From assembly GCA_947259415.1 (NCBI GenBank), contig CAMYMI010000008.1, positions 4,368 through 68,367 of the forward strand: a stretch of DNA of 64,000 nt, in the 5' to 3' direction. This DNA is from an uncultured Ectothiorhodospiraceae bacterium (lineage in GTDB: Bacteria; Pseudomonadota; Gammaproteobacteria; UBA9214). The notes under the pieces were generated by a model, which was not told the origin of the DNA, did no database searches, and worked only from the letters and a program-made list of their open reading frames with translations. Both the position numbers and the translations under genes were made by a program. Shown one piece after another: positions 1 to 64,000 of the stretch. How positions within the stretch are numbered: the first letter of the stretch is position 1; each line of letters begins with the position of its first letter.

Positions 1-956
1 GCTGCCTGGGTGGAGCCGTGATACTCCATCGCTGCACAGATGACACCGCCGGCATTGGCAATGAAGTCCGGTACACACAATACGCCCTTCTCGTGGAGGA
101 TGCGTTCCGCAGCATGAGTGAAAGGGATGTTCGCGCCCTCGACAACGAGCCGGCTCCTGAGACGGTCCACGTTGTCCTCGTTGACAACGTCGGGCCGCGC
201 CGCCGGTATCCAGATATCGCATTCGATAGCCACCACCTCATCACGGTCCAGTTGCATACCGTCGGTGTAATCAGAGACACTCTTGCCTGCATCCTTCAGG
301 TCAAGCAGGGCGTCCACATCCAGCCCGCCGGGATTGTGGATGGCGCCGGCGGAATCCGCCACGCCCACCAGGATCGCACCCTTGTCGGTGAGAAACCGCG
401 TGACATGCTTGCCGACCGCACCGAAGCCCTGTACCACCAGCCGTGCGCCATCCAGCTTGAAGTCGCAGTAGCGCAAGGCCACATCGACGGCGTGGCTGAG
501 TCCCCAGCCGGTGGCGCCGATCTCGTCGAGTGGGATGCCGCCGATCTCGCGCGGCAAGGCCACCACGCGGCTGACCTCGTCACGTATCCAGGCCATGCAT
601 TCCTCGTCGGTACCCATGTCCGGCGCAAAGATGTATTCCTGTTCGCCGCGCAGCAGCTGGGCCAGTGCCCGGATCAATTTCTCCTTGCGGTCCCCGGGCA
701 TCTTCGGGTCACCGTAGAGGACGATCTTGCCGCCGCCGTGTGGCAGGCCTGCCGCCGCATTCTTGAAGGTCATCGCGCGTGCAAGACGCAAGCATTCCGG
801 GGTTGATACATCCTCGGCCATGCGTATCCCGCCAATCGAGGGCCCCTTGGCGACATTGTCGATCACCAGTACCGCCTTCAATCCGACCGAGGGTTCATGT
901 GCATGGATGACCTTGGCCGGCCCCAGATCATCGGCATACGAAAAGATATCTTCCAT
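1..956 (-). CDS. Glu/Leu/Phe/Val dehydrogenase (3' end runs off the window)
   Basis: Not in the ORF track because it has no stop in the window. Manual translation from ATG at 956: MEDIFSYADDLGPAKVIHAHEPSVGLKAVLVIDNVAKGPSIGGIRM...LARAMTFKNAAAGLPHGGGK, the ELFV-dehydrogenase N-terminal motifs. GGGAGA RBS upstream. Confidence 0.9.
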   Translation of the reverse strand, partial: MEDIFSYADDLGPAKVIHAHEPSVGLKAVLVIDNVAKGPSIGGIRMAEDVSTPECLRLARAMTFKNAAAGLPHGGGKIVLYGDPKMPGDRKEKLIRALAQLLRGEQEYIFAPDMGTDEECMAWIRDEVSRVVALPREIGGIPLDEIGATGWGLSHAVDVALRYCDFKLDGARLVVQGFGAVGKHVTRFLTDKGAILVGVADSAGAIHNPGGLDVDALLDLKDAGKSVSDYTDGMQLDRDEVVAIECDIWIPAARPDVVNEDNVDRLRSRLVVEGANIPFTHAAERILHEKGVLCVPDFIANAGGVICAAMEYHGSTQA

Positions 957-1144
957 CGCTCATTCTCCCGGCTATCCGTTCCGATGAACGTTCATGACCA
1001 CAACAAAAGCTGTATAAAACACGCCTGCCGTCATGCCCTGTCCCTGATTTAAGTATAGATACGATTGGGGGGGCACAGGGGGTTGGATCAATGCCTGGCC
1101 GAATTGCACATGGAAAGATCCGCTCCTTGTGCAAATATATAAGT

Positions 1145-1981
1145 ATGAGGGTACAAAACAAGCCGGGGTATACGGGCATGCCGGGTAAGCCGCAGACAGT
1201 AGTGCAGCCGCTGTGGTCGGTCCACAAGGGGCACAAGCCGTTGTTTGCAACGGCCCTGCATTGCGGCCATGAGCTGCGGCAAGAGCTTCAAAGGCTGCTG
1301 CTCCTGGACGAGGCCACTCAACTGCGTGAAGAGGACCCCTACACCGATTACCTTGCGACAGTCGCGTCGACCCGAATCCTTCCCCGGCGGTCGCGCTTCG
1401 AGGTTGACCTGAACCGGGCCCGCGGCGAGGCGGTTTATCTGCGTCCGGAAGATGCCTGGGGGCTGGAGTTGTGGCGCGAGCCGCCCGATGAGGAAGTGAT
1501 CGAACACTCGCTGGAAGAATACGACGCCTTCTACGCCGAAGCGAAGCAGCTGCTCGATGAACTGGAATTTCACTACGGACGGTTTGTTATCTTCGATCTG
1601 CACAGTTACAACTATCGCCGCGGCGGTCCGGATGCCCCGCCCGAGGACCCGGCAACGCACCCCGATGTCAACGTGGGAACGGGCACCCTGGACCGGACGC
1701 GCTGGGCCCCCCTGATCGACCGCTTCATTGCCGACCTGTCCCGCTTTGATTTTCTCGGCCATCACCTCGATGTGCGTGAAAACGTCAAGTTCAGGGGTCG
1801 CCAGTTTGCCGCCTGGGTGCATGGCAACTATCCCGAGACCGGCTGTGTGCTGTCTCTGGAGTTCAAGAAATTTTTCATGGATGAATGGAGTGGCGAGGTG
1901 GATGTCGAACAACTGCAGGCGCTACATGAGGCGCTGGTTTCGACGCTGCCGGGTATCGCCGAAGAGATGGAGCGACTATGA
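1145..1981 (+). CDS. N-formylglutamate amidohydrolase family protein
   Basis: Motifs TALHCGH, REEDPYTD, SRFEVDLNR, DLHSYN, ENVKFRG, LSLEFKK. Start uncertain (1145 or 1178). Confidence 0.85.
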   Translation: MRVQNKPGYTGMPGKPQTVVQPLWSVHKGHKPLFATALHCGHELRQELQRLLLLDEATQLREEDPYTDYLATVASTRILPRRSRFEVDLNRARGEAVYLRPEDAWGLELWREPPDEEVIEHSLEEYDAFYAEAKQLLDELEFHYGRFVIFDLHSYNYRRGGPDAPPEDPATHPDVNVGTGTLDRTRWAPLIDRFIADLSRFDFLGHHLDVRENVKFRGRQFAAWVHGNYPETGCVLSLEFKKFFMDEWSGEVDVEQLQALHEALVSTLPGIAEEMERL

Positions 1982-3900
1982 CCATGGTGCAGTCACTAAA
2001 CAAGGGTGCGATCCCTGCGGACACCATTGACGCCATCGCGCAGCGCCTGGACGCGAATGCTCCCGTACGCAGCAAGCTGCCGGCATGGGGGCGGGTGCAT
2101 ATTGATCGGCCATTGCCCTTTCTGTGTGTGTATCGCCGGCCGGCCGGGCGCGCGGACCCGGGTACGGAATCGTTACTGCTGGGCGAAGCCGCCTACATCC
2201 TGGCGCTTGAGGCTACTGAGCAGAAACCCGGGCTGGAGCGTTTGATCGGACAGATCGCCCAGGCCCGGATGGCGGATTTCGGTGCCTTCCTGATACTGGA
2301 GCTGTGGTCCGCCGTGGATGCCGGTGCAACGGCGCTGCCAGCGGATACTCCCGGAGCGCCGGCCTTCCGTATCGTGGCCAGCCGGCATCATGCGCCCGCG
2401 AACTACCTCGAGGCACTGGAGGACGCCTTGCTGGGCATCTGCCTGAACGGTTTGCCGGCGCGCGTGACCCTGGATTATCGCGACCAGGTGGGTCCTCCCG
2501 GACAGGCGCCATTGCGCCTGCCAGTGGATGCCGGCGAGGGTGGCCTGTCACTGATCGGGCTCGAGGTGCAGCCCGGTTACCGGGATCCCGACAGCGGTGC
2601 CTTATTACCCTTTCGGTTGCGCCGGCTGCGCCATGCAATGGCACATGCCCTGAAACAGAGTTTCTATGCCTTCGCTCGCCGCTATACGACCCAGCGACCG
2701 GCCCACTACCATGAACTTGGCCGGCATGCCATGACCCGGGCGGTATGGGAGACGGACGCACAGCTCAATGGGATCAGCAAACAGTTCGATATCCTATTGC
2801 ATGTCACACCGGTCAACGCCCCGGCGGCCTGGGCGGAATTCCAGCGCAGGGGCTGCCAGGGCGAGCCGGAGTTCAATTACCGCCCGCGCCCGGTGGAGCC
2901 GGACCTGTTGAAGCGCCGGCTGTATCAAATACCCATCGAGGAAATCGAGGACCCGACACTGGCGCAGATCTTTACCGCCAAGCGTGATGAACTGGACCGG
3001 CAGATCACCCTTATCGCCGATCGCAACACGCCGCGTTTTCTGCACGGCAGCCAGCAGATCTACGGGGCGGTGGAAGACGGGTTGCTGCAGCTCGCCCACC
3101 AGCTGGTGGAACAGATTCCACCGCCGGCATCCCCGGGGACAGGGACGCAGATACTCGATGCCGAGGCCCTGGCCGCGCGTGCCGGTGAAGAACTGGCCTG
3201 GTATCGACAGGCCATGCCGGACCTGCCTGCCCAGGTAGAACTGCGGGACGATGTGCCGGGTATCATGGTGTCCCGCGGGCACTTCCTCGTCGGGCGTGAT
3301 GCGCGGATTGCGGTTGACCGGCTGAACGCCATACTGGCGCATGAACTGGGCACACACATCGTGACCTATTATAACGGGCGCAGTCAGCCATTCAGGCAGC
3401 TCTATGCCGGACTGGCCAATTACGAGGTCTTGCAGGAAGGCCTGGCGGTGCTGGCGGAATACCTGGTCGGCGAAATGAGCGCCGCCCGCCTGCGGCTGCT
3501 GGCCGGGAGGGTCCTGGCGGTTTCCTGTCTGACCACTGGCGCGGATTTTGTCGCTACCTTCAGGGAGCTGACCCGGCGCCACGCCTTTGACCAGGACGTG
3601 GCATTTTCCATCGCCATGCGGGTGTATCGTGGTGGCGGTTATACCAAGGATGCTGTCTATCTGCGTGGCCTTGCCCAGTTGCTCGATTACCTCGGCAAGG
3701 GTGGTGACATCGACCTGCTGCTGCTGGGCAAGGTGAACCTGGAGCATGCCCACCTGGTCGAGGAGCTGCGTTGGCGCAAGGTGCTGAAGCCGGGCCCGTT
3801 GCGGCCGCGCCATCTGGAGTCCCCGGAGGCCATGCAGCGGCTCGAGCACATCCGGCAGGGGATGACGATCAGCCGGCTGGCGGAGGAGTGTGCACGATGA
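1978..3900 (+). CDS. QEGLA-motif (DUF1704, MATCAP-like) HExxxH metallopeptidase
   Basis: HELGTH zinc motif, QEGLA motif, RGGGYTKD.VYL.G. ATGA overlap with the upstream gene. Confidence 0.85.
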   Translation: MTMVQSLNKGAIPADTIDAIAQRLDANAPVRSKLPAWGRVHIDRPLPFLCVYRRPAGRADPGTESLLLGEAAYILALEATEQKPGLERLIGQIAQARMADFGAFLILELWSAVDAGATALPADTPGAPAFRIVASRHHAPANYLEALEDALLGICLNGLPARVTLDYRDQVGPPGQAPLRLPVDAGEGGLSLIGLEVQPGYRDPDSGALLPFRLRRLRHAMAHALKQSFYAFARRYTTQRPAHYHELGRHAMTRAVWETDAQLNGISKQFDILLHVTPVNAPAAWAEFQRRGCQGEPEFNYRPRPVEPDLLKRRLYQIPIEEIEDPTLAQIFTAKRDELDRQITLIADRNTPRFLHGSQQIYGAVEDGLLQLAHQLVEQIPPPASPGTGTQILDAEALAARAGEELAWYRQAMPDLPAQVELRDDVPGIMVSRGHFLVGRDARIAVDRLNAILAHELGTHIVTYYNGRSQPFRQLYAGLANYEVLQEGLAVLAEYLVGEMSAARLRLLAGRVLAVSCLTTGADFVATFRELTRRHAFDQDVAFSIAMRVYRGGGYTKDAVYLRGLAQLLDYLGKGGDIDLLLLGKVNLEHAHLVEELRWRKVLKPGPLRPRHLESPEAMQRLEHIRQGMTISRLAEECAR

Positions 3901-4949
3901 AACTCGGTCTTGCCGTTAACGACATCCATACGGAGCTGGCCGATTACACCACGACCGTAATCGCCCAGGAGGCCACCAATCTTGGACACGAGGTCTGGTA
4001 TATCAGCCTGGCCGATTTTGCCTACGACCCCGATGAAAACGTGCATGCCTGGGCGCGCTCTGTGCCGAAACGCCGTTACCGTTCCCGGAGCGTCTACCTC
4101 GAGGACCTGCAGGGCAAGGCGGCGACTGCCGAGCGTATCGCCGTGGATACCCTGGATGTGTTGTTGTTGCGCAATGACCCGGCGCAGGATGTGTTCGAAC
4201 GCCCCTGGGCGCGCCTGGCCGGTATCAATTTCGGCCGTCTTGCCAGGCGCCACGGCGTCATCGTCCTGAATGATCCCAATGGCCTGGCCAAGGCGGTAAA
4301 CAAGATGTACCTGCAGTATTTCCCCGTGGAGATCCGGCCTCGAACGTTGATCAGCCGTCACCCGGAGGATATCAGGCACTTCATAGATGAAGAGGGCGGT
4401 ACCGCGGTTCTGAAGCCGTTGTCCGGTTCGGGTGGCCATAACGTATTTCTGATTCAGCCGCAGGATAAGGCGAATATCAACCAGATCATCGAGGCGATCT
4501 GCCGGGAAGGTTATGTCCTCGCCCAGGAATTCCTGCCCGAGGCGCTGCGGGGTGATACCCGCGTATTCCTGATGAATGGCTATCCCCTGCAGTGCCGGGG
4601 GCATTACGCGGTGCTGCACCGCGCCCGGGGTCAGGAAGACGGCGACTTCCGCAGTAACATGACCGCCGGTGCCGTGGCGAGAGAGGGCCGGGTCACCGAT
4701 GGTATGTTGCAGGTCATCGAGACGGTACGCCCCAAGCTCGTACAGGATGGCATGTTCTTTGTCGGCCTGGATATTGTGGGTAACAAGCTGATGGAGATAA
4801 ATGTCTTCAGCCCCGGTGGGCTGGAGTCCGCACAACAGCTGGAAGGGCAGAATTTTGTACGTGAATTGGTACAGGCCCTGGAACACAAGGTGGAATCATT
4901 ACACCGTTATCATCGTAATCTCGATAATATCGAACTGGCCACCCTGTAA
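3897..4949 (+). CDS. gshB: Glutathione synthetase-like ATP-grasp ligase
   Basis: LRNDP, KPL.GSGG.NVF, QEFLP..GDTR, FRSN..AG, GLDIVGNKLMEINVFSPGG. ATG at 3897 overlaps the upstream TGA, GGAGG RBS. N-terminus diverges from canonical GshB. Confidence 0.8.
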   Translation: MKLGLAVNDIHTELADYTTTVIAQEATNLGHEVWYISLADFAYDPDENVHAWARSVPKRRYRSRSVYLEDLQGKAATAERIAVDTLDVLLLRNDPAQDVFERPWARLAGINFGRLARRHGVIVLNDPNGLAKAVNKMYLQYFPVEIRPRTLISRHPEDIRHFIDEEGGTAVLKPLSGSGGHNVFLIQPQDKANINQIIEAICREGYVLAQEFLPEALRGDTRVFLMNGYPLQCRGHYAVLHRARGQEDGDFRSNMTAGAVAREGRVTDGMLQVIETVRPKLVQDGMFFVGLDIVGNKLMEINVFSPGGLESAQQLEGQNFVRELVQALEHKVESLHRYHRNLDNIELATL

Positions 4950-5011
4950 GGCACGCCTGGAGTACGGCTATCTCTCATATAAAACTCGGAAAAGTTGCAT
5001 TTCCCCTGCTG

Positions 5012-5902
5012 GTGATCCTGTGGCTGACGGCCTGTGCCAGCGCGCCGGTGGTGCCGCCGGTCGAGAATCCGCCGGTTGCCGCTGAGTTAAAGCACATTGT
5101 CCTGGCGGATCGCCCGGTAATTGCCTTTGTACTGGGCGGCGGTGCGGCGCGTGGTTTCGCCCATGCCGGTGTACTGAATGTGCTCGAGCAGAACGCTATC
5201 CGGGCAGATATCGTGGTGGGTACCAGTGCCGGCAGTGTGGCAGGCGCGCTGTACGCGGGCGGTATTCGTGGTGAAGAGCTGATTGCCGCGGCGGGCGAAC
5301 TGCAAATGAAAAACCTGGCCGACTGGACCATTCCGAACCGCGGGTTTATCGGTGGCGAGCGTCTGCAGAGATTGATCAACGAAAAACTCGGAAACCGGCC
5401 GATAGAGGCGCTTGACACGGTTTTCGTTGCCGTAGCAGCGGACCTGCAGAGCGGGCAGGCGGTGGCCTTTAACCAGGGCAACACGGGCATGGCGGTGCGG
5501 GCCTCCAGCAGTGTGCCGGGCATATTTCTGCCGGTTAGCATCCGCGGACGTGATTATGTGGACGGTGGACTGGTCAGTCAGCTGCCAGTCAGGATCGCAC
5601 GCCAACTGGGTGCGGATATTGTGATCGCGGTGGATGTCTCCAAGCGACCGGTGCACAACACCGTGCTCGAAACTACCTGGGACGTGCTGCACCAGGCCCT
5701 GCTGATTATGTCCGAGGCGGTCGTCGCAGCCGAGGCCGGTGAGGCGGATGTGTTGATCCGGCCCGCTATCGGCGATATATCCCTGCTTGGTTTTGATCAG
5801 CAAGCGGATGCAATTGCCGCAGGTGAGCAGGCGGTGCGTGCAGTGCTGCCTGAAATCAGGCAACAGCTCGCCGGGCAAAACCGGCGCAAGGCAAAACCCT
5901 GA
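5012..5902 (+). CDS. Patatin-like phospholipase, lipoprotein
   Basis: GGGAARG, GTSAG and DGG patatin motifs, plus an LTAC lipobox. The true start is probably further upstream (see findings). Confidence 0.88.
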   Translation: MILWLTACASAPVVPPVENPPVAAELKHIVLADRPVIAFVLGGGAARGFAHAGVLNVLEQNAIRADIVVGTSAGSVAGALYAGGIRGEELIAAAGELQMKNLADWTIPNRGFIGGERLQRLINEKLGNRPIEALDTVFVAVAADLQSGQAVAFNQGNTGMAVRASSSVPGIFLPVSIRGRDYVDGGLVSQLPVRIARQLGADIVIAVDVSKRPVHNTVLETTWDVLHQALLIMSEAVVAAEAGEADVLIRPAIGDISLLGFDQQADAIAAGEQAVRAVLPEIRQQLAGQNRRKAKP

Positions 5903-5919
5903 CCGGAGCGCGTGCGGCC

Positions 5920-7230
5920 ATGCAGGCGGATAAATTATCGAACCGGGTATTGCCCCGGCTGAGGTGCCTTGTCAACGTGCAGCCGGGCGAACTGGCCGCG
6001 CTGTCGTGGGCCTTTGTCTATTTCTTCGCGTTGCTGTGCAGCTACTACATCGTCCGGCCGATGCGTGACGAAATGGGGATCGCCGGCGGGGTGGAGAACC
6101 TGCAGTGGCTGTTTACCGGTACCTTCCTGGTGATGCTGGCCGTGGTGCCGCTGTTCGGCTGGCTGTCGTCGCGATTCGAACGGCGCCGTTTTCTGCCCAT
6201 TGTTTACTATTTCTTTATCGCCAATCTGCTGGTGTTCTTCCTGCTGTTCCAATCGGAGCTCACGCATGCCTGGGTGGCCCGGGCCTTCTTCATCTGGGCA
6301 AGCGTGTTCAACCTGTTCGTGGTGTCGGTGTTCTGGAGCTTCATGGCCGACATCTTCGACAACGAACAGGCACGGCGCCTGTTCGGTTTCATTGCTGCCG
6401 GAGGCACCAGCGGGGCCATCTGTGGACCGATGATTGCCGCCGCGCTGGCGCAGCCGCTGGGGCCGACCAACCTGTTGCCGCTCTCCGCGGCCCTGCTGGG
6501 GGTGGCGGTGCTGTGTATCGGCCGTCTGTCCGCCTGGCGTTCCCGGCAGGCTGCCGCCGGGACGTCCCCGGCGGCTGCTGGAGAGGCCATCGGTGGTCAT
6601 GTGTTTGCCGGTATCCGCCTGGTGCTGCGTTCACCCTACCTGCTTGGCATCTGCGTGCTGATGCTGCTGTTTACCACTCTGGCGACGTTCCTCTATTTCC
6701 AGCAGGCGCAGATCGTGCGTGACAGTTTTTCAGATCCCGCGCAGCGCACCGCGGTGTTTGCCGGCATCGACCTGGCCGTGAACAGCCTGACGCTGGTGTT
6801 CCAGATGCTGCTGACCGGCCGCCTGGTGAAGTGGCTGGGGCTGGGCTGGACCCTGGCGCTGGTACCGCTGCTGCTGGCTGCGGGCTTCATGGCGCTGGGC
6901 CTGGCGCCGCTGCTTGCAGTGCTGGTGGTGGTACAGGTTGTGCGCCGCGCCGGCAACTACGCCATCATGCGCCCGGCGCGCGAGATGCTCTACGTGGTAC
7001 TGGGCCGCGAGGAGAAATACAAGGCCAAGAACTTCATCGATACCGTGGTCTACCGCAGCGGCGATGCCGTCAGCGCCTGGGCCTATGCCGGCCTGCGCGC
7101 CCTGGGGCTGAATCTGTCAACGATTGCCTTCATCGCTGCACCGCTGGCCCTGCTGTGGGCCGGGGTGGCCTACCGCCTGGGGCGGGCGCAGACCCGGCTG
7201 GCGCAGACCGCGCCAGCTGCTAAAGTCTAG
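5920..7230 (+). CDS. MFS transporter, NTP/NDP-exchange (TLC/Npt)-like
   Basis: About 12 TM segments, RPMRD, SVFWSFMADIF, RRLFGFI, PAREMLY, KYKAKNFIDTVVYR.GD. Confidence 0.82.
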   Translation: MQADKLSNRVLPRLRCLVNVQPGELAALSWAFVYFFALLCSYYIVRPMRDEMGIAGGVENLQWLFTGTFLVMLAVVPLFGWLSSRFERRRFLPIVYYFFIANLLVFFLLFQSELTHAWVARAFFIWASVFNLFVVSVFWSFMADIFDNEQARRLFGFIAAGGTSGAICGPMIAAALAQPLGPTNLLPLSAALLGVAVLCIGRLSAWRSRQAAAGTSPAAAGEAIGGHVFAGIRLVLRSPYLLGICVLMLLFTTLATFLYFQQAQIVRDSFSDPAQRTAVFAGIDLAVNSLTLVFQMLLTGRLVKWLGLGWTLALVPLLLAAGFMALGLAPLLAVLVVVQVVRRAGNYAIMRPAREMLYVVLGREEKYKAKNFIDTVVYRSGDAVSAWAYAGLRALGLNLSTIAFIAAPLALLWAGVAYRLGRAQTRLAQTAPAAKV

Positions 7231-7233
7231 TGC

Positions 7234-8166
7234 ATGAACTTCTCGGATTTTTCGCGGCGCCGCTTTCTCGCCACCCTGGGCGGACTGGGCGCCGGCCTGC
7301 TGGTCCGCCCGGTGTGGCCTGGAGCCACTGGGCGGAAACCAATCAGCAAGCCGATTCCGGCCAGCGGCGAACGCTTGCCGGTCATCGGCATGGGGACCTC
7401 GCGCACCTTTGACGTGACGCCGGGTTCGGACCAAGGCAGGCAGCTGCTGCCGGTCATGCAGGCCTTTTTCGATCACGGCGGTGGCGTGGTCGACACCTCG
7501 CCCATGTACGGCCACGCCGAGGCGGTGCTCGGTGAACTGCTGCGCGCTGCACGCCATGAAAGGCAGCACCTGTTCGCGGCCACCAAGGTCTGGACTTGGG
7601 GCGAGCAGGAGGGCATCGAACAGATGCAGCGTTCCATGCAGCGCGTCGGGGTCGAGCGCTTCGACCTGATCCAGATACATAACCTGCGCGACTGGGAGGT
7701 GCAGCTCGAAACCCTGAAGGCCTGGAAGGCCGGAGGCAAGGTGCGTTATATCGGCATCACCACATCGCACGGCCGCTTTCACGATGAACTGGAGGTCATC
7801 CTGGACACCCAGCCGTTCGATTTCGTGCAGTTGAGTTACAACATCGGCAATCGCGATGTCGAACAGCGCCTGCTGCCGCTGGCGCAGGAACGCGGCATGG
7901 CGGTGCTGATCAACCGGCCGTTTATGCGCGGTGAATTGTTCAGCCTGGTGCGCGGCAAGGGCTTGCCGGCCTGGGCGGCCGAGTTCGACTGCAGCAGCTG
8001 GGCGCAGTTCTTCCTGAAGTTCGCGGTCTCGCATCCCGCAGTGACCTGTGCAATTCCCGCCACCTCCAAGCTGCACCACATGATCGACAACATGGGCGCG
8101 GGTGTCGGCCGCCTGCCGGATTCGGAAATGCGCGCACGCATGTTGCGCCATATGCAAAGCGTCTAG
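7234..8166 (+). CDS. Aldo/keto reductase with twin-arginine signal
   Basis: SRRRFL Tat motif, IGMGT, DTSPMYG, ATKVW, DLIQIHN, GKVRYIGIT, IPATSK. Confidence 0.9.
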   Translation: MNFSDFSRRRFLATLGGLGAGLLVRPVWPGATGRKPISKPIPASGERLPVIGMGTSRTFDVTPGSDQGRQLLPVMQAFFDHGGGVVDTSPMYGHAEAVLGELLRAARHERQHLFAATKVWTWGEQEGIEQMQRSMQRVGVERFDLIQIHNLRDWEVQLETLKAWKAGGKVRYIGITTSHGRFHDELEVILDTQPFDFVQLSYNIGNRDVEQRLLPLAQERGMAVLINRPFMRGELFSLVRGKGLPAWAAEFDCSSWAQFFLKFAVSHPAVTCAIPATSKLHHMIDNMGAGVGRLPDSEMRARMLRHMQSV

Positions 8167-8184
8167 GGTTCCCTGCACGGGATA

Positions 8185-8260
8185 GTAGGTCGGGTTAGGC
8201 GCGGAGCGCCGTAACCCGACAATGGTCGCGTCGGATTACGCCGTCGCTAATCCGAACTAC
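8185..8260. repeat. GTAG-type REP doublet (REPIN-like)
   Basis: GTAGGTCGGGTTAGGC...GTAACCCGAC followed by inverted GTCGGATTACGC...GCTAATCCGAACTAC. The family recurs at 17151-17508, 18067-18146, 41866-41895, 42567-42640 and 44007-44080. Confidence 0.85.
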
Positions 8261-8306
8261 GGGCTGCTTGATATATCGCGCCTGCGGGGCGCTCCTGCAA
8301 ATTTAA

Positions 8307-10292
8307 TTAACCGGCGTGCTGCGGGAAGCGCCGCACCAGCTGCTGCAGTTGCTTAACCTCATGTGAATCCTGCAGTGGCTTGCCGTAGCGCAGCCGGATG
8401 TAGAGCTCGGTGATCGAACAGACCTGGGCGGCGAGTTCCGGATGCGCGGCTATCGCCCGTCGGGCAAAGTCCCGCGGTCCTTCGCTCGCCCCGCGCCGGA
8501 TGTTAAGCCGGGCCAGGTGCTTGCAGTAGCGCTGCCAGGCCTGCAGCACCGGGTCGGAAGGCCCGGGTGTCCGCAGCAGCATCCACAGGGCAATGCCCAG
8601 CAGGCAGCCACCGATCAGCAGCAACAGCGTCAGCGCCATTTCCCGCCAGGAGGCCTGTCTGAAGCCGAGCGCCGCGAGCAGCTCCAGCTGGCGCTGCGGC
8701 CCGTAGGACAGGACCCACTGGTTCCAGTGGTTGTTGACTGCATCCACGGCGAATTGCAGCCGGCGCCAGCTGCGTACCAGCAGGCCGGTTTCCAGCAGCC
8801 GAAAGCGCGCCGGGGTGCCGGCGGCCTGCAGATCCAGGTCGAGTGGATGTTCGATGCGCTCGGGGGCCACGGCGGCGGTCGGGTCCACGCGCAGCCAGCC
8901 GGCAGCGGGCAGCCAGACCTCGGCCCAGGCATGGGCATCTGCCTGGCGGATCAGCCAGTAATCCCCGACCGGGTTGTACTCGCCGCCCTGGTAGCCGGTC
9001 ACCACGCGCGCCGGAACGCCCGCGCTACGCATCAGCACCACAAAGGCGGCCGCATAGTGCTCGCAAAAACCGCGGCGCGTCTCAAACAGGAACTCGTCCA
9101 CCGGGTCATCCCCCAGCAGCGGTGGCTGCAGGGTATAGACGAACGGCTGGCTACGGAAATAGTCCAGCGCCTGCTGCACCACGGCGCGGTCGTTGTCCGC
9201 CCGGGCACGCCAGTCACGCGCCAGCTCCTGCACCCGTGGACTGACACCCTCGGGCAATTGCAGCGCGGCCTTCCTCAGCGGCGAATGCAGTGGGCCGGTG
9301 TCATAGTGCGGCCAGGACGTGGCCTCGTAGCGGATGCGCTCGCGCACCGGTCGGTAGGAAAGCCACTGGAAGTCCACCGTGTAGACCGCCCGCGTCGAGA
9401 TCTGCACCGGCAGGTCAAGTGCCAGCAGCCAGGGCTTGTCGTGGCCTTCCAGGGTGACTGCATAGCGCAGCGCCTCTCCGCGGTTTTGCACGGCATCGGG
9501 CGGCTTGCGCGGGTAGGAGCCGATGCGCCCGGGTGACCAGGTCCGGCCATCGGTGTGCCACAGCACCGGGCCGCGCCAGTAGCGCAGTTCCGCTGCGGGC
9601 GCCGGCCCGAAGAACTCCACCCGAAAGGCGGTGGCCCCGGACTGTGCCAGGGAACTGATGGCGCCGGGGGTCATGGAGTCGCTCAGTCCGGTCATGCCGG
9701 CATAGGCGTCCTTGGGCAGACCCCAGAGTGGTCCGGCAACACGCGGAAAAAACACGAACAGTACCAGCATGATCGGCAGGGCCTGTGCCAGCAGTACAGC
9801 GGCCAGGCGCAGGTGGCTGCCAACCGGGCGCTGCCTGCTGGTGTGGGTGATGGCAGACAGGGCGGCGGTGATCACCAGCGTGGCGACAAACATGTAGACC
9901 GCGATCGGGATGGTCTGGGTGAACAGGAAATTGGTGATGACCAGAAAATAGCTGAGGTAGATGACCAGCCGCGCATCGCGGAGCGTATGCAGCTCCAGCA
10001 GTTTCAGTGCCAGCATGACGATCAGCAGGGCAACGCCGGCCTGCTTGCCGAGCAGCGTGCTGTAATAGAAAAACACAGCCGCGGAAGCGGCCACCGTCAG
10101 CAGCGCCAGCAGCATGCGTGGCGGTTGGTGCCAGGGGCGGCGCAGCAGCAACAGCTTGAACAACCCGACACCGATGGCAAACAGGGTGATCCACCCGGGC
10201 ATACGCGGCAGGTGCGGCAGGACCACCAGCACCACGGCGGCCAGCAGCCAGGTCTGGGTGCGCGCGCTCAATGTGGTTGCGTGGCCTTGCAT
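8307..10292 (-). CDS. tgpA: Transglutaminase TgpA family (DUF3488 + transglutaminase + DUF4129)
   Basis: N-terminal TM region, YWRGPVL, GFCEHYA, ARVVTGYQGG, AHAWAEVW, W.RVDPT catalytic triad motifs. Confidence 0.92.
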   Translation of the reverse strand: MQGHATTLSARTQTWLLAAVVLVVLPHLPRMPGWITLFAIGVGLFKLLLLRRPWHQPPRMLLALLTVAASAAVFFYYSTLLGKQAGVALLIVMLALKLLELHTLRDARLVIYLSYFLVITNFLFTQTIPIAVYMFVATLVITAALSAITHTSRQRPVGSHLRLAAVLLAQALPIMLVLFVFFPRVAGPLWGLPKDAYAGMTGLSDSMTPGAISSLAQSGATAFRVEFFGPAPAAELRYWRGPVLWHTDGRTWSPGRIGSYPRKPPDAVQNRGEALRYAVTLEGHDKPWLLALDLPVQISTRAVYTVDFQWLSYRPVRERIRYEATSWPHYDTGPLHSPLRKAALQLPEGVSPRVQELARDWRARADNDRAVVQQALDYFRSQPFVYTLQPPLLGDDPVDEFLFETRRGFCEHYAAAFVVLMRSAGVPARVVTGYQGGEYNPVGDYWLIRQADAHAWAEVWLPAAGWLRVDPTAAVAPERIEHPLDLDLQAAGTPARFRLLETGLLVRSWRRLQFAVDAVNNHWNQWVLSYGPQRQLELLAALGFRQASWREMALTLLLLIGGCLLGIALWMLLRTPGPSDPVLQAWQRYCKHLARLNIRRGASEGPRDFARRAIAAHPELAAQVCSITELYIRLRYGKPLQDSHEVKQLQQLVRRFPQHAG

Positions 10293-10295
10293 GGA

Positions 10296-11249
10296 TCAGG
10301 TGAAGTGCGCCAGCGCCTCGAGGCAGCGGTGTTTATGGCGGTTGCCGCTGGCGATGCCGATCTCCAGCCCGGGCAGGCGCAGTCCATAGGCCTGCTGGTT
10401 GCGGTGGGCATCGAGTACCCAGCGGCACAACCGGCTGAGGCGCGCCTCGGTGTCCATGCCGGGCAGTGCCTCCCAGTCCAGCCAGACCTCGTCGGCACGG
10501 TCACCACCAAACTGCTTGACCAGCAGCGCCTGTTCGCGCGCGGCGGCCTTCCAGAGCACATGGCGCGGGGAATCACCTGGCCGGTAGGGGCGGAAGCCGG
10601 CAAAGTCATCAACCCCGCGGCCCCGGTCACCGGTCTGATGGGGCTTGTAGGCCGGGCTTTGCGCGATCGGACCTTCGTTCACAGGGTGCGGATAGACCAG
10701 GCACTCCGCCCGCAGTTCCAGATGCGCCCAGGCGCGCAACAGGCCGAGCGGGTAGCGCGTGGATACGGTCCAGCGCCCGAGCGGCAGAACGCCGCGCTGC
10801 CTGGCATCGCGGTACAGCGTTGCCGTGACGGTATGCGATCCTTCCAGGTCGATGCTGACCGCGGGTTGTTCTGCGCTGTGCAGCCGGATCCCGTAGCGCG
10901 GCGACGCGCCGGGATTGTTCACCAGGATCTCGAAGCCGGCCCGGCTCCCGGCGAACACCGGTTTGGACCTGCCCGCACTGAAGCCGAGTCCTGCCAGGTT
11001 GCGGTAGGTATGCAGGATCGAGACCATGGCCATACTGCCGACCAGGAAGGTAAACAGGTGGGCCATGCTGTTGTTGTAGTTGATGGCGCCGAACAGCATC
11101 ACCAGCAGCATGCAGGCAAACAGCAGCCCGCTCGCGGTGGGCAGTATGAAGATGCGGGAACGGTCCAGGTGCACGGGCCCCGATTCGACCCCGAGTCCCC
11201 GGGTGAAACGTTGCAGTCTGAAACGGTCGCGTAAGGTCAGGGTCTGCAT
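10296..11249 (-). CDS. DUF58 domain protein
   Basis: IFILPT..G, INYNNS, TRYPLGL.RAW, DFAGFRPYRPGDS.R.V.WK. Canonical position between moxR and tgpA. Confidence 0.9.
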   Translation of the reverse strand: MQTLTLRDRFRLQRFTRGLGVESGPVHLDRSRIFILPTASGLLFACMLLVMLFGAINYNNSMAHLFTFLVGSMAMVSILHTYRNLAGLGFSAGRSKPVFAGSRAGFEILVNNPGASPRYGIRLHSAEQPAVSIDLEGSHTVTATLYRDARQRGVLPLGRWTVSTRYPLGLLRAWAHLELRAECLVYPHPVNEGPIAQSPAYKPHQTGDRGRGVDDFAGFRPYRPGDSPRHVLWKAAAREQALLVKQFGGDRADEVWLDWEALPGMDTEARLSRLCRWVLDAHRNQQAYGLRLPGLEIGIASGNRHKHRCLEALAHFT

Positions 11250-11251
11250 AG

Positions 11252-11447
11252 AAAAAGGGGGCATTCTCACTGCTGTTCCAGATAATTCCTTCTCCCCTTC
11301 ATGGGAGAGGGGATTCTTTCCTGAATGGCTTAGACAAAGTTCATATCTTTGATCCAGTTATTTTTACTTTTAGTCAATCTGATTAGACGATGATTGCGCT
11401 GGACTCAAATGAAATAAATTGGACAGCAGTGAGAATGCTCCCATTTT
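11252..11447. repeat. MITE-like element with ~28-bp imperfect terminal inverted repeats
   Basis: AAAAGGGGGCATTCTCACTGCTGTTCCA (11253-11280) versus TGGACAGCAGTGAGAATGCTCCCATTTT (11420-11447), enclosing a CTCCC/GGGAG hairpin and an AT-rich core. Confidence 0.65.
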
Positions 11448-11460
11448 GCATCGTGCCCGG

Positions 11461-12414
11461 CTAGGGCAGGGGTACCGACTCCAGCAGTACACGCACCCGT
11501 TCACTGCCGCTCAGGGATTCGGTCTGATCCTCCGCGGCCTGCAGGCGATGACCGACCACGACCGGCAGCACGGTCTGCAGGTCTTCAGGCAGTACCAGGT
11601 CGCGCCCTGCCAGCAGGGCCCAGGCCTTGGCGCTGTGCAGCAGCGCCAGCCCAGCCCGCGGCGACAATCCGTTCTGATAACGGGGTGACTGGCGGGTGAA
11701 ATCCAGCAGGGCCTGCAGGTAATCGAGCAGGGCATCGGCGGCGTGCACACTGTCGACCTGGCGCTGGAGTTCCAGCAGCTGGCCGGCGGACATCAGTGGT
11801 TCGATCCCGGCCAGCAGCGTGCGGCGGTCAGCACCCCTGAGCAGTTCGCGTTCGGCACCGGCATCGGGGTAGCCGAGTTCGATACACATCAGGAAACGGT
11901 CGAGTTGCGATTCCGGCAGCGGGAAGGTGCCGATCTGGTAGAGCGGGTTCTGGGTGGCGATCACGAAGAACGGCTGCGGCAGCTCGCGGGTCTGTCCCTC
12001 GACGGTGATCTGGTGTTCCTCCATGGCCTCCAGCAGGGCACTCTGGGTCTTGGGGGTGGCGCGGTTGATTTCATCGGCCAGCACGATGTGGGAAAACACC
12101 GGCCCGGGATGGAACTGGAACTCGCCGGTGTCGCGGTTGTAGATGGAGACCCCGAGGATGTCGGCCGGCAGCAGGTCGCTGGTGAACTGGATCCGCTGAT
12201 AGTGCAGGCCGAGTACCGTGGCCAGCGAGTGTGCCAGGGTGGTCTTGCCGACGCCGGGCAGGTCTTCGATCAGCAGGTGTCCGCGCGCCAGCAGGCAGGT
12301 CAGGGCCAGGCGCAGCTGGTGTTCCTTGCCGAGGATGATCTCCCCCAGGCGCTCAACAATGCCGTCGAGCAATGCGTTCATCCCGGGCTGCAGTATGGCT
12401 GAGTTCTGTGCCAT
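11461..12414 (-). CDS. moxR: MoxR family AAA+ ATPase
   Basis: GHLLIEDLPGVGKT, RIQFTSDLLPAD, LADEINRATPKTQSALLEAM, ATQNP, LPESQLDRF. Confidence 0.95.
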   Translation of the reverse strand: MAQNSAILQPGMNALLDGIVERLGEIILGKEHQLRLALTCLLARGHLLIEDLPGVGKTTLAHSLATVLGLHYQRIQFTSDLLPADILGVSIYNRDTGEFQFHPGPVFSHIVLADEINRATPKTQSALLEAMEEHQITVEGQTRELPQPFFVIATQNPLYQIGTFPLPESQLDRFLMCIELGYPDAGAERELLRGADRRTLLAGIEPLMSAGQLLELQRQVDSVHAADALLDYLQALLDFTRQSPRYQNGLSPRAGLALLHSAKAWALLAGRDLVLPEDLQTVLPVVVGHRLQAAEDQTESLSGSERVRVLLESVPLP

Positions 12415-12426
12415 TGATTCCGCCGG

Positions 12427-12606
12427 CTAGTCCTTGTTCTCTTCGTCATCGTCCGTGACCACATCGATCACCGCGCCGGTCACCTTGAACGGGACCTTGG
12501 CAGCTTCAACCGCGACCGTGCTCACCACGCCCACCGTGGTCCCTACGACCATGGACGCACAGCCCTGCAGCATCAGCAGGACAAGGACCAGCGCAACGGT
12601 TTTCAT
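12427..12606 (-). CDS. Small (59 aa) lipoprotein
   Basis: Below the ORF-track cutoff. Manual translation MKTVALVLVLLMLQGCASMVVGTTVGVVSTVAVEAAKVPFKVTGAVIDVVTDDDEENKD*, with LQGC lipobox and AGGAG RBS. Confidence 0.8.
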   Translation of the reverse strand: MKTVALVLVLLMLQGCASMVVGTTVGVVSTVAVEAAKVPFKVTGAVIDVVTDDDEENKD

Positions 12607-12811
12607 GCAATCGGACTCCTGTGGAACGGTCAGACGAGTGCGTATGGTAAACCCTTGTGCTGGCAGGGGACAGGCTGCGGTCCTGAAATTGCGACATAGG
12701 CGTCAATTAAAAGCCTGAAAGCGTTCACGCCGAGTGTTGTTAACCATGGTATCAGTCACGCGTTATGTATATTCTTGGAAATTCGCAGTTTCAATGACGG
12801 TCATAGTAATA

Positions 12812-13885
12812 ATGAAAACGCACCTCACCCGGCACCGTTCCCGTCTCTGGCTTCGTGGATTGATATGCCTGCTTGCAGTGACAGGGCTGGCGGGTTGTGA
12901 ACAGCCAAAGGCACCCGGCGGCGGGAAAGACAAACCGGTCCACCTGGTCGAGGTTGCACCGGTGGTGAGTGACAACCTCAGCGTGGTGCGTACCCGCGCC
13001 GGCACCCTGCGGGCGCAGCGCGAGGTCAGGGTCTACACCCAGGAGGAAGGCCGCATTACCGCGCTGCCGGTGTATGAGGGTGACAAGGTTGCGGAAGGGG
13101 ACCTGCTGGTCCGGCTGGACAACACCCTCATCAAGGCACAGCTCGCGCGCGCCAGTGCCACCCGCAAACAGGCTGCGCAGGATGCCAGGCGCCTGAAGGA
13201 ACTGCGCGGCAGCAAGCTGGTCTCCGAGGATGAATACGCCCGCGCACGCACCGCGCTGGAGGTGGCCGAGGCCGACGAGCAGGTACTGAAAACCCGCCTG
13301 GGTTATACCATCATCAGCAGCCCCATCAGTGGCGTGGTCAGCGTGCGGCTCTCGGAGCCCGGCAATATTGCCGGGCGCCACCAGCACCTGCTGACCGTCT
13401 CGGATCCCTCGTCGCTGGTGACCGAGCTGCCGGTGTCCGAGTTGATCCTGCCCGACCTGTCCCTCGGCGATGTCGCCCGGGTGCGCATTGATGCCCTCGG
13501 TGACCGGGTCTTTGATGGGCGCATTACCCGGATCTATCCCAGCCTCGACCCGGTGACACGTCGCGGCACCATCGAGGTCGAGATCAAGCCCGTGCCCGCG
13601 GGCGCCGCACCCGGCCAGTTGTGCCGGGTCGAACTCAGTACCCGGGCCGCCCTGCGCCAGGTGATCCCGTTTGCGGCACTGCGCCGCGATGCGGACAGCG
13701 AGTACGTCTATGTTCTCGACGACGAGAACAGGGCGCAGCGCGTGGCAGTGGTCAGCGGCCTGCGCCTGGCCGAGCGCATCGAGATCCGTGAAGGCCTGGA
13801 AGACGGCCAGCAGGTGGTTACCAAGGGTTTTCTTGGCCTGGCGCCCGGCAAACAGGTCAAGCCCGTCGAGCGTCACACCCCCTGA
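12812..13885 (+). CDS. RND efflux periplasmic adaptor (MFP) subunit
   Basis: LAGC lipobox, lipoyl half-motifs (EGDKV..GDLLVRLD), coiled coil, G.I.RIYP..D..TR. Directly upstream of an AcrB-type gene. Confidence 0.92.
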   Translation: MKTHLTRHRSRLWLRGLICLLAVTGLAGCEQPKAPGGGKDKPVHLVEVAPVVSDNLSVVRTRAGTLRAQREVRVYTQEEGRITALPVYEGDKVAEGDLLVRLDNTLIKAQLARASATRKQAAQDARRLKELRGSKLVSEDEYARARTALEVAEADEQVLKTRLGYTIISSPISGVVSVRLSEPGNIAGRHQHLLTVSDPSSLVTELPVSELILPDLSLGDVARVRIDALGDRVFDGRITRIYPSLDPVTRRGTIEVEIKPVPAGAAPGQLCRVELSTRAALRQVIPFAALRRDADSEYVYVLDDENRAQRVAVVSGLRLAERIEIREGLEDGQQVVTKGFLGLAPGKQVKPVERHTP

Positions 13886-13887
13886 GC

Positions 13888-16800
13888 ATGGCCGGGCAGA
13901 CATCAAGAAGCGGGGGGCTGGCGGCCTGGTCAATCCGACACCCCGTGGGTGTCACCATGATCGCGCTGGCGGTCATCGTGCTGGGCGTGTTCGCGTTCAT
14001 GCGCCTGGCCATCGATCTGCATCCCCACCTGATCTACCCGGAGGTCCGTGTACGCATTCTGAGCCCCGGCGTCCCGGCGACGGTGATGGAGGACCAGTTC
14101 ACCCGCCAACTGGAGGAGCAGCTGGCGATTACCGAGGATGCCATCAGCGTGCAGTCGCGCACCGGGGAAGGCGCGGTGTCGGTCGATCTGTCATTCGAGT
14201 ACGGCAAGGACATCGACATCGCCCTGCGCGATGCCAGTACCCGGCTGGACCGCGCCAAGCGTTTCCTGCCCGATACCGCGGACCCGCCCATCATCTACAA
14301 GCGCGATCCGTCGCAGATCCCGGTGCTGGAACTGGTGGTCAGCTCGCCGTTGCGTGATCCCGTCGAGCTGCGCAGCTGGGTGGATGACGTGTTCGGCAAG
14401 TGGTTCCTGACCCTGCCCGGGGTGGCCGCCGCAGAGGTCGGCGGCGGTCTGATCCGCGAGATCCAGGTGTTGCCTGACCAGCAGCGCCTCGCCGGGGTGG
14501 GTCTCGACATGCAGGACCTCATTGATGCTCTGCAACGTGGCAACCGCGAGGACCCGGCCGGGCGCCTGAAGATGACGCGCCAGGAACTCTCCGGACGCAT
14601 CAGCGGCCGCTTCACCCGTGTTGAACAGATCGCCGAGCTGCCGCTGGCGTTGCCTGCCGGCGGCGTGATTCACCTGCAGGAGGTCGCCGATGTCATCGAT
14701 ACCCACGAGGATGAGCGCCTGCGGGTGCGCGTCAACGCGGTGCCCGGGATCAAGCTGTCGATCCAGAAGCAGCCGACTGCAAATACCGTGGCGGTCGTCG
14801 ACGTGGTGCAGAAACGCCTGGGCTGGCTGCGCGAACAGGGCCTGGTGCCGGACGATATCGAGGTCCGCAACGTGGCTGACCAGTCGATCTACATCCGCCA
14901 GGCACTGACGAATTCGGGTATGGCGGCGACCAGTGGCGCGCTGCTGGCGATGGTGGTGGTGTTCGTGTTCCTAGGCAACCTGCGCCGTACCCTGATCATC
15001 GGCAGTGCGATACCCATCGCCATCATGGTGACCTTCGTGATCATGGGGATGGGCGGGCTCACCCTCAACATCATGACCCTGGGCGGTCTGGCGCTGGGTG
15101 TCGGCCTGATTGTCGACAACACTATTGTCATGCTGGAGAACATCTACCGACACCAGTGTCAGGGCGAGAACGTGCTGGAGGCCGGGCGCCATGCCGCCGA
15201 GGAGGTCAACAGCGCCATTGTTGCCTCCACCAGCACCAACCTGGCGGCGGTGCTGCCGTTCCTGTTCATCGGCGGCCTGACGGGGCTGCTGTTCAGGGAA
15301 CTGATTTTCACCATCTCGGCTGCCATCCTGTCCTCGTTGGCCATTGCCCTGACTCTGGTCCCGGCGCTGGCGGCCAAGGTGCGCAGCACCGAGAGCGGGC
15401 GGCTGCGTCTCAGGGTCGATGCCGTGGTGCGCTGGCTGCAGGACCGTTACGTCGCCCTGGTCGAGCGTTTGTTGCGCGTGCCCTACCTGGTGATCCTGGT
15501 GTTTATCGCCATGCTGGCCCTGGCCAGCCAGGTGTTTTTCGGCAATCAGCAGATCTTCCTGCCGAACATGGATGACGGCCGCATCTCGGTCAGCATCACC
15601 ACCGATCCCGGGGTGACGCTCGACGAGATGGACCGCACCGTCCAGGAGCTGGAGCAGCTGTTCACCGGGCAGGCGGAGGTCGATCACGTGTTCACCCTGG
15701 TGGGTGGCTTTATCTTCGGACGTACCGAGCGCCAGATCCCCAATCGCAGCACCCTGAATGTGCAGCTGGTCCCGTTGACGCAGCGCGATTTCAGCAGCGA
15801 CGAATGGATCAAGCGCATGAACAAGGTGATCACGGAGAAACAGCTGGCCGGAGTGCGGGTGCGCATGCGCACCCGCGGCATTCGCGGCATCCGTACCAGC
15901 CGCGGCGACGATGACATCAGCATCCGCATCCAGGGACCGGAGCTGGAGAAGCTCGAGGAACTGGCCGACGAGATCGTCCTGCGCCTGAGGCCGGTAGAGG
16001 GGCTGCGCAACCTGAAGCATTCACAGGAAGAGGTGCACCACGAAATCAACATTGACATCGACCGCGAACGTGCCAGCATCCTGGGACTCGATGTCGAGGA
16101 CGTGGGCGATGCCATGCGCATCGCGCTGGAAGGCGTGGTTGTGACCGACTTCATCGAGGGTGATCGCAGCTACGACGTGCGCCTGCGCCTGCCACCGGTG
16201 GAGGCCGCCGACCCGCAGGACCTGGAGTCGGTGCTGTTGTTCCCGGCCGCACAGGGACGTAAGGCCATCTACCTGGGTGATGTTGCCCGGGTGAACCTGA
16301 TCGAGTCGGCCGCCGAGATCCTGCGCGACAACCAGCAGCGCATCATCGAAGTCAGCGCCACGGTTGCCGAGACGACTGCCCTGGGTACGGTGCTGGATGC
16401 CATCGACAAGAGCCTGCTGGACCTGAAGATGCCCCCGGGGTACAGCCGCTATGATGGCGGGGAGAGGGAGACGTTGCAGGAAGGCCGCTCACTGACCGGG
16501 ACGCTGCTGCTGCTTGCCCTGTTCCTGGTGTTCGTGGTCATGGCCATCCAGTACGAGTCGTTGCGCAATCCCTTCATCATTCTGCTGAGCGTGCCCTTTA
16601 CCACCGTGGGAGTGGCCATCGGCCTCACCCTGGCCGACCTGCCGATCTCCATGCCGGTGTGGTTGGGCATGATCATGCTGGCCGGCATCGTGGTGAACAA
16701 CGCCATCGTGCTGGTCGAGTACATCGAGATCATGCGCGAACGCGGCAGCGCCATCCGCGAGGCCATTCTGCAGGCCGCACGGCTGCGCCTGCGGCCCATC

Positions 16801-17007
16801 CTGATGACCACCCTGACCACCGTGGTCGGCATGCTGCCGCTGGCGATCGGGCTGGGGGAGGGCTCGGAAATGCTGAGTCCACTGGCGATTACTATCGTGT
16901 CGGGACTGTCGTTCTCGATGCTGGTAAGCCTGGTGCTGGTGCCGGTGATCTACGAGCTGACGCACATCCGGGAATGGAAACAGCGCGCGAGTGTAGCCAG
17001 TGCCTGA
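13888..17007 (+). CDS. RND efflux permease (AcrB/AcrD/AcrF family)
   Basis: 1039 aa, GLIVDNTIVMLENI, GIVVNNAIVLVE, RLRPILMTTLTT. Confidence 0.95.
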   Translation: MAGQTSRSGGLAAWSIRHPVGVTMIALAVIVLGVFAFMRLAIDLHPHLIYPEVRVRILSPGVPATVMEDQFTRQLEEQLAITEDAISVQSRTGEGAVSVDLSFEYGKDIDIALRDASTRLDRAKRFLPDTADPPIIYKRDPSQIPVLELVVSSPLRDPVELRSWVDDVFGKWFLTLPGVAAAEVGGGLIREIQVLPDQQRLAGVGLDMQDLIDALQRGNREDPAGRLKMTRQELSGRISGRFTRVEQIAELPLALPAGGVIHLQEVADVIDTHEDERLRVRVNAVPGIKLSIQKQPTANTVAVVDVVQKRLGWLREQGLVPDDIEVRNVADQSIYIRQALTNSGMAATSGALLAMVVVFVFLGNLRRTLIIGSAIPIAIMVTFVIMGMGGLTLNIMTLGGLALGVGLIVDNTIVMLENIYRHQCQGENVLEAGRHAAEEVNSAIVASTSTNLAAVLPFLFIGGLTGLLFRELIFTISAAILSSLAIALTLVPALAAKVRSTESGRLRLRVDAVVRWLQDRYVALVERLLRVPYLVILVFIAMLALASQVFFGNQQIFLPNMDDGRISVSITTDPGVTLDEMDRTVQELEQLFTGQAEVDHVFTLVGGFIFGRTERQIPNRSTLNVQLVPLTQRDFSSDEWIKRMNKVITEKQLAGVRVRMRTRGIRGIRTSRGDDDISIRIQGPELEKLEELADEIVLRLRPVEGLRNLKHSQEEVHHEINIDIDRERASILGLDVEDVGDAMRIALEGVVVTDFIEGDRSYDVRLRLPPVEAADPQDLESVLLFPAAQGRKAIYLGDVARVNLIESAAEILRDNQQRIIEVSATVAETTALGTVLDAIDKSLLDLKMPPGYSRYDGGERETLQEGRSLTGTLLLLALFLVFVVMAIQYESLRNPFIILLSVPFTTVGVAIGLTLADLPISMPVWLGMIMLAGIVVNNAIVLVEYIEIMRERGSAIREAILQAARLRLRPILMTTLTTVVGMLPLAIGLGEGSEMLSPLAITIVSGLSFSMLVSLVLVPVIYELTHIREWKQRASVASA

Positions 17008-17142
17008 GACTGTTGTTTATGCGTTATGTAACAGGTTCGGCCGTATACCCGCAGGCGCGTTTTTTTTGAGTGTGCCTTGCGCCTGCACCCGATAAAGCGC
17101 CGGGCATCAACAAGGCGCTCCAACAGATTCCATTTAATCATC

Positions 17143-17508
17143 AGTCGCAAAGCCGCAGATCGGATTAGCGCGAGCGTAATCCGACATTGCGATTGTCGGG
17201 TTACGGCCTTACGGCCTAACCCGACCTACGGTCTCGCGGTCGGCCGTTAGTCCCCGGTCACCGGCTCGGCGTTCAGCAGTGTGCAGGTCGGGTAAAGCTT
17301 CCGCTCTCTGCTCACGCTCCACACCTGCGATGTACAAGCCGCAGGCCGGGTTAGCGCGAGCGTAATCCGACATTGCGATTGTCGGGTTACGGCCTTACGG
17401 CCTAACCCGACCTACGGTCTCGCAGTTGGTCGTTAGTCCCCGGTCACCGGCTCGGCGTTCAGCAGAGCGATTGTCGGCTTACGGCCTTACGGCCTAACCC
17501 GACCTACG
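17143..17508. repeat. Tandem REP doublets, each followed by a copy of a tesA-like 3' end
   Basis: Units 17143-17279 and 17337-17465 match 18059-18195. Each ends in the reverse complement of ...CTGCTGAACGCCGAGCCGGTGACCGGGGACTAA. Confidence 0.85.
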
Positions 17509-17516
17509 TCTCTTAT

Positions 17517-17655
17517 ATTCCTTCTCCCCTTCAAGGGGAGAAGGTTAGGATGAGGGGTGAGAAACGAAGTTTCTTAATCTGTAGTGTAAATTTTATCTGC
17601 CCTCACCCAGCCCTTTTATGCCTTTTGGGGTGCTCCCAATCATGGGAGAGGGGAT
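17517..17655. repeat. boxC-like CCCTCTCCC/GGGAGAGGG-GGGTGAGGG hairpin repeat pair
   Basis: TCCTTCTCCCC-TTCAA-GGGGAGAAGG-TTAGGATGAGGGG and inverted CCCTCACCCAGCCCT...CTCCC-AATCAT-GGGAGAGGGG. The family recurs at 24486-24600, 27972-28380, 30148-30182, 38273-38360, 39508-39850, 44098-44220, 45401-45438 and 46830-46915. Confidence 0.8.
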
Positions 17656-17781
17656 CAGTAATGGATCGTAGATAATATAATTTCATACAGCAGATATCCC
17701 GGGCGGCATGATCCTGATAGCCTGCCGGGGTTTCTTCGCGATCATCGGGAATCTCTATCAACCACAGGATGAACATTACCC

Positions 17782-18060
17782 ATGCAGGCTACCGCTGAAT
17801 TCCAGGTTGTACCGATCGGCGCCGGCGTCTCCGTGCGCGCCGAGGTGACACGGGTCGTCGAGATCCTCAAGGCCTATCCGTTTGTCGTCGAGACGCACGC
17901 CTCGGGCACCAATATCGAGGGGGAACTCGATGACATACTCACCGCTGTGCAGAACGTGCACACCGCGCTGCACGCCGAGGGCACAGTGCGCCTGGTCAGC
18001 TACCTGAAGCTGGAGACGCGCACCGACAAGGCGCCGACCCTGGCAGGCAAGCGGCTGTAG
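17782..18060 (+). CDS. MTH1187 family thiamine-binding protein
   Basis: AEF.VVPIG..SV...V, HASGTNIEGELD, R....LK...RTDK. Confidence 0.88.
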   Translation: MQATAEFQVVPIGAGVSVRAEVTRVVEILKAYPFVVETHASGTNIEGELDDILTAVQNVHTALHAEGTVRLVSYLKLETRTDKAPTLAGKRL

Positions 18061-18162
18061 TCGCAGAGCCGCAGGTCGGATTAGCGCGAGCGTAATCCGA
18101 CATTGCGATTGTCGGGTTACGGCCTTACGGCCCAACCCGACCTACGGTCTCGCAGTCGGCCG

Positions 18163-18795
18163 TTAGTCCCTGGTCACCGGCCCGTTGTGCAACAGCGGCA
18201 GCAGGTGCTCCCGCACCCGGGCCGCGATCTTCGCCTGGGCAGCGTTGTTCGGATGTATGCCGTCGGCCTGCATCAATTCAGTTTCGGTGCCGATCCCCGC
18301 GACCAGTGACGGCAGCAGCGCCACCCCGTGCTCCTCGGCCAGCTCCCGGTAGATCGCTTCAAACTTCCCGGTATACAGCGGTCCGTAATTGGGCGGCAGC
18401 TGGACGCCGATCAGCAGCACCCTGGCACCGTGATCATGGACAGTCGTTATCATCGCGGCCAGGTTGTGTTTCATTGCCTCCGGCGACAGACCGCGCAGGC
18501 CGTCATTGCCACCCAGCTGCAGCAACACGATGTCAGGCCGGTGGCGTGTGATAGTCTGTGACAGTCGTGCGCGCGCGGCCGCGGTGGTGTCACCGCTGAT
18601 GCTGGCATTGACGATCGTGCAGGGACAGTCCTCCGCGGCGAGTTGCTCCTGCAGCAGGGCCACCCAGCCCTGGTCCACCGGCATGCCGTAGGCCGCACTC
18701 AGGCTGTCACCGACAATCAACAGTGTCTCGGCCGCCGCGGGGCGCAGCAGGCAGGTACACATACAACACAGCAGTAGCAGGAATCGGAGTTTCAT
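18163..18795 (-). CDS. tesA: Arylesterase / acyl-CoA thioesterase I (SGNH)
   Basis: Signal peptide from ATG 18795, GDSLSAAYG, NASISGDTT, LGGNDGLRG, QADGIHPN. Divergent, overlapping start with ybbA. Confidence 0.93.
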   Translation of the reverse strand: MKLRFLLLLCCMCTCLLRPAAAETLLIVGDSLSAAYGMPVDQGWVALLQEQLAAEDCPCTIVNASISGDTTAAARARLSQTITRHRPDIVLLQLGGNDGLRGLSPEAMKHNLAAMITTVHDHGARVLLIGVQLPPNYGPLYTGKFEAIYRELAEEHGVALLPSLVAGIGTETELMQADGIHPNNAAQAKIAARVREHLLPLLHNGPVTRD

Positions 18796-19492
18796 GACTG
18801 ATAAACAGGATAGCATCATGGTCGCGGCAAGCGGCCTGAGCAAGCGGGTGGCGACCGCGGCAGGACCGCTGGACATCCTCGCGGATATCGACCTGCAGAT
18901 CCATGCCGGCGAGGCGGTGGCTATCGTGGGTGTCTCGGGTTCCGGAAAATCCACGCTGCTGGGCCTGCTGGCCGGCCTCGACCTGCCGAGCAGCGGCGAT
19001 GTCCGGCTGGCAGGGCACCACATGAACGCGCTCGACGAAGACGGCCGGGCGCAGGTGCGCGGCGAGCTGGTGGGATTTGTGTTCCAGTCGTTCCAGTTGT
19101 TGTCCGGCCTGACCGCACTGGAAAACGTCATGCTGCCACTGGAGCTGGCCAACACGTCCGCGCCGCGCCTGCAGGCGACCGGCTTGCTCGAGCGTGTCGG
19201 GCTGGCAGAGCGGCTGACACATTACCCGAAGCAACTCTCGGGCGGGGAACAGCAGCGCGTCGCCATCGCGCGTGCCTTTTCGATGCAGCCGGCCATCCTG
19301 TTCGCCGACGAACCCACCGGCAACCTCGACAGCAGTACCGGTGAAACGATCATCGACCTGCTGTTCGAACTCAACCACGAACACCACGCCACACTGGTGC
19401 TGGTGACCCACGACGAAGCGCTGGCGGGACGCTGTGAACGCCGCATCCGCCTCGAGGCGGGGCGCGTCGTTGAGCCGGATGGCACAGCATGA
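18794..19492 (+). CDS. ybbA: ABC transporter ATP-binding protein (YbbA-like)
   Basis: GVSGSGKST, LSGGEQQRVA, ADEPTGNLD. Conserved tesA-ybbA-ybbP synteny. Confidence 0.92.
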   Translation: MTDKQDSIMVAASGLSKRVATAAGPLDILADIDLQIHAGEAVAIVGVSGSGKSTLLGLLAGLDLPSSGDVRLAGHHMNALDEDGRAQVRGELVGFVFQSFQLLSGLTALENVMLPLELANTSAPRLQATGLLERVGLAERLTHYPKQLSGGEQQRVAIARAFSMQPAILFADEPTGNLDSSTGETIIDLLFELNHEHHATLVLVTHDEALAGRCERRIRLEAGRVVEPDGTA

Positions 19493-21987
19493 ACCGGGTG
19501 ACGCGCTGGCGCCTGGCCATGCGACTGCTGGCGCGCGACTGGCGCGCCGGTGAACTGCGCATCCTGGGCGCCGCCATTGTCATCGCGGTGGCGGCCAGCA
19601 CTGCCATCGGCTTTTTCACCGACCGGCTGGGCCGCGGCATGATCAACCAGTCGGCCGATTTTCTCGGCGCCGACCTGGTGCTGGAGAGTCCGCGTCCCGT
19701 CAGGACTCAGTGGCTGGCAGAGGCCAGGGACACGGGGTTGCGGACCAGCGAAACACTCGAATTTTCCAGCGTGCTGGTCGTTGGGGACCGGCTGCAGCTG
19801 GCCAGTGTGCGGGCCGTTGATGCCGGTTTCCCGTTGCGCGGCCGCCTGCGCACGGCAGCGGGGCCGTTTCTGACCGATGCCGAGGACGTCACCACCCCCG
19901 CTGCCGGTGAGGCCTGGGCCGCACCGCGCCTGCTGACCCGGCTCGGACTGAACAGCGGCGATACCCTGGCCGTGGGCAAACAGAGCCTGGTGATTGCCAA
20001 GGTGTTGACCTTCGAGCCGGGCGAGGCCGGCAGTCCCTTCGGGCTGGCGCCGCGGCTGCTGATGAACCTGGCCGACGTGCCCGCCACCGGGGTGGTTCAG
20101 CCCGGCAGCCGCCTGACCTACCACTACCTGTTCGCCGGCAGCGAACAGGACATCGCACGCTACCGCGGCTGGCTGAAGTCGCGCCTCGGCCCGAGCCACC
20201 GGCTGGTCGGGGTGCAGGAGGGACGGCGCGCCGTAGGTACCGCGCTGGAACGGGCCGAGCGTTTCCTGGGCCTGGCGGTCATGGCGGCGATCGTGCTGGC
20301 GGGCGTCGCTATCGCCATGGCCGCGCGCCGCTACAGCGAACGCCATTTTGACATGAGCGCAATGCTGCGCTGCCTGGGTGCGACACAGCGCGACCTGCTG
20401 GAACTTTATCTGGCGCAGCTGCTGGTGCTGGGACTGCTGGCCAGTGCCGCCGGCTGCCTGCTGGGATGGCTGGCGCAGCAGGGCCTGCTGGTTTTGCTGG
20501 CAGACCTACTGCCCATGGCACCGTCCGCGCCCCGCGCCTGGCCGCTGCTGGCGGGTCTGTTCACCGGCCTGGTGGTGCTGGCCGGTTTCGCCCTGCCGCC
20601 GGTGTTGCGCCTCAAGCGCGTGCCACCGCTGCGCGTATTGCGGCGTGACCTGTCACCGCTGCCCGGCAACGCCTGGCTGGTATACGGGGCCGCCGTCACC
20701 GCGGTGGTGTTGCTGATGTGGCGCTACACGGACAATGCGAAACTGACCCTGGCTGCACTGGCCGGCGGGGCCGCCGCTCTGGTCGTACTGGGCGTGCTGG
20801 GGTTTGTCCTGCTGGCGCTGGGCCGGCGCCTGCACACCCGGGTGGGCGTCGCCTGGCGCTTCGGTCTCAACAATCTGTGGCGCCGCCGCCGCACCAGTGT
20901 CAGCCAGATCCTGGCCTTCGGACTGGCGCTGATGGCGATGGCGGTGATCGCCCTGGTGCGCAGCGACCTGCTGACCACCTGGGAAAGCCAGCTGCCCGTG
21001 GATGTGCCGAACCACTTCGCCATCAATATCCTGCCGGACCAGGTCGAGGCCGTGCGTGGTTTTATGGATGCGCGCGAGGTCCCGACCACGCAGATCTACC
21101 CCATGGTGCGCGGCCGCCTGGTCAGCATCAACGACGAACCCGTGCGCCAGGCCGTCACCAAGGAGGCACAGTCCGACAACGCGCTCAACCGCGAACTCAA
21201 TTTCACCTGGACTACCGAACTGCAGGAGGACAACAGGATCGTCAACGGGCGCTGGTGGCGCTCGGGGGACAGCGGTCGGCCGCTGGTGTCGGTGGAGTCG
21301 AAGCTGGCAGAACGGCTCGGCATCGAGCTTGATGATGAACTGGGTTTCACGGTCGGGGATGAGCGCTTCAGCGCGCGCGTGGCCAGCATCCGCAGCGTGC
21401 AGTGGGATTCCTTTCGACCCAACTTTTACATGGTGTTTCCGCCCGCTGTGATCGAGCGCTTTCCGGCCACCTACATGACCAGCTTCTACCTGCCGCCCGG
21501 TGACAAGCCGATGCTCATCGAACTGGTGCGCAACTACCCGGCGCTGACCGTGCTGGAGATGGACCTGATCATCGCGCAGGTGGAGCGCATCTTCCGCCAG
21601 GTGACGCTGGCGGTCGAATACGTGCTGCTGTTCGTGCTGCTGGCCGGTTTCGCCGTGCTGTTCGCCGCCCTCCAGGCCAGCCTCGATGAACGCCTCTACG
21701 AAGGCGCGCTGCTGCGCGCCCTCGGTGCCAGCCGCCGCCAGTTGCGCAGTGGTCACCTGGCCGAGTTCATCACCCTCGGTGCACTGGCCGGGCTGGTCGC
21801 CGCCATCGGCACGGAATGCATCGCCTGGGTGCTCTACAGCCAGGTGCTGCACTTCGACTACAGCTTCAAGTGGCCGGTGTGGGTTGCCGCGCCGTTACTG
21901 GGTGCAGTGCTGATCGGGGCGGCCGGCTACCGCGGCACCCGCCCGGTGGTGGAGCGCAGTCCGGCATTGCTGCTGCGCGAGGGCTGA
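19489..21987 (+). CDS. ybbP: ABC transporter permease (YbbP-like, FtsX repeats)
   Basis: RDWRAGEL, PNHF.INI, YPMVRGRL, RELN.TW, R.V.WDSF.PNF. 832 aa. Confidence 0.92.
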   Translation: MNRVTRWRLAMRLLARDWRAGELRILGAAIVIAVAASTAIGFFTDRLGRGMINQSADFLGADLVLESPRPVRTQWLAEARDTGLRTSETLEFSSVLVVGDRLQLASVRAVDAGFPLRGRLRTAAGPFLTDAEDVTTPAAGEAWAAPRLLTRLGLNSGDTLAVGKQSLVIAKVLTFEPGEAGSPFGLAPRLLMNLADVPATGVVQPGSRLTYHYLFAGSEQDIARYRGWLKSRLGPSHRLVGVQEGRRAVGTALERAERFLGLAVMAAIVLAGVAIAMAARRYSERHFDMSAMLRCLGATQRDLLELYLAQLLVLGLLASAAGCLLGWLAQQGLLVLLADLLPMAPSAPRAWPLLAGLFTGLVVLAGFALPPVLRLKRVPPLRVLRRDLSPLPGNAWLVYGAAVTAVVLLMWRYTDNAKLTLAALAGGAAALVVLGVLGFVLLALGRRLHTRVGVAWRFGLNNLWRRRRTSVSQILAFGLALMAMAVIALVRSDLLTTWESQLPVDVPNHFAINILPDQVEAVRGFMDAREVPTTQIYPMVRGRLVSINDEPVRQAVTKEAQSDNALNRELNFTWTTELQEDNRIVNGRWWRSGDSGRPLVSVESKLAERLGIELDDELGFTVGDERFSARVASIRSVQWDSFRPNFYMVFPPAVIERFPATYMTSFYLPPGDKPMLIELVRNYPALTVLEMDLIIAQVERIFRQVTLAVEYVLLFVLLAGFAVLFAALQASLDERLYEGALLRALGASRRQLRSGHLAEFITLGALAGLVAAIGTECIAWVLYSQVLHFDYSFKWPVWVAAPLLGAVLIGAAGYRGTRPVVERSPALLLREG

Positions 21988-22000
21988 CAGGGGCAAGCGG

Positions 22001-22234
22001 ATGAAGCAGTGTGCCCACTGTGACTACAGCGGCCGGCCGCGCCTCGAACCCGCCTGGCTGCTGTGGCTGGCCCTGCTGATCTGGCTGGTGCCGCTGGGTT
22101 TCCTGTCCAGGGGCTTCTGGCCGTTCCTGCTGCTGCCGTCGATTGCCGTCAGCGCCTGGGCCTTTATGGCCGTGCGCCGGGTGTGTCCGCAGTGCGGCCG
22201 GCAGTGGGAGAATACCGCGGCCGGTGATGCATAG
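22001..22234 (+). CDS. Small membrane protein with split CxxC zinc ribbon
   Basis: CAHC, two TM helices, CPQC. Follows ybbP on the same strand. Confidence 0.7.
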   Translation: MKQCAHCDYSGRPRLEPAWLLWLALLIWLVPLGFLSRGFWPFLLLPSIAVSAWAFMAVRRVCPQCGRQWENTAAGDA

Positions 22235-22350
22235 AAGCTTTCGCGAAGGTATGCAGGTTGAGTTGAATCGCGCCAGCGACGAACCCGGTAACCGCAAAAG
22301 GTAAGAGACCGGCAACCCGAATGCAGTAACGGGAAATCCGGGGAGGGGTA

Positions 22351-22647
22351 TCAGCGTCGCTGGTACTTGCGCGCGCTGCGCACCATGGCGCGCACACGTG
22401 CCATGTGATGTCCCATGCTGGTGAGGACCTGGCGTTCCACGTCATCGAAGGCACGCCGCCGGTCGCAGCCATCGATCCCGCCGCCGGCCTGGCAGATGTC
22501 GAGGACAAACTTGTCCATGCAGGCCTGAAGTTCCTCCTCGGCACAACCGAGACAGCCATCCTGCACGGGGTCGCAGGCCAGCGCGGCACCCGAACAGAGT
22601 GCCAGGATCAGTAAACCGTAGCTTGCCCCAATCTTTAATAACTTCAT
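22351..22647 (-). CDS. Hypothetical secreted Cys-rich protein
   Basis: Signal peptide MKLLKIG...ALA, six Cys in the mature part, GAGG RBS upstream. Confidence 0.65.
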   Translation of the reverse strand: MKLLKIGASYGLLILALCSGAALACDPVQDGCLGCAEEELQACMDKFVLDICQAGGGIDGCDRRRAFDDVERQVLTSMGHHMARVRAMVRSARKYQRR

Positions 22648-22745
22648 GTTATACCTCAATAATTTAGAGTTTTTATTGTCCCGGGCGGGTGCGCCGCGCG
22701 TGGTTATTCTAGCCTAGTACATATAGACGGCAGCCCGTGAGCAAT

Positions 22746-22817
22746 TATTTAGGTAAAAAAGGGGACATTCTACATTTTCATTCTCAGGGTTATTAAAAAA
22801 GTAGAATGATCCCGTTT
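22746..22817. repeat. GGGGACA...TGTCCCC-type hairpin repeat
   Basis: AAAAGGGGACATTCTAC ... GTAGAATGATCCCGTTT (starts ~22755). Confidence 0.6.
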
Positions 22818-22981
22818 CGCCGTGGTTGGCCGTACAGCGGTTTTGTCATTAGAATCGAAACAAACACGAACCAGCCCTTGCAACAGTGCTACTGACGGCG
22901 CCGGTGCGCTTCAATTCGGTTCACCTTTTCTGTGATAACAACAGCAGTCGAGGATGCTGCGACCACTCCTGGAGGAGCCTC

Positions 22982-24343
22982 ATGTCCGATTCCATAAAGT
23001 ACACGCTCGACGAGCAGGATATTCCCAAGTCCTGGTACAACATTGTCGCCGACCTGCCGAGTCCGCCGCCGCCGGTGCTGCATCCCGGTACCACGCAGCC
23101 GATCGGTCCGGACGATCTGGCGCCGATCTTTCCCATGGCGGTGATTGAGCAGGAGGTCAGTCAGGAGCGCGAGATCGAGATCCCCGAGCCGGTGCGCGAT
23201 GTCTACCGCCAGTGGCGCCCGACACCGCTGTACCGCGCGCGGCGCCTGGAGCAGGCGCTGGATACCCCGGCCCGGATCTACTACAAGTACGAGGGTGTCA
23301 GTCCGGCCGGCAGCCACAAACCCAATACCGCGATCCCGCAGGCGTTCTACAACAAGCAGGAAGGCATCAAGCGCATCATTACTGAGACCGGGGCCGGGCA
23401 GTGGGGTTCGGCGCTTGCAATCGCCGGCGCCTTCTTCGGCATCGATGTCGAGGTGTTCATGGTACGGGTCAGCTTCGATCAGAAACCCTACCGCCGCACC
23501 TTCATGCAGAGTTTCGGGGCGCAGTGCATCGCCAGCCCCAGCGACCTCACCGCCTCCGGGCGCGCGATCCTTGAGGAACACCCGGACAGCACCGGCAGCC
23601 TGGGCATTGCCATCAGCGAGGCGGTGGAGCGGGCCGTGCAGCGCGACGACAGCAAGTACGCGCTGGGCAGTGTGCTCAATCATGTCCTGCTGCACCAGAC
23701 GGTCATCGGTCAGGAGGCGCGTCGCCAGTTCGATCTCGCCGACGACTATCCCGATGTGGTGGTGGGCTGCACCGGCGGCGGCAGCAACTTTGCCGGTGTC
23801 GCGTTCCCCTTCCTGGGCGAGCGCCTGCGCGGCGGTCCCGCGACCGAGTTCGTCGCCGTGGAACCGGCGGCCTGCCCGACGCTGACCAAAGGCAAGTACG
23901 CCTACGACTTCGGCGACACCGCGCACCTGACGCCGCTGGTCAAGATGCACACCCTGGGTTCCACCTACGTCCCGCCGGGCTTCCACGCCGGCGGTCTGCG
24001 CTACCACGGCATGGCACCGCTGCTGAGCCACATCACCGAGCAGGAATACATCAAGCCGCGCGCCTACCAGCAGCTGACATGTTTCGAGGCCGGCCTGCAG
24101 TTCGCCCAGGCGGAAGGGATCCTGCCCGCGCCGGAGGCGAACCATGCCGTCAAGGGTGCCATCGACGAGGCCTTGAAGTGCAAGGAGGAGGGGGTGAGCC
24201 GCTGTATCCTGTTCAACCTGTGCGGCCATGGCCACTTCGACATGCAGGCCTACCGCGACTACATGGACGGCAAGCTGACCGACCAGGTTTACGAGGAGTC
24301 CGAGATCGCCATGGCACTTGCGGGCCTGCCTTCGGTAGCCTAG
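22982..24343 (+). CDS. trpB2: TrpB-like PLP enzyme (tryptophan synthase beta 2)
   Basis: [84 protein letters not shown]. Confidence 0.95.
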
Positions 24344-24719
24344 AAAACAGCAGTGCAGATGGGGAAAGTTCTGTAGCCGTGCTGCAATATAACGTACAGT
24401 CCTTTGCAACGACTTGGGCATGCAGTTTTGAAGCGAAAGTCAATGGACCGAGGCCATGAAATAGTCAGTGATTACAGGGATAGAATTCCCTCTCCCATGA
24501 GTGGGAGAGGGTAGGGTGAGGGTTGATCATTCATGTAGTTAAGAAACTTCGTTTCACAACTCTCATCCTGACCTGCCCCCCCTTGAAGGGGAGAAGGAAT
24601 TAAGTGGGACAGTCCCCTTTTTACCCCTGTCTGTACGAGATTACAGTGGCTTGAATAATGTAGACTGCGGCCCGAAAGACTGGACAGTTTCGATTCGCCA
24701 ATCAACCGCGGTGTAAACC

Positions 24720-25811
24720 ATGAACGAAATGACACAGCAGTTAATCGACTGGGTGGCCACCATCGCCCCGAACCGTTACGTGCAGGCGTTGATCGTTGTC
24801 GTCGTCTTCCTGGTGGCGGCCAAGATCGTCAACCTGTTCATTACCCGGGTGATCCGCCGGTTCGTTGGCCGCACCCGCGGCCAGTTCGATGACCAGCTGA
24901 TCGACATAGTCGAGCAACCCATCTTCCTGACCGTGGTGCTGGTCGGCCTGTCCATCGCCACCAAGCTGCTGGCGTTGCCGGAGGCGGCCAGCAAGGTGAC
25001 CCTGGCACTGCTGACCACCTTCGTGGTGTTGATCTGGTCCGCCTTCCTGATCCGCTTGACGCGACTGGTGCTGACCACAATCAGTGCGCTGCCCGACCGT
25101 TTCAGGATGGTGCAGAAACAGACCTTGCCGCTGTTCAATAACCTGGCGACCATCATCATCGTCGCCGTCGCGCTGTATTTCATCTTCATCGCCTGGAACA
25201 TTAACATCACGGCCTGGGTTGCCTCCGCCGGTATCATCGGCATCGCCGTCAGCTTCGCGGCCAAGGACACCCTGTCGAACCTGTTCTCCGGTGTCTTCAT
25301 CCTGGCCGATGCACCCTACAAGATCGGGGATTTCATCATCCTGGACTCGGGCGAGCGCGGCATGGTGACTAACATCGGCATTCGCAGTACCCGCCTGTTG
25401 ACCCGCGACGACGTTGAGATCACCGTGCCCAACGGTGTTATGGGCAACGCCAAGATCACCAACGAGGCCGGCGGGCCGTACGCAAACCGCCGCATCCGCG
25501 TCAAGGTGGGGGTCGCCTATGGCTCCGACATCGACCAGGTTCGCGCCATCCTGCTTGACGTGGCAGAGAACAATCCCGCCGTCTGCAAGGACCCCGAGCC
25601 GCGCGTGCGCTTCCGCACCTTCGGTGAATCGGGGCTGGATATCGAGCTGCTGTGCTGGATCGACGAGCCGGTACTCACCGGGCGGGTGCTGGATTCGCTC
25701 AACACCGAGGTCTACAAGCGGTTCCAGGCCGAGGGCATCGAAATTCCCTATCCGAAACGCGATGTTTATTTCCACTCAAAACAGGCGCCGGCGGCCGGTG
25801 GTACCGATTAA
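24720..25811 (+). CDS. mscS: Small-conductance mechanosensitive channel
   Basis: AGIIGIAVSFAAKDTLSNLFSG, PYKIGD, IGIRSTR, VPN, VGVAYGSD, GIEIPYP. Confidence 0.93.
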   Translation: MNEMTQQLIDWVATIAPNRYVQALIVVVVFLVAAKIVNLFITRVIRRFVGRTRGQFDDQLIDIVEQPIFLTVVLVGLSIATKLLALPEAASKVTLALLTTFVVLIWSAFLIRLTRLVLTTISALPDRFRMVQKQTLPLFNNLATIIIVAVALYFIFIAWNINITAWVASAGIIGIAVSFAAKDTLSNLFSGVFILADAPYKIGDFIILDSGERGMVTNIGIRSTRLLTRDDVEITVPNGVMGNAKITNEAGGPYANRRIRVKVGVAYGSDIDQVRAILLDVAENNPAVCKDPEPRVRFRTFGESGLDIELLCWIDEPVLTGRVLDSLNTEVYKRFQAEGIEIPYPKRDVYFHSKQAPAAGGTD

Positions 25812-26060
25812 CCGGGATGAGGGGATGTTTGGTGTTATTACACGATTCTCAAAGAATGGTGAGCTGACCGCGCTATCCCACAAAAACAATCGCGCCTGCG
25901 ACGTGTTTCTGCAATGCCAAATCATTTCTGTAGGAGCGCCTCGTTTATGCCCGGCGCTTAATCGGGTGCAGGCGCGATTGCGCAGGATCAGTGCAGCGTA
26001 ATCAGACGGGAACATCGTCGGGTTACGGCCTGCGGTTCTGCCACTGACAGGTTTCAGCTA

Positions 26061-26474
26061 TCAGTTTTCGTCCTGTGGCGGCTTGTTGAACAGGCGCTCG
26101 ATCTCTGTACGGGCCTGTTCTGATTCCGTCTCACGGGTGGACGTGCCTGTTTCCGGTGCAGCTGCATCCTCCGGTGTCGCGCCGAACAATGAGTCCAGTT
26201 CCTTGCGGGCACCCTGTTCCGCGTCCTGTTCCCCGGGAGCGTAGGCGCCCGGCCGTGGCTTGAAGTACTGGCAGAAATTGGCCCGTTCACGGTCCAGCGG
26301 CGGCTCGGCATGGTCGTGGTCACAGTAGCCGGTCATGCGCGGGTTGTAGGACCGGCACAACCGGCACACGTGCAGGTCCGCCGAGCAACGGAAGCACTGC
26401 TCCAGGCGCGTGATCGGTCGCTGCTCCGGCTTTACCGCCGCACCGCAGCGCCAGCAAACGATTGGCTTTCCCAT
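26061..26474 (-). CDS. Hypothetical Cys-rich (zinc-binding) protein
   Basis: CWRC, CFRC, HVCRLC, C, NFCQYF and a C-terminal LDSLFG motif. Confidence 0.75.
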   Translation of the reverse strand: MGKPIVCWRCGAAVKPEQRPITRLEQCFRCSADLHVCRLCRSYNPRMTGYCDHDHAEPPLDRERANFCQYFKPRPGAYAPGEQDAEQGARKELDSLFGATPEDAAAPETGTSTRETESEQARTEIERLFNKPPQDEN

Positions 26475-26716
26475 GACAGTGCCAGTTTAGCAGTGAATGA
26501 AAAAAGGGTCGTTCCGGTTTTTTTCATCCCTCAGCCCCCTTCTCCCCAGGGGAGAAGGGGATACCTGGGAAGTCGTGATGCCGGTGAAATCGGGGGATGC
26601 CGCCTTTTTATACCCAGGTGCACGACAATCGCTGTAGAGGTGGTCCCACGGCCGCGATTGCTGTCACTCGATAGCGTGCCGATGATCAGTGCACCGGCAG
26701 TGGCAAGACCATCAAT

Positions 26717-27235
26717 TCAGAAACCGACCCCCACACCGCCACCCCAGTGTCCGCCGCTACTCGCACCGATGCCGAAATGGACGCTGCTACCACGGTACCT
26801 CCTGTCCCTGGGCCAGAGGTAGAGTTGCCGGGCGGCGATGACCGGGTAACGATAGTCCGATGCATCGATCTGCCCGGCCAGGGTGCCAGCCACCTTTCCG
26901 ACCGTGGTGATCAGCCGGCCTTCGGCATAGCTCGCCGGTTCCAGGAATCCGGCCCGCTCGAGGATGAAGCGTCCCAGCGGCTCACGGTGGCGCTGCGGCC
27001 GCTGGTCAGAGTCGAGCGGGTAGGCCAGCACCTCGACCTGCGTCTTGTCTTTCAGGTTGATGGTGGTCAGGATGGTACCGCCCCAGAGCACATACTTCCC
27101 CCCGGCCAGCTGCGGTTCGGCAGTGACGCCCCGGGGTGTCAGCGAGCGGTCGACTCCGCCGGTATTAAAGGTCGGAGTGCTGGCGCAGGCACTCAGCAGC
27201 AGCAGGATGATAAACAGATTGCAGCGTGTCAGCAT
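26717..27235 (-). CDS. Slp family outer-membrane lipoprotein
   Basis: LSAC lipobox, V.WGG.I, EVLAYPLD, GRF, GFLEP..Y..GR, Y.YPV. Confidence 0.88.
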   Translation of the reverse strand: MLTRCNLFIILLLLSACASTPTFNTGGVDRSLTPRGVTAEPQLAGGKYVLWGGTILTTINLKDKTQVEVLAYPLDSDQRPQRHREPLGRFILERAGFLEPASYAEGRLITTVGKVAGTLAGQIDASDYRYPVIAARQLYLWPRDRRYRGSSVHFGIGASSGGHWGGGVGVGF

Positions 27236-27246
27236 AAAAGTTCCGG

Positions 27247-27807
27247 TCAACGCCAGTGGCGGTAGGGATAGCCGTGTCGATACCAGGGGTCGTGCCACCA
27301 CGGCCAGGGGTACCAGGGATCGTGCCACCAGGGATCGTCGTAGAAGTAGGATCGTTCGGTTTGCCTGGGCCACAGGTACCAGGTCTTCGCCTGTACAACG
27401 GGATAGTGATAGGGGTATTCCCCAACGGTGCCTTTTTCGGTGCGCAGCAGCGTACCGGTGACGGTGACCCGGCGATCGGGGGCATAGACCTTCGGATCCA
27501 GGAATTCGGACACGACGGCGATGAAACGTCCGGCACTGTCATCGGTCAACTCGGGCTCCCCGGATTTACTCAGGGGCCGCCCCAGCACGATGAGCCGGGT
27601 GGTGTCTTCCCGGTTGCCGGTCTCGATGATCGTACCGCCCCAGCGCACCTGTTGACCCAGGTAGTCGGACATATGTTCGCGCACCTGTCCGAGCGACGGA
27701 TTGTCGGCAGGTGCCTGCCTGATGTTCTGCGGAACCTGTGAGGCGCACGCGCTCAGCAGTACAGTCATCAGCAGCACGGCATCGGTCATTGCAATGCGGT
27801 AGCACAT
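27247..27807 (-). CDS. Slp family outer-membrane lipoprotein
   Basis: LSAC lipobox, VRWGG.I, GRF, FLDP..Y..R.VTV.G, Y.YPVV. Trp/Pro/His/Tyr-rich repetitive tail. Confidence 0.88.
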   Translation of the reverse strand: MCYRIAMTDAVLLMTVLLSACASQVPQNIRQAPADNPSLGQVREHMSDYLGQQVRWGGTIIETGNREDTTRLIVLGRPLSKSGEPELTDDSAGRFIAVVSEFLDPKVYAPDRRVTVTGTLLRTEKGTVGEYPYHYPVVQAKTWYLWPRQTERSYFYDDPWWHDPWYPWPWWHDPWYRHGYPYRHWR

Positions 27808-27911
27808 GTTAATAGTCTAGGATAATCACGCAGGGTGCGCCGTGCGTACCACCACAGCGGCGATTTATTCAAACTGCCATGCAATTGGGCGATAGGGTTT
27901 CCAAACATCCC

Positions 27912-28412
27912 CTGCAGGAGGGCCACGTTTATGCCCTGCGCTAAATCGGGTGCAGGCGCGAAAAAATGCACATCCCCTCTCCCTCCGGGAGAGGGAAAAA
28001 ACAGTCCCTGCTGCTATTCCCCTCTCCCCTCGGGGGAGCACCCTAAAAGGCATAAAAGGCTAGGGTGAGGTGATAAAAACGGGCAGTCGCAAATTGCCTT
28101 GTCACCCCTCATCCTCGGTAACTACTCCATGCGTCGCCTAAAGCGCCTACTTTTTGCTGCTCTACCTCCTGCAGTCACTCCGGGTTTCCTCGGCAATTGC
28201 TCCTGCATCGCCTAAAGCGCCTACTTTTGGTGCTCTACCTCCTGCATGGCCCAGGCCAGCCTCTCGACCGGTTCCCGGTCTCACCTTCTCCCTGCAGTCG
28301 TGCCCTCACGTGACACTTGTACTTCCATGTACAGCGTCCATGCAGTCGCCCAACCTTCTCCCCTCAAGGGGAGAAGGATATGAAATTAAAAAACCGGAAT
28401 GTCCCGTTTTTC
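27912..28412. repeat. Composite, nested palindromic repeat cluster
   Basis: REP with an insert (27912-27961) and boxC-like hairpins. A ~235-bp insert (28113-28348) splits GTCACCCCTCAT|CCCAACCTTCTCCCC, which is uninterrupted at 39589-39615. Confidence 0.75.
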
Positions 28413-28547
28413 AAAGCGTGCAAATAGAAGCATGCTAGGATCGTCTTCCAACTTGCAGACTGAGGGGACCATGATCACGCACACGTTCAATGGCGCCGGC
28501 CACCTGCGAACTGTCGACCCGGACAGGCCGCTGAAACTGTCGACCTG

Positions 28548-29519
28548 ATGCCACGCTACAGTACTGACCGGGAAGTCCTGGAGACCGCGGTCCGCTGGCT
28601 CGGCCGGGGCCGGCGCGTGGCGCTGGTGACCGTTGCCAGGACCTGGGGGTCGTCACCCCGGCCCGTGGGTGCCTTGATGCTGATGGGTGACGACGGCACC
28701 TGCAACGGTTCGGTGTCGGGCGGCTGTGTCGAGGAAGACCTGCTGATGCGCTACCGGGACCACCAGCTCGGGGACACGTTTCCGACCGTTATCGATTACG
28801 GCATCGACCGCGAGGAAGCCACGCGCCTGGGTCTGCCCTGTGGTGGGCGGCTCGAGCTGCTGATCGAGCAGCTCGACAGTGCCGCGCCGCTCGAGCGTCT
28901 GCTCGACAGGATCAGGGCTGGCCAGCTGGTGACGCGGCGCGTGTGCCTGGCCACCGGCGAAGTCAGCCTGCATGCGGCGGCGCCCGCTGATGAGTTCGAC
29001 TACACAAGTGATTACCTGGCGAAGGTGTTCGGTCCGCGCTGGCAATTGCTGCTGATCGGCGACGGACATCTCGCCCGTTACGTCGCACAGCTCGCGCTGA
29101 TGCTGGATTACCGCGTCATCATCTGCGACCCGCGCGATGACTATGAAGCGGATGAAGTCATGGATGCCGTGGAGCGGGTGCACATGATGCCCGACGAGGC
29201 GGTCGAGGCCTATGCAACGCATCCCCGTTGCGCCGTCGTCGCAGTTACTCACGACCCGAAGCTCGATGACATGGCACTGCTCGATGCCCTGAAGTCGCCG
29301 GCGTTCTACATCGGTGCGCTCGGATCAAGGCGCAACAGCGAGCAGCGCCGCGAACGTCTCAAAACCCTGGGGATCACGGACCAGCAGTTACAGCGCCTGC
29401 ACGCCCCCGTCGGTCTGCCCATCGGCAGCCACTCGCCGCCGGAGATCGCCGTGTCCATCCTGGCCGAAATCACCGCCCTGCGGCACCAGGCAGGGAAAGG
29501 CGACGTCAGCGCCACATGA
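28548..29519 (+). CDS. xdhC: XdhC/CoxI family molybdoenzyme maturation factor
   Basis: TWGSSPRP.G, GSVSGGCVE, GLPCGG, THDPKLDD, YIGALGS, PVGL.IGS.SP.EIA.SI.AEI. Confidence 0.93.
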   Translation: MPRYSTDREVLETAVRWLGRGRRVALVTVARTWGSSPRPVGALMLMGDDGTCNGSVSGGCVEEDLLMRYRDHQLGDTFPTVIDYGIDREEATRLGLPCGGRLELLIEQLDSAAPLERLLDRIRAGQLVTRRVCLATGEVSLHAAAPADEFDYTSDYLAKVFGPRWQLLLIGDGHLARYVAQLALMLDYRVIICDPRDDYEADEVMDAVERVHMMPDEAVEAYATHPRCAVVAVTHDPKLDDMALLDALKSPAFYIGALGSRRNSEQRRERLKTLGITDQQLQRLHAPVGLPIGSHSPPEIAVSILAEITALRHQAGKGDVSAT

Positions 29520-30097
29520 CATCGTCCTGTAACGGCATCCTGCTGGCCGCCGGGCAAGGCACCCGGTTCGGCGCCAACAAGCTGTTGTACCCGCTGGAGG
29601 ACGGTACCCCCATGGCGGTCGCTTCCGCCCGGCACCTCAAGGCGGCACTACCCCGCAGCCTCGCCGTGGTCGCGGATGCGGAGAGTGAGCTGGCAGGACG
29701 TCTCGCGAAGGAAGGGTTGCATATCATCGAAAACCCGCGCGCTGCGGAAGGCATGGGCACGAGCATTGCCTGCGGCGTGGCGGCCAGCCCGGATGCAAGG
29801 GGATGGGTCATTGCACTGGCCGATATGCCCCACATCCCGGTGGCCGTCATCCAGGCGGTTGCTGCCGGGCTGGAGCAGGGCGCGGACATCATCGCTCCCG
29901 ACTACAGGGGACAGCGCGGGCACCCGGTGGGATTCGCAGCGCGGCATGGGCCGGCCTTGATGCAGCTGGACGGCGATACGGGCGCACGCGGCATCATCGC
30001 GGCTAACAGCGGTTCGCTGCAGCTGATCGAAACCAGTGATGCGGGGGTTATTTTCGATATCGACAACCCGGGAAAAAAGGGGACAGATTTATTTTAA
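29516..30097 (+). CDS. mocA: Molybdenum cofactor cytidylyltransferase-like nucleotidyltransferase
   Basis: LLAAG.G.RFG.NKLL, GMG.SI..GV, ALADMP, GHPVGF, GDTGAR, DID. Confidence 0.88.
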   Translation: MTSSCNGILLAAGQGTRFGANKLLYPLEDGTPMAVASARHLKAALPRSLAVVADAESELAGRLAKEGLHIIENPRAAEGMGTSIACGVAASPDARGWVIALADMPHIPVAVIQAVAAGLEQGADIIAPDYRGQRGHPVGFAARHGPALMQLDGDTGARGIIAANSGSLQLIETSDAGVIFDIDNPGKKGTDLF

Positions 30098-30133
30098 AAA
30101 AAAAGGGTATGTAAAATAAATCTGTCCCCTTTT
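30073..30133. repeat. AAAAGGGGACAGATTTATTT hairpin repeat
   Basis: Perfect inverted arms. The same family occurs at 32971-33029 and 54588-54632. This copy supplies the last codons and stop of mocA. Confidence 0.85.
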
Positions 30134-30339
30134 CTCCTGATTGAAGCACCCTCTCCCCAGCCCTCTCCCGGAGGGAGAGGGAGCAAGGCCTGATACAATC
30201 CACAAATTCTGCGGAAGAGCCAAAAACCGTAATGCCCCCTTTTTTCCCATGGCGGTATTCCAGCCGGCGATGTCGTACTGCTGCGGTTTTTCAACTACGC
30301 TAATAAGACGGTCCCGCACGATCCCTGAGGAGGTTGACC

Positions 30340-30801
30340 ATGCTGCAGCTGAAGGTGAACGGTCAGACACACACGCTGGATATCGACCCCGACACACCGC
30401 TGCTGTGGGCCCTGCGCGATCACCTGCACCTGCGCGGCACCAAGTACGGCTGCGGCACCGGCCTGTGCGGTTCCTGTACGGTGCACGTCGATGACCGCGC
30501 GGTGCGCGCCTGCCTGGTGCCGGTCAGCGCGGTCAGCGGCAAGGCCGTCACCACCATCGAGGGGCTGGCGCCGGACAGCGAAGCGGTGCAACAGACCTGG
30601 CGCGCGCTGGAGGTGCCGCAGTGCGGCTACTGCCAGCCGGGCATGATCATGGCCAGTGTCGCCCTGCTGCGCGAGAAGCCTTCCCCCACCAGCGCCGACA
30701 TCGACGCGGCAATCACCAATATCTGTCGCTGCGGCACCTACAACCGGGTGCGCCAGGCCATCCTGGCGGCGGCCCGCAAGGGGGAGACCTCCGATGCCTG
30801 A
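30340..30801 (+). CDS. iorA: (2Fe-2S)-binding small subunit of aldehyde/isoquinoline oxidoreductase
   Basis: GTKYGCG.G.CGSCTV, VPQCGYCQPG, NICRCGTY. GAGGAGG RBS. Confidence 0.92.
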   Translation: MLQLKVNGQTHTLDIDPDTPLLWALRDHLHLRGTKYGCGTGLCGSCTVHVDDRAVRACLVPVSAVSGKAVTTIEGLAPDSEAVQQTWRALEVPQCGYCQPGMIMASVALLREKPSPTSADIDAAITNICRCGTYNRVRQAILAAARKGETSDA

Positions 30802-32965
30802 GCTCAAGCTGACCCGCCGTGCCTTCCTGGTTCGCAGCGCCGCCGCCGGTGGCGGACTGCTGATCGGTTTCCACCTGCCCGCCGCACGCAAACTGGCCGC
30901 AGCACCCCTGGCCGCACCGACCGGCGAACAGCCGGTCGAGGTCAATGCGTGGATCGTGATCCAGCCGGACGACAGCGTGGTGATCCGCGTGGCGCGCTCG
31001 GAGATGGGGCAGGGCATCTTCACCGCGCTGCCCATGCTGGTGGCCGAGGAGCTGGGCTGCGACTGGAACCGGGTACGGGCGGAATACGCCTCGGCGAACG
31101 CGAACCTGCAGCGTGACAACGTCTTCGGATCCATGGGCACCGGCGGCAGCCGCTCGATACGCGGCTCCCAGGACTACCTGCGCACGGCCGGTGCCGTGGC
31201 GCGTGAACTGCTGATCGGTGCCGCGGCGGTGCGCTGGGGCGTGCCGGCCGGGGAATGCCATGCCGAGAACAGTGTCATTACCCACAGCGCCACGGGTCGC
31301 CAGGCGGGCTTCGGTGCCGTCGCGGCGGAGGCCGCCTTGTTGAAGCCGCCCGAGACCGTGTTCCTCAAGGAACCCGACGAATGGCAACTGCTCGGCAAGC
31401 CGGTCCCGCGCCTGGACGTGCCCGATAAGATCGCCGGCAAGCCGGTGTTCGGCACCGACGTGGAAGTACCCGGCATGCTGCATGCGGCGATCCACGCCTG
31501 CCCCGTGTTCGGCGGCCGGCTGAAAGGCTTTGATGCCGCGGCGATCGAAAAGCGTGCGGGCGTCGTGAAGGTGGTGCCCCTGGACGATGCCGTGGCGGTG
31601 GTGGCCGAGAGCTGGTGGCAGGCGCAACAGGCACTCAAGGCCCTGCCAGTGGAGTGGGACGAGGCGGGCCATGGCCAGGTCGATGACGCCGAGATCCGCA
31701 CGAGCCTGGAGGCGGGCCTGGACGCGGACAAGGCCGTCACCGTGGCCGAACACGGCAAGCCGGCAGCCGCGTTTGAAACCGCGGAACAGCGCATCGAGGC
31801 GGACTTCTTCGCCCCCTACCTGGCCCACGCGACCATGGAACCGATGACCTGCACCGCGGCCGTGCACAAGGACGGCCGGGTCGAGGTCTGGGTGCCGACG
31901 CAAAACGCCACCAGCAGCCTGGAGGCAGCGGCGCGCACCGCGGGCGTGGACCCGCAACGGGTCGAGGTGCACAACACCCAGCTCGGAGGCGGTTTCGGTC
32001 GGCGCGGCGCCAATCAGGATTTCACCATTCAGGCGGTGCAGATCGCCAAGGCGGTCGGCCGGCCGGTCAAGCTGATGTGGTCGCGCGAGGAAGACACCCA
32101 GCATGACTTCTACCGGCCGGTGAGTATGGCGCGCCTGAAGGCGGCGGTGAACAAGGAAGGGCGGCTTACCGGGCTGACGGTGCGCGTCGCCGCCCCCTCG
32201 ATCCTGACCTCGCTGGGCATGAAGGCCGACGACGGCCACGACCCGGTGGCGCTGCAGGGGCTTGCCGACACCTTTTACGACATCCCCAACCTGCAGACGG
32301 ACTACGCACTGCGCCGGCTGCACGTGCCGATTGGCTTCTGGCGTTCGGTGAACCATTCCCAGAACGCATACTTCCGCGAACACTTCCTCGACCAGGTCGC
32401 CCGCACGACCGGCCAGGACCCCTATCGCTTCCGCCTCGATCTGCTGAAGGAGGCGCCCAAACAACGGGCCGTGCTCGAGGCGGTGGCCGAGCACGCCGGC
32501 TGGGGCACGCCGCTTCCGGAGAAGACCTACCGCGGCATCGCAGTGGAGACCTCCTATGGCAGTCACTGCGCGCAGGTCGCGGAGGTGCGGCTCGAGGGTG
32601 ACGGCCGCTTCCGGCTGCTGCGCATGGTCTGCGCCATCGACCCGGGGCACGTGGTCAACCCCGACACCATCGCCGCCCAGGTGGAGAGCGGGATCACCTA
32701 CGGCCTGACGGCGGCGCTGTTCGGCGCGATTACGATCCGTGATGGCCGCGTGCAGCAGGGCAACTTCGACGACTACCCGATGCTGACCCTGCGGCAGATG
32801 CCCGAGGTGGAGACGCATATCGTCGCCAGCGGCGATTTCTGGGGCGGTGTCGGCGAGCCGCCGCTGCCGCCCAGTGCCCCGGCACTGTGCAATGCCCTGT
32901 ATGCCGCCACCGGCAAGCCCATCCATTCACTGCCACTGAGTAATCACGGACTGCGCCCTGCTTGA
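30794..32965 (+). CDS. iorB: Molybdopterin-binding large subunit (IorB-like), Tat-exported
   Basis: TRRAFL Tat motif, RSEMGQG, TGGS.S, YLAHATMEP, GGGFGRR, WRSV, GGVGEP. Confidence 0.92.
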   Translation: MPELKLTRRAFLVRSAAAGGGLLIGFHLPAARKLAAAPLAAPTGEQPVEVNAWIVIQPDDSVVIRVARSEMGQGIFTALPMLVAEELGCDWNRVRAEYASANANLQRDNVFGSMGTGGSRSIRGSQDYLRTAGAVARELLIGAAAVRWGVPAGECHAENSVITHSATGRQAGFGAVAAEAALLKPPETVFLKEPDEWQLLGKPVPRLDVPDKIAGKPVFGTDVEVPGMLHAAIHACPVFGGRLKGFDAAAIEKRAGVVKVVPLDDAVAVVAESWWQAQQALKALPVEWDEAGHGQVDDAEIRTSLEAGLDADKAVTVAEHGKPAAAFETAEQRIEADFFAPYLAHATMEPMTCTAAVHKDGRVEVWVPTQNATSSLEAAARTAGVDPQRVEVHNTQLGGGFGRRGANQDFTIQAVQIAKAVGRPVKLMWSREEDTQHDFYRPVSMARLKAAVNKEGRLTGLTVRVAAPSILTSLGMKADDGHDPVALQGLADTFYDIPNLQTDYALRRLHVPIGFWRSVNHSQNAYFREHFLDQVARTTGQDPYRFRLDLLKEAPKQRAVLEAVAEHAGWGTPLPEKTYRGIAVETSYGSHCAQVAEVRLEGDGRFRLLRMVCAIDPGHVVNPDTIAAQVESGITYGLTAALFGAITIRDGRVQQGNFDDYPMLTLRQMPEVETHIVASGDFWGGVGEPPLPPSAPALCNALYAATGKPIHSLPLSNHGLRPA

Positions 32966-32970
32966 AAAAG

Positions 32971-33029
32971 GAAAAAGGGGACAGATTTATTTTTCCAGAT
33001 GGCCGGAAAATAAATCTGTCCCCTTTTTC
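32971..33029. repeat. AAAAGGGGACAGATTTATTT hairpin repeat (possible terminator of iorB)
   Basis: GAAAAAGGGGACAGATTTATTTT...AAAATAAATCTGTCCCCTTTTTC directly after the iorB stop. Confidence 0.85.
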
Positions 33030-33074
33030 GGTTGAAACGGGTATACCCTTTGTCAGGCTCTCAACCCAGGTCCC

Positions 33075-34766
33075 ATGCAAACCATGTCACATCCAGTCAC
33101 CCGCCAGTCGCTTATCCTGTTCCTCATCCTCGCCCTGCTGCTGCCGGCCTATGCCTTGGCACAGGAGGAGGGCGCGGCCGCTCCGGTCGATCACGCACAG
33201 CTGCAGGACACCATCGGTACACTGCAATCGCTGCTGCAACTTCAGGCCGAGCTGAAGCGCGACATCCAGAGGCTCAACAAGCAGCTGGCAGCCGCCCAGA
33301 CCGAGGCCGAAAAGAAGGACATCCAGGCGCAGCTGGAAAAGCTGGAGACCGACCTGCAGGCGACTTCCGGGAACCTGAAGGGGATCGCGGCCGGGGCGGA
33401 CATCAGCAGCCTGCGGGTCGAGGAGGAAAAGAAATTCAGCCTGCAGGAAGAGCTGTTTTCGCTGCTCAAGCCCGCACTCAAGGAGATGCGCGACATGACC
33501 AGCCATGTCCGCCAGAAGTCCGAACTCAAGGACCAGATCGCCGACTACCGGGACAAGCTGCCGGTCGCCGAGCTGGCCGTGGACAACCTCACGAGCCTGC
33601 TGCACGAGAATGAGGACGCGTCCCTTGAGCGGCACCTGCAGGGCATGCTGGCGGAATGGAACAAGCAGTTAACGGTCATCAAGAGCGAGCTGCAGTCCGC
33701 CGAGCTGAAGCTCGAAAAGCTGGAGAGTTCGGAGGCCTCCTTGGCCGAGGCCTCGCAGAGCTACCTGAAGGCCTTTTTCCAGAAGCGCGGCCTGTATCTC
33801 GCCCAGGCCATCCTGGCCGTGATGGGTATCCTGCTGCTGTCCCGCCTGAGCTACAAGGCGATGGTGAAGCTGTTGCCCGGCTACCGCAAGGAGCACCGCA
33901 GCTTCCGCACTCGCCTGCTGGACCTGATGCACCGGGTGATCACCGTCATCCTGGCGATCATGGGCCCGATGGTCGTGTTCTATGTGGCGGAGGACTGGGT
34001 GCTGTTCAGTCTCGGCATCCTGCTGCTGCTGGGTATCGGCCTGACCCTGCGCCATGCCCTGCCGCGTTACTGGCAGCAGATCCAGCTGTTTCTCAATGTC
34101 GGTTCGGTGCGCGAGGGGGAACGGATCTACCTCAACGGGCTGCCCTGGCGGGTGCACCAGATCAACATCTTCAGCATGCTGGAAAACCCGACGGCCGAGC
34201 TCTCCCAGCGGGTACGCATCGACGAGCTGGTCGATATGAAATCACACTCGATCAGGCCGGGCGATCCCTGGTTCCCCTGCAAACGCGGTGACTGGGTGCT
34301 GCTGAGCGACGGCATGCGCGGCAAGGTCTCGGGCATCTCCCAGGAACTGGTGGAACTGATCGAGCGGGGCGGGGCGCGCCGGACCTACCAGACCGCGGAT
34401 TTTCTCGCCCTGTCGCCACACAACCTGTCCAGGAGTTTCCGCCTCAAGGAAACCATCGGAATCACCTACAACCTCCAGCAGGACAGCGTGGCCGCCATAC
34501 CGGAAATACTCCAAAACCATATCGAACACCGCGCCGCCGAAGAGGGCTACGGCGACAAGCTGCACAGCCTGCGCGTCGAGTTCGAGAAGGCCAATACCTC
34601 CTCGCTGGACCTCGTGGTGATCGCCGATTTCGATGGTGCCGTCGCGGATCTGTACGGCCGCCTGCGCCGCGCGCTGCAACGCTGGTGTGTCGAGGCCTGT
34701 ACCGAATTCGGTTGGGAGATCCCATTCACCCAGCTGACATTGCACCAGGCCGAAGCTGCAGGCTGA
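33075..34766 (+). CDS. MscS-like mechanosensitive channel with long periplasmic coiled coil
   Basis: Signal peptide, heptad-rich region, three TM segments, G.VREGER, C-terminal ...GWEIPFTQL. Confidence 0.75.
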   Translation: MQTMSHPVTRQSLILFLILALLLPAYALAQEEGAAAPVDHAQLQDTIGTLQSLLQLQAELKRDIQRLNKQLAAAQTEAEKKDIQAQLEKLETDLQATSGNLKGIAAGADISSLRVEEEKKFSLQEELFSLLKPALKEMRDMTSHVRQKSELKDQIADYRDKLPVAELAVDNLTSLLHENEDASLERHLQGMLAEWNKQLTVIKSELQSAELKLEKLESSEASLAEASQSYLKAFFQKRGLYLAQAILAVMGILLLSRLSYKAMVKLLPGYRKEHRSFRTRLLDLMHRVITVILAIMGPMVVFYVAEDWVLFSLGILLLLGIGLTLRHALPRYWQQIQLFLNVGSVREGERIYLNGLPWRVHQINIFSMLENPTAELSQRVRIDELVDMKSHSIRPGDPWFPCKRGDWVLLSDGMRGKVSGISQELVELIERGGARRTYQTADFLALSPHNLSRSFRLKETIGITYNLQQDSVAAIPEILQNHIEHRAAEEGYGDKLHSLRVEFEKANTSSLDLVVIADFDGAVADLYGRLRRALQRWCVEACTEFGWEIPFTQLTLHQAEAAG

Positions 34767-34777
34767 TCAAAAAATAA

Positions 34778-34956
34778 ATCGCGCCTGCGAGGCGCTCCTA
34801 CAGCAATTTCCCGTCCCTGTAGGAGCGCCTCGCAGGCGCGATCTGTTTTCCAACCAATCCTGCAGGCGCGAAGAAATTAAATGGGACAGCAATGGGACAT
34901 GCCGGTTTTTATAATCAGGAAATTCGTGTGTGTGCAACACCGGAAGGCCCCATTTT
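34778..34956. repeat. REP doublet plus ~70-bp GGGAC hairpin
   Basis: ATCGCGCCTGCGAGGCGCTCCTACA / TGTAGGAGCGCCTCGCAGGCGCGAT (an uninterrupted REP). The hairpin at 34891-34956 is related to those at 36523-36593 and 38583-38653. Confidence 0.8.
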
Positions 34957-35083
34957 CACATAATTTTCCGGCTTAGTTACTGGATCAGCAGGAAATTTTG
35001 CAAAGGCGGCGGCGTGTCGCTATCGTTCCAGCTGTCTGCCCCGGACAGGCAAATAATCAGTCACTGATTGGAAACTACAACTT

Positions 35084-36454
35084 ATGCAGTACGAAACCGT
35101 TGACGCCCTGATTACCCCGGAAGGCAGCCTGGAAGTGCTGTCCAAGGCCGAGGTAGCCAAGCTCCTGGATACCAGCCAGGGCGGGCTGTACACCACGCTG
35201 CGCAATTGTGCACTCGCGGTGCTTAACGTCGGCAGCGAACTGGATGACGGCAAGGAGTTGCTGGAACGCTATCAATCTTTTGATATCCAGGTCATCCCGG
35301 AAGAACGTGGTATCAAGCTGAATGTAACCGGCGCGCCGGCCAGTGCCTTTGTCGACGGGGTGATGATCAAGGGCATCAGCGAGCACCTGCTGTCGGTGCT
35401 GCGCGACGTGGTCTATGTCAGCGACAAGATCGCCACCAACCCGAAGTTTGACCTGGTGTCCTCGGAAGGTATCACCAATGCGGTGTTTCACATGCTGCGC
35501 AATGCCAACATCCTGCGCCCGATGACCAATCCGAGCCTGGTGGTGTGCTGGGGCGGGCACTCGATCAGCCGGCACGAATACGATTACACCAAGGAGGTCG
35601 GCTATCAGCTGGGCCTGCGCGGGCTGGACAACTGCACGGGCTGCGGTCCGGGCGCCATGAAGGGACCGATGAAGGGTGCCACCATCGGCCATGCCAAGCA
35701 GCGCATTAAAAACGGGCAATACCTGGGTATCACGGAGCCGGGCATCATCGCGGCGGAATCACCCAACCCGATCGTGAACCAACTCGTCATCCTGCCGGAC
35801 ATCGAGAAACGCCTGGAGGCCTTTGTGCGCACCGGCCACGGGGTCGTGGTGTTTCCCGGCGGCGTCGGTACCGCCGAGGAGATCCTCTATATCCTGGGCA
35901 TCCTGCTGCACCCGGATAATGCCGACGTGCCGTTCCCGCTGATCTTCACCGGCCCGGCCAGCGCCGCGGACTATTTCAGGGAAATCGATTCCTTTCTCGG
36001 CGCCACCCTGGGCGAGGCGGCGCAGCAGCGTTACAGCATCATTATCGATGACCCGGCGCGCGTGGCACGCGAGATAAAGGTGGGCATCGCCGAGGTGCGC
36101 AGTTTCCGCAAGCAACACGATGATGCCTATTACTTCAACTGGCTGCTCAGGATCGAGCTGGAGTTCCAGCAGCCCTTCGCCCCGACACATGAAAACATGC
36201 GCAATCTGGAGTTGCACCATGACCTGCCGCCTCACACCCTGGCCGCCAACCTGCGGCGCGCCTTTTCGGGAATCGTCGCCGGCAATGTAAAAGACGAGGG
36301 CATCCGTGCCATCGAGCGCCACGGCCACTTCGAGATCCACGGGGATGACCGCATCATGACCCCGCTTGATTCCCTGCTGAAATCCTTCGTGGCACAACGG
36401 CGCATGAAACTGCCGGGCAAGGAATATGTACCGTGCTACCGCATCATCAAGTGA
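35084..36454 (+). CDS. ppnN: Nucleotide 5'-monophosphate nucleosidase PpnN (YgdH)
   Basis: VVCWGGHSI, CTGCGPGAMKGPMKGA, TEPGIIAAE.PNPIVN, PDIEKRLEAFVR, PGGVGTAEE, NLRRAFSGIVAGNVK. Confidence 0.96.
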   Translation: MQYETVDALITPEGSLEVLSKAEVAKLLDTSQGGLYTTLRNCALAVLNVGSELDDGKELLERYQSFDIQVIPEERGIKLNVTGAPASAFVDGVMIKGISEHLLSVLRDVVYVSDKIATNPKFDLVSSEGITNAVFHMLRNANILRPMTNPSLVVCWGGHSISRHEYDYTKEVGYQLGLRGLDNCTGCGPGAMKGPMKGATIGHAKQRIKNGQYLGITEPGIIAAESPNPIVNQLVILPDIEKRLEAFVRTGHGVVVFPGGVGTAEEILYILGILLHPDNADVPFPLIFTGPASAADYFREIDSFLGATLGEAAQQRYSIIIDDPARVAREIKVGIAEVRSFRKQHDDAYYFNWLLRIELEFQQPFAPTHENMRNLELHHDLPPHTLAANLRRAFSGIVAGNVKDEGIRAIERHGHFEIHGDDRIMTPLDSLLKSFVAQRRMKLPGKEYVPCYRIIK

Positions 36455-36705
36455 TTGTGTGGCCATCGCAGCGCCTCAATAGAAATGACCTGACCCTGTA
36501 GTCGCGGTCTCCTGACCGCGATAAAAAGGGGAGATTTCGGTTTTTTTATAATCAGGGAATCCGGATGGGTGCAAGAACCAGAATGTCACCTTTGTCTCTC
36601 GCTTTCCCACCCTGTCCTACACCCACTGACTGCATTGTCTTATACGACAGGAATGACACGTTGTGGTATCAACTAAAGTCTTTACATGCTGTCAGGAGGC
36701 CAAGG

Positions 36706-37245
36706 ATGGCGGAGCAAACCACGTCGAATGATGGCTCGATTATCCCGCTGGAACAAATCACCCATTCCATCTATCTGATCCGGGGGCAGAAGGTCTTGCT
36801 GAATGTTCATCTTGCAGCTTTGTACAACGTTGAAACAAAAATATTGCTGCAGTCAGTAAAGAGGAATAGGGAAAGATTCCCCGATGATTTTATGTTTCAG
36901 CTGACAAAACAGGAGTTTAACGACTTGAGGTCACAAATTGTGACCTCAAGATGGGGAGGGAGGCGCTACCCGCCTTTTGCCTTTACAGAGCAGGGTGTGG
37001 CCATGCTCTCCAGCGTATTACGCAGCAAGCGTGCGATCCAGGTCAATGTCGAGATCATGCGCGCCTTTGTTCAGTTGCGCCGGTTGCTGACATCAAACAC
37101 AGATCTCTCCAAAAAGCTCGAACAGCTGGAACAAAAATATGATGCACAATTCAAAATTGTGTTTGACGCGATCCGTGAACTCATGAAACCACCCGCGCAT
37201 AAGAAACGCCCCATCGGCTTTGCCCCCTGGAAAGAAGACAAGTAG
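36706..37245 (+). CDS. ORF6N domain DNA-binding protein
   Basis: [69 protein letters not shown]. Confidence 0.9.
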
Positions 37246-37341
37246 GTTTTTCTTACGCTGTAGTAGCGGCCCCCTTTTAAACTCCGGCGGGGAATACCCA
37301 ACCTGCGCCTGCGAAAAACAGGGTCTGTCCCCAATTTTTCA

Positions 37342-37749
37342 TCAAGCCACCTTGTTGCGCCCGATATAATCCAGCACTGCACGGGCGAGTAACCCGGACC
37401 GGCTGTCCCCTTCCCGTTTGGCCTGTTCATCCACCAGTGCGAGGACCCGCTCGGGCAGGGTGATGTTAATGCGCTTCGCCTTGCTCGCCAGTTTGGAAAG
37501 ATCGACATTGACCAATGCCCAGGTGCCGCCGGCAAAGTCCTTGTTCTGCTGATGCACCTCAACGGACTGCGCCTCGGGTATAACATCACCCTCTAACAGC
37601 AACCCTTCCAGATGACATTCGATGGCCTCGACAACCAGGGTCAATGCATCTTCCAGTGTCTCTCCCGCCGAAAAACAACCCGGCAAGTCCGGTACCGTCA
37701 CACCGTAATCAGATGTTTTGTCCTTGTGGATAACAACCGGATAACGCAT
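37342..37749 (-). CDS. hicB: HicB antitoxin with C-terminal ribbon-helix-helix
   Basis: YGVTVPDLPGCFSAGET, KRINITLP, SRSGLL. Confidence 0.93.
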   Translation of the reverse strand: MRYPVVIHKDKTSDYGVTVPDLPGCFSAGETLEDALTLVVEAIECHLEGLLLEGDVIPEAQSVEVHQQNKDFAGGTWALVNVDLSKLASKAKRINITLPERVLALVDEQAKREGDSRSGLLARAVLDYIGRNKVA

Positions 37750-37750
37750 C

Positions 37751-37942
37751 TCATGAACCCCAACGCCAGCCTACCTGGCGATAAATATTGCGCAGCGTGC
37801 CAACGGGTAAATCCTTTTTCGGATGTGGCACGGTCACCCGACCGGACTTCGCTGGATGGGTGAACTGAAAGTGCGAACCTTTCGCATGACAGAGTACCCA
37901 ACCCTCGGCCTCCAACCGTTTGATGACATCCCTGCTACGCAT
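37751..37942 (-). CDS. hicA: HicA mRNA interferase toxin
   Basis: LE.EGW....KGSH.QF.HP...G.VTVPHPKKDL..GTL..I..Q.G. Confidence 0.93.
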   Translation of the reverse strand: MRSRDVIKRLEAEGWVLCHAKGSHFQFTHPAKSGRVTVPHPKKDLPVGTLRNIYRQVGWRWGS

Positions 37943-38117
37943 TAATACACACCATACACACTACGTCAATCGGAAGGCTGACAATCACAACTCACGGTAT
38001 CTGCGATGAGACCGGCTGGCAGTCAGCCCGATGCTGAATGTGGGGTCGGATACAGGCTTGTTTTGAATAGGAAATTCATCCGGGCAAATCGAGTTTACCC
38101 CCGAAATCCCGGGATTC

Positions 38118-38144
38118 GTCATTCCCGCGAATGCGGGAATCCAG
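38118..38144. repeat. dRS3-like palindrome ATTCCC-N8-GGGAAT
   Basis: GTCATTCCCGCGAATGCGGGAATCCAG. Confidence 0.7.
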
Positions 38145-38168
38145 AAATGGGAATTGATTATATTTCAC

Positions 38169-38660
38169 CTGTAGGAGCGTCCCCTGGCCACGATATGGTG
38201 TTCAAACAAACCTGCAGGCGCGCCTCGTTTATGCCCGGTGCTTAATCGGGTGCAGGCGCGATAAAATGCAGTTCCCCTCTCACCTCCGGGACACCTACAG
38301 GGATGTAGGTGGTAGAGCAACGCAGGACGCTGTTGCCGAGAGGGTTAGGGAGAGGGGCTAAATAGTTCTTGCTGCTAATTCCTGGGGCGCGATAAACAAA
38401 GCATCATCGACTTGATGGGTCCGCTGCGCTTGACCCATCCTACGAATGGCAACTGTAGGTTGGGTTAAGGAGCGAAAGCGACGGACCCAACAGGAATGAA
38501 CTTCGCCTCCCCTCAAGGGGAGAAGGACTTGGTCGTAGGAGCGTCTCGTTTATGCCCGGCGCTTGATCGGGTGCAGGCGCAATAAAAAGGTGACATTCTG
38601 TTTTTTCTAATCAGGAAATCCGGGTGGGTGCGATAACCAGAATGTCCCCTTTATTTCCCG
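38169..38660. repeat. Cluster of REP, boxC-like and GGGGAC hairpin repeats
   Basis: Several GTAG/GCAG REP halves with TTTATGCC inserts, a boxC-like hairpin with a 48-bp insert (~38292-38339), a REP doublet at 38415-38491 and a hairpin at 38583-38653. Confidence 0.75.
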
Positions 38661-38670
38661 ATCCCGGGAA

Positions 38671-38937
38671 TCACGCCACTGCTCGACGCTTCATCGCCTG
38701 GTCAAGGTCATAGGTCGCCTGCAGATTCATCCACAGCTTCGCAGACGTCCCCAAAACTTCGGCCAGATCCAGCGCAGACTCGGCTGTAATCCCGCGCTTG
38801 CCCTTGATGAGCTCATTCAAGCGCGCGCGCGTCCATCCCAGTCGCTCGGCAAACGCTGTCTGGGTAATGCCCGCAGGCTGCAGAAACTCCTCGAGCAGGA
38901 ACTCACCGGGATGAAACGGGTTGCCGGGTTGCTTCAT
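38671..38937 (-). CDS. higA: HigA antitoxin (XRE HTH)
   Basis: HPGE.L.EEFL, LNELIKGKRGIT, WMNLQ..YDL. Confidence 0.93.
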   Translation of the reverse strand: MKQPGNPFHPGEFLLEEFLQPAGITQTAFAERLGWTRARLNELIKGKRGITAESALDLAEVLGTSAKLWMNLQATYDLDQAMKRRAVA

Positions 38938-38950
38938 ATCGTCGTACCTC

Positions 38951-39241
38951 TCAATGGTAATCCGTCACTTCGACCTCAAAGGCATTTCCGCCTTGCCAGC
39001 GAAATACGATCCGCCATTGCTCGTTGATCCGGGTTGAATGCCTGCCCTTGTAATTTCCTCTGAGTGCCTCCAGTCGATTACCAGGCGGAACCCGCAGGTC
39101 CTTCAGCTCGGCCGCATCATGCAAATACAGCAACTTGCGGCGAGTCGTGCGCCTCAGCTCAGAGGAAAAGGCGCGTGTGGCCCGGGACTGCCGGTCATTA
39201 AACAGGTCTTCTGCCAGGCGGTTCCCGAACGTTTCAATCAT
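38951..39241 (-). CDS. higB: HigB (RelE/ParE superfamily) toxin
   Basis: DLRVPPGNRLEAL.G...G.HS.RINEQWRIVFRW, EVTDYH. Confidence 0.92.
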   Translation of the reverse strand: MIETFGNRLAEDLFNDRQSRATRAFSSELRRTTRRKLLYLHDAAELKDLRVPPGNRLEALRGNYKGRHSTRINEQWRIVFRWQGGNAFEVEVTDYH

Positions 39242-39251
39242 GTGTTATCAG

Positions 39252-39270
39252 GTTATCGTAAATCGATAAC
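39252..39270. promoter_or_regulatory. Probable HigA operator
   Basis: Palindrome GTTATCG-TAAAT-CGATAAC immediately upstream of the higB start. Confidence 0.6.
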
Positions 39271-39462
39271 AACTTCAAGGGGCCAACAGGCTGTTTTTTC
39301 GATTGGACAGTGTCTTCAACAGTAACGTGTGCGGTTTGGCAGGTCTGTCATCCATTTCATTCTTCACTGTCAGAAAGGTCTTATTCATCGACCTGAGACT
39401 GACCTTGTCGGTGCGGTCCCCTGAACGCGATGACGTTCCAGACAAGCGCGCCGGATGACGGC

Positions 39463-39868
39463 GTTTATGCCCGACGCTTGATCGGGTACAGGCGCAATAA
39501 ATGCTGTTCCACTCTCCCCTCGGGAGCGGCCTGAAGGGCATAAAAGGGTAGGGTGAGGGGAATTAATCAGGCAGTCGTCAATTGCCTTGTCACCCCTCAT
39601 CCCAACCTTCTCCCCTCGAGGGGAGAAGGGGTATGACAGCCGCGACCGGTTTTCCAACCTACCCTGCAGGAGCGCCTCGTTTATGCCCGACGCTTGATCG
39701 GGTACAGGCGCAATAAATGCTGTTCCCCTCTCCCCTCGGGAGCACCCTGAAGGGCATAAAAGGGTAGGGTGAGGGGAAAAAATCAGGCCGTCGTCAATTG
39801 CCTTGTCACCCCTCATCCCAACCTTCTCCCCTCGAGGGGAGAAGGGGTATGACAGCCGCGACCGGTTT
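39463..39868. repeat. Tandem duplication (~190-bp units) of a composite REP/boxC-like element
   Basis: 39463-39652 and 39679-39868 are near-identical (GTTTATGCCCGACGCTTGATCGGGTACAGG...GTATGACAGCCGCGACCGGTTT). Confidence 0.85.
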
Positions 39869-39890
39869 ATTTTTATGCCATGCTCAAACT

Positions 39891-41861
39891 GTGAGCAACG
39901 CAACCCCGAATAACGACTTCCCGCCGACCCTGCCCGCCGATCCGGCAGCGTTGATCGAGGCCGTGCTGGCCAGTGACCGACGCGTGCTACTGGTCGGTCC
40001 GCCGGGCGTGGGCAAGTCCACGCTGGTCAACGCCCTGGCAACGGCACTGGTAACGACCGGGCGCACCTGCCGCTGCCTTGGCGCCGATCCCGGTTCGCCG
40101 CTGTTCGGGGTGCCCGGCGCCGTGTGCCTGGGTCGCCGGGAAAACGGGGCCTGGGTTCTGAAAGGCCTGGAGGCGCTCTGTACCCTGGATGCCGGGCGCT
40201 TCCGGCTGCCGCTGGTCGCTGCACTGCGCCGTCTGGCGCAGTCGGTCGAGGAGGGCGTGTTGCTGGTGGACGGACCGGGGGTGGTGCGCGGCGTGGCCGG
40301 CGCGGAACTGCTGCCGGCCATTGTCGAGGCGGCGCGCATCGAGGTGGTGCTGGTGCTCTCGCGTGCCGGCCGGCCGCTGCCGCTCAAGCATGAACTGCGT
40401 GCACTGCCGGTTGATGTGTATGCGGTCCCGGCCGCGCTGCAGGCCGTCCGTCCCGGCAAACGCGCCCGCGCCGCGTGGCGCACCACTTTATGGGACGACT
40501 ACCTGGCCGGTGCCGAAGAACGCGTATTCGAAACCGGCCAGCTGCAATTCACCGGTACCCCGCCGCCACTGGATGCCCCCGGGATCTGGACCGGTCGCCA
40601 GGTCGCGCTGCTCGATGGTGCACGCACAATCGCAATGGGCGAGGTCGTGGCCCTGGAGGGCGAGCGGTTGCGTGTGCGAATACCGGCCATTAATGAAACA
40701 GCAAATACGCTGCTGGTGCGTGATGCCGCCCGGCTCACGGACGGCCGCCTCGGCAGCACGCCGCGCTTCAGCGACGACCGCTTCACCTACCTGCCACCGC
40801 CGGACATACAACCGCATGCACCGGCCAGCGCGTCTACCGGGCCGCGCCCGGCCGGCCGGGTGGGGATGTTGAGCGTCTGCCTGGTCAACGGCGTGTTCGG
40901 TGACCCGCTGCTGCACGCGCGCCTGCGGCACCGCCGCCGCAGCCTGCTGTTCGACCTCGGCGAGGGGGCGAGGCTGCCGGCGCGCGTGGCCCACCAGGTC
41001 AGCGACGTGTACATCACCCACGCGCACGTCGATCACATCGCCGGGTTTCTCTGGCTGCTGCGCTCGCGCATCGGCGAGACCACCCTGTGCCGCCTGGTCG
41101 GTCCGCCGGGCCTGGCCGCGAACATCGACGGCCTCACACGCGGCATCCTCTGGGACCGCGTGGGCGACAACGGCCCGCGCTTCGAGGTCAGCGAACTGCA
41201 CGACGAGACGCTGCGGCGCTACGCAGTGCAGGCCGGCTGCCCCGGCTGCAGCTTGCTGGAGGAAGCGGATGCCGATGACGGCGTGGTGCTCAACGAGGCC
41301 GGCTTCAAGGTGCGCGCGACCACTCTTACACACGTCTCGCCGGTGCTGGCCTATGTCCTCGAGCCCGCACAGTCGCTCAACATCCGCAAGGACCGCCTGC
41401 AGGCGCGCGGCCTGTTGCCGGGGCCGTGGCTGGGCGAATTGAAACAACGCCTGCAGACCGGCGATAACGAGAAACTAATTACGCTGCCCGACGGATCAAA
41501 CGAGCGCGTGCAGGCACTGGCGGACGACCTGGTGCTCATCAGCCCCGGCAAGCGGCTGGTCTACGCCACCGACTTCGCCGACACCCCGGAGAACCGGGAA
41601 CGGGTGATCGCACTGGCACACGGCGCCCACACCCTGTTCTGCGAGGCGACCTTTTGCGAGGCCGATGCCGAACAGGCCGCGCGCACCGCCCACCTCACCA
41701 CCCGCGCCTGTGCCGAAATCGCCGAGGCCGCCCATGTTGCCCGGCTGGTGCCGTTCCACTTCTCGCGCCGCTACGAAAAGGACCCCGCCCCCGTGTACGC
41801 CGAAATCGCCGAGATCGCAAAGGCCGTGATGATCCCCGACACCCTGGCCCTCCCCGATTAA
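39891..41861 (+). CDS. Clp1/Grc3-like P-loop polynucleotide kinase fused to an RNase Z-like metallo-beta-lactamase
   Basis: N-terminal GPPGVGKST, ADPGSPLFGVPG and LLVDGPG. C-terminal NGVFGDP, LFDLG, THAHVDH, GPPG, YATD, CEATF, HLT, PFHFSRRY. Start uncertain (GTG 39891 or ATG 39849). Confidence 0.8.
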   Translation: MSNATPNNDFPPTLPADPAALIEAVLASDRRVLLVGPPGVGKSTLVNALATALVTTGRTCRCLGADPGSPLFGVPGAVCLGRRENGAWVLKGLEALCTLDAGRFRLPLVAALRRLAQSVEEGVLLVDGPGVVRGVAGAELLPAIVEAARIEVVLVLSRAGRPLPLKHELRALPVDVYAVPAALQAVRPGKRARAAWRTTLWDDYLAGAEERVFETGQLQFTGTPPPLDAPGIWTGRQVALLDGARTIAMGEVVALEGERLRVRIPAINETANTLLVRDAARLTDGRLGSTPRFSDDRFTYLPPPDIQPHAPASASTGPRPAGRVGMLSVCLVNGVFGDPLLHARLRHRRRSLLFDLGEGARLPARVAHQVSDVYITHAHVDHIAGFLWLLRSRIGETTLCRLVGPPGLAANIDGLTRGILWDRVGDNGPRFEVSELHDETLRRYAVQAGCPGCSLLEEADADDGVVLNEAGFKVRATTLTHVSPVLAYVLEPAQSLNIRKDRLQARGLLPGPWLGELKQRLQTGDNEKLITLPDGSNERVQALADDLVLISPGKRLVYATDFADTPENRERVIALAHGAHTLFCEATFCEADAEQAARTAHLTTRACAEIAEAAHVARLVPFHFSRRYEKDPAPVYAEIAEIAKAVMIPDTLALPD

Positions 41862-42136
41862 TCCCGTAGGTCGGATTAGCGAAGCGTAATCCGACGATGT
41901 CTGTAGGAGCGGTCCCCCGACCGCGATACCCGACACAAACAATCGCGCCGCAGGACGGCGCTCCTGCAGAAACAACCTGACTGTGTGGGAGCGGCGTCCT
42001 GGCCGCGATCGGTTATTAATAAAAGGAATTAAAACAAGGTTTCTGACACCTTGTTATTCCACTACAAATCCCCGTGATACCATCACCCCAACCACCAGAA
42101 CCCATAACCAGAAGCACCCAACCAACACAAACACCC

Positions 42137-42496
42137 GTGCAATCACTCGACCAGATTAAAACCCGCCTGCGCGACTTCGCCAATGAGCGCGATTGGGACC
42201 AGTTCCACTCCCCGAAAAACCTCGCCATGGCGCTGATCGTCGAGGCCGCCGAACTGGTCGAACATTTCCAGTGGCTGACCGAGGACCAGAGCCAGGCCCT
42301 GCCGCCCGACAAGCTCGCCGAGGTGGAACAGGAAATCGCCGACATCCAGATCTACCTCATCCGCCTGGCCGACAAGCTCGGCATCGACCTGGCGCAGGCC
42401 GTCAACGCCAAGATCGAACTGAACGAGAAGAAGTACCCGGCTGAAAAGGTGCGCGGCAGCGCGGCGAAGTACACCGAGTTCAACAACGGTGGCTAA
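42137..42496 (+). CDS. MazG-like nucleotide pyrophosphohydrolase (dCTPase/DCTPP1-like)
   Basis: F..ERDWDQFHSPKNLAMAL.VEAAEL.E.FQW, EIAD..IYL.RLAD.LGID, K...N..KYP. Confidence 0.9.
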   Translation: MQSLDQIKTRLRDFANERDWDQFHSPKNLAMALIVEAAELVEHFQWLTEDQSQALPPDKLAEVEQEIADIQIYLIRLADKLGIDLAQAVNAKIELNEKKYPAEKVRGSAAKYTEFNNGG

Positions 42497-42702
42497 GTGG
42501 AAAGTGTAGGAGCGTCCCGTTTATGCCCGGCGCTCAATCGGGTACGTGCGCGATTGTTTACAGACCGTAGGTCGGGTTAGGCCGTAGGCCGTAACCCGAC
42601 GAAGGTTACGTCGGATTACGCTGACGCTAATCCGACCTGCGTGCTGCAATGAAGCGGAATTGAGTACACTGTCCCCGGAATTGTAAACAAGAGGAACACC
42701 CC

Positions 42703-43908
42703 ATGATCCGCTTGCGCGAACTCGGCCCGGGCATCGTCATCGCCGCCACCGGCCTGGGGGCCGGCGACCTCATCGCGGCCTCGGTGGCCGGTGCGAAATA
42801 CGGTGTCGCCATCCTCTGGGCGGCCGTCCTCGGGGCGCTCCTCAAGTTCACCCTCAACGAGGGCCTGGCGCGCTGGCAGCTGGCCACGGGGACCACCCTG
42901 CTCGAGGGCTGGGTGCGGCGCCTGCCGCGCTTCTGGTCGGTGTACTTCTTCGTCTACCTGCTGCTGTGGAGCTTCATCGTCGCCGGTGCCCTGATGTCAG
43001 CCACGGGACTCGCGATCCATGCCCTGGTGCCCGCCATCAGCGTGGAAGCGGGTGGTGCCGTGCAATCCCTCATTGCCGCCGCCCTGGTGCTGCTGGGTCG
43101 CTACCGCCTGCTCGAGGTCATGATGAAGTTCTTCATCGCCCTGATGTTCGCGGTGGTGATCTATTGCGCCGTGGCCCTGCAGCCCGACTGGGGCGCCGTG
43201 CTCACGGGCATCGTCGTACCACAGTTGCCCGAGGGCTCGGTGTTCTTCCTGCTGGGGGTCATGGGCGGGGTGGGCGGCAGCGTGACCCTGCTGAGCTACG
43301 GTTACTGGATCCGCGAACGCGGCTGGCGCGGCCCGGAACGCCTGCGCCAGGTACGCATCGACCTGCTGGTGGCCTACGTACTCACCGGCCTGTTCGGCAT
43401 CGCCATCATGATCATCTCCGCCGGCGTCTCACCCGAGGTCCTGTCCGGCAGCAAGATGGTGCTGGCCGTGGCCGACGAGATGGGCGCCACCGTGGGCGAC
43501 ATCGGCCGCGGGGCCTTCCTGGTCGGGTTCTGGGGCGCGGTGTTCAGCTCCATGCTGGGCGTCTGGCAGGGCGTGCCCTACCTGTTCGCCGACTTCGTGC
43601 ACGAATGGCGCGGCAACACCGACGACAAGGTGATCGACACCCGCGCCAAACCCTACCGCGCCTACCTGGCCTTCCTCGCCATCCCGCCCATGATCCTGCT
43701 CTGGGCCGGCAAACCCGTGTGGGTGGTGCTCATCTACGCCGTCGCCGGCGCCGCCTTCATGCCCCTGCTGGCGGGCCTGCTGCTGTACATGAACGGCCTG
43801 CGCGACTGGCTGGGCCCATTGCGCAACCGCAGTCTGGGTAACCTCGCCTTGTTGGCGACCCTGGTCCTGTTCACGGTGTTGCTGGTGAATAAATTGTTGA
43901 GTATGTAG
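42703..43908 (+). CDS. Nramp-family divalent metal transporter-like protein
   Basis: LGPGIVIAATGLGAGD, GAKYG..ILWA, EGLARWQLATG.T. About 11 TM segments. Confidence 0.82.
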   Translation: MIRLRELGPGIVIAATGLGAGDLIAASVAGAKYGVAILWAAVLGALLKFTLNEGLARWQLATGTTLLEGWVRRLPRFWSVYFFVYLLLWSFIVAGALMSATGLAIHALVPAISVEAGGAVQSLIAAALVLLGRYRLLEVMMKFFIALMFAVVIYCAVALQPDWGAVLTGIVVPQLPEGSVFFLLGVMGGVGGSVTLLSYGYWIRERGWRGPERLRQVRIDLLVAYVLTGLFGIAIMIISAGVSPEVLSGSKMVLAVADEMGATVGDIGRGAFLVGFWGAVFSSMLGVWQGVPYLFADFVHEWRGNTDDKVIDTRAKPYRAYLAFLAIPPMILLWAGKPVWVVLIYAVAGAAFMPLLAGLLLYMNGLRDWLGPLRNRSLGNLALLATLVLFTVLLVNKLLSM

Positions 43909-44245
43909 CCCGGATGCAGGCCGACAGGCCGTAATCCGGGGAAGCTGGGCATCGTATTCCCGGATTCCATTGAATTTCATCCGGGCTACCGGTTAGTGGT
44001 CACACAGTAGGTCGGGTTAGGCCGCGAGGCCGTAACCCGACAAAGGTTATGTCGGATTACGCTGGCGCTAATCCGACCTACACGTCTGTTTCACATAATT
44101 CCTTCTCCCCTCCAAGGGCAGAAGGCGACGACTGCGATGAGGGGTAGGCAACGCAGTTGCTTGGCTACAGGATTGATCAACCCTCACCCTGGCCCTCTCC
44201 CACTCATGGGAGAGGGGATTCAACAATGTAGCCCGGATGCAGGCC
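43905..44245. repeat. REP doublets and boxC-like hairpins
   Basis: GTAGCCCGGATG...CATCCGGGCTAC overlapping the stop codon, a GTAGGTCGGGTTAGG doublet and CTCCC/GGGAG hairpins. Confidence 0.8.
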
Positions 44246-44312
44246 GGGTGGCCATGGACTTTTGTCCCGTGGATGGTGAACAATCAACCCTGACGATTTA
44301 CGGGAACCCATC

Positions 44313-45365
44313 ATGACCTTGTTATTTGTCTACCTGGCCATCGCCATCGGCGTTTCATTTCTCTGCTCGATACTCGAAGCGGTCCTGTTGTCGGTGACGC
44401 CGAGCTTTGCCGAGAAAACCCTGTCAGACCGGCCGCGTGCCGGTGGCATGCTGAACGGGGTCAAGGAACGCCTGGACGAATCGCTCTCCAGTATTCTCAT
44501 CCTCAACACCTTTGCCCACACCATGGGTGCCGCCGGGGTCGGCTCGCAGGCCCTGCAGGTGTTCGGTGAAAAATGGGAAACCTTGATCGCGGTGCTGCTG
44601 ACGCTCGTCATCCTGTATTTCTCCGAGATCATTCCGAAAACCCTGGGTGCGACCTTCTGGCGGCAGCTGGCGATACCGTCGGCATTCGTCATTGCCTGGC
44701 TGGTGAAGCTGGTCTATCCACTGGTGTGGATTGCCACGCGCATGACCAGGCTGTTCAGTCACGACAAGGGGGATGAAATTACCCGCGAGGAGATCATCGC
44801 CCTGGCCTCGCTGGGGCTCAGGGACGGCACCCTGATATCCCAGGAAAATGAATACCTGGAGAATATTCTGAAGCTGCGCGAAATACGTACCGAAGAGGTG
44901 CTGACACCGCGCAGCGTCGTGCACATGCTGCAGGAAGACCTGACGGTCACGGAGGCACTGGACCTGGTCGAGACCCGCCAGTTCACCCGTATGCCCATCT
45001 ATGGGGAGGGCATGGACGATATCAAGGGCAAGGTCATTCGCGCGGATCTGTTCGAGGCCGAACGCGCGGGGCAGGGTTCGGAGCCCATTAAAAACATTGC
45101 CAAGAAGATTGCCCGGGTGTCCGAGAAACTGCCGGTCCAGCAGTTGATCGACCTGTTCATCAGGAACCGCGCGCACCTGTTCCTGGTCGAGGACGAGTTC
45201 GGTCAGACGGCGGGCATCGTGACACTGGAAGACGCCATCGAGACCATGCTGGGCCGCGAAATCCTCGATGAACGCGATACCGTGGAAGACATGCAGGCAC
45301 TCGCCAAGGGGAAATACCGCCTGCGGCTGCGGGAGGAAAAACAAATGGATGAACTGGAGAAATAA
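44313..45365 (+). CDS. CNNM/DUF21 + CBS domain membrane protein (CorB/hemolysin family)
   Basis: SFLCSILEAVLLS, ILILNT.AHT.GAAG, SEIIPKT.G, TPR, VEDEFG...GIVTLED.IE. Confidence 0.92.
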   Translation: MTLLFVYLAIAIGVSFLCSILEAVLLSVTPSFAEKTLSDRPRAGGMLNGVKERLDESLSSILILNTFAHTMGAAGVGSQALQVFGEKWETLIAVLLTLVILYFSEIIPKTLGATFWRQLAIPSAFVIAWLVKLVYPLVWIATRMTRLFSHDKGDEITREEIIALASLGLRDGTLISQENEYLENILKLREIRTEEVLTPRSVVHMLQEDLTVTEALDLVETRQFTRMPIYGEGMDDIKGKVIRADLFEAERAGQGSEPIKNIAKKIARVSEKLPVQQLIDLFIRNRAHLFLVEDEFGQTAGIVTLEDAIETMLGREILDERDTVEDMQALAKGKYRLRLREEKQMDELEK

Positions 45366-45480
45366 AGGGGAATGGAAACAGCGCAGGTTTAATATATAGA
45401 TTCCCTCTCCCTCCGGGAGAGGGCCAGGGAGAGGGGATCAATCAGATAACGGAATACAGGGACACTACCCTTCTACCCAC

Positions 45481-45786
45481 CTACGCCGCATCCTCATCCA
45501 CCTGGACCGCAATCTTCAACCCCAGCGCGTGCAGCAGCCGGTCCAGGCTTTTCAACTCGGGATTCCCCTTGCCGGACAACATCCGGTACAGACTTTCCCG
45601 GTTAAGCCCGGTGGCCTCGGCCAGCTTGCTCATGCCGCCAAGACGCGCCTCGGCCACATTGCGCAGGGCAATCAGAAAGAGTTCCTTGTCGCCTTCTTCG
45701 ATGGCGGTGTTCAGATAAAACGCGGCTTCTTCCGGATCGGCAAAGGCTTCTTTGAGGTGTTCAGAGTATGGTCGATAGGGTTTCAT
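45481..45786 (-). CDS. Putative addiction-module antidote (HI1420-like XRE antitoxin), orphan
   Basis: YL..A.EEGD...FL.AL..VA.A..GMS.LA..TGL.RESLY..LS..GNP....L..L..ALG. Confidence 0.88.
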   Translation of the reverse strand: MKPYRPYSEHLKEAFADPEEAAFYLNTAIEEGDKELFLIALRNVAEARLGGMSKLAEATGLNRESLYRMLSGKGNPELKSLDRLLHALGLKIAVQVDEDAA

Positions 45787-45795
45787 ATCCGTCCC

Positions 45796-45823
45796 CAGTA
45801 TGTAGCTTATAAGCTACATACTG
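45796..45823. promoter_or_regulatory. Perfect 28-bp palindrome, probable autoregulatory operator
   Basis: CAGTATGTAGCTTA|TAAGCTACATACTG, 10 bp upstream of the antitoxin ATG. Confidence 0.7.
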
Positions 45824-45942
45824 TCGAACATCTGTTCAGGGCAGGATCTCCCCCGAATGTGCCAAACGGGTAGGGAAGAAGGATGAGATAGTTGTAGGAG
45901 CGCCCCGTTTATGCCCGGCGCTTAATCGGGTGCGGGCGCGAT

Positions 45943-46638
45943 TCATCCGGACTTCACGAACTCCAGGAAGTAGTTGGTTCTCAGGAAGGGTTTGTCGGCC
46001 ACCAGCCGGAAGCCGGCCGCCTTCATTTCCTCGATGGTCTGGGCCTTGTTGGTGCGCACGTGCCCCATCACCCAGCGCGAGCTGACGCGCGGGTCGCGCC
46101 GGAAGTCGATGATGATGACGCGCCCGTCCTGGCGCAGCGCCCGGTGGATGGAGGCCATGGTCTGCCGCGGGTATTCGAAGTGATGGTAGGTGTCGGTGAT
46201 GAAGGCCAGATCAATGGAGTCGGCCGGCAGCCCGACATCGTCGGGCGTATTGACGATGCCCTTGACGTTCGACAGGCCCTGCTCGCGGCAGGTGCGCAGG
46301 ATGTTCTCGATGAAGGACCGGGAGATATCGACGGCATAGACGGTGCCGCCCGGTCCGACCCGGGGCGCGAACAAGCGTGTGAACAGCCCGGTACCGGCGC
46401 CGATGTCGGCAATGGCCATGTCGGGACGCAGTTCGCTGGCCGCCACGATGGCATGGCGCTTGTCGTAGACCTCGCGCCCGGGCCGCTCGAAGGTGTTGAC
46501 CCAGCGCTGCCAGTCCGGGTCCACGAAGTGGCGGTTGATGCCGGGGCGGACGCTCTGTTCCTGCGCCACCACGGACCCTGCCAGCAACACACTGCAGAGC
46601 AGGAAGAAGAAGGGCAGCCGGTGGTGTGCGGTGTTCAT
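45943..46638 (-). CDS. Class I SAM-dependent methyltransferase with signal peptide
   Basis: ADIGAGTGLFT, VYAVDI, DTYHHF. N-terminal hydrophobic stretch ending VVA|QE. Confidence 0.88.
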   Translation of the reverse strand: MNTAHHRLPFFFLLCSVLLAGSVVAQEQSVRPGINRHFVDPDWQRWVNTFERPGREVYDKRHAIVAASELRPDMAIADIGAGTGLFTRLFAPRVGPGGTVYAVDISRSFIENILRTCREQGLSNVKGIVNTPDDVGLPADSIDLAFITDTYHHFEYPRQTMASIHRALRQDGRVIIIDFRRDPRVSSRWVMGHVRTNKAQTIEEMKAAGFRLVADKPFLRTNYFLEFVKSG

Positions 46639-47079
46639 GCGAAATAGCATAGCGAAGAATGAAAAGGTCCGAGTAACCTTTTTTTCAATGCACCACAAAT
46701 ATTACGCAGTAGGAGCGGTCCCTGGCCCCGATGGATTTGTAGGTGAACCCAGCCGTCCCGATGGTTCGCTGTAGGAGCGCTCCGTTTATGCCCGGCGACT
46801 AATCGGATGCCGCCGCGAAAAAATGCAGATCCCCTCTCCCTCCGGGACACCTACAGGGATGTAGGTGGTAGAGCAACGCAGGACGCAGTTACCGAGAGGG
46901 TTAGGGAGAGGGGATAAAAGAAAACAATTTCCCAAACAACCTCGCAGGAACATCTCACGGGCCCAAAACCACTAACCCACCGCTCCTAATACTCCATACT
47001 CCCCCACAAATCACCGTGTTACCATGCCCCTAATCCATCAGAACCTGAAACACAAAATACCCAATAATTTCAAACTATT

Positions 47080-47489
47080 GTGCAATCCCTGAACCAAATA
47101 AAAACCCGCCAGCGCGACTTCGCCGCCGCACGCGACGGGGACCAGTTCCACTCCCCGAAAAACCTCGCCATGGCCATGATCGTCGAGGCCGCCGAACTGA
47201 TCGAACACTTTGATGTGCAGGGACGCACGAATGCCGCGGGAGGCAGGATGTCGGGAGCGGCCCAGTGGCTCACAGAGGACCAGAGCCAGGCCTGCCACCC
47301 GACAAACTCGCCGAGATGGAACAGGACATCGCCGACATCCAGATCTACCTCATCCGCCTGGCCGACAAACTCGGCATCGACATGGAGCGGGCCGTCAACG
47401 CCAAGATGGAACTGAACGAGAAGAAGTATCCGGCGGAGAAGGTCAGGGGCAGGGCGGAGAAGTACAATGAATGTAATGATGGGTGCTAG
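47080..47489 (+). pseudogene. Disrupted second copy of the MazG-like pyrophosphatase
   Basis: Aligns with 42137-42496 but has a 51-bp insertion (47211-47261), a 1-bp deletion near 47291 causing a frameshift, and RDW>RDG. Confidence 0.88.
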
Positions 47490-47644
47490 TAAGGCTGGAG
47501 AGACATCCCGAGGAAAGGATTCATAAAAAACGGGGCACGGTCAATCAAGAGTTTGGATAAATAAATCTATCCCTGCTTCTGATTTGTTTTCAGCATTCCT
47601 GCGTATACGGGAATGCAGAAAACCGTCATTTATTTGCCAGTTTA

Positions 47645-47689
47645 CTCTGGGTAGAATCTGTGAAAGAATTTCCAAAAATCTACCCAGAG
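47645..47689. promoter_or_regulatory. 11-bp inverted repeat upstream of the methyltransferase, probable autoregulatory operator
   Basis: CTCTGGGTAGA (47645-47655) ... TCTACCCAGAG (47679-47689), abutting the RBS. Confidence 0.6.
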
Positions 47690-47698
47690 AGGAAACTG

Positions 47699-48946
47699 AT
47701 GGAACAGCTAAATGAGGCCGCCCGTGATGCACTTACTGTTGCCCTATCACGATATCCAAAGACTCAACTAGCTGAAGAATTATCAATCACAACCAAAACC
47801 CTGGATAGCTGGCTCAACAAGAACATCCCGAGTCCCGGTCTGGTTTATCACGCTGTCCATGGTTTTCTTGAATCCCGGAAGCGCATTGCAGGAAAAAGTG
47901 ACGCTCCCTTCAAGTTTATCGATCTATTCGCGGGTATCGGCGGGATTCGTCTTGGCTTCGAGGCGCACGGTGGTAAATGCCTCTTTACCAGTGAATGGGA
48001 CAAGTTCTCTATTCAGACCTACCGAGAGAATTTCAAGGAAGATGAGCATGCGATTCACGGTGACATAAGAGAAATCACAATAGATTCTGACAGAATCAGA
48101 GAAATGATTCCGGATCATGATGTCTTGCTTGCAGGATTTCCCTGTCAGCCTTTTTCAATTGCCGGTGTGTCAAAAAAGAATTCCCTTGGCAGGGCGCATG
48201 GCTTTGAATGCAAGACTCAAGGGACACTGTTCTATGAAATTGCAAAGATTATTGATGAAAAACAGCCGGGTGCTTTCCTGCTCGAGAATGTCAAAAACCT
48301 GAAGAGCCATGACAAGGGCAGGACTTACCAGACTATCCTTGACGTCCTGCGCAATGATCTTGGTTACTACGTACCCGAGCCCAGAGTAATAGATGGCAAG
48401 CATTTTGTGCCGCAGCACCGGGAAAGACTCATAATTGCCGGTTTCCGCAGGCCAGTAGCATTTGACTGGAATGATCTTGAGCTGCCAGATCTGGATTCTG
48501 CGCCAAGGCTGGGATCAATATTTCAGCAGGAAAGTGAAGTCGACAAGAAATATATTCTGACCAAAAATCTCTGGGACTATCTCCAAAACTATGCGCGCAA
48601 GCACAAGGCGAAGGGGAATGGTTTTGGTTTCGGCAAGGTTGGTCCCGATGATGTCGCCAGAACCCTCTCAGCTAGATACTACAAGGATGGTTCCGAGATA
48701 CTGGTCAAGAGAGGAAAGACCGGTAACGCAAGGCCAAGGCGCTTAACCCCGAGGGAATGCGCAAGACTGATGGGGTTTCCTGATTCCTTCGATATTCCGG
48801 TCTCGGACACCCAGGCCTACAAGCAGTTTGGTAACTCTGTAGTTGTTCCAGTGATTGAAGAGGTTGCCAGGATCATGTATCCGCACATCATGATACTCAA
48901 GCAGGAACAGGAGCTTGGCGAAGACCAGTACGCAATGGTTGTCTGA
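47699..48946 (+). CDS. dcm: DNA (cytosine-5) methyltransferase, Dcm/M.EcoRII-like, with N-terminal HTH
   Basis: [54 protein letters not shown]-terminal [18 protein letters not shown] helix-turn-helix. Confidence 0.95.
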
Positions 48947-49422
48947 TGGTTGATGTAGTTGATCCGGTGACCCGCAGCCGGATGATGTCCGGCATCCGTA
49001 GTAAAAATACAAGACCCGAGATTCTGATACGAAAAGGCCTGCATGCCAGGGGCTTTCGCTTTCGCCTGCATGACAAACGCCTCCCCGGAAAGCCGGATAT
49101 GGTTTTTCCAAAGTACGGCGCCGTAATCTTTATTCATGGCTGTTTTTGGCACGGCCATGACTGCCATTTGTTCAAGTTGCCGAAAACCCGCCGTGCTTTC
49201 TGGCATAAAAAGATTTCTCGTAATCAGGAAAAGGATGCGGAAAGTTATGCCAGTCTGAGAAAAGAAGGATGGTACATACTGACTATATGGGAGTGCGCCC
49301 TGAAGGGCAGAACGAGACGTCCTTTGGGGGAGGTTTTGGACTTGGTGGCCGACTGGCTTGTATATGAGTTACGTAATCGACAGATCAGTGGCATAAAGCG
49401 CAGGAATGTACAGCAGAAATGA
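48946..49422 (+). CDS. vsr: Very short patch repair endonuclease
   Basis: RSRMMS.IRSKNTRPE, LPGKPD, FIHGCFWHGH, IWEC. Confidence 0.95.
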   Translation: MVDVVDPVTRSRMMSGIRSKNTRPEILIRKGLHARGFRFRLHDKRLPGKPDMVFPKYGAVIFIHGCFWHGHDCHLFKLPKTRRAFWHKKISRNQEKDAESYASLRKEGWYILTIWECALKGRTRRPLGEVLDLVADWLVYELRNRQISGIKRRNVQQK

Positions 49423-50642
49423 AAAGGGGATTTCTATCAGAATATTTCGAGGGCGTAGCAGTCAAGCGCCTGAGTGCTGTCGAAGCAGACCCGGTGTCTT
49501 CAAACCAGCACGAGTTCAATGGTGTTGGCTCCATGAGGAAAATGCTCGGATCCGGGCGCCAGACATTTACCGCCCGGTTCGCCTATCTGGGCGAGGACGA
49601 GGACGATACCTCCTCTGCAGAGGGTTTCCTGACGTGGTATGACGCGCGTGAAGCACATCCGACCAGATCCGAATACCGCCTGTATTTCCCTTCCACTGCT
49701 GTGTCGGAACGTGCAGCGGAAGGCGATCTCATGGTTATCGGCAAACGTCAGGATGGTACTCTCCAGGTAATTATCGCCATGGCTGGCAGTACAGCCGAGA
49801 ACCAGTTGAGTTGGCTGTTTGGTGTACCGGTACAGATTGAGACAAGATTTGAGATTCGCGCATTCAAGGATGACACTGATGTTGAGGTGAATTTTGCTGC
49901 AAGATTCATCCTCGAGGAGCTGGGAGTAGAAATTGAAGAAGCTGATACGGACAGGCTGAACGGCCTGATTGAAAAATTCCACGGAGTGTTTCCGAGTACG
50001 GCAATCTTTTCTGCGTATGCGCGCGACACCTTGCCGGAGGTTGATCCCCGGGAAGATCCGGATGCGGCGCTACTGGCCTGGATGGAACAAGAGGAGAAAC
50101 TGTTTCGGAGACTTGAAAACCAGATTGTGTCCGAGCGCCTTAAGCAGGGATTCAGGGTAGAAGACAGTGCAGATGTGGATGCTTTTATCAGTTATTCGCT
50201 CAGTGTGCAGAACAGACGCAAGTCGCGTGCTGGTTATGCACTGGAACATCACCTTGATGAAATTTTCCGGGAAAATAATGTGCAATATGCACGCCAGGCT
50301 GTTACAGAAAACAACGCAAAACCGGATTTTCTTTTTCCGGGGGAAGCCGAGTATCACGATGAAAATTATTCGCCTGACAAGCTGTCAATGCTGGGTGTGA
50401 AGACCACCTGCAAGGATCGGTGGCGGCAGGTATTATCTGAGGCGAAAAGGATAAAACAAAAACATCTGTTTACTCTGGAGCCTGCCATCAGTGCTAACCA
50501 GACGTCCGAGATGGATGCACATCATGTCCGTCTGGTACTGCCTGCAGGGCTGCACAGCACCTACTCTGCGGAACAGCAAGGGAAGCTGTCTGATTTGCAG
50601 TACTTTATTGGCGTTGTGAAGGAGCGCCAGAGTCTCGTGTGA
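49419..50642 (+). CDS. Type II restriction endonuclease, EcoRII-like
   Basis: N-terminal KRLS.VE...SNQHE and R.EYRL. C-terminal NRRKSRAG..LE.H, KPDFLFPG, KTTCKDRWRQV..EA (EcoRII-C motifs). Confidence 0.88.
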   Translation: MKRGFLSEYFEGVAVKRLSAVEADPVSSNQHEFNGVGSMRKMLGSGRQTFTARFAYLGEDEDDTSSAEGFLTWYDAREAHPTRSEYRLYFPSTAVSERAAEGDLMVIGKRQDGTLQVIIAMAGSTAENQLSWLFGVPVQIETRFEIRAFKDDTDVEVNFAARFILEELGVEIEEADTDRLNGLIEKFHGVFPSTAIFSAYARDTLPEVDPREDPDAALLAWMEQEEKLFRRLENQIVSERLKQGFRVEDSADVDAFISYSLSVQNRRKSRAGYALEHHLDEIFRENNVQYARQAVTENNAKPDFLFPGEAEYHDENYSPDKLSMLGVKTTCKDRWRQVLSEAKRIKQKHLFTLEPAISANQTSEMDAHHVRLVLPAGLHSTYSAEQQGKLSDLQYFIGVVKERQSLV

Positions 50643-50671
50643 GCCTGTTTCCTTTCAGACTGATGAGTGCT

Positions 50672-51400
50672 TCATGGGCCTGGTTGCCCTGAAAGAAAGC
50701 TGCTGTACTCCACAGGCAACATATTAATGATCTCGTCCCGTGGCAGGGTATACAGGTCGTAGGTCAATTCCAGCTGCTGTAAATAACTTATAAAGCGCCG
50801 GATGTTACCTTTCCTTTTCTGGGAAGTAGAACCGACCTTGAACGTGTTCCGCGCAGGATCACTGTAAAGCCGGCTGGCTGTCTCGATAATTCCCTTGCAG
50901 CCAATAAAGAACTGGCGTGCGGCAATCTGTTCCAGTAATTCACCACGCTCATTCGGACCCTTGCTGAGTAGAAAATGTGCAGTATTGCCGTATTCGCTTA
51001 CCAGCTGCCAGGTTGTTCTGAGCGCGTGCCTTGGCCTGTGGTTGTAGTTCGGGCTGAGGATGTAGTTATACGGTTTGCTGGGCTTGCGGGTGCCATCAGT
51101 CCTTGCCGGGCAGAGCTGGTTAAACCATAACAGCGCAAGCCAGCTCCACAGGCCTGTATCCGAGATAATGTCCTGGTGATTGATGTCGTGAAACAGCTGT
51201 TCAAGATATTCTCCCATTTCATACCGGGTCGCGAAGGTTTTATCCTCAACTTCGATGGTGAATTCCACAGGCTCCGACCAGTCATCATCGCTCAGTATCG
51301 CAATGGGTGGATCACTTTTCTCGCCACCAGCTATCCGGCCGATGTAATCCTGAAAAAACTTCATTCCGCGCTCATTGAGTCTTCTGATTCGGGTACTCAT
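50672..51400 (-). CDS. Hypothetical protein (fourth gene of the GHKL operon)
   Basis: 242 aa, ATGA-coupled to the upstream gene, contains GLWSWLAL..F.QLC. No family recognised. Confidence 0.8.
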   Translation of the reverse strand: MSTRIRRLNERGMKFFQDYIGRIAGGEKSDPPIAILSDDDWSEPVEFTIEVEDKTFATRYEMGEYLEQLFHDINHQDIISDTGLWSWLALLWFNQLCPARTDGTRKPSKPYNYILSPNYNHRPRHALRTTWQLVSEYGNTAHFLLSKGPNERGELLEQIAARQFFIGCKGIIETASRLYSDPARNTFKVGSTSQKRKGNIRRFISYLQQLELTYDLYTLPRDEIINMLPVEYSSFLSGQPGP

Positions 51401-52164
51401 AGTCCGGCGTCCTCCATACGTGTCACCAGCAACTCGCACAGTTCATGTCGTCTGCAGAATTCTGTGACCACACCATCAATCCAGTCATTCAGTTCGAAAG
51501 GATCGGCCGAGTCCGGCTTGTCTTCAGGCGAGATGAAGCTTGCAAAATCGATCCATGGCTTGTGCCAGGAATCCTCGTCAGCATCTTCCTCGGCTATATT
51601 CAGGAAGATAAACAGCAATGTCTCGCGCAGGGCAGCAGGCAGTATCAGGCCCTGGAAGAGCGGGTTATTCATCAGCTGCCCCTTGGCTTCAGGGATGCGG
51701 TTATTGATACAGAGAACGGGCTTGCTGTCCGGTATGAAGCTCATTTTCCAGGTCAGATCACCGAGGTCCGTACTCTTGAACGTCATCAACGATGCGCGAC
51801 TTTCCTCTTCCTCGTCTTCTTTGGGTCGCAGACGTTCTGCACTTGCTACCAGCCTGCCGATTCTTTCGGACTTGTCGACCACCTTGACCCGGAACAGGAT
51901 CGGACCTGACAGATCAAGCTGGTCCAGGGTTCGGTCCTCAGGCGGAATCGGTGATCCGGCTGTTCCGAAATGAAAGCGTTGTGAAGTGTTCTTGTGATAA
52001 GCCTCGACATACAGTGCAGCATCTGCAGACAGCTTGCTCGAATCCAGTCTGAAGCTTGCATCAAAGGAGGGCGGGGCATGCGGGTGCTCGTTCAGGGTGA
52101 TCTGTACTTCTGTGCGCTTGATCTTTTTACGCCCGGTATGATTGATATGTCTGGAAGTCTTCAT
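51397..52164 (-). CDS. Hypothetical protein (third gene of the GHKL operon)
   Basis: 255 aa, ATGA-coupled on both sides, beta-rich N-terminal half. No family recognised. Confidence 0.8.
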   Translation of the reverse strand: MKTSRHINHTGRKKIKRTEVQITLNEHPHAPPSFDASFRLDSSKLSADAALYVEAYHKNTSQRFHFGTAGSPIPPEDRTLDQLDLSGPILFRVKVVDKSERIGRLVASAERLRPKEDEEEESRASLMTFKSTDLGDLTWKMSFIPDSKPVLCINNRIPEAKGQLMNNPLFQGLILPAALRETLLFIFLNIAEEDADEDSWHKPWIDFASFISPEDKPDSADPFELNDWIDGVVTEFCRRHELCELLVTRMEDAGL

Positions 52165-54014
52165 TCGCTCGCCTCCAGTGTCTGCAGATCGACCTTGAGA
52201 TCACGGTTGTGATCAAATCCGGTCACCTCGATACGGAAATCAGGCTCATTGATATTAAACTCAAGGATGTTCGCCTTCCGGTCCACCAGCATGGCCTTTG
52301 GTGAATCGGTACGAATGGATAACTCGCCCGTTCGATTGAAGTCAAAATCAAAGGGATTGTATTTCTTGAACGGATTGCCAGACATAATGTCGTAGGCAAC
52401 GCGCACCCGGCACCGAACCGGATACAGATCTGGGCTGGCATCATTACCCGGCAATACTGCAAACCCGCCCTTGATGGGTGTAATTCTGGCAGGTTTCAGC
52501 TTGGGCTCCGGTATCGGAGGAATATCCGGCGGTGTCTTTCCTCTCCTGCCTTTCTTGTGAGGCTGGTCCGGCAGTTCCGTCCAGAAAAACTCCATCAGCG
52601 CCTGTTCATCCTCTTCCTCGATGGATTGAGCGAGCAAGTCATAAAGGTTGACCACCGAGTTGCGGATGACCTTCAGCTTTGGCTGCGGATTGACATAATT
52701 TTTGCGCAGCTTCTCTGCCTGGGTGTTCCAGCGGGTATGGGCGGCATTTTCGGCATCGCCCAGGAAGGCTGCGATGGGCTCTTCTTCCGCAATCATGGCG
52801 CCAAGTGCCTTACGCTCCCGGAACTTGGCTTCTCCCGGCAGAGTCAGTCCGCCGCGGACATACATATCGTGGCCTTTCGTGAGTTCCTCGGGGCGTTTCA
52901 CATAAACCGAGAAACCAGACTCAATAACTTCCTTGTTCTTGCGTTTGATCGTAAGGGGCAGATACACGCCCACCATTTCCTTGTTTGCAAACCGTTCTCG
53001 CAGATTTTCCAGGTCTTCCGGCTCGATGTCATCCTCATCGAGCTTGCTGTCATCTGCCCAGCTCTTCTTGAGAATGAGCAGATCGGATTCCGGTGTATTG
53101 TTCATCTCGCCAATAAAGTCAAACAACTGGTCAATGTCAGATATCTTGCCGGTGGCGTACCGATTGGCGAGCTCGCGGATATTGCCGGAATTGATTTCGA
53201 TATCATCAAAGTTCAGTACCAGCTGACCGGTAATGATTGGGTAGAAGTAGTTGACGATACCGACGGCAATCATGTTTTCGAGATCCAGTTCCGGGTTCGG
53301 AAACGGGACAGCGATGGAGAGCCCGGTCTGGTCACGTCTTTCCAGGCCAAAGTTATTGCAGAACGCAGCGGTAACATCACCGCCCCGCACCGGAACCTGG
53401 ATCTGGTTGTTCGGATCCTCGCCTGCCAGCTCGGAAAAGAAAGCGTGTGCCGGATATTCGACGCCACCATATTTGTGGAATCCTAGTACGGTCTGTCCCA
53501 TCAGGTACGGGTCAGGGTCTCCAGACCGGACAGTCACGCCAAAAAAGGAACTCAACAGCGAAGAGCTGGAATAAACAAGCTTACCAAGTCCCCAGCGCCC
53601 CCGGCTGCGACCGGTCTTGTGGGAACGGCCATGGCGCCGCCAGAAGTCAGTGAAATTGTCATCATCCTTTTGCTCGACAGAGCCGGTCAGTCCGCGGGTG
53701 CCGAAGTCCTCAATGATCAGAGCGGAGGGGTTGTTAAAGTCAAGCTCGTTGAGTTCAATCCCGGCCGAGGCGGCATGTTCAAGATGACCCTCGAAAAGTT
53801 GTCGCATATAACCGTTGTGTAACCCGCTGCAGCCATTGACCCAGCGAAATTTAACCCGGACCTGGTCTTCACCTATAGCGGCATCAAGCGAATTCTGGAC
53901 CGCTTCCCGCACAATGGTATCGGAGAGGTCAACCTCGTCATTGCGGAACTGATCCCGCTGGGTAACCTCGGTTTCAACCAGATTCTGTGGTTGGGGGACA
54001 AAATGCCATTTCAT
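52161..54014 (-). CDS. GHKL (HATPase/MORC-like) ATPase domain protein
   Basis: Bergerat motifs REAVQNSLDA (I), IEDFGTRGL (II), GRWGLGK (III), TGLSI (IV). AAGGA RBS. Confidence 0.8.
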   Translation of the reverse strand: MKWHFVPQPQNLVETEVTQRDQFRNDEVDLSDTIVREAVQNSLDAAIGEDQVRVKFRWVNGCSGLHNGYMRQLFEGHLEHAASAGIELNELDFNNPSALIIEDFGTRGLTGSVEQKDDDNFTDFWRRHGRSHKTGRSRGRWGLGKLVYSSSSLLSSFFGVTVRSGDPDPYLMGQTVLGFHKYGGVEYPAHAFFSELAGEDPNNQIQVPVRGGDVTAAFCNNFGLERRDQTGLSIAVPFPNPELDLENMIAVGIVNYFYPIITGQLVLNFDDIEINSGNIRELANRYATGKISDIDQLFDFIGEMNNTPESDLLILKKSWADDSKLDEDDIEPEDLENLRERFANKEMVGVYLPLTIKRKNKEVIESGFSVYVKRPEELTKGHDMYVRGGLTLPGEAKFRERKALGAMIAEEEPIAAFLGDAENAAHTRWNTQAEKLRKNYVNPQPKLKVIRNSVVNLYDLLAQSIEEEDEQALMEFFWTELPDQPHKKGRRGKTPPDIPPIPEPKLKPARITPIKGGFAVLPGNDASPDLYPVRCRVRVAYDIMSGNPFKKYNPFDFDFNRTGELSIRTDSPKAMLVDRKANILEFNINEPDFRIEVTGFDHNRDLKVDLQTLEASE

Positions 54015-54043
54015 TGATCAGATTCCTTCTATCTGTTTCCGTA

Positions 54044-54271
54044 TCAGTCGAGTGTGAAGGAGGGGTTATCCGTACCTTTACCGTTTTCAAAGCGCGCACG
54101 TGCGCTCTTCAGCTCACGTTCTAGTGTCCTAAAAATCTTGTTCACATCCTCGTCGGTGTAGGAGTAGTTACTCCTGTTCGAGAGGTTGCCGATCAGGCGC
54201 AGGGTTTTGATTGCGTTGTTGACCCGTTTTTCCGCCAGACGCACAAAATTATCCCGGCTGGATTCACTCAT
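54044..54271 (-). CDS. Small helical hypothetical protein (first gene of the GHKL operon)
   Basis: 75 aa, F.RLAEKRVN.....LRLIGNLSN..NY.YT.EDV.KIF. Co-oriented 30 bp upstream of the GHKL gene. Confidence 0.8.
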   Translation of the reverse strand: MSESSRDNFVRLAEKRVNNAIKTLRLIGNLSNRSNYSYTDEDVNKIFRTLERELKSARARFENGKGTDNPSFTLD

Positions 54272-54587
54272 AAGTCTATCCGTATATCAATGAACTAGTA
54301 GAAAGTTAGCATATACAATTATATATTGCAAATGTACGAAACATTACAAGCATATAAGGCGTATATGTTCCTTTTATATGAAATATGATGCGTATTAAAG
54401 GTTGCAGTTCGATATATTTGTTGGCTTGGGTCTGTTTTTTATATCGGGTGCTGATGTGTAAAGTGCAGCAAGTTACTGCAGAGCTTGTTGTTTTTTGCTC
54501 CAGCAGCGACAATCCCGTTTCAACCGGACCAAGAAAGGACGGAAATATTAATGAGAAATTCAACAAGAGTTCCGTCAATGAGGAAAC

Positions 54588-54632
54588 AGGGGGCAGATTT
54601 ATTTCTGTGATGAACAAATAAATCTGTCCCCT
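54588..54632. repeat. GGGG(A/G)CAGATTTATTT hairpin repeat
   Basis: Same arms as 30073-30133. Lies at the truncation point of the third mazG-like copy. Confidence 0.8.
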
Positions 54633-54641
54633 TTATTTTCT

Positions 54642-54887
54642 GAACTGGTCGAACACTTCCAGTGGCTGACCGAAGAACAGAGCCATACTCTGCCACCCGA
54701 CAAACTCGCCGAGGTGGAACAGGAAATCGCCGATATCCAGATCTACCTCATCCGCATGGCTGACAAACTCGGCATCGACATGGAGCGGGCCGTCAATGCC
54801 AAGATGGAACTGAACGAGAAGAAGTATCCGGCCGTGAAGGTCAGGGGCAGGGCGGAGAAGTACAATGAATGTAATGATGGGTGCTAA
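54642..54887 (+). pseudogene. 5'-truncated third copy of the MazG-like pyrophosphatase
   Basis: ELVEHFQWLTEEQS...KYNECNDGC*, nearly identical to the 3' half of 47080-47489 but without the insertion or frameshift. No start codon. Confidence 0.88.
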
Positions 54888-54974
54888 ATTAAACTCTGAA
54901 TAAAGGATAAATATCAACCAGCGGTCAAGGAAGGTCGATCATATCGGGGAAACTGTCGATCTTCTGCAAGGAAG

Positions 54975-56810
54975 CTAAGCTGGTCCTGCAACGCGATGAA
55001 CCCCGGCCGGCGCGAGAAGGCTCTCTATCCAGGCGACTGGGCCTCCTCGGTTGGTGCAGAGCGTAAAAAATGCCCGTTGTTCTGCTCGTGTAAAAGCGAC
55101 AAAAAATGAATTGAGTTCTTCAATTCTATTGGGTGTCAGGCTCCACCATGTCTGGTTATCAAGCCCGTAGAAAATCATCGTATGAAACTCAAGTCCCTTG
55201 CTCTTGTGAATGGTCATCAGAGCAACTTGATCAAGTCCTTCAAACTGATCGATAGCATCCGCCCAGCTTGCTGCATCATCTGCAGTTTCAGCGAGAAGAT
55301 CGGCGAACCCTGTCCACACCCGGTCAAAATCCTGCTGGCGCCGGTACCCCGGGAAGGCCCGTCTCAAAATGGAAGTACCGATAAAATCAAGCGCACGTCT
55401 CGCAATTGTCCGTGCTGCGTCATTATCTGGTTCAAGGGTATTCATTTCAGTGCGCAGTTCGCGAATAAATGTCTGTAAACGCTGCTGCAAACGCTGCTGG
55501 CCTACCTCATCGTGAGGATAGATCCCTTCAAGAAATTGCAGGTTTCGCTGCGCGCTGTTCCATGAAATGGGATTCTTAATGGTCGCACCAAGCCGAAGAA
55601 GGGGAAGAAGAATCGCTGTCAGCTCTTCGCCTAAAAGATCCTGAATAGCAATGTTACCAATATTTCGCGCAACATTGCGCAGTTTCACATCATGCTGAGT
55701 CAGGGATGCTGCGAGTACCTGTTCCACATCATTGGCATGCATGCGAACGAGTATCGCGATTTCATGCGGGTCAATACCGTTGTCAATTTCTCCGGCGATC
55801 CATGCGGCGAGGCCATCCGCTTCATTTTCATTGCTTTCATATTGCCAGATCGCTGCGACATCGCCGTCCACATTGCGGTCAGCACGTGCCTCCGCTTGCT
55901 CGGCCTGCGGGTCGATACGCTTCGCTATAACGTGTTGGATGCGGACTAGATCCTCGTGCGATCGCCAGTTCGATACAAGCGGAATTCGTCTTGCATCGAA
56001 ATCGGCTTCAAATCGTGCGAATGCATCGGGCATTGCGCCAGCCCAACCCATGATGCGCTGCTTGTCATCACCCACGGCAGTAAAGATCGCGCTGCTGCCA
56101 TCAAAGGCGGTGTGAAGGAGATCGAACTGCGCGTAGGTCGTGTCCTGGAATTCATCGAGAAAGACGAATGGATAAGTTGCCTGTAGAGCGCGGCGAATAT
56201 CGGGATTCTCGCGCAGCAGCCAGTCCACTAGACGATTGATCATGGGAAAGGACAGAAATACCTCGTCTTTTTCGGTGTACTGCGCGTGCCAGTAGGCCCG
56301 TAATGCGTTTTCCACTCCATCAGCTAGCGGGAGACGGGTGCGTGCAACATTCCGCTCTAGTGTGGCTATATTTACGCCGTGGTAGTTGTGGCTGGTCAGG
56401 AAATGCTGTAACTGCTGCCGAGTGGGGAAATCGATCCTATAGTTTGGCGGTGGCGAAAAAGGCGCGGGAATTGCTGCCCGGAAACGATCAACGAAGCCCT
56501 TTGTAAACGCATCAAAGGTCATCGAATCAAAGCGGCCCGCCTGCTCGGGCGGGCATCGCTTTTCAACACGCTCGGCGAGATTCCGTGCTGCGTCCCGCTT
56601 GAAACTAATGGCAAGGATCCGCTTCGGGGCTGGGCATATCCCAGTCTGCAGAAGATAGGTTCCCTTCTGAGCAAGGAACTCTGTCTTGCCGGCCCCGGCA
56701 CCGGCCGTCACGCAGACGCTGCGACCGTTCTCCTGTAGCGCTTCCCAGGCGCGCGGCTCAAGGTCGTCAACGCCCTGCGGTCGCCACGAATCTGGCGGCA
56801 CAAGTTTCAT
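54975..56810 (-). CDS. UvrD/Rep-family SF1 helicase (GajB-like)
   Basis: AGAGAGKT, DEFQD, VGDDKQRI, NWRS, MTIHKSKGLEF, VAFTRA. ATGA-coupled to the OLD nuclease. Confidence 0.9.
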   Translation of the reverse strand: MKLVPPDSWRPQGVDDLEPRAWEALQENGRSVCVTAGAGAGKTEFLAQKGTYLLQTGICPAPKRILAISFKRDAARNLAERVEKRCPPEQAGRFDSMTFDAFTKGFVDRFRAAIPAPFSPPPNYRIDFPTRQQLQHFLTSHNYHGVNIATLERNVARTRLPLADGVENALRAYWHAQYTEKDEVFLSFPMINRLVDWLLRENPDIRRALQATYPFVFLDEFQDTTYAQFDLLHTAFDGSSAIFTAVGDDKQRIMGWAGAMPDAFARFEADFDARRIPLVSNWRSHEDLVRIQHVIAKRIDPQAEQAEARADRNVDGDVAAIWQYESNENEADGLAAWIAGEIDNGIDPHEIAILVRMHANDVEQVLAASLTQHDVKLRNVARNIGNIAIQDLLGEELTAILLPLLRLGATIKNPISWNSAQRNLQFLEGIYPHDEVGQQRLQQRLQTFIRELRTEMNTLEPDNDAARTIARRALDFIGTSILRRAFPGYRRQQDFDRVWTGFADLLAETADDAASWADAIDQFEGLDQVALMTIHKSKGLEFHTMIFYGLDNQTWWSLTPNRIEELNSFFVAFTRAEQRAFFTLCTNRGGPVAWIESLLAPAGVHRVAGPA

Positions 56811-58798
56811 TCGTCATCATCCCCAAAGCCAAGTACATTTTTAACATGTTCGATGAGAGATTTCAGGGATGCAGGCGAATCCTCTAAAAGCTGCTTATCA
56901 AGTATGCGTGCGAGTGCGGCAAGATGGGTTTCTGGTTTGCTGCGGTGAAGAAACAGATAGGGATACCATCTGAAGACTTCATCATAGTCGCCACCGTAGA
57001 GCTTCGGGTCGCCGCTGGTTTTCAATGTGGCTGCCTTGGCACTTTCAAGAGCTTTGGCGGTGCTGCGAGGTCCATAACCACCCGGATTGGGATGCATGTA
57101 GGCGCCCGGGAATGCTTCGAGCATCGCAAAATCAAGGTCAAGCGGATCGGACAAGAACACCCCTTCATCCTCGAGCGCCTGCACCCAGTGATTTTGCTCG
57201 TAATCCAGCCAGAGGTCATCGTCCTCGAGATCATCGATCGCATCAGGATCGATATCGTCGAGGACGGCCTTGATGTTGTTGCTGAGATCGACGCCGATTA
57301 CAGTCAGGTTCTCGGCAACGCTGCGAATGATCCCAGCACCGCCGTGCGCGCGGCCGATATCAAAATCGAGCAGCGTCGCATATGGGATTTTCAGGTCGGA
57401 CAGTAACGTCCAAAAATGTGTGCAATACCGCCCACCTAGGGGGACGATCGGCACAAAGGACGGATCGAGCGATATCCCCATAGCTTCGGCGATCCGCGGT
57501 ATGACTAGCTGCTCTGAGTCGCCTTCTGCAAGTATGACAAATCGTGCGAAATACAATTCCGGATAGGCCCTGACTGCGAGCCGCACATATTGGCTGGCCT
57601 CTGCATCGCTCATCGGGAGCATCAACTTGCGCACGGATGACTGCCTGCGCTCGCGGTCCAGCCGAAAATACCGAACCTCCTCCGGTTCGATGCGGCTGAG
57701 GATTGCTGCAGAATGGCTCGACAATACAACCTGTGCTGTATCGAGCGCACCAATGTCGCGCGCCTGCATAATAATGCGCGATAAAAAGAAGGGCGAGAGA
57801 CTGTTCTCCGGTTCTTCTATAGCCAGGAGCGTGAGGTGCGCCCTGCGCAGCTTTTCCTGGTCGAACGCGCTTTCATCGGGCGGTAGGGCAAAAGCATCTC
57901 GCTCGACTTCGAGGGTCGCGGCTGTCAGGGCAATGTGAAAGAGCGAGCGCTGCCCGTCGCTTAATTCTGAAAGTGCTCGCTCCTGTCCGGCCTCATCGGG
58001 ATAGAACGCAAAGTCCGCCTTGCGGACAAATTCTTCAAATCGGCGTTCTACCAGGCGTAAAATCGGTGTCGTATCGGTATCGGCCTCATGCACTTGTTTC
58101 CATCGTGCCTCGAGTCTTTCCAATACAAACTTGGCCGGATCCTCATCCTGAAACGTCTCCTGGATTTGTCTTGCGGTGTCCGCGGTAGTCTGCCGGAATT
58201 CTTCCGACCATTTTGCGGCCTGCCATAGACGCCCCTTGAGAAGGGACGTCACCTGTTCATCCACATTACGCGTGGCGGGAATATAGACAAGTTGTATCGT
58301 CCCACGCTCGACAGCCGGCACCTTCTGGCAGTCGTCATCCCAGTCGTAATCGTCGTCAAGCGCCCTGACCCAGCGAATATCCTCATCAACGCTGCCGCTC
58401 GGCGTACCATCATCGGTCCAGGTCGCCTTGAGCATGATTCTTACTTTCAGCGGCGCGCCGGGTTCGGAGGCGGCCATTTGCAGGAAGAACTCAGGCACGG
58501 CATCGCCCACAGCGTCACCCTCGAAACCTTCGAGTTCCGGGAAACAAAGGACGACATCAATAAGTAAATTCGCCCCTGATTGAAGCTCCTGCTGGTCGAG
58601 AGACAGATGAAAGTCGCGCTGGCGAATCGTGCGTTGGGCAGGCGTGACGCCGAATAAACGCGAGAGTCCCTGAAGCAGCGCGGTTTTTCCCGCGCCGTTC
58701 CCGCCGACAAGGGCAGTGACGCTGTCTTCAATAGCAATTGTCGTTGCTTCCGGGCCAAAGCACCTGAACCCTTTCAAGGACACGCTTTCTATCTTCAT
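56807..58798 (-). CDS. OLD-family ATP-dependent nuclease (ABC ATPase + Toprim, GajA-like)
   Basis: GFRCFG, GGNGAGKT, LSDGQ, AIEEPE, SSHS, Toprim ILAEGDSE and DFD. Confidence 0.9.
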   Translation of the reverse strand: MKIESVSLKGFRCFGPEATTIAIEDSVTALVGGNGAGKTALLQGLSRLFGVTPAQRTIRQRDFHLSLDQQELQSGANLLIDVVLCFPELEGFEGDAVGDAVPEFFLQMAASEPGAPLKVRIMLKATWTDDGTPSGSVDEDIRWVRALDDDYDWDDDCQKVPAVERGTIQLVYIPATRNVDEQVTSLLKGRLWQAAKWSEEFRQTTADTARQIQETFQDEDPAKFVLERLEARWKQVHEADTDTTPILRLVERRFEEFVRKADFAFYPDEAGQERALSELSDGQRSLFHIALTAATLEVERDAFALPPDESAFDQEKLRRAHLTLLAIEEPENSLSPFFLSRIIMQARDIGALDTAQVVLSSHSAAILSRIEPEEVRYFRLDRERRQSSVRKLMLPMSDAEASQYVRLAVRAYPELYFARFVILAEGDSEQLVIPRIAEAMGISLDPSFVPIVPLGGRYCTHFWTLLSDLKIPYATLLDFDIGRAHGGAGIIRSVAENLTVIGVDLSNNIKAVLDDIDPDAIDDLEDDDLWLDYEQNHWVQALEDEGVFLSDPLDLDFAMLEAFPGAYMHPNPGGYGPRSTAKALESAKAATLKTSGDPKLYGGDYDEVFRWYPYLFLHRSKPETHLAALARILDKQLLEDSPASLKSLIEHVKNVLGFGDDDE

Positions 58799-59037
58799 GG
58801 CCGTAACCGCCTGCCTTGAAAAGTTGCCAACATTCCTTTTTTCATGCCAAGCTGCCAATCGGAGGTGTGGAGTAAACGAACTTTATCGCTTGTTTGCATC
58901 CCAGATTCTCCTAACGATCAATCAGGGGTCGAGGAGGCACAATATACCCGTGTAGAATGCGGGGATCACCTTTTTTGAAGAATGTATCCGGCCGCTTTAG
59001 TTGATTCCACGCTGGGTGCAACCGGGAGGATTTCACC

Positions 59038-59370
59038 ATGATAAAGCAATTTTTGCGGTTGCGCGTATTCGCGGCAGGCATACTGCTGATTATGGTTTCA
59101 GCCACACAGGCAGATGAAATCTGCATGGATCAAATTGAATTTGAAAAAAACGGTTGGCAGCTGAGACCGGTGCAGCAGGCGATGGATATATATCTGCGGG
59201 ATCATCGCATGCGAGTGAACTGGCTGAAACAACCCCGGCCACCCAGTGCGGTGGGCAGGGATTATTATGAATGGCTCTGGAGCGATGAATTCGGTGACAG
59301 GATGAAAGCCGAACTGGTGCAGCGTTACTGCACCGGTAATGAAGGGGCTGTATGCATTATTAGCCAATAA
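59038..59370 (+). CDS. Hypothetical secreted protein
   Basis: GGAGG RBS and a signal peptide ending ATQA. No family recognised. Confidence 0.65.
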   Translation: MIKQFLRLRVFAAGILLIMVSATQADEICMDQIEFEKNGWQLRPVQQAMDIYLRDHRMRVNWLKQPRPPSAVGRDYYEWLWSDEFGDRMKAELVQRYCTGNEGAVCIISQ

Positions 59371-59392
59371 ACACATTGGTATCTGGACCGAT

Positions 59393-59456
59393 AAATGGGG
59401 TCGGAGCACAATTTCTCTTAATATTAGTGATAATTGTGCTCTGACCCCATTTTTTT
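59393..59456. repeat. GGGGTC-type hairpin repeat
   Basis: AAATGGGGTCGGAGCACAATT...AATTGTGCTCTGACCCCATTT. Related hairpins at 59624-59677, 60704-60765 and 63462-63512. Confidence 0.75.
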
Positions 59457-59470
59457 GCTAATACCTGTTA

Positions 59471-59619
59471 CGAATTAGGGGACAGTATACTTATATCGCT
59501 GCAATGACAGGTTTTTCGTTATCAGAGAGCATTTTCTTAATCGGGCCCATATCCGGATTTGTGTACTGTTTGATACAAGTTCATGAATTGTCTGTGCGAC
59601 TTTCAGAGGGGTTATCCGG
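59471..59619 (+). repeat. 149-bp direct repeat, copy 1
   Basis: Matches 60766-60914 with 3 mismatches by eye. Begins CGAATTAGGGGACAGTATAC. Confidence 0.9.
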
Positions 59620-59690
59620 CGGATTCAAGGGGTCAGAGTACTTGAATAAAATTTCTAGTACTCCGACCCCTTGAATTCCAGTTGCACCGG

Positions 59691-60599
59691 TCAGGCTGGT
59701 GCGAATGGGCAGGTGCTGTCTGCCGCCATCCGTTCAACCGGCGTGTGATCGGCAGGCAGCAGCCCGGCAAATTCGTTGCGCAGCTTGCCGAGACGTTTCT
59801 GGAGTTTTCCGCGCTGACCCGGGGTCAGTGTTGGCGCAAGGTCATCGAGAAAGGCGATAAATTCCAGTCTGGCGATACGCCATTGACGCAGGTATTCAGA
59901 TGACCTGTCTTCCCAGTTTAGCCACCAGCCGTTCAGGTAGTCTTCGAGTGTTTCTTTACCGGCGCCGGCCTCAAGTAAATCCAGTAGATGGTTGGTTTGC
60001 TGTTCACGATAGGCGAGCCAGTCAGGTGTGAGGTCCGGTATCCGTGTAAGCGCATTCTCGATACGTTGTTGCTGATCATCGTTAATTGATCCGATCCAGG
60101 ACTCAATGCGGTCACTGAAGCGCGCCTGTCGCTTCATTCTCCTCTCCTCGGGATCTGCATCGAGGTAACGCTCAATAAGCTCCTGCTGTCGTTGTTTCAT
60201 GTGCTCACGCAGATGGGTAATCTGCGCCGGATCGAGATCAGCAAGCAGGGGGACAGCTAGGGTAATAGCGAGTTGCGCGTGCCGCCTGGCAATGCCCATG
60301 GCGCCATCCACCAGGCATGTGGCACTGGTGGCGGAGTCAGTCTGACTGCTAATGTGGGTGGCCAGATCCAGATAGGCCACGAGATGCGGTAACTCGATGC
60401 GGCGGTGCTGATGTAGTACATGGGTGAGTACCGGTCGCCACTGCTCGCGCTGGTCGGCGCTGATGTCAATGGTTTTTACGGCATAACGCTCCAGCAACCA
60501 GTCGGCATTGTCATAGGCGAGCTGGGTGCGGCTGCACGCCACGACCAGTATACATATTGAAAAGACAACAACAGCTCGCTGCATCGCAGGGTACCGCAT
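59691..60599 (-). CDS. DUF6279-like lipoprotein
   Basis: VVAC lipobox, AY.NADWL, HRR.ELP, W.G.....Q, L...LT..QR. Start 60599 or 60584. Confidence 0.75.
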   Translation of the reverse strand: MRYPAMQRAVVVFSICILVVACSRTQLAYDNADWLLERYAVKTIDISADQREQWRPVLTHVLHQHRRIELPHLVAYLDLATHISSQTDSATSATCLVDGAMGIARRHAQLAITLAVPLLADLDPAQITHLREHMKQRQQELIERYLDADPEERRMKRQARFSDRIESWIGSINDDQQQRIENALTRIPDLTPDWLAYREQQTNHLLDLLEAGAGKETLEDYLNGWWLNWEDRSSEYLRQWRIARLEFIAFLDDLAPTLTPGQRGKLQKRLGKLRNEFAGLLPADHTPVERMAADSTCPFAPA

Positions 60600-60765
60600 A
60601 AACATTAATGCTGGGCTTACCGCATGCCTATGGTGCCATTGTCGTGTTTGCCAGGGCAATGGCCCGGGTGGCAACAAATCCCTGCAGTCTGCAGGGAATC
60701 ACGAAAAAAAGGGTCAGACTCGATTGATTAGATGAATTATTGACGTTTCAATGGAGTCTGACCCG

Positions 60766-60914
60766 CGAATTAGGGGACAGTATACTTATATCGCTGCAAT
60801 GACAGGTTTTTCGTTATCAGAGGGCATTTTCTTAATCGGGCCCATATCCGGATTTGTGTACCGTTTGATACAAGTTCATGAATTGTCTGTGCGACTTTCA
60901 GAGGGATTATCCGG
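60766..60914 (+). repeat. 149-bp direct repeat, copy 2
   Basis: See 59471-59619. Confidence 0.9.
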
Positions 60915-60935
60915 TGGGCTGCGCCGGACTCCGGT

Positions 60936-60964
60936 TTGACAAAAGCCCGCATCGGGTCTATAAA
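60936..60964 (+). promoter_or_regulatory. Sigma70-type promoter
   Basis: TTGACA-17 bp-TATAAA, ending 8 nt before the first riboswitch aptamer. Confidence 0.75.
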
Positions 60965-60972
60965 TAATTCAT

Positions 60973-61028
60973 AGCGCCGATTTGACTCAGCTTGCAGGGC
61001 GCTTAATAAATACTCGCTAAAGAGAGGG
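60973..61028 (+). promoter_or_regulatory. SAM-II-like riboswitch aptamer 1
   Basis: P1 AGCGCC/GGCGCT, GATTT, TTGC, A-rich L3 (AATAAAT) and GCTAAAG, in the order of the SAM-II pseudoknot consensus. Confidence 0.78.
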
Positions 61029-61032
61029 ACAG

Positions 61033-61066
61033 AAACCCGCTTTAGCACCAGCTGAGCGGGTTTTTT
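61033..61066 (+). terminator. Intrinsic terminator forming the expression platform of aptamer 1
   Basis: AAACCCGCT...AGCGGGTTTTTT. CTTTAGC (61040-61046) is complementary to aptamer GCTAAAG (61016-61022). Confidence 0.8.
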
Positions 61067-61070
61067 GTTG

Positions 61071-61126
61071 CCGCCGATTTAAGTGACAACTTGCGGGGCG
61101 GGATACAAGTGCTGCTAAAGCGTCAT
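61071..61126 (+). promoter_or_regulatory. SAM-II-like riboswitch aptamer 2 (tandem)
   Basis: P1 CCGCC/GGCGG, GATTT, TTGC, ATACAAGT, GCTAAAG. GTGAC can pair with GTCAT. A downstream hairpin covers GAGGAG. Confidence 0.78.
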
Positions 61127-61187
61127 GTGTCTTCGTGCCCCGGACACCGCTGACAGGCGATCAACCGGGGCGAAGAGGAGACATGTT

Positions 61188-61388
61188 ATGTCCGCACAAT
61201 CCGCCGATATCCTGACCCTGTTTCAGGGCAGCTACACCGTCCTGCAACCCATTTCCATCCGCGGCGAGGTCTGGCTCGAGCGCCACGTCGACTCGGCCCA
61301 GCGCCTGGGCACGGCCGTGCCTGTCGACAACAGCCTCCTGGCACCCATTCTGGAGGGGCTTGTCCGTGACGGGCTGCGGGTTGCCTGA
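61188..61388 (+). CDS. Small hypothetical protein (66 aa)
   Basis: GAGGAG RBS then ATG 61188. MSAQSADILTLFQGSYTVLQP...GLVRDGLRVA. Confidence 0.72.
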   Translation: MSAQSADILTLFQGSYTVLQPISIRGEVWLERHVDSAQRLGTAVPVDNSLLAPILEGLVRDGLRVA

Positions 61389-61678
61389 TGGACGGGCTGG
61401 AGACGATCAGGCGGCGCAACAACCGGGCCGTAGCCAGCCAGGGCCTGTGGTGCAGGGTGGCCGATATAGACGGCGGGCGCTGGTTTGCCGGTGATGTCAT
61501 CGACGTGCGGGACGATCCCGCCGGCAACGTCACGGTCAAGCTGCGCCCGGTCTGTCTGTCGCACAAGGGGCAGCTCCCACAGTACCAGCAGGATTCAGGC
61601 GCCGGCTGGGGCTTCTTGCTGGCGCTGTGGCTGGGTGCGCAGGGTCTGTTGTGGGTGCTGAGTTGGGTGCTGAAATGA
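61388..61678 (+). CDS. Small hypothetical protein with C-terminal TM helix
   Basis: TGATG overlap with the upstream ORF. SH3/Tudor-like beta segment, then GWGFLLALWLGAQGLLWVLSWVLK. Confidence 0.62.
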   Translation: MDGLETIRRRNNRAVASQGLWCRVADIDGGRWFAGDVIDVRDDPAGNVTVKLRPVCLSHKGQLPQYQQDSGAGWGFLLALWLGAQGLLWVLSWVLK

Positions 61679-61788
61679 CAGGAGTTGCCGGCGTGAACAA
61701 TGCCGGATTTGACTGGATCGCGCCTGCGAGGCGTTTCTACAATTATAAGGATTACGTAGTTGGGTTTTGAACGAGTTGGGTTTCAGTG

Positions 61789-61844
61789 CCGCCGATTTGA
61801 TCTGCAGCTTGCAGGGCGGGATACAAATGCTGCTAAAGCGTTGG
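61789..61844 (+). promoter_or_regulatory. SAM-II-like riboswitch aptamer 3
   Basis: P1 CCGCC/GGCGG, GATTT, TTGC, ATACAAAT, GCTAAAG. The following CTGTCC...GCCCC / GGGGC...GGACAG hairpin covers the RBS of the ORF at 61904. Confidence 0.78.
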
Positions 61845-61903
61845 CTGTCCCGCATGCCCCGGGGACGACCGGCGAGGTCAATCACGGGGGCGAGGACAGG
61901 ACC

Positions 61904-62602
61904 ATGAGCAAAGCAAGATCCGACACAGAAACGCTTTTCCACCCCATCGAGCAGGCCATCCTGTGCGACTGGCTGGGGCGCGAGCGGCCGCCCGCGGCCC
62001 GCGACATTGCCCTCGAGGCGCAGGTGGACGGGACTGACGACGGGCCGATTACCCTGAGGCGCGCCTCCTATGGCGACACCAACGAGTTCACGCTGGCCAA
62101 TGCCGTGGCCCGGCTGGTGCTCGAGGGCATCCAGCAGCGGCTGCCGACCTCGGCGATCTGCTATCCCGACAAAATGGTGCTCACGCGCGACTACAACCCG
62201 AAGACCCGGCGCAAGCTGGACCTGCTGCCACGCTTCCTGTTCCAGATCAACTGGGCCAATTCAGCGCCCGGCATCAGCTGGCCGGTTGCGTACTACGTGA
62301 CCTGGCTGCCGGTCTACGATGTCTTTGTGGTCACCGAGTCGGCCGACTCGCCGGACGCGCTGGGCTACTGCGACCGCGCGATGGGCTGGTTCGACGCGGT
62401 CACCCCGCTCGAGGCAGGCGCGAAGCGCGTGATTGCCGGCGACTGGCAGCATCAGTACGATGAGTGGGACCAGCAACACTGGGAAAATTTCTGGGACGAG
62501 GGGTTGATCTCGACGGCAGAGGCCTGGGCCTGGGCAGCCGATATTTGGGGAGAAGAGGAAGACGATCTGGACAACGAGGAGGCGGATGAGGCCTGCCTGT
62601 GA
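61904..62602 (+). CDS. Acidic Trp-rich hypothetical protein (232 aa)
   Basis: AGGA RBS, ATG 61904, host-like codon usage, F.INWA.S.PG.SWP..YY.TW and VVT.S.DS motifs. No family recognised. Confidence 0.8.
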   Translation: MSKARSDTETLFHPIEQAILCDWLGRERPPAARDIALEAQVDGTDDGPITLRRASYGDTNEFTLANAVARLVLEGIQQRLPTSAICYPDKMVLTRDYNPKTRRKLDLLPRFLFQINWANSAPGISWPVAYYVTWLPVYDVFVVTESADSPDALGYCDRAMGWFDAVTPLEAGAKRVIAGDWQHQYDEWDQQHWENFWDEGLISTAEAWAWAADIWGEEEDDLDNEEADEACL

Positions 62603-62679
62603 CGCGCGGTCGGCGGAGGGGTATCCTGAGTCTGGTGACAGGGAGACCGGGAGCCTGGTCTCCCGAAAGAGGGTGATAC

Positions 62680-63429
62680 ATGTCCAAGTACTACAAGGGA
62701 AAACGTACGCGCAATCTCTACGTGCCGGGGGGTGAAAAACCGTTCAAGCTGTCCCGCTCGAAGCTCGAGCTGTTCATGAACTGCCCGCGCTGCTTCTACC
62801 TGGACCGGCGGCTGGGTGTTGGTCAGCCGCCCGGTTTCCCCTTCAACCTGAACTCGGCCGTTGATGCCTTGCTCAAGAAGGAGTTCGATGACTACCGGGC
62901 CAGGCAAGAGCCACACCCCCTGATGATTACAAACGAAATTGATGCCGTTCCGTATGCCCATGAGTCACTGGATAAGTGGCGAGAGAACTTCAAGGGAGTT
63001 GCTACTCATCACAGGGAGACTAACTTGCGCGTTTCTGGTGCCGTTGATGATCTCTGGGTCAACCCGGCGGGTGAGGTGATCGTGGTTGACTACAAGGCCA
63101 CCAGCAAGAATGGCGAGATCAACCTCGATGCAGACTGGCAGGATGGCTATAAGCGCCAGATGGAGATCTACCAGTGGCTGGTGCGACGCCAGGGCCTGGC
63201 CGTATCCGACACCGGTTATTTCGTCTACTGCAACGGCCGACGCGACAGGGATGCCTTCGATGGCAGGCTGGAGTTCTATATCCATGTAATTCCCTATACG
63301 GGGAATGATGGCTGGGTAGAGGACTGTATCAGGGCTGCGCATGAATGCCTTGTGGATGACATGATTCCGGAATCGAGTTCTGATTGTGATTACTGCAGGT
63401 ATCGCAAAGCGGTACAGGAAGTGAAATAG
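62680..63429 (+). CDS. PD-(D/E)XK nuclease family protein (RecB/AddB-like, stand-alone)
   Basis: LSRSKL....CPRCFY, GAVDD, VVDYK, Q..IY, C-terminal CDYC. GAGGG RBS. Confidence 0.88.
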   Translation: MSKYYKGKRTRNLYVPGGEKPFKLSRSKLELFMNCPRCFYLDRRLGVGQPPGFPFNLNSAVDALLKKEFDDYRARQEPHPLMITNEIDAVPYAHESLDKWRENFKGVATHHRETNLRVSGAVDDLWVNPAGEVIVVDYKATSKNGEINLDADWQDGYKRQMEIYQWLVRRQGLAVSDTGYFVYCNGRRDRDAFDGRLEFYIHVIPYTGNDGWVEDCIRAAHECLVDDMIPESSSDCDYCRYRKAVQEVK

Positions 63430-63461
63430 TTGTATTCTGTATACTGTCCCCGGTTTGTCTG

Positions 63462-63512
63462 AAGGGGTCAGAGTACTTGAATAAAATTTCTAGTACTCTG
63501 ACCCCTTGAATT
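63462..63512. repeat. 51-bp GGGGTCAGAGTAC hairpin, direct repeat of 59627-59677
   Basis: AAGGGGTCAGAGTACTTGAATAAAATTTCTAGTACTC(T/C)GACCCCTTGAATT, one mismatch between copies. Confidence 0.85.
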
Positions 63513-63560
63513 TACGAGGAAGCAATGATGCTTAGGGGCTGGTGATTTAATAAATTAGAT

Positions 63561-63983
63561 ATGAATACATTTAGCGTAATTTTGAGTGGCGTAGCAGTAT
63601 TTATATTGGGCGAAATATTCGTGCGCTTTTTCTTGTCGCCCATTCATAAAATTAAAGAAGTAAAAGGTGAAATAGCTAGCACCCTATTATTTCATGCAAA
63701 CAATTATGGGCATGAATATAAAAATCTTGAAGATGCTCTTGCGAGTGAAGGAGGGGATGAAAGATTTATTAATGAAAGGATAATCTCAATTAAACAATGG
63801 AACAATGATTTATCAAGAGCAAGCGATGAAACCAGGGCTGTTGCAGCCAAGCTTATTTCTGCTGCAGAAGGAATCCCCTTTTATAAAGAAATATCCATGA
63901 TGAAGATGATTCCGCCAAAAGAAAATATTCTAAGCGCAAAAAGAGATCTCATTGGTTTGTCGAACTCGTTTTCTGCAGACTAA
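63561..63983 (+). CDS. AT-rich hypothetical protein with N-terminal TM helix
   Basis: 140 aa ORF in a conspicuously AT-rich segment, hydrophobic N-terminus. Confidence 0.6.
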   Translation: MNTFSVILSGVAVFILGEIFVRFFLSPIHKIKEVKGEIASTLLFHANNYGHEYKNLEDALASEGGDERFINERIISIKQWNNDLSRASDETRAVAAKLISAAEGIPFYKEISMMKMIPPKENILSAKRDLIGLSNSFSAD

Positions 63984-64000
63984 GCCACAAATAGCGCAGA

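Follow-up and report, generated by a model that had tools for sequence, protein, structure and literature searches.

The window analysed here is a 64-kb stretch of DNA in which four genes (g1–g4), the second encoding a putative GHKL ATPase, converge on genes for a cytosine methyltransferase, a very-short-patch repair endonuclease and an EcoRII-type restriction endonuclease. This arrangement raises the question of whether the four genes form a defence system in their own right or serve the neighbouring restriction–modification (R-M) genes, and of whether they belong to a system that has already been catalogued.

Organization of the locus

All four genes between 50672 and 54271 were confirmed on the minus strand, at the sizes given in the original prediction (Table 1). 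The ORF list also holds a longer g4 frame of 255 amino acids starting from a GTG at 51439, but the 242-residue form is preferred because its start codon, the ATG at 51400, shares bases with the stop codon of g3 and because homologues begin at that methionine. The overlap reads ATGA, and the g2–g3 junction, with its 4-nt overlap and the ATG start of g3, must read ATGA as well, in agreement with the translational coupling proposed for the last three genes. A gap of 29 nt with an AAGGAA ribosome-binding-like site separates g1 from g2.

Table 1 Features of the locus, with coordinates as positions in the 64-kb window
Feature	Position	Strand	Description and evidence
Left direct repeat	47244..47489	+	Repeat family D1; PF12643; 3' part of degenerate MazG-like gene copy
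Dcm-type C5 cytosine DNA methyltransferase	47660..48946	+	PF00145 E 1.8e-83; PADLOC MTase_II
Vsr very-short-patch repair endonuclease	48946..49422	+	PF03852 E 5.4e-33; TIGR00632 147 bits
EcoRII-C type II restriction endonuclease	49419..50642	+	PF09019 E 1.8e-69; convergent on g4
g4	50672..51400	-	ORF, 242 aa from ATG; mostly alpha-helical protein
g3	51397..52164	-	ORF, 255 aa; partner protein
g2	52161..54014	-	ORF, 617 aa; predicted GHKL (Bergerat-fold) ATPase
g1	54044..54271	-	ORF, 75 aa; small protein, accessory fourth gene
Right direct repeat	54642..54887	+	Repeat family D1; alignment; 3' fragment of MazG-like gene

The convergent R-M locus was recognized by Pfam, and its Vsr exceeds the curated TIGR00632 cut-off for true Vsr proteins (97.85). 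The operon does lie close to the restriction gene, although the 30 bp first quoted is in fact a gap of 29 nt (50643–50671). The direct repeats said to bound the island were likewise found, and a third, intact copy of the MazG-like gene lies at 42074–42496. The island has a GC content of ~0.50, compared with 0.62–0.71 in the upstream flank (40000–44000), and PADLOC places a Gabija system next to the g1–g4 module.

A predicted GHKL ATPase

The four Bergerat motifs attributed to g2 are all found, in order: motif I as E37xxxN41xxD44, motif II as D103xG105xxG108, motif III as G139xxG142xG144-K145 and motif IV as G173-x-T175. Motif II, with the form DxGxxG, deviates from the canonical DxGxG, which only 15 of 188 g2-family members contain at any position. 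Residues E37, N41, D44, D103, G108, G139, G142, G144 and G173 are invariant in 43 diverse homologues and G105 is nearly so; 158 of the 188 family sequences contain the full set in order, and single motifs are found in 163–188 of the 188. A further motif, E422xxxH426, follows the transducer sheet, with both residues invariant in the 43 members, and the wider pattern AE[ND]xxH[ST]xW is present in 182/188 sequences.

The AlphaFold2 model of g2 (pLDDT 86.9, pTM 0.73) displays a GHKL domain, a transducer/S5-like middle domain, a disordered linker (approximately residues 464–494) and a C-terminal beta domain (approximately 509–613). A Foldseek search of the PDB with this model yielded 208 matches at E ≤ 0.001, and all of those listed are Topo VI-B, ParE/GyrB, Hsp90/TRAP1/GRP94 or MutL. 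The best 11 ranked matches are Topo VI-B chains (E 1.3e-9 to 1.8e-8, top prob 1.00), followed by ParE/GyrB, Hsp90 and MutL, the N-terminal domain of the latter standing at rank 21. The predicted fold thus supports the GHKL identification. By sequence, none of 43 g2-family members matched the Pfam HATPase models at E ≤ 1, g2 was not recognized by Pfam or NCBIfam, and phmmer and hmmsearch against the PDB returned nothing; since these profiles miss g2, its assignment rests on the motifs and the predicted structure, which together establish it as a predicted GHKL (Bergerat-fold) ATPase with a transducer domain and conserved nucleotide-binding residues. Membership of MORC proper, which is marked by a HATPase_c_3-type GHKL domain with a MORC-specific motif, was not supported, with 0 HATPase_c_3 matches in the 43 members, and an hhalign comparison of the g2 family with the HATPase_c_3 protein of a related locus, L003, was negative.

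Partner proteins

The g3 protein has an N-terminal NxTGR motif, invariant E54 and R63 residues and an acidic C-terminal half. Its homologues fall into 2220 representative clusters at E ≤ 0.001 and are standalone proteins of ~255 aa among the 150 listed; searches of Pfam, PADLOC and the PDB gave no match for g3. The g4 model (pLDDT 96.0, pTM 0.90) found no Foldseek match at E ≤ 0.001 in the PDB (best E 0.61) or BFVD, and g4 is therefore confidently predicted to adopt a fold that has no known structural counterpart in these two databases. The small g1 protein comprises two predicted helices linked by an invariant NLSNxxNY loop and matched no Pfam, NCBIfam or PDB entry and no helix-turn-helix (HTH) family; its own family consists of 333 clusters, every one of them unnamed or 'hypothetical'. 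Neither g3 nor g4 matched the Toprim/Spo11 families in Pfam and, as in the original prediction, no nuclease motif was identified in g1–g4.

Relationship to PDC-M33

The layout was originally held to match no named system, but it corresponds, distantly, to the catalogued candidate PDC-M33 of PADLOC-DB v2.0.0, which comprises genes A, B and C (C being DUF6339) and whose operons follow the order small gene, A, B, C; PDC-x entries are termed 'unpublished candidate systems' where PMC11811056 introduces them. The A, B and C proteins (~620, ~255–295 and ~245–260 aa) resemble g2, g3 and g4 in size and order, and dcm, vsr and type II endonuclease genes are neighbours of both. The small upstream gene of PDC-M33-type operons from five plasmids of Actinomycetota, Deinococcota and Bacillota is 44–56% identical to g1, which makes g1 the best-conserved component with respect to these distant relatives, although the PDC-M33 models include no gene for it.

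The plasmid relatives are full PDC-M33 matches, as illustrated by an Arthrobacter plasmid operon (3.5e-82, 6.4e-30 and 1e-31 against PDC-M33A, B and C), whereas g2 gave a much weaker and partial PADLOC match to PDC-M33A (E 1.5e-19, residues 31–480 to profile positions 31–429 of 627); hhalign aligned g2 with the Arthrobacter plasmid A protein at a probability of 99.1%. No match to the PDC-M33B model was obtained for g3 or any of 40 g3-family members, and the hhalign comparison with six PDC-M33B-type proteins was not significant (prob 4.4%, E 0.009). The PDC-M33C/DUF6339 models likewise matched neither g4 nor 42 members of its family; hhalign against five DUF6339 proteins gave a moderate result (prob 59.7%, E 8.9e-5, 163 collinear columns) in which D-x-x-LW-x-x-L and RH motifs are aligned. 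PADLOC would not call the window operon, since only g2 matches PDC-M33 models. These comparisons suggest that the operon is a distantly related, divergent branch of the PDC-M33 family.

A conserved cassette among defence-related genes

The original prediction had set conserved co-occurrence of the genes as a test, and g2, g3 and g4 are adjacent and on the same strand in 77 of 80 related loci from more than ten phyla, the three exceptions involving a contig of 1 kb, a locus at the end of its contig and a g2 that is truncated. Four-nucleotide overlaps (−4) or gaps of a few nucleotides are frequent within the cassettes, and the pairwise distances of the three proteins correlate with r = 0.93–0.94 (35 systems). 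The three genes are thus co-inherited as a compact cassette across many phyla. The four-gene unit proposed earlier is upheld for this trio but not for g1, which occurs in only seven of the 77 loci.

Elsewhere, the cassette has McrBC, Mrr, type I and III R subunits, Eco57I, PLD-SNF2, AbiE, PIN, Shedu and HEPN as neighbours, and its surroundings are rich in restriction, abortive-infection and toxin–antitoxin genes. A role in defence is suggested by the island location, these conflict-gene neighbours and the status of PDC-M33 as a PADLOC candidate; in the literature searched, no phenotype or experiment is reported for any family member, and neither PDC-M33 nor DUF6339 is mentioned by name.

Linkage to cytosine-methylation genes

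Linkage with C5 methyltransferases, suggested beforehand as a check, is strong. Of the 77 loci, 31 have a C5 methylase or Vsr gene close to the module within the flanks examined (median distance 313 bp; C5 methylase in 30, Vsr in 27, the latter in many loci directly abutting g4 or g2), and a C5 methylase is present in 7/7 plasmid loci; the next most frequent neighbour clusters reach at most six loci each. The 31 linked loci represent 23 distinct gene arrangements. One locus (L015) reproduces that of the window, g1>g2>g3>g4>ecoRII<vsr<dcm<; three have the order dcm>vsr>g2>g3>g4; and in L002 vsr and ecoRII flank the module, all on one strand. An MvaI/BcnI-family enzyme takes the place of EcoRII in six loci, and the partner endonucleases of the plasmid loci are annotated as EcoRII type, MutH/Sau3AI or AlwI. 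In the window's half of the family the cassette remains next to a C5 methyltransferase, in most cases accompanied by Vsr and frequently also by a type II endonuclease, and the order and orientation of these neighbours keep changing.

The remaining 46 of the 77 loci have neither a C5 methylase nor Vsr in the flanks examined, so the core must be capable of functioning with no methylase or R-M system linked to it. On the g2 tree these loci include one derived clade of 30 rows and four Acidobacteriota rows, and the methylation label requires only four changes, so that inheritance, rather than repeated selection, could account for much of the association. Together with the highly varied conflict-gene neighbours, the adjoining Gabija system and bounding repeats of a kind typical of hotspot accretion, this distribution makes it possible, if less probable than the R-M add-on considered below, that g2–g4 constitute an autonomous, methylation-independent defence or conflict module brought beside Dcm–Vsr–EcoRII by island gathering and block inheritance. 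Such a module would not be expected to keep so close to the methylation genes through so many gene orders, nor to share a transcription unit with methylase and Vsr genes in several loci or to be inserted between vsr and ecoRII in one. The recurrence of the link in the very distant PDC-M33-type branch, with other endonuclease partners, and the lack of any other neighbour family of comparable frequency also argue against it.

The frequent proximity of Vsr lends some interest to a role in repair, in which g2 would be a MutL-like loader or stimulator of the Vsr nickase at T:G mismatches arising from 5mC deamination, and the cassette an accessory of mobile cytosine methylases; a methylase could then enter a new host without an increase in the rate of C-to-T mutation. 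The high-scoring Vsr of the window, the MutL N-terminal domain among the structural matches of g2 and the functional interaction of MutL and Vsr in Escherichia coli, as cited in PMC2292703, are compatible with this proposal. It is nevertheless unlikely, given that Topo VI-B outranks MutL in the structural matches, that no MutS-like mismatch sensor is present and that the neighbourhoods resemble defence islands rather than repair loci. Moreover, both genes are missing from more than half of the loci, and a methylase without Vsr accompanies the module in L006, L034, L035 and L076 and on the plasmids L081, L083, L084 and L086.

The distribution of g1 bears on another alternative. All seven g1-bearing loci contain dcm or vsr, and a g1 gene is present in five of the seven plasmid loci, so that conserved g1 is confined to methylase-linked loci. 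This restriction, the occurrence of family members on plasmids and the repeats flanking the window segment would fit a device that maintains or controls a mobile R-M unit, for example by post-segregational killing or by timing restriction relative to methylation once the unit has been transferred, and not an effector against phage. Known R-M controllers are helix-turn-helix proteins, however, and g1 matched neither these nor any other family; a 617-residue ATPase with two partner proteins would be a heavy apparatus for regulation, and the core persists without an R-M neighbour in 46/77 loci. We thus regard such a function as very improbable.

Comparison with paraMORC and a possible mechanism

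The predicted ATPase and transducer fold (Foldseek prob 1.00, E 1e-9 to 1e-6) and the order of the nucleotide-binding motifs are common to g2 and Topo VI-B, MutL, Hsp90 and GyrB. In contrast to these classical GHL proteins, with which it shares 8–14% identity and no sequence-level match, g2 has the DxGxxG form of motif II and a C-terminal beta domain of its own, and no Topo VI-A/Spo11-type partner was recognized, by fold for g4 or by family search for g3 and g4.

The association of GHKL proteins with R-M genes, on which the original prediction drew, goes back to Iyer, Abhiman and Aravind (2008, PMC2292703), who described GHKL genes of the MORC and paraMORC families next to those of cytosine methylases, Vsr and EcoRII-like nucleases, and the theme of a GHKL protein with Dcm, Vsr and EcoRII has been known since then. 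The account of paraMORC2 in that paper agrees with g2 in the combination of a GHKL and an S5-type domain and in a sporadic, laterally mobile distribution, and E422xxxH426 fits the motif definition given there, an agreement of motif only; the comparison covers the motif and the published description. On the other hand, PMC2292703 stresses SFII helicase partners in its treatment of paraMORC, none of which is conserved with g2, and the sections examined contain no partners resembling g1, g3 or g4; paraMORC2 is portrayed there as mainly cyanobacterial and Gram-positive, while the g2 branch is mainly proteobacterial.

With these points in mind, g1–g4 are tentatively viewed, with somewhat less than even confidence, as a single operon for a GHKL ATPase complex of the paraMORC type, from a divergent branch of the PDC-M33 family, which would act as an ATP-dependent add-on to 5mC-based restriction. 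By analogy with MutL, Topo VI-B and MORC, g2 would dimerize on ATP and clamp or loop DNA, a looping role having been proposed for MORC and paraMORC in PMC2292703. The g3 and g4 proteins may be adaptor or effector subunits of g2, and g1 may serve the methylase-linked forms alone, as a regulator or small subunit. Dcm-marked DNA would be spared, and unmarked invading DNA would be bound and passed to a nuclease, either the neighbouring endonuclease or an unrecognized activity in g3 or g4. Against the add-on stand the 46 unlinked loci, the few changes of the methylation label on the g2 tree, the lack of an identified nuclease in g1–g4 and the fact that a type II R-M system, where it is complete, has no need of a helper. 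In addition, the methylases near the module form at least two identity groups (~48–75% and ~24–41% to the window Dcm) and are paired with endonucleases of differing types; a sensor of a single methylated site cannot account for all of them.

A more far-reaching proposal is that g1–g4 form an epigenetic surveillance machine, in which the GHKL clamp would tell self from non-self by means of the nearby C5 methyltransferase or of its 5mC mark, with the structurally unmatched g4/DUF6339 protein or g3 as a new DNA/5mC reader or nuclease and g1 as a switch. It would represent a prokaryotic counterpart of the eukaryotic MORC proteins that act on methylated DNA, and is considered doubtful.

Other GHKL-containing systems

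Among GHKL proteins with an anti-phage phenotype, Tiamat (bioRxiv 10.64898/2026.09.30.754977) and the GHKL-Shedu protein VcSduA (PMC12137116) resemble g2 in being GHKL ATPases, in their case used in defence, with methylases and nucleases nearby. Each of them consists of one protein to which a PD-(D/E)xK nuclease is fused, whereas no nuclease domain was recognized in g2, which is accompanied by two or three partners encoded as separate proteins; in PADLOC, g2 matches neither Tiamat nor Shedu.

A two-gene GHKL system linked to C5 methylases, HEF_HK/Response_reg_2 (Bellieny-Rabelo et al. 2021, PMC8011034), is similar in placing a GHKL module beside DNA_methylase and Vsr genes, but its HATPase_c_3 and HATPase_c domains are recognized by Pfam, in contrast to g2. 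In L003, the stretch that separates the EcoRII R-M genes from g2–g4 contains a HATPase_c_3+HATPase_c protein and an unannotated 459-aa neighbour, named from its position only, and since both occur there as separate genes, the HEF_HK system is distinct from g2–g4.

The operon and its setting

The original prediction of a four-gene operon facing a set of restriction–modification (R-M) genes within a repeat-bounded segment was confirmed with small corrections; the operon lies on the minus strand. The genes are designated g1 to g4 in transcription order, g2 encoding the GHKL-type ATPase. ATGA overlaps of 4 nt join g2 to g3 and g3 to g4, and a 29 nt spacer containing an AAGGAA site separates g1 from g2. 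The g4 start was placed at the ATG at 51400, which aligns with the homologues; a longer ORF call reaches a GTG at 51439. A complete Gabija pair lies directly upstream of g1 on the same strand, and the GC content is ~0.50 over 47.5–60 kb compared with 0.62–0.71 in the upstream flank (40000–44000). Promoter and terminator scans returned sites no commoner than in shuffled sequences, the folding of the 29 nt gap between g4 and the endonuclease gene is not unusual (z = −1.32), and no tRNA genes were found in the window. The family match of the EcoRII-C endonuclease covers only its C-terminal catalytic domain (residues 229–397); the N-terminal 170–220 residues match no family at E ≤ 0.01, so that its effector-binding domain, if present, is divergent.

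Features of the operon and of the surrounding island
Feature	Position	Strand	Basis or remark
g1	54044–54271	−	ORF, 75 aa
g2	52161–54014	−	ORF, 617 aa
g3	51397–52164	−	ORF, 255 aa
g4	50672–51400	−	ORF, 242 aa
Dcm-type C5 methylase	47660–48946	+	Family search
Vsr	48946–49422	+	Family search
EcoRII-C endonuclease	49419–50642	+	Family search; end 29 nt from g4
GajB (Gabija)	54975–56810	−	PADLOC, E 2.1e-216
GajA (Gabija)	56807–58858	−	PADLOC, E 2.6e-235
Direct repeats bracketing R-M genes and operon	47244–47489 and 54642–54887		3′ parts of MazG-like gene
MazG-like copy 1	42074–42496		Intact, 140 aa
MazG-like copy 2	47035–47489		Interrupted by ~51 nt insertion
MazG-like copy 3	54642–54887		246 nt 3′ fragment; starts near interruption point of copy 2
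CLP1-type P-loop protein	39798–41861	+	687 aa; PF16575 and metallo-β-lactamase-fold domain (PF12706)
Short intergenic repeat families	42505–46922		D4, D6, D9, D11, D14, D15; 51–55 nt, 76–94% alike
Addiction-module antidote-type HTH protein	45481–45786	−	PF21716/HTH_3
152 nt repeat	59471–59622 and 60766–60917		97% alike
51 nt repeat	59627–59677 and 63462–63512		98% alike; inverted-repeat (palindromic) core
PD-(D/E)XK protein	62680–63429	+	PDDEXK_1

A conserved three-gene core

The g2 family comprises at least 1417 clusters at 90% identity (E ≤ 0.001, among 8000 candidates scored), spread over many bacterial phyla and some archaea, and every name among the matches listed is 'hypothetical protein'. 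The g3 profile retrieved 2220 representative clusters (50% identity), almost all of the 150 listed being standalone proteins of ~255 aa, and the g1 family comprises 333 clusters. A scan with two peptide patterns, at one genome per species, yielded at least 600 stretches and at least 485 confirmed relatives; the best 80 of these were analysed as loci (denoted by L numbers), with crude ORF calls, and all proportions refer to this sample.

Using tblastn with the window's proteins, g2, g3 and g4 were found adjacent on one strand in 77 of the 80 loci, the exceptions being a 1 kb contig (L016), a contig end (L074) and a truncated g2 (L056). Their junctions are mostly 4 nt overlaps or gaps of a few nucleotides, and the pairwise distances of the three proteins correlate closely (r = 0.93–0.94; 34 loci and the window). 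The loci represent Pseudomonadota, Verrucomicrobiota, Planctomycetota, Lentisphaerota, Actinomycetota, Acidobacteriota, Nitrospinota, Nitrospirota, Myxococcota and Thermodesulfobacteriota, together with an archaeal MAG. g1 is present in seven of the 77 loci; extending the search to the upstream ORFs with iterated HMMs yielded none besides. The conserved core is therefore g2–g3–g4, with g1 as an accessory; the co-occurrence expected of all four genes holds for the trio and fails for g1. The module consists of an ATPase, GHKL-plus-transducer in its predicted structure and retaining its nucleotide-binding motifs intact, of two partner genes that are obligate and of an optional g1.

The ATPase

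Neither g2 nor its family profiles matched any entry in Pfam, NCBIfam or PDB sequence searches, none of 43 diverse members matched HATPase models at E ≤ 1, and a comparison of the family with one HATPase_c_3 protein by hhalign was negative. The Bergerat motifs originally read in g2 are real and conserved: E37xxxN41xxD44, D103xG105xxG108, G139xxG142xG144-K145 and G173-x-T175 are invariant or nearly so in the 43 members (28–55% identical to g2), and 158 of 188 family sequences contain all four in the expected order. Motif II has the form DxGxxG, the canonical form being DxGxG.

An AlphaFold2 model built on the family alignment (pLDDT 86.9, pTM 0.73) gave 208 matches in the PDB at E ≤ 0.001 using Foldseek, all of them GHL ATPases among the matches listed. 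Ranks 1–11 are Topo VI-B (E 1.3e-9 to 1.8e-8, prob 1.00), and the others listed are ParE/GyrB ATPase fragments, Hsp90, TRAP1 and GRP94, and the N-terminal domain of MutL. The TM-scores are only ~0.3, as expected because g2 is multi-domain with free domain angles. The model contains a low-confidence linker (segments 464–471 and 478–494 below pLDDT 50) and an unassigned C-terminal β domain (~509–613). At the level of predicted structure, g2 is a GHKL-plus-transducer ATPase, and as far as our searches reach this model-based support for the A-position protein (that corresponding to g2) of the candidate system discussed below is new.

No match to the operon was found in E. coli genomes and plasmids by megablast, and a tblastn search of phages with g2 returned one partial match (24%) in an unannotated 6 kb record. 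In the ESM Atlas, a g2 homologue (P0099) retrieved only its own family and actinobacterial forms of ~666–704 aa, in whose clusters 15–86% of members carry HTH_3 or HTH_31, which suggests that DNA-binding fused forms of the ATPase exist among actinobacterial relatives.

The partner proteins

Searches of Pfam, NCBIfam, PHROGs and the PDB assigned no family to any of the four proteins. Weak matches of g1 to PADLOC models (ZacA, E 0.004; Cas11a, E 0.005), and one to PHROG 640 (E 0.005), were treated as chance.

The g4 model is mostly helical and very confident (pLDDT 96.0, pTM 0.90). Neither the PDB (best E 0.61, prob 0.04–0.08) nor the viral library contained a structure matching it at E ≤ 0.001, and a homologue in the ESM Atlas found nothing above 0.85. 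Its invariant residues, which include H125, Y179, R202, Q209 and E231, with R124 nearly invariant, correspond to no nameable nuclease signature. The initial remark that no nuclease motif is evident stands for g2 and g4. Within the reach of our searches, the predicted g4 fold lacking structural relatives is new and, with no solved or viral relative, makes g4 a good structural target. g3 displays an invariant N-terminal N8-x-T10 motif, in which G11 and R12 follow as nearly invariant residues; E54, R63 and G67 are invariant too, and the C-terminal half is acidic. Relatives of g3 and g4 included no fused forms, the absence of longer g4 forms being weak evidence; an apparent g3–g4 fusion in one locus (L050) proved to be an ORF-calling artefact, the two genes lying in different frames.

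Relation to a catalogued candidate system

The only library match of the operon is that of g2 to PDC-M33A of PADLOC (E 1.5e-19, partial). In PMC11811056 the PDC-x entries are presented as candidate systems that PADLOC's authors had not published. A tblastn search of plasmids with g2 returned five distant relatives, and one of their downstream proteins retrieved more. The PDC-M33-type layout, a small gene of 62–77 aa followed by proteins of ~620–645 aa, ~282–356 aa and a 'DUF6339 family protein' of ~252 aa, was found on plasmids of Arthrobacter agilis (L082), Paenarthrobacter (L084; only a truncated piece of the DUF6339 gene), Deinococcus (L085; shorter annotated genes), Priestia (L086), Planococcus (L087) and Halorussus (L081; the small gene neither annotated nor detected). 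A Rhizobium plasmid (L083) carries window-type g2, g3 and g4 at 23–29% identity. The Halorussus locus also contains a second, divergent g2/PDC-M33A-like gene upstream of dcm (339–1790 of the locus, minus strand), besides its A-B-C operon.

In the Arthrobacter operon, the three proteins score 3.5e-82 against PDC-M33A, 6.4e-30 against PDC-M33B and 1e-31 against PDC-M33C, and the C protein also matches Pfam DUF6339 (3.9e-34). In hhalign comparisons, the g2 family is clearly related to the Arthrobacter A protein (prob 99.1%, E 1e-18, 386 columns), the g4 family moderately to five DUF6339 proteins (prob 59.7%, E 8.9e-5, 163 collinear columns), and g3 shows no significant link to six B-type proteins (prob 4.4%). 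The A proteins are ~24–32% identical to g2 in partial alignments; conservation is highest in the small gene, with g1 44–56% identical to the small proteins from five plasmids (E 5e-14 to 7e-22).

Judged by these sequence comparisons, the window's operon is a divergent branch of PDC-M33: the layout is common to the operon and its plasmid relatives, whereas g3 and g4 fall outside the B and C models, for which reason PADLOC would not call the operon. The initial failure to match the four-gene layout to a named system needs revision: the layout does correspond to a catalogued candidate, though a distant and unpublished one. As far as the searches go, what is new is a large divergent branch in which no model recognizes the B-like and C-like genes. 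Since Pfam and NCBIfam are blind to it, and PADLOC is blind to two of the three core genes, operons of this branch carry the label 'hypothetical' and go uncounted in surveys of defence systems. Literature searches found no paper naming PDC-M33 or DUF6339, and the only match for GHKL together with Vsr as a defence system concerned HEPN. The association of GHKL ATPases with cytosine methylases, Vsr and EcoRII-like nucleases was set out in 2008 for MORC and paraMORC1–5 (PMC2292703); the ExxxH motif of paraMORC2 in that account is also carried by g2 (E422, H426), a likeness of motif only.

Linkage to cytosine methylation

The gene neighbourhoods uphold the proposed linkage to C5 methyltransferases: an association with C5 methylase and Vsr genes persists in ~40% of the loci sampled and extends to the distant branch of PDC-M33 type. 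A C5 methylase occurs in the fetched flanks of 30 of the 77 loci, Vsr in 27, either in 31 and both in 26, and the median distance from the module to the nearest methylase or Vsr gene is 313 bp. A MutL-like helper of Vsr repair, travelling with mobile methylases, would be in keeping with these pairs and with the MutL match of the g2 model; with four loci having a methylase and no Vsr, we regard it as unlikely.

EcoRII-type and MvaI/BcnI-family endonucleases were found in the flanks of eight and six of the 77 loci, respectively, and 17 of the 31 methylase/Vsr loci have neither. These 31 loci show 23 different arrangements: L015 has exactly the window's gene order, L002 reads dcm>vsr>g2>g3>g4>ecoRII> on one strand, and L005, L011 and L020 read dcm>vsr>g2>g3>g4. 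That the module serves to maintain or control the R-M unit is considered very improbable. By identity to the Dcm of the window, the methylases separate into two groups at least (~48–75% and ~24–41%).

All seven plasmid loci contain a C5 methylase, with endonucleases of the EcoRII type in L082 (Pfam) and L084 (tblastn), MutH/Sau3AI in L086 and AlwI in L087. All seven g1-bearing loci contain dcm or vsr; to the extent of our searches, the recognition of g1 as a fourth component that is conserved in methylase-linked forms is new. On a g2 tree of 63 rows, a 5mC label (C5 methylase or Vsr near the module) is carried by 18 of the 19 rows of the window's clade and by most basal branches of the other clade, and is absent from one derived 30-row clade and a four-row Acidobacteriota clade. 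The label requires only four changes, compared with ~20.5 in shuffles; related rows share labels, so that this is no proof of repeated gain.

Neither methylase nor Vsr lies nearby in 46 of the 77 loci, which counts against a simple dependency. An autonomous module merely co-resident in islands would accommodate these loci, with the short distances and the plasmid methylases speaking against it; we hold it to be a doubtful reading, under which the family would still be one more candidate with a clear minimal three-gene unit.

Possible mode of action

The reading that we tentatively place first is an ATP-dependent complex acting with 5mC-based restriction; the probability left over from this and the rival readings is reserved for explanations of another kind. 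MutL, Topo VI-B, Hsp90 and MORC serve as the model for ATP-driven dimerization. By analogy, g2 would dimerize in an ATP-driven manner, clamp or loop DNA and reorganize its partner proteins. In the reading placed first, marked self DNA would be spared, and unmarked DNA would be bound by the complex and then passed to a nuclease. Eukaryotic MORCs are thought to read or exploit 5mC, and the linkage to more than one kind of cytosine methylase opens the question of whether a bacterial GHKL clamp does likewise. A clamp or loop role for such ATPases is proposed in section 6 of PMC2292703.

Neighbouring genes and island structure

The module is mobile and found in conflict-type surroundings. A Pfam scan of 139 flanking proteins and six long ones revealed many conflict genes, including McrBC, Mrr, type I and III R subunits, Eco57I, PLD-SNF2, AbiE, PIN, NERD and Z1 with DUF4420; ordinary metabolic genes are also present. 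The Arthrobacter plasmid locus additionally contains Shedu and a HEPN protein. In L003, a HATPase_c_3 and HATPase_c protein with a 459 aa partner lacking a Pfam match (3663–7196) adjoins the module and agrees by domain content and position with the HEF_HK/RR-like pair described in PMC8011034. This pair lies between a Dcm–Vsr–EcoRII unit and g2–g4, placing two different GHKL modules beside one methylase.

The MazG-like copies split the window's island into a segment of transporters, toxin–antitoxin and methyltransferase genes, a segment of R-M genes and operon, and Gabija, as if it had been built by successive cassette addition at the MazG-like gene. In L066 and L067, a MazG-like gene lies directly upstream of g2. 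The CLP1-type protein is encoded just to the left of the first MazG-like copy; the antidote-type HTH and PDDEXK_1 proteins likewise point to a region that is mobile or rich in defence genes. Several of the short intergenic repeats lie ~1.4 kb apart between single genes and could be REP-like elements or cassette-boundary sites, and the 152 nt and 51 nt repeats, located where the low-GC island ends on the right, may represent small mobile elements or boundary elements.

Follow-up and report, generated by a model that had tools for sequence, protein, structure and literature searches.

Why three riboswitch-like motifs of a class tied to methionine metabolism precede genes of another kind was the question raised by this locus. 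It lies in a stretch of 64,000 nucleotides (hereafter the window) from an uncultured Ectothiorhodospiraceae bacterium. SAM-II (RF00521) is known from metA, metX and metZ leaders. To our knowledge, few regulons have been mapped as well as those of SAM riboswitches, which nearly always control enzymes of sulphur, methionine or SAM metabolism. The genes controlled here, an unnamed protein family and ORFans, are not methionine or SAM enzymes of this kind, and the earlier note had correctly described them as not recognisable as methionine genes. According to the best explanation, which is probably correct, the region is an acquired, SAM-gated cassette whose cargo, a 232-aa protein, would be made at low SAM.

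SAM-II aptamers and expression platforms

The three copies of the motif GATTT...CTTGC...GCTAAAG were found on the forward strand where they had been placed before. Aptamer 1 (60971–61028) has the P1 helix AGCGCC/GGCGCU, aptamer 2 (61068–61126) has CCGCC/GGCGG, and aptamer 3 is located at 61786–61844. A fourth SAM-II-type aptamer occurs approximately 100 nt past the end of the window, and the four SAM-II copies are packed into approximately 3.6 kb, which differs from SAM-II as represented by RF00521. When the entire genome was scanned for the exact core pattern, five real sites and one doubtful site were obtained. At the Rfam gathering thresholds, no matches were obtained in the window; the gathering score of RF00521 (SAM_alpha) is 36 bits. 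In E-value mode over 60850–61950, SAM_alpha matched copy 1 at E 1.8e-4 (29.5 bits) and copy 3 at E 0.24 (18.1 bits); copy 2 was unlisted, and all three copies remained below 36 bits. The score of 36 bits is the operational threshold of one model rather than a property of the RNA class. Moreover, the leader of the host's own metZ-like gene (395-aa Cys/Met PLP enzyme, C9:82776) also fell below it with only 24.6 bits, which indicates that the curated RF00521 model is weak for this lineage. Matches in this mode to isrA, P9 and, over the copy-2 hairpin, SAM-VI (18.9 bits, E 1.1) were weak, at chance level, and were rejected.

A covariance model built in this analysis, denoted R1, gave 64.6, 62 and 69.8 bits for copies 1, 2 and 3, respectively. 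On the 3.2-Mb genome, R1 produced six matches at 61–72.5 bits, followed by a next best score of 16.9 bits; the six scores are high by construction because all six sequences, including the three copies, belong to the R1 training alignment. The aptamer core matched the RF00521 consensus in the Rfam alignment, and the strands GAUUU, CUUGC and GCUAAAG occur in the SAM-II order. Fifteen columns were invariant across 30 aptamers, the host metZ leader among them. In P1, 90% of the cells were paired, 27 cells changed on both sides, and four of the six pairs changed on both sides. This covariation score was reached by none of 500 shuffles, and slid controls were 36–66% paired, which bears out the compensation claimed for P1. 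The shared core and the P1 covariation support the assignment of the motifs to the SAM-II class, with which an A-rich linker and a terminator/antiterminator platform using the 3' tail are also common. The complementarity between each loop and its own tail (P2a), claimed previously, was present with 3, 5 and 4 bp in copies 1, 2 and 3, but an excess over permuted pairs was not found (mean 3.5 bp for own pairs versus 3.37 bp for permuted pairs in 34 aptamers; 387 of 2000 permutations equal or higher) in a test that was crude because the script mis-parsed some loops. The P2 strands were invariant across the aptamers and hence uninformative on the pseudoknot.

A sigma-70-like promoter was read from the sequence at 60936–60964 of the forward strand, with TTGACA at 60936–60941, a 17-nt spacer and TATAAA at 60959–60964, in agreement with the earlier note. 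It was absent from the consensus-scan list because the scan admits only T as the sixth base of the −10 hexamer. The expression platform of aptamer 1 extends over 61016–61066 of the same strand. In this platform, the tail GCUAAAG (61016–61022) and the adjoining GGG can pair with CCC...CUUUAGC (61036–61046) as an antiterminator, and a predicted intrinsic terminator has its stem at 61033–61041/61055–61063 and a U-run to 61066. The fold of 60966–61075 had −36.8 kcal/mol (z −2.6), and the tail paired with the 5' arm (−12.1 kcal/mol) when the terminator 3' arm was removed. Among 18 aptamers examined as terminator-type candidates, 17 had a U-run of at least four within 75 nt, and in most of them (about 12, not counted exactly) the tail paired with the 5' arm or loop after the same removal. 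By sequence logic, aptamer 1 is a transcriptional terminator/antiterminator OFF switch. The OFF direction proposed for all copies is supported for copy 1; for copies 2 and 3 it is putative.

Long hairpins follow the other two aptamers on the forward strand. The hairpin behind aptamer 2 (61120–61191) pairs the Shine–Dalgarno (SD) sequence GAGGAG (61175–61180) and both AUGs (61183 and 61188); the fold of 61118–61200 had −36.6 kcal/mol (z −4.3), which was equalled by none of 200 shuffles, and this architecture recurs in other loci. The hairpin behind aptamer 3 (61838–61909) pairs the SD region GAGGACAGG and extends to the AUG at 61904; the fold of 61836–61915 had −35.4 kcal/mol (z −2.4), equalled by 5 of 200 shuffles. 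Hence, one leader combines a first aptamer with an intrinsic terminator and a second aptamer with an RBS-occluding structure. The same terminator-then-RBS layout was found at L021, L022, L042 and L044 (L numbers denote loci of the 232-aa family in other genomes).

Tandem SAM-II riboswitches of which the first acts on a terminator and the second on the RBS are known, and the layout is already published (Sherlock et al., 2022, PMC9481103). There, the first aptamer of the tandem bi-mechanism systems, SAM-II as well as SAM-II–SAM-V, has an intrinsic terminator, as it does here; the present cassette has, in addition, a third aptamer within the operon, ahead of the 232-aa gene. The systems described there regulate sulphur metabolism and SAM biosynthesis genes, unlike the cassette. 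The new part is the cargo, and the supplementary lists of that paper may already include these loci. In the S. meliloti metA SAM-II switch, which acts at a distance, the start codon that is acted on lies 74 nt downstream (Scheuer et al., 2022, PMC9373788). The order of aptamer and hairpin is the same here with a start codon 68 nt downstream, but a separate SD lies beside the start codon within the hairpin, and the aptamer tails of copies 2 and 3 show no evident SD.

The 232-aa family and its regulation in other genomes

The conserved cargo is the acidic 232-aa protein encoded at 61904–62602 of the forward strand, as given by the ORF list and the survey of homologues and riboswitches. It has 90 homologues and at least 785 cluster representatives at E ≤ 1e-3. 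Its AF2 model was confident, with a pLDDT of 90.1. The protein had no match in Pfam, NCBIfam, PHROGs or PADLOC, and Foldseek against the PDB returned none at E ≤ 0.001. The best Z value in a wide structure search with VIA-align was only 3.4, there was no match among the BFVD viral structures and no usable match in the ESM Atlas, and the family profile reached a best E of 0.69 against PDB sequences. The results point to an unnamed family of large size whose predicted fold is without a match. Ten longer members matched DUF3293 only (2.1e-18), in addition to sub-threshold Mrr_N and HEAT_2; no paper on DUF3293 was found in the literature, and no fused forms above 510 aa were found. An acidic C-terminal tail is present on the 232-aa protein. 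Its conserved tryptophan, tyrosine and acidic residues (W117, W126, Y130, W181, W193, W215, E16, D148 and D157) might form a pocket for a cation.

A SAM-II, SAM-V or SAM-I/IV riboswitch was located upstream on the same strand in 32 of 56 family loci from other genomes. R1 gave 53 matches, spread over 27 of the 56 loci, and all but one of them (52) lay on the strand of the gene; 29 of the 53 lie outside the R1 training alignment. The SAM_alpha gathering score itself was passed before the family at L017 (41.8 bits) and L029 (37.7 bits), the only RF00521 matches among 14 loci scanned with Rfam. In the remaining 29 loci, an Rfam scan at gathering thresholds detected, upstream of the gene and on its strand, SAM-I/IV at L031 (two copies), L028, L059 and L052, and SAM-V at L037. 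No known SAM riboswitch was detected in 24 of the 56 loci, mostly from Opitutales and Verrucomicrobia, and 11 of these (Opitutales-type) gave no matches in Rfam E-value mode. The presence of SAM riboswitch classes in 32 of 56 loci indicates that SAM is the probable ligand and that the 232-aa family is, as judged from these upstream sequences, a member of the SAM regulon.

Control by SAM-II, SAM-V or SAM-I/IV suggests that a shortage of SAM would lead to synthesis of the 232-aa protein, whose most likely role is in the response to a lack of SAM or methionine. A family member shares a riboswitch-led operon with metK at L021; no other metabolic partner recurs, so the case for a role in SAM shortage is built on regulation. 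One large family without a name, a Pfam model or a structural neighbour is the common target of three SAM riboswitch classes that differ in structure, which singles it out as a part still missing from SAM biology.

In the mechanism proposed for the cassette, transcription would start at the near-consensus promoter. Without SAM, the aptamer 1 tail GCUAAAG would pair with the terminator 5' arm and permit read-through, whereas with SAM the tail would be locked in the pseudoknot and the terminator would form. The conserved hairpins behind aptamers 2 and 3 would bury the RBS, and in their SAM-bound forms the two aptamers would presumably lower the translation of the 66/96-aa pair and the 232-aa protein, respectively. 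The conserved cargo, the 232-aa protein, is kept under SAM-II, SAM-V or SAM-I/IV control in many lineages. As the cassette brings its own SAM-II riboswitches, the foreign genes would be wired to the S-adenosylmethionine level of the host.

Companion genes and horizontal acquisition

The four ORFs were as previously described. In addition to the 232-aa gene, the ORF list contained on the forward strand a 66-aa ORF (61188–61388) and a 96-aa ORF with a hydrophobic C-terminus (61388–61678), the start of which overlaps the stop of the 66-aa ORF. Neither protein had a match in Pfam, NCBIfam, PHROGs or PADLOC, their homologues were absent from the 56 related loci, and the 96-aa protein had just two close relatives among 5.8 billion proteins. 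The last gene (62680–63429, forward strand) encodes a 249-aa, Cas4-like PD-(D/E)XK nuclease, and its earlier identification was upheld by a match to PDDEXK_1 at 5.9e-15. PF12705 scored 56.3 bits over residues 24–243 against a cut-off of 22, which places the protein in the superfamily. The full-length PDDEXK_1 match and the matches to generic Cas4 models in PADLOC, which this protein alone of the four gave, are features common with Cas4 and AddB-type nucleases. However, TIGR00372 (cas4) gave 32.1 bits, below the NCBIfam cut-off of 65, no CRISPR context was seen, and the gene is not conserved with the riboswitch module. The nuclease recurs in 2 of 56 loci, where it is non-adjacent, and its GC content is 55% versus 65–66% for the three upstream cassette genes (60% for the whole window). 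The membership of the nuclease in the riboswitch unit is doubtful. The notion of a single four-protein module failed, since the small proteins were conserved in none of the 56 loci and the nuclease in only two, with a differing GC content.

The 232-aa protein was found in none of 60 genomes of relatives. Exactly one R1 match occurred in 23 of 24 same-family relatives of the host. Of 28 loci retrieved, the host's own and 27 from relatives, 26 had the match beside metZ. This genome has six SAM-II aptamers by R1 versus typically one, at metZ, in same-family relatives. As part of the best explanation, the region is probably a horizontally acquired cassette carrying its own SAM-II riboswitches. The locus would be an example of a riboswitch moving together with foreign genes. 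A literature search returned nothing relevant that tied SAM-II to mobile genetic elements with hypothetical proteins. An integron was considered for the clustered hairpin repeats and rejected, the best integrase in the genome having 90.4 bits against a cut-off of 265 and no attC-like core sites being visible by eye.

Alternative functions of the cassette

One alternative is a defence function. The cassette directly follows a Gabija pair (GajA 2.6e-235, GajB 2.1e-216), a PDC-M33A-like gene and an EcoRII-type R-M system, which confirms the location that had been noted. A phage that destroys SAM and thereby escapes the defences depending on it would relieve the repression of the cassette, whose products, namely the 232-aa protein, the membrane-tailed 96-aa protein and the nuclease, would stop the infection. 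This guard function is unlikely. The 148 neighbours of the family in other loci include MkoA (3), MkoC (2), type II methylases (2), WYL regulators (2) and a NERD+UvrD protein, and AIPR, ResIII and integrases also occur there. The family is patchy, as its absence from the 60 relatives indicates, and repression at three levels would be appropriate for a product that does harm. However, PADLOC assigned the 66-, 96- and 232-aa proteins to no family, the nuclease and the small proteins do not accompany the family elsewhere, and the L021 member lies in an operon with metK. The neighbourhoods of the family were heterogeneous (138 Pfam families among the 148 neighbours, many of them housekeeping). Moreover, methionine starvation would trigger the cassette too. 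The literature search found nothing relevant joining SAM riboswitches to anti-restriction, SAM lyase or phage SAM depletion, and no paper linking them to phage defence.

The broader form of this idea, in which a riboswitch alone, without a protein sensor, acts as an alarm and a fall in SAM switches on an effector family of new fold in defence islands, is given a similarly low chance. SAM-degrading phage enzymes that put R-M and BREX out of action could cause such a fall. The SAM riboswitch would then be an infection sensor and, if the cargo acts against phage, the first metabolite riboswitch used in this way. In a milder form of the idea, the 232-aa family would be a new and widely distributed participant in SAM homeostasis, which three riboswitch classes would have captured independently.

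The direction of aptamers 2 and 3 was explored with an equilibrium model. The SD of the hairpin platforms was paired in both the free state and the SAM-bound mimic. The SD–AUG stretch was somewhat more open in the mimic for 9 of 14 platforms (for example, from 0.25 to 0.32 and from 0.34 to 0.56), equal for 2 and less open for 3. The model thus leans towards ON rather than OFF for the hairpin platforms, in a mimic that removes base pairs by construction. If both aptamers were ON switches, the cargo would be made when SAM is plentiful, e.g., as a SAM-consuming or SAM-buffering protein, and the upstream OFF terminator would give a band-pass response. In copy 2, the P2a strand (GUCAU) and the base of the sequestering hairpin have nucleotides in common, which would fit such a switch. 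This design is nevertheless quite improbable. The same family is preceded elsewhere by canonical SAM-II with the SD inside the pseudoknot strand (GCUAAAGAGGAG..AUG; L015, L035 and L030) and by SAM-I/IV aptamers followed by terminators (L028 and L052), both of which are OFF designs. The pairing of the SD in both modelled states also argues against it, and the published reading of the layout is RBS occlusion (PMC9481103).

It is very unlikely that the cassette is plasmid, phage or conjugative-element cargo in which the 232-aa protein would counter restriction or defence with a timing set by SAM. RadC, orphan C5 methylases, HD_4 hydrolases, integrases and tRNA genes near some family members would agree with such an origin, as would the acidic C-terminal tail. 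At L016, the genes of the family member and of the neighbouring HD_4 hydrolase overlap by 4 nt. However, searches of 2.9 million IMG/VR viral contigs, 72,556 plasmids and 50,697 phage records all failed to reveal a relative, the last two negatives being weakened because those sets are dominated by cultured organisms.

Finally, the variant ligand allowed for in the earlier note, with the aptamers as mere SAM-II look-alikes, might be suggested by the sub-threshold Rfam scores and the non-methionine cargo, but it is hardly credible, since relatives of the 232-aa gene also sit behind structurally unrelated SAM-I/IV riboswitches in four loci and SAM-V in one, and all 15 invariant core columns are common to the host metZ leader.

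Protein family encoded behind the SAM riboswitches

The value of the finding lies in the cargo: a large, unnamed and structurally unmatched protein family is controlled by three classes of SAM riboswitch across phyla. Its member in the window is the 232-aa protein (61904..62602), which, like the 66-aa (61188..61388) and 96-aa (61388..61678) proteins upstream, had no match in Pfam, NCBIfam, PHROGs or PADLOC. A word-indexed search gave 90 homologues of the 232-aa protein, all unnamed, and a profile search gave 785 cluster representatives at E ≤ 1e-3 (327 at E ≤ 1e-30). The AlphaFold2 model from 90 sequences reached pLDDT 90.1 and pTM 0.86. Foldseek against the PDB returned nothing at E ≤ 0.001, an all-against-all structural search gave a top Z of only 3.4 and no match, and the BFVD viral structures yielded nothing.

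With each species represented by a single genome, a scan collected relatives at 56 loci, covering Beta-, Gamma- and Alphaproteobacteria, Opitutales, other Verrucomicrobia, Chlorobiaceae, Nitrospira, Gemmatimonadetes and Arcobacter. The SAM-II covariance model built here (R1) had 53 matches across 27 loci, 52 of them on the strand of the family gene, and an aptamer lay directly 5' of the family member in 21 loci. For the 29 loci lacking an R1 match, Rfam was applied at gathering thresholds. It placed SAM-I/IV 5' of the family gene and on its strand in L031, L028, L059 and L052, with two copies in L031, the second ending 6 nt ahead of the family match, and SAM-V was located upstream in L037. A SAM riboswitch of any of the three classes thus preceded the family gene in 32 of 56 loci. 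SAM-II-type aptamers exceeded the Rfam threshold in L017 (41.8 bits) and L029 (37.7 bits). The plan of the window was repeated in L021, where a tandem leader was followed by MetK and HD_4 hydrolase genes (the latter at 4245-5687), a third aptamer and the family member. The other 24 loci, mostly Opitutales, showed no known SAM riboswitch, and E-value mode in 11 of these gave no matches.

Twelve Opitutales-type loci (L034, L038-L040, L043, L045-L048, L050, L051, L055), which showed no known SAM riboswitch, had in common a direct repeat, TATGACAnnTATGACA, resembling a protein operator and located about 110-130 nt 5' of the family member. In L041 (5697-6633), just downstream of the family member, a SAM-II-type aptamer (31.8 bits) was directly 5' of a histone-deacetylase-family protein (Hist_deacetyl 3.2e-32).

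Identity of the aptamers

The three motif copies reported in the earlier note were present in the window sequence where it had placed them (aptamers 1, 2 and 3 at 60971-61028, 61068-61126 and 61786-61844, forward strand). Rfam at curated thresholds had no match in the whole window. In E-value mode over 60850-61950, SAM_alpha RF00521, for which the gathering score is 36, gave 29.5 bits to copy 1 (E 1.8e-4) and 18.1 bits to copy 3 (E 0.24); copy 2 was absent from these matches. Copy 1 agreed with the RF00521 consensus at GAUUUGAC, GCUUGCA and CGCUAAAGAG. Extended to the complete genome, this search gave 24.6 bits for a site on contig C9 (82761-82837), followed by a terminator and then by a metZ-like gene for a 395-aa Cys/Met-metabolism PLP enzyme. 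Hence, the low Rfam scores of the window copies were not decisive, because the canonical methionine leader of the host scored below copy 1.

R1 was built, with P1 only, from an alignment of 30 aptamers (six from this genome and 24 from others). On the 3.2-Mb genome it gave six sites at 61-72.5 bits, namely the metZ leader, the three window copies, C8:68462-68519 and C30:17572-17630, which are training-set members and score high by construction; the seventh-best match was 16.9 bits. Independent support came from 29 of the 53 matches in other loci and all 27 in relatives' genomes, which were absent from the training set. In P1, 90% of cells were paired and 27 were changed on both sides; none of 500 shuffles reached the covariation score, and slid controls were 36-66% paired. 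The proposed pairing of each variable loop with its own tail corresponds to helix P2a of the published structures (PMC6061858). The window sequences were compatible with it (3, 5 and 4 bp), but permutation lent it no support: across 34 aptamers, own pairs averaged 3.5 bp and shuffled partners 3.37, and 387 of 2000 permutations equalled or exceeded the observed value, in a weak test for which some loops were mis-parsed. Both the kind of RNA and its arrangement have been described before, and these loci may already figure in the supplementary lists of the tandem-riboswitch survey.

Leader anatomy and direction of switching

The consensus-like promoter described earlier (TTGACA, 17 nt, TATAAA) was found in the sequence, ending 7 nt 5' of aptamer 1; it was absent from the consensus scan, whose rule demands T as the final base of the second hexamer. 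Folding placed a stem (61033-61041 / 61055-61063) and then a U-run 3' of aptamer 1. This terminator, with a loop of 13 nt, was absent from the scan listing. The tail GCUAAAG (61016-61022) is perfectly complementary to CUUUAGC (61040-61046), a segment overlapping the 5' arm of the terminator, and the tail paired with that region when the 3' arm was removed from the fold. Among 18 aptamers examined as terminator-type candidates, 17 had a U-run of at least 4 within 75 nt, and the tail-to-5'-arm pairing recurred in most (about 12, not exactly counted). As predicted from sequence, the arrangement at aptamer 1 is the usual OFF design. On the reverse strand, 60943-61066, which spans aptamer 1 and the terminator behind it, matched RF02424 (Bp2_287, a Burkholderia 'sRNA') at 22.2 bits (E 0.014). 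The consensus of this Rfam family corresponds to the SAM-II core and a terminator in reverse complement, and the family may have been annotated on the strand antisense to a SAM-II leader.

Aptamers 2 and 3 and a fourth copy were followed by a long hairpin whose 3' arm contains the Shine-Dalgarno (SD) sequence and start codon (-36.6 kcal/mol, z -4.3 for copy 2; -35.4 kcal/mol, z -2.4 for copy 3). The plan was kept in other genomes as anti-SD, GCCCC, inner stem, UCAAC-like stretch, GGGGC and SD. The start codon is 68 nt away here; in S. meliloti, a documented SAM-II switch controls a start codon 74 nt downstream of it (PMC9373788). Free RNA was compared in an equilibrium model with a mimic in which the aptamer and tail were made unavailable. 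The SD was paired in both. Of 14 cases, the mimic had the SD-to-AUG stretch more open in 9 and less open in 3, with roughly no change in 2. Within this model the opening leans against OFF, although the mimic strips hairpin-base pairs by construction. OFF switching is nevertheless favoured for the hairpin type, because the leader is shared with an OFF terminator, L015, L035 and L030 carry the canonical SD-within-pseudoknot-strand form before the same gene family, and terminators follow the SAM-I/IV aptamers preceding the family in L028 and L052. Moreover, a 'first terminator, second RBS' layout is published for tandem SAM-II, with 44 examples described in PMC9481103.

Origin and genomic setting of the cassette

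The 232-aa protein was found in none of 60 relatives' genomes. R1 had exactly one site in 23 of 24 same-family genomes; of 28 fetched loci (the host's own and 27 from relatives), 26 had this site beside a metZ orthologue. This genome had six sites, four within about 3.6 kb on contig C8; the extra aptamers arrived with, or multiplied within, an acquired region. The fourth SAM-II aptamer (C8:68462-68519; R1 62.7 bits), about 100 nt past the window end, had the same RBS-burying hairpin and then a 50-aa ORF (C8:68579). An orphan aptamer and terminator closely resembling copy 1 (C30:17572-17630), with about 400 nt free of ORFs, may represent either a remnant or a small RNA derived from a riboswitch.

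The 249-aa protein (62680..63429) is a PD-(D/E)XK nuclease (PDDEXK_1, 5.9e-15), and its cas4 score of 32.1 bits was under the cut-off of 65. It was treated as a neighbour rather than a proven member of the riboswitch unit, because among the 56 loci it recurred only in L053 and in L042, where it lies about 2.3 kb away on the other strand, and it had lower GC (55%, GC3 68%) than the three upstream genes (65-66%, GC3 81-85%). Homologues of the 66- and 96-aa proteins were absent from all 56 loci, and the 96-aa protein had two close relatives only.

The window contains a defence island, comprising a C5 methylase, Vsr and EcoRII-C restriction enzyme (47660-50642), a PDC-M33A-like 617-aa protein (52161-54014; 1.5e-19) and a Gabija pair (54975-58858; GajB 2.1e-216, GajA 2.6e-235). 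The earlier suggestion that the cassette is a defence guard suits this setting beside Gabija and restriction-modification. It was judged improbable, as several observations tell against it. The literature search found no paper that connects SAM riboswitches with defence, with anti-restriction or with phage enzymes that degrade SAM. Among the 56 loci, HD_4 (alarmone-hydrolase-type) genes lay next to the family member in 9, and in L016 (4986-6262) the HD_4 gene shares 4 nt with the end of the family gene, across its stop; C5 DNA methylases occurred in 4 and WYL regulators in 5. A further 148 neighbours (ORFs of at least 130 aa from 216 called in 30 loci, leaving out 14, most already annotated) matched 138 Pfam families, none dominant, and PADLOC gave MkoA (3), MkoC (2), type II methylases (2), WYL (2) and one NERD+UvrD protein. 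The family context is one of variable islands with some defence genes, not a fixed system. The family was absent from IMG/VR viral contigs, PLSDB plasmids and INPHARED phages, which argues against a phage or plasmid anti-defence gene, the plasmid and phage sets being mostly from cultured organisms.

The cassette is flanked by a direct repeat of 152 nt with 97% identity (59471-59622 and 60766-60917) and by GGGGTCAGAG...CTCTGACCCC hairpin repeats (59627-59677 and 63462-63512), and it is bracketed by the 13-nt inverted pair GGGGACAGTATAC (60773-60785 and 63439-63451). No integron integrase in the genome scored above cut-off. By BLAST, the hairpin repeats were clustered on contigs C29 (19 matches), C23 (10), C8 (5) and C3 (4). 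A 140-aa ORF (63561-63983) of 36% GC, far under the 60% of the window, matched phrog_7512 (1.4e-09, unknown function).

Follow-up and report, generated by a model that had tools for sequence, protein, structure and literature searches.

According to the textbooks, SAM riboswitches regulate the supply of methionine and SAM. Which genes, then, are served by an array of such switches that stands inside a defense island, and how might its single members act? This question is raised by a 64-kb stretch of DNA from an uncultured Ectothiorhodospiraceae bacterium (GCA_947259415.1, contig CAMYMI010000008.1, positions 4,368 to 68,367)—the whole of which is referred to as the window in the following. Four SAM-II-type aptamers lie here within about 3.2 kb: three inside the window and one about 100 nt past its end. 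A preliminary description dealt with the first two of them and proposed a tandem riboswitch with two different platforms, namely a transcription terminator followed by sequestration of the ribosome-binding site (RBS). Every sequence feature listed there is confirmed; aptamers 3 and 4 went unnoticed, as did the conserved gene p232. In our reading, the region is likely the leader of an accessory operon under SAM control. This reading builds on the sequence features of the leader, the covariation of the P1 helices, the recurrence of both platforms, and the association of p232 with several classes of SAM riboswitches—from which we infer SAM binding, an OFF logic, and the action of aptamers 2 to 4 on a distant hairpin.

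The promoter, the three aptamers of the window, their platforms, and the open reading frames of the operon all lie on the plus strand. A sigma-70-type promoter can be read by eye at 60936–60964 (TTGACA at 60936–60941, a 17-nt spacer, TATAAA at 60959–60964); it is unlisted by the promoter scan, which demands a T at position 6. The closest relative found—locus L062, whose p232 is 78% identical—bears a promoter with identical spacing at the equivalent place. Judged from the promoter position, the transcript is predicted to start at about 60971, roughly 2 nt 5′ of the P1 helix of aptamer 1. Aptamer 1 itself (60973–61022) consists of P1 (60973–60978 with 60998–61003), the motifs GATTT (60979–60983) and CTTGC (60991–60995), and the 3′ tail GCTAAAG (61016–61022). 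After the terminator of aptamer 1 follows aptamer 2 (61070–61120; P1 61071–61075 with 61097–61101, tail 61114–61120), which starts 4 nt beyond the end of the T-run at 61066 and, hence, directly after the U-tract, as had been described. A long hairpin then leads to the first open reading frame. Two complete aptamers, each with its own expression platform, are therefore found in one leader. Aptamer 3 (61788–61838) stands before p232, and the fourth aptamer (contig C8, 68460–68520) shows the same hairpin design and precedes a 50-aa open reading frame. RNA-library contigs of a relative cover parts of 60972–62197, these contigs displaying neither ends nor strand. Matches to sequencing runs amount to small shares (≤0.13 of words), with the contigs stemming from relatives at 85–95% identity.

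Are these elements SAM-II aptamers? At gathering score, Rfam gives no match in the whole window. Aptamer 1 reaches 29.5 bits with SAM_alpha (RF00521; E 1.2e-4 in a 701-nt search), with all 79 model positions aligned, and aptamer 3 reaches 18.1 bits; aptamer 2 matches no Rfam SAM model at E ≤ 10. As both scores lie below the gathering score of 36 bits and aptamer 2 is unmatched, the three stand formally outside RF00521. Homologous aptamers upstream of p232 in two other loci do pass this threshold (L025 with 37.7 bits and L051 with 38.3 bits). The likeness to RF00521 lies in P1, the 3′ tail, and the motifs of the loops, all of which align to the consensus, and in the OFF logic to be expected from it; the differences lie in the scores, in the host, which is not an alphaproteobacterium to judge by the relatives with similar aptamers, and in the cargo, which is not a methionine gene.

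The case from comparison with other genomes is, however, strong. The model R2 was derived solely from aptamers outside this genome. Across the 64-kb window, R2 yields just three matches above 60 bits, at 61783–61844 (71.0 bits, aptamer 3), 60968–61028 (65.0 bits, aptamer 1), and 61065–61126 (63.1 bits, aptamer 2), with a runner-up at 11.7 bits—values to be read in the light of the fact that the R2 training sequences were gathered with a model whose seeds were the six copies of this genome. In 38 aptamers from other genomes, in an alignment that was fitted to the model, P1 is paired in 94.6% of cases versus 36–66% in slid controls and 71.4% in shuffles, with none of 500 shuffles attaining the native value; for five of its six pairs, both partners vary. 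Aptamers 2 and 3 of the window share 85% identity over 55 nt, and in the P1 of each, a G-C pair of aptamer 1 is replaced in a compensatory manner by C-G. Chance resemblance is rejected by the P1 covariation test and the R2 window scan.

The same core is present six times in this genome, as found by regular expression and alignment: three copies lie in the window, one past its end, and one each on contigs C9 and C30. Only the C9 copy is found on a met gene—it precedes a metZ-like gene, named by eye from its translated start, and represents an ordinary housekeeping leader. None of the six copies deviates in GATTT, CTTGC, or GCTAAAG. The putative pseudoknot pairs between loop and tail, assigned after the SAM-II crystal structure, do not vary either and hence offer no covariation. 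Aptamers 1 to 3 would presumably bind SAM.

The platform of aptamer 1 is the clearer of the two types. The intrinsic terminator at 61036–61066 comprises a 10-bp stem with one bulge (5′ arm 61036–61046, 3′ arm 61051–61060), a 4-nt loop (61047–61050), and a T6 run (61061–61066). Folded over 61033–61069, it reaches −18.0 kcal/mol (z −5.1), with none of 200 shuffles as good. The preliminary description had pointed out that CTTTAGC is the exact complement of the aptamer tail GCTAAAG and had placed it in the 5′ arm and loop of the terminator. The complement is indeed present and sits at 61040–61046, which is wholly within the 5′ arm. Tail and an adjoining GGG can pair with this arm in a predicted anti-terminator hairpin at 61014–61047 (−12.1 kcal/mol, z −3.8; unmatched by any of 200 shuffles).

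This arrangement recurs. The terminator stem is also found in L016, L020, L021, L039, and L062 and on contig C30 of the same genome. Over 18 terminator-type instances, the duplex of tail and 5′ arm has a mean of −6.9 kcal/mol versus −3.2 kcal/mol with shuffled arms, and the pairing beats 95% of the shuffled arms in 12 of them; L012, an unreliable case for which the wrong terminator was picked, is counted among the six non-significant ones. The 5′ arm of L062 bears an A-to-G substitution that retains the pairing in terminator and anti-terminator alike. The aptamer 1 platform is hence, largely as proposed, a predicted ligand-controlled terminator. After initiation at about 60971, bound SAM would hold the tail at 61016–61022 in the pseudoknot, the terminator at 61036–61066 would form, and transcription would stop at about 61066. 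If SAM is absent, the free tail would pair with the 5′ arm of the terminator, and RNA polymerase would continue. The accompanying statement that SAM-II alone is usually translational fails in this lineage, where the genome's own metZ leader aptamer likewise has a terminator; terminator-type SAM-II switches have also been described in print (PMC9481103, PMC9373788).

The second platform is of a different kind. A hairpin at 61124–61185 (−35.0 kcal/mol, z −5.7; likewise unmatched by any of 200 shuffles) pairs the Shine–Dalgarno sequence GAGGAG (61175–61180), located 7 nt before the ATG at 61188, with a pyrimidine-rich 5′ arm. After aptamer 3, a hairpin at 61840–61903 (−32.7 kcal/mol, z −2.45; equaled or surpassed by 5 of 200 shuffles) does the same with GAGGA (61892–61896) before the ATG at 61904. 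Among 15 comparable hairpin platforms, 12 have at least three quarters of the Shine–Dalgarno sequence paired. The burial of GAGGAG, claimed earlier, is thus borne out by the folding and by its recurrence. How the ligand would come into play is less apparent. In whole-leader folding, the −35 kcal/mol hairpin and P1 form together, whatever the aptamer does, and no ligand-dependent alternative to the hairpin at 61124–61185 emerges from thermodynamic folding. Covariation of the P1 3′ strand with the hairpin arm is not discernible either (native −12.34 versus non-native −11.99 kcal/mol, permutation p 0.24). The proposed two-platform tandem stands, hence, as far as two SAM-II-type aptamers, a terminator, and a Shine–Dalgarno hairpin are concerned, whereas these data give no evident sign that the ligand controls the second hairpin.

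Might then only the first switch work, with aptamers 2 and 3 being relics of duplication and their hairpins independent of SAM? Such hairpins could keep translation at a constant low level, or else take part in the stabilization or processing of the mRNA. The folding of the hairpin irrespective of the aptamer and the failure of hairpin arm and P1 3′ strand to covary agree with this possibility, as does the fact that aptamer 2 goes unrecognized by Rfam. However, the cores of the hairpin-type aptamers are as conserved as those of the terminator type, over 15 instances from many lineages, and a hairpin-type aptamer is the sole one that the model seeded from this genome finds before p232 in L047, L048, L055, and L057. 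Their P1 helices are kept intact via compensatory changes, which is unexpected of relics, and aptamer 2 of the window possesses an alternative duplex with the 5′ arm of its hairpin of −19.6 kcal/mol. We consider decayed duplicates quite improbable.

Ligand control through the hairpin of aptamer 2 is a plausible prediction. One possible mechanism is a strand exchange, in which the P1 3′ strand competes with the hairpin for its 5′ arm; within the window, the −19.6 kcal/mol duplex of aptamer 2 lends this idea some support, whereas covariation specific to lineages is not seen. Alternatively, SAM might fold away the tail and the single-stranded linker of about 20 nt, which otherwise might offer a standby site for the ribosome. 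By either route, aptamer 2 would gate translation of the first gene—whose RBS lies within a very stable hairpin—together with that of the coupled second gene; aptamer 3 would gate translation of p232 likewise, and the fourth aptamer that of the 50-aa open reading frame. As all these switches would be of the OFF type, the genes would therefore be made only at low SAM. The hairpin platforms provide many natural examples of a SAM-II aptamer with an RBS about 55 nt away.

What does the leader control? The first two genes give little away. p66, a 66-aa open reading frame (61188–61388), has only two homologs, with 86% and 77% identity. The start of p96 (96 aa, 61388–61678) overlaps the stop of p66 in TGATG; p96 likewise has two homologs, and its C-terminal stretch is hydrophobic. 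Neither protein matches anything in Pfam, NCBIfam, PHROG, or PADLOC, and homologs of both are absent from the 51 loci that carry p232. The toxic products expected in the preliminary description thus find no support here, the sole hint being the hydrophobic stretch of p96. L062 shows a simpler layout, in which p232 directly follows the promoter, aptamer 1 and its terminator, and a unit resembling aptamer 3; upstream and in divergent orientation, a unit resembling aptamer 4 accompanies a p50 homolog. Judging from L062, the ancestral unit would be the tandem switch followed by p232; because the tandem unit stands directly before p232 there, aptamer 2, p66, and p96 appear to have been inserted along with a duplicated aptamer. 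Downstream of p232, a PD-(D/E)XK or Cas4-like nuclease is encoded at 62680–63429 (Pfam PF12705, 5.9e-15), possibly in the same transcript as p232. A homolog of this nuclease with 55% identity adjoins p232 in locus L037.

Attention thus turns to p232, a conserved hypothetical protein of 232 aa (61904–62602). Its listed open reading frame, beginning at 61760, is too long; the true start is the ATG at 61904, because the homologs begin there. The family comprises 90 homologs, whose alignment bears about 20 invariant residues, and 51 genome loci, distributed over beta-, gamma-, and alphaproteobacteria, Verrucomicrobia/Opitutia, Chlorobiaceae, Nitrospira, and Gemmatimonadetes. A SAM-II-like aptamer is found upstream on the same strand in 22 of these loci (E ≤ 1e-3). 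Searched over the 375 kb of all 51 loci, the model seeded from the six copies of this genome gives 38 matches, every one of them on the strand of the gene. Other loci bear other classes: SAM-I/IV stands above gathering score upstream of p232 homologs in L015, L059, L032, L027, L022, L023, L050, and L046—in L027 even twice—and SAM-V in L033. Taken together, 31 of the 51 loci carry a SAM-II-like, SAM-I/IV, or SAM-V riboswitch upstream on the same strand. For the remaining 20, which are mostly from Opitutia and some of which end short upstream, the models used find no riboswitch. One further, weak, match was seen in L024. When L024 is counted with the 31, the distance from the end of the nearest aptamer to the p232 start, as estimated, is at most 200 nt in 24 of these 32 loci. 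Tandems—a terminator-type aptamer and then a second aptamer within 135 nt—occur in 15 of the 51 loci and also in L062; the second unit of the 15 is of the long-hairpin type in eight and has the Shine–Dalgarno sequence directly after the tail in seven, as in SAM-V-like units.

SAM-II-like, SAM-I/IV, and SAM-V riboswitches, which represent two unrelated folds, have thereby been recruited to the p232 family in at least five phyla. If unrelated aptamer folds stand before one gene family, SAM should therefore be the ligand and p232 the gene that matters; this is the best available argument for both. It also bears on the idea that the aptamers of the window are specificity variants sensing a ligand other than SAM. 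Such variants would explain a cargo unrelated to methionine or SAM metabolism and would suit Rfam scores below the gathering score, and re-targeting of a SAM aptamer has a precedent in SAM-I variants that sense spermidine (PMC10853860). Against them, no core position differs from the aptamer in this genome's metZ leader, and orthologous positions bear SAM-I/IV, SAM-V, and SAM_alpha above Rfam thresholds—unrelated folds whose common denominator is SAM. A switch of ligand appears highly improbable, and we keep to SAM in the following.

The p232 protein itself has no match in Pfam, NCBIfam, PHROG, or PADLOC. Its AlphaFold2 model, although confident (pLDDT 80.9, pTM 0.80), finds nothing at E ≤ 1e-3 in the PDB with Foldseek and none among the viral structures of BFVD at the same threshold; a wide search with VIA-align gives a best Z of 3.3, and the ESM Atlas holds no usable match. 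As a lead only, the N terminus of the homolog P0034 contains an Mrr_N-like stretch, which scores below the Pfam threshold (25.4 versus 29.5 bits). No match to p232 was found in plasmids and phages by tblastn or in a scan of IMG/VR, and a metagenome scan returned two loci only. Within its order, p232 is present in one of 54 species genomes. Because of its absence from these mobile collections and its rarity in the order, p232 is best described as a host-borne, horizontally scattered accessory gene.

The surroundings of the locus are rich in defense genes. In the window, the island contains a type II restriction-modification system with Vsr (47660–50642), a PADLOC candidate protein (52161–54014), and a full Gabija pair (GajB 54975–56810 and GajA 56807–58858). 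Elsewhere, p232 has as neighbors Eco47II and a C5 methylase (L021); a GajA-like ATPase, a C5 methylase, and an Mrr/AspBHI-type enzyme (L037); Vsr (L025), AbiEii (L024), CcdA (L032), and NERD/UvrD helicases (L011, L020); and integrases (L012, L039) or a ResIII/PLD enzyme (L023). Other p232 loci are not obviously defense-related.

This setting could be incidental, if p232 and its partners had an overlooked role in SAM or methionine supply—as a salvage enzyme, for instance, or an uptake accessory. Repression by SAM is the classical logic of supply genes, SAM-II controls met genes in all published regulons consulted (PMC4239095), and the 20 loci devoid of a detected riboswitch as well as the many neighborhoods unrelated to defense would be compatible with such a role. 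However, not a single methionine or sulfur gene is found among the 165 p232-neighbor proteins scanned (116 + 49), the partner genes are variable and lineage-specific, and the neighbors include Gabija, restriction-modification, Vsr, AbiEii, CcdA, NERD/UvrD, and integrases. A supply function would also have to be reconciled with a gene carried by so few genomes of the order. We regard it as rather unlikely and favor an accessory operon under SAM control.

Certain phages degrade SAM or prevent it from being made, thereby disarming restriction and BREX. Speculatively, and with a low probability in our own estimate, the SAM switches might act as a metabolic alarm of the defense island, serving abortive infection or a back-up defense, or the alleviation of restriction for an under-methylated chromosome. 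A phage attack on SAM would let its level fall, all four switches would open at once, and p232, a small membrane-anchored protein, the Cas4-like nuclease, and other small products would be switched on. If this were true, a riboswitch would sense phage counter-defense, and p232 would represent a new effector fold. The locus offers, at any rate, a handle on two questions: which genes, beyond those of methionine synthesis, must cells turn on when SAM runs out, and might metabolite-sensing RNAs serve as detectors of phage sabotage of SAM?

How does the array compare with known systems? A total of 44 tandem SAM-II riboswitches was reported by Sherlock et al. (2022; PMC9481103); in some of these, the terminator comes first and RBS control thereafter. 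The same authors report seven pairs of SAM-II followed by SAM-I/IV and two in the reverse order. Because such tandems are reported there, the terminator-then-RBS architecture of two SAM-II aptamers is already known. As in tandem bi-mechanism switches (SAM-II/SAM-V; PMC9481103), the terminator belongs to the first aptamer and the predicted RBS control to the second, within one leader. Unlike the tandems described in the main text of that paper, the RBS lies here about 55 nt from the aptamer tail and within a long hairpin, not in or beside the tail, and two further aptamers are found inside or behind the operon. This main text names no comparable gene association, the terms “hypothetical,” “unknown function,” and “phage” being absent from it; the supplementary lists of the paper may contain such loci. 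In the literature, we found no paper tying SAM riboswitches to defense islands or to the p232 family, with the reservation that the supplementary tables of PMC9481103 and PMC4239095 may list loci of this type. The architecture is, hence, published; new is the four-aptamer array on nonmetabolic genes, and new as well is the association of SAM riboswitches with one protein family across phyla and riboswitch classes, in defense-rich islands.

Single aptamers provide further points of comparison. In Sinorhizobium meliloti, Scheuer et al. (2022; PMC9373788) describe a metZ SAM-II aptamer with a terminator and a metA SAM-II aptamer that influences translation starting 74 nt downstream, for which a standby site is discussed. 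Both are single aptamers on methionine genes as described there, in contrast to the array on other genes presented here, and the Shine–Dalgarno sequence of metA resides in the riboswitch tail, whereas it is found in a separate hairpin here. Leyn et al. (2014; PMC4239095) describe a beta-proteobacterial “metXZ” element, in which a conserved pseudoknot is followed by a nonconserved terminator before metX or metZ. That element is described with one copy per genome on met genes, compared with six copies here, five of which lie off met genes; the remaining one, the metZ leader on contig C9, matches the description and is probably a metXZ element itself.

The surroundings of the tandem SAM-II-type riboswitch are rich in defence genes. 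Upstream of it, the window bears a complete Gabija pair on the minus strand (54975–58858), which comprises the UvrD-type helicase GajB (54975–56810; PADLOC E-value 4.8e-216) and the OLD/ATPase–TOPRIM protein GajA (56807–58858; E-value 2.6e-235), with a 4-nt overlap between the two reading frames. A type II restriction-modification operon lies on the plus strand at 47660–50642 and encodes a C5 cytosine methylase together with two endonucleases, the mismatch enzyme Vsr and one of EcoRII-C type; it is adjoined by a minus-strand match to the PADLOC candidate PDC-M33A (52161–54014).

The gene blocks of this island are flanked by palindromic repeats of approximately 50 nt, found at 59623–59676 and 63462–63511, with related palindromes at 59393–59452 and 60711–60765. 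Genome-wide, these repeats give 38 BLAST matches, which cluster on the contig carrying the window (C8) and on contigs C23 and C29 at a spacing of 1 to 2 kb—a spacing by which the clusters resemble a cassette array. The usual end motifs of integron attC sites were not found in the palindromic repeats on inspection by eye. In addition, a direct repeat of 152 nt occurs in two copies of 97% identity (59471–59622 and 60766–60917), and the riboswitch promoter starts 18 nt past the end of the second copy. Elsewhere in the genome, this direct repeat is represented by its first 45 nt only, on contigs C23 and C30.

Further copies of the aptamer are present in the same genome. Contig C30 carries a second copy of aptamer 1 and its terminator (17566–17666, corresponding to 2570–2680 of locus L009), which is 86% identical to the original over 103 nt. 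The next plus-strand ORF after this copy appears to encode a secreted protein; the contig stops 1.1 kb downstream. Aptamer 4 is followed by a 50-aa ORF just past the window end (L008 2580–2732), whose counterpart in the close relative L062 (304–453, minus strand) is conserved at the protein level. There, the ORF is again preceded by its own SAM-II-type aptamer and hairpin, with the orientation of this unit relative to the tandem reversed compared with the genome studied here.

RadC-like JAB and RelA/SpoT-type HD (HD_4) proteins are familiar from mobile-element and defence contexts. In some relatives (L013 2313–5259; also L016, L017, and L050), genes for a RadC-like JAB protein and an HD_4 hydrolase are among those that separate the gene for the conserved hypothetical protein p232 from the tandem riboswitch or immediately follow p232. 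DUF3293 proteins adjoin p232 in two unrelated loci (L036 3117–3542 and L046 4063–4518), and histone-deacetylase-family genes are close by in L036 and L059. Some p232 homologs themselves bear extra segments: in two (L012 3986–5257 and L019 3992–5266), the C terminus is extended by a conserved segment of roughly 200 aa and of unknown family (43% mutual identity), and the metagenomic homolog P0034 begins with an Mrr_N-like winged-helix stretch that scores under the Pfam threshold.

Near the window end, a 140-aa ORF (63561–63983) matches phrog_7512, a PHROG of unknown function. It bears a hydrophobic segment at its N terminus and lies in an AT-rich stretch, with a GC content of 0.37 versus 0.58 for the genome.
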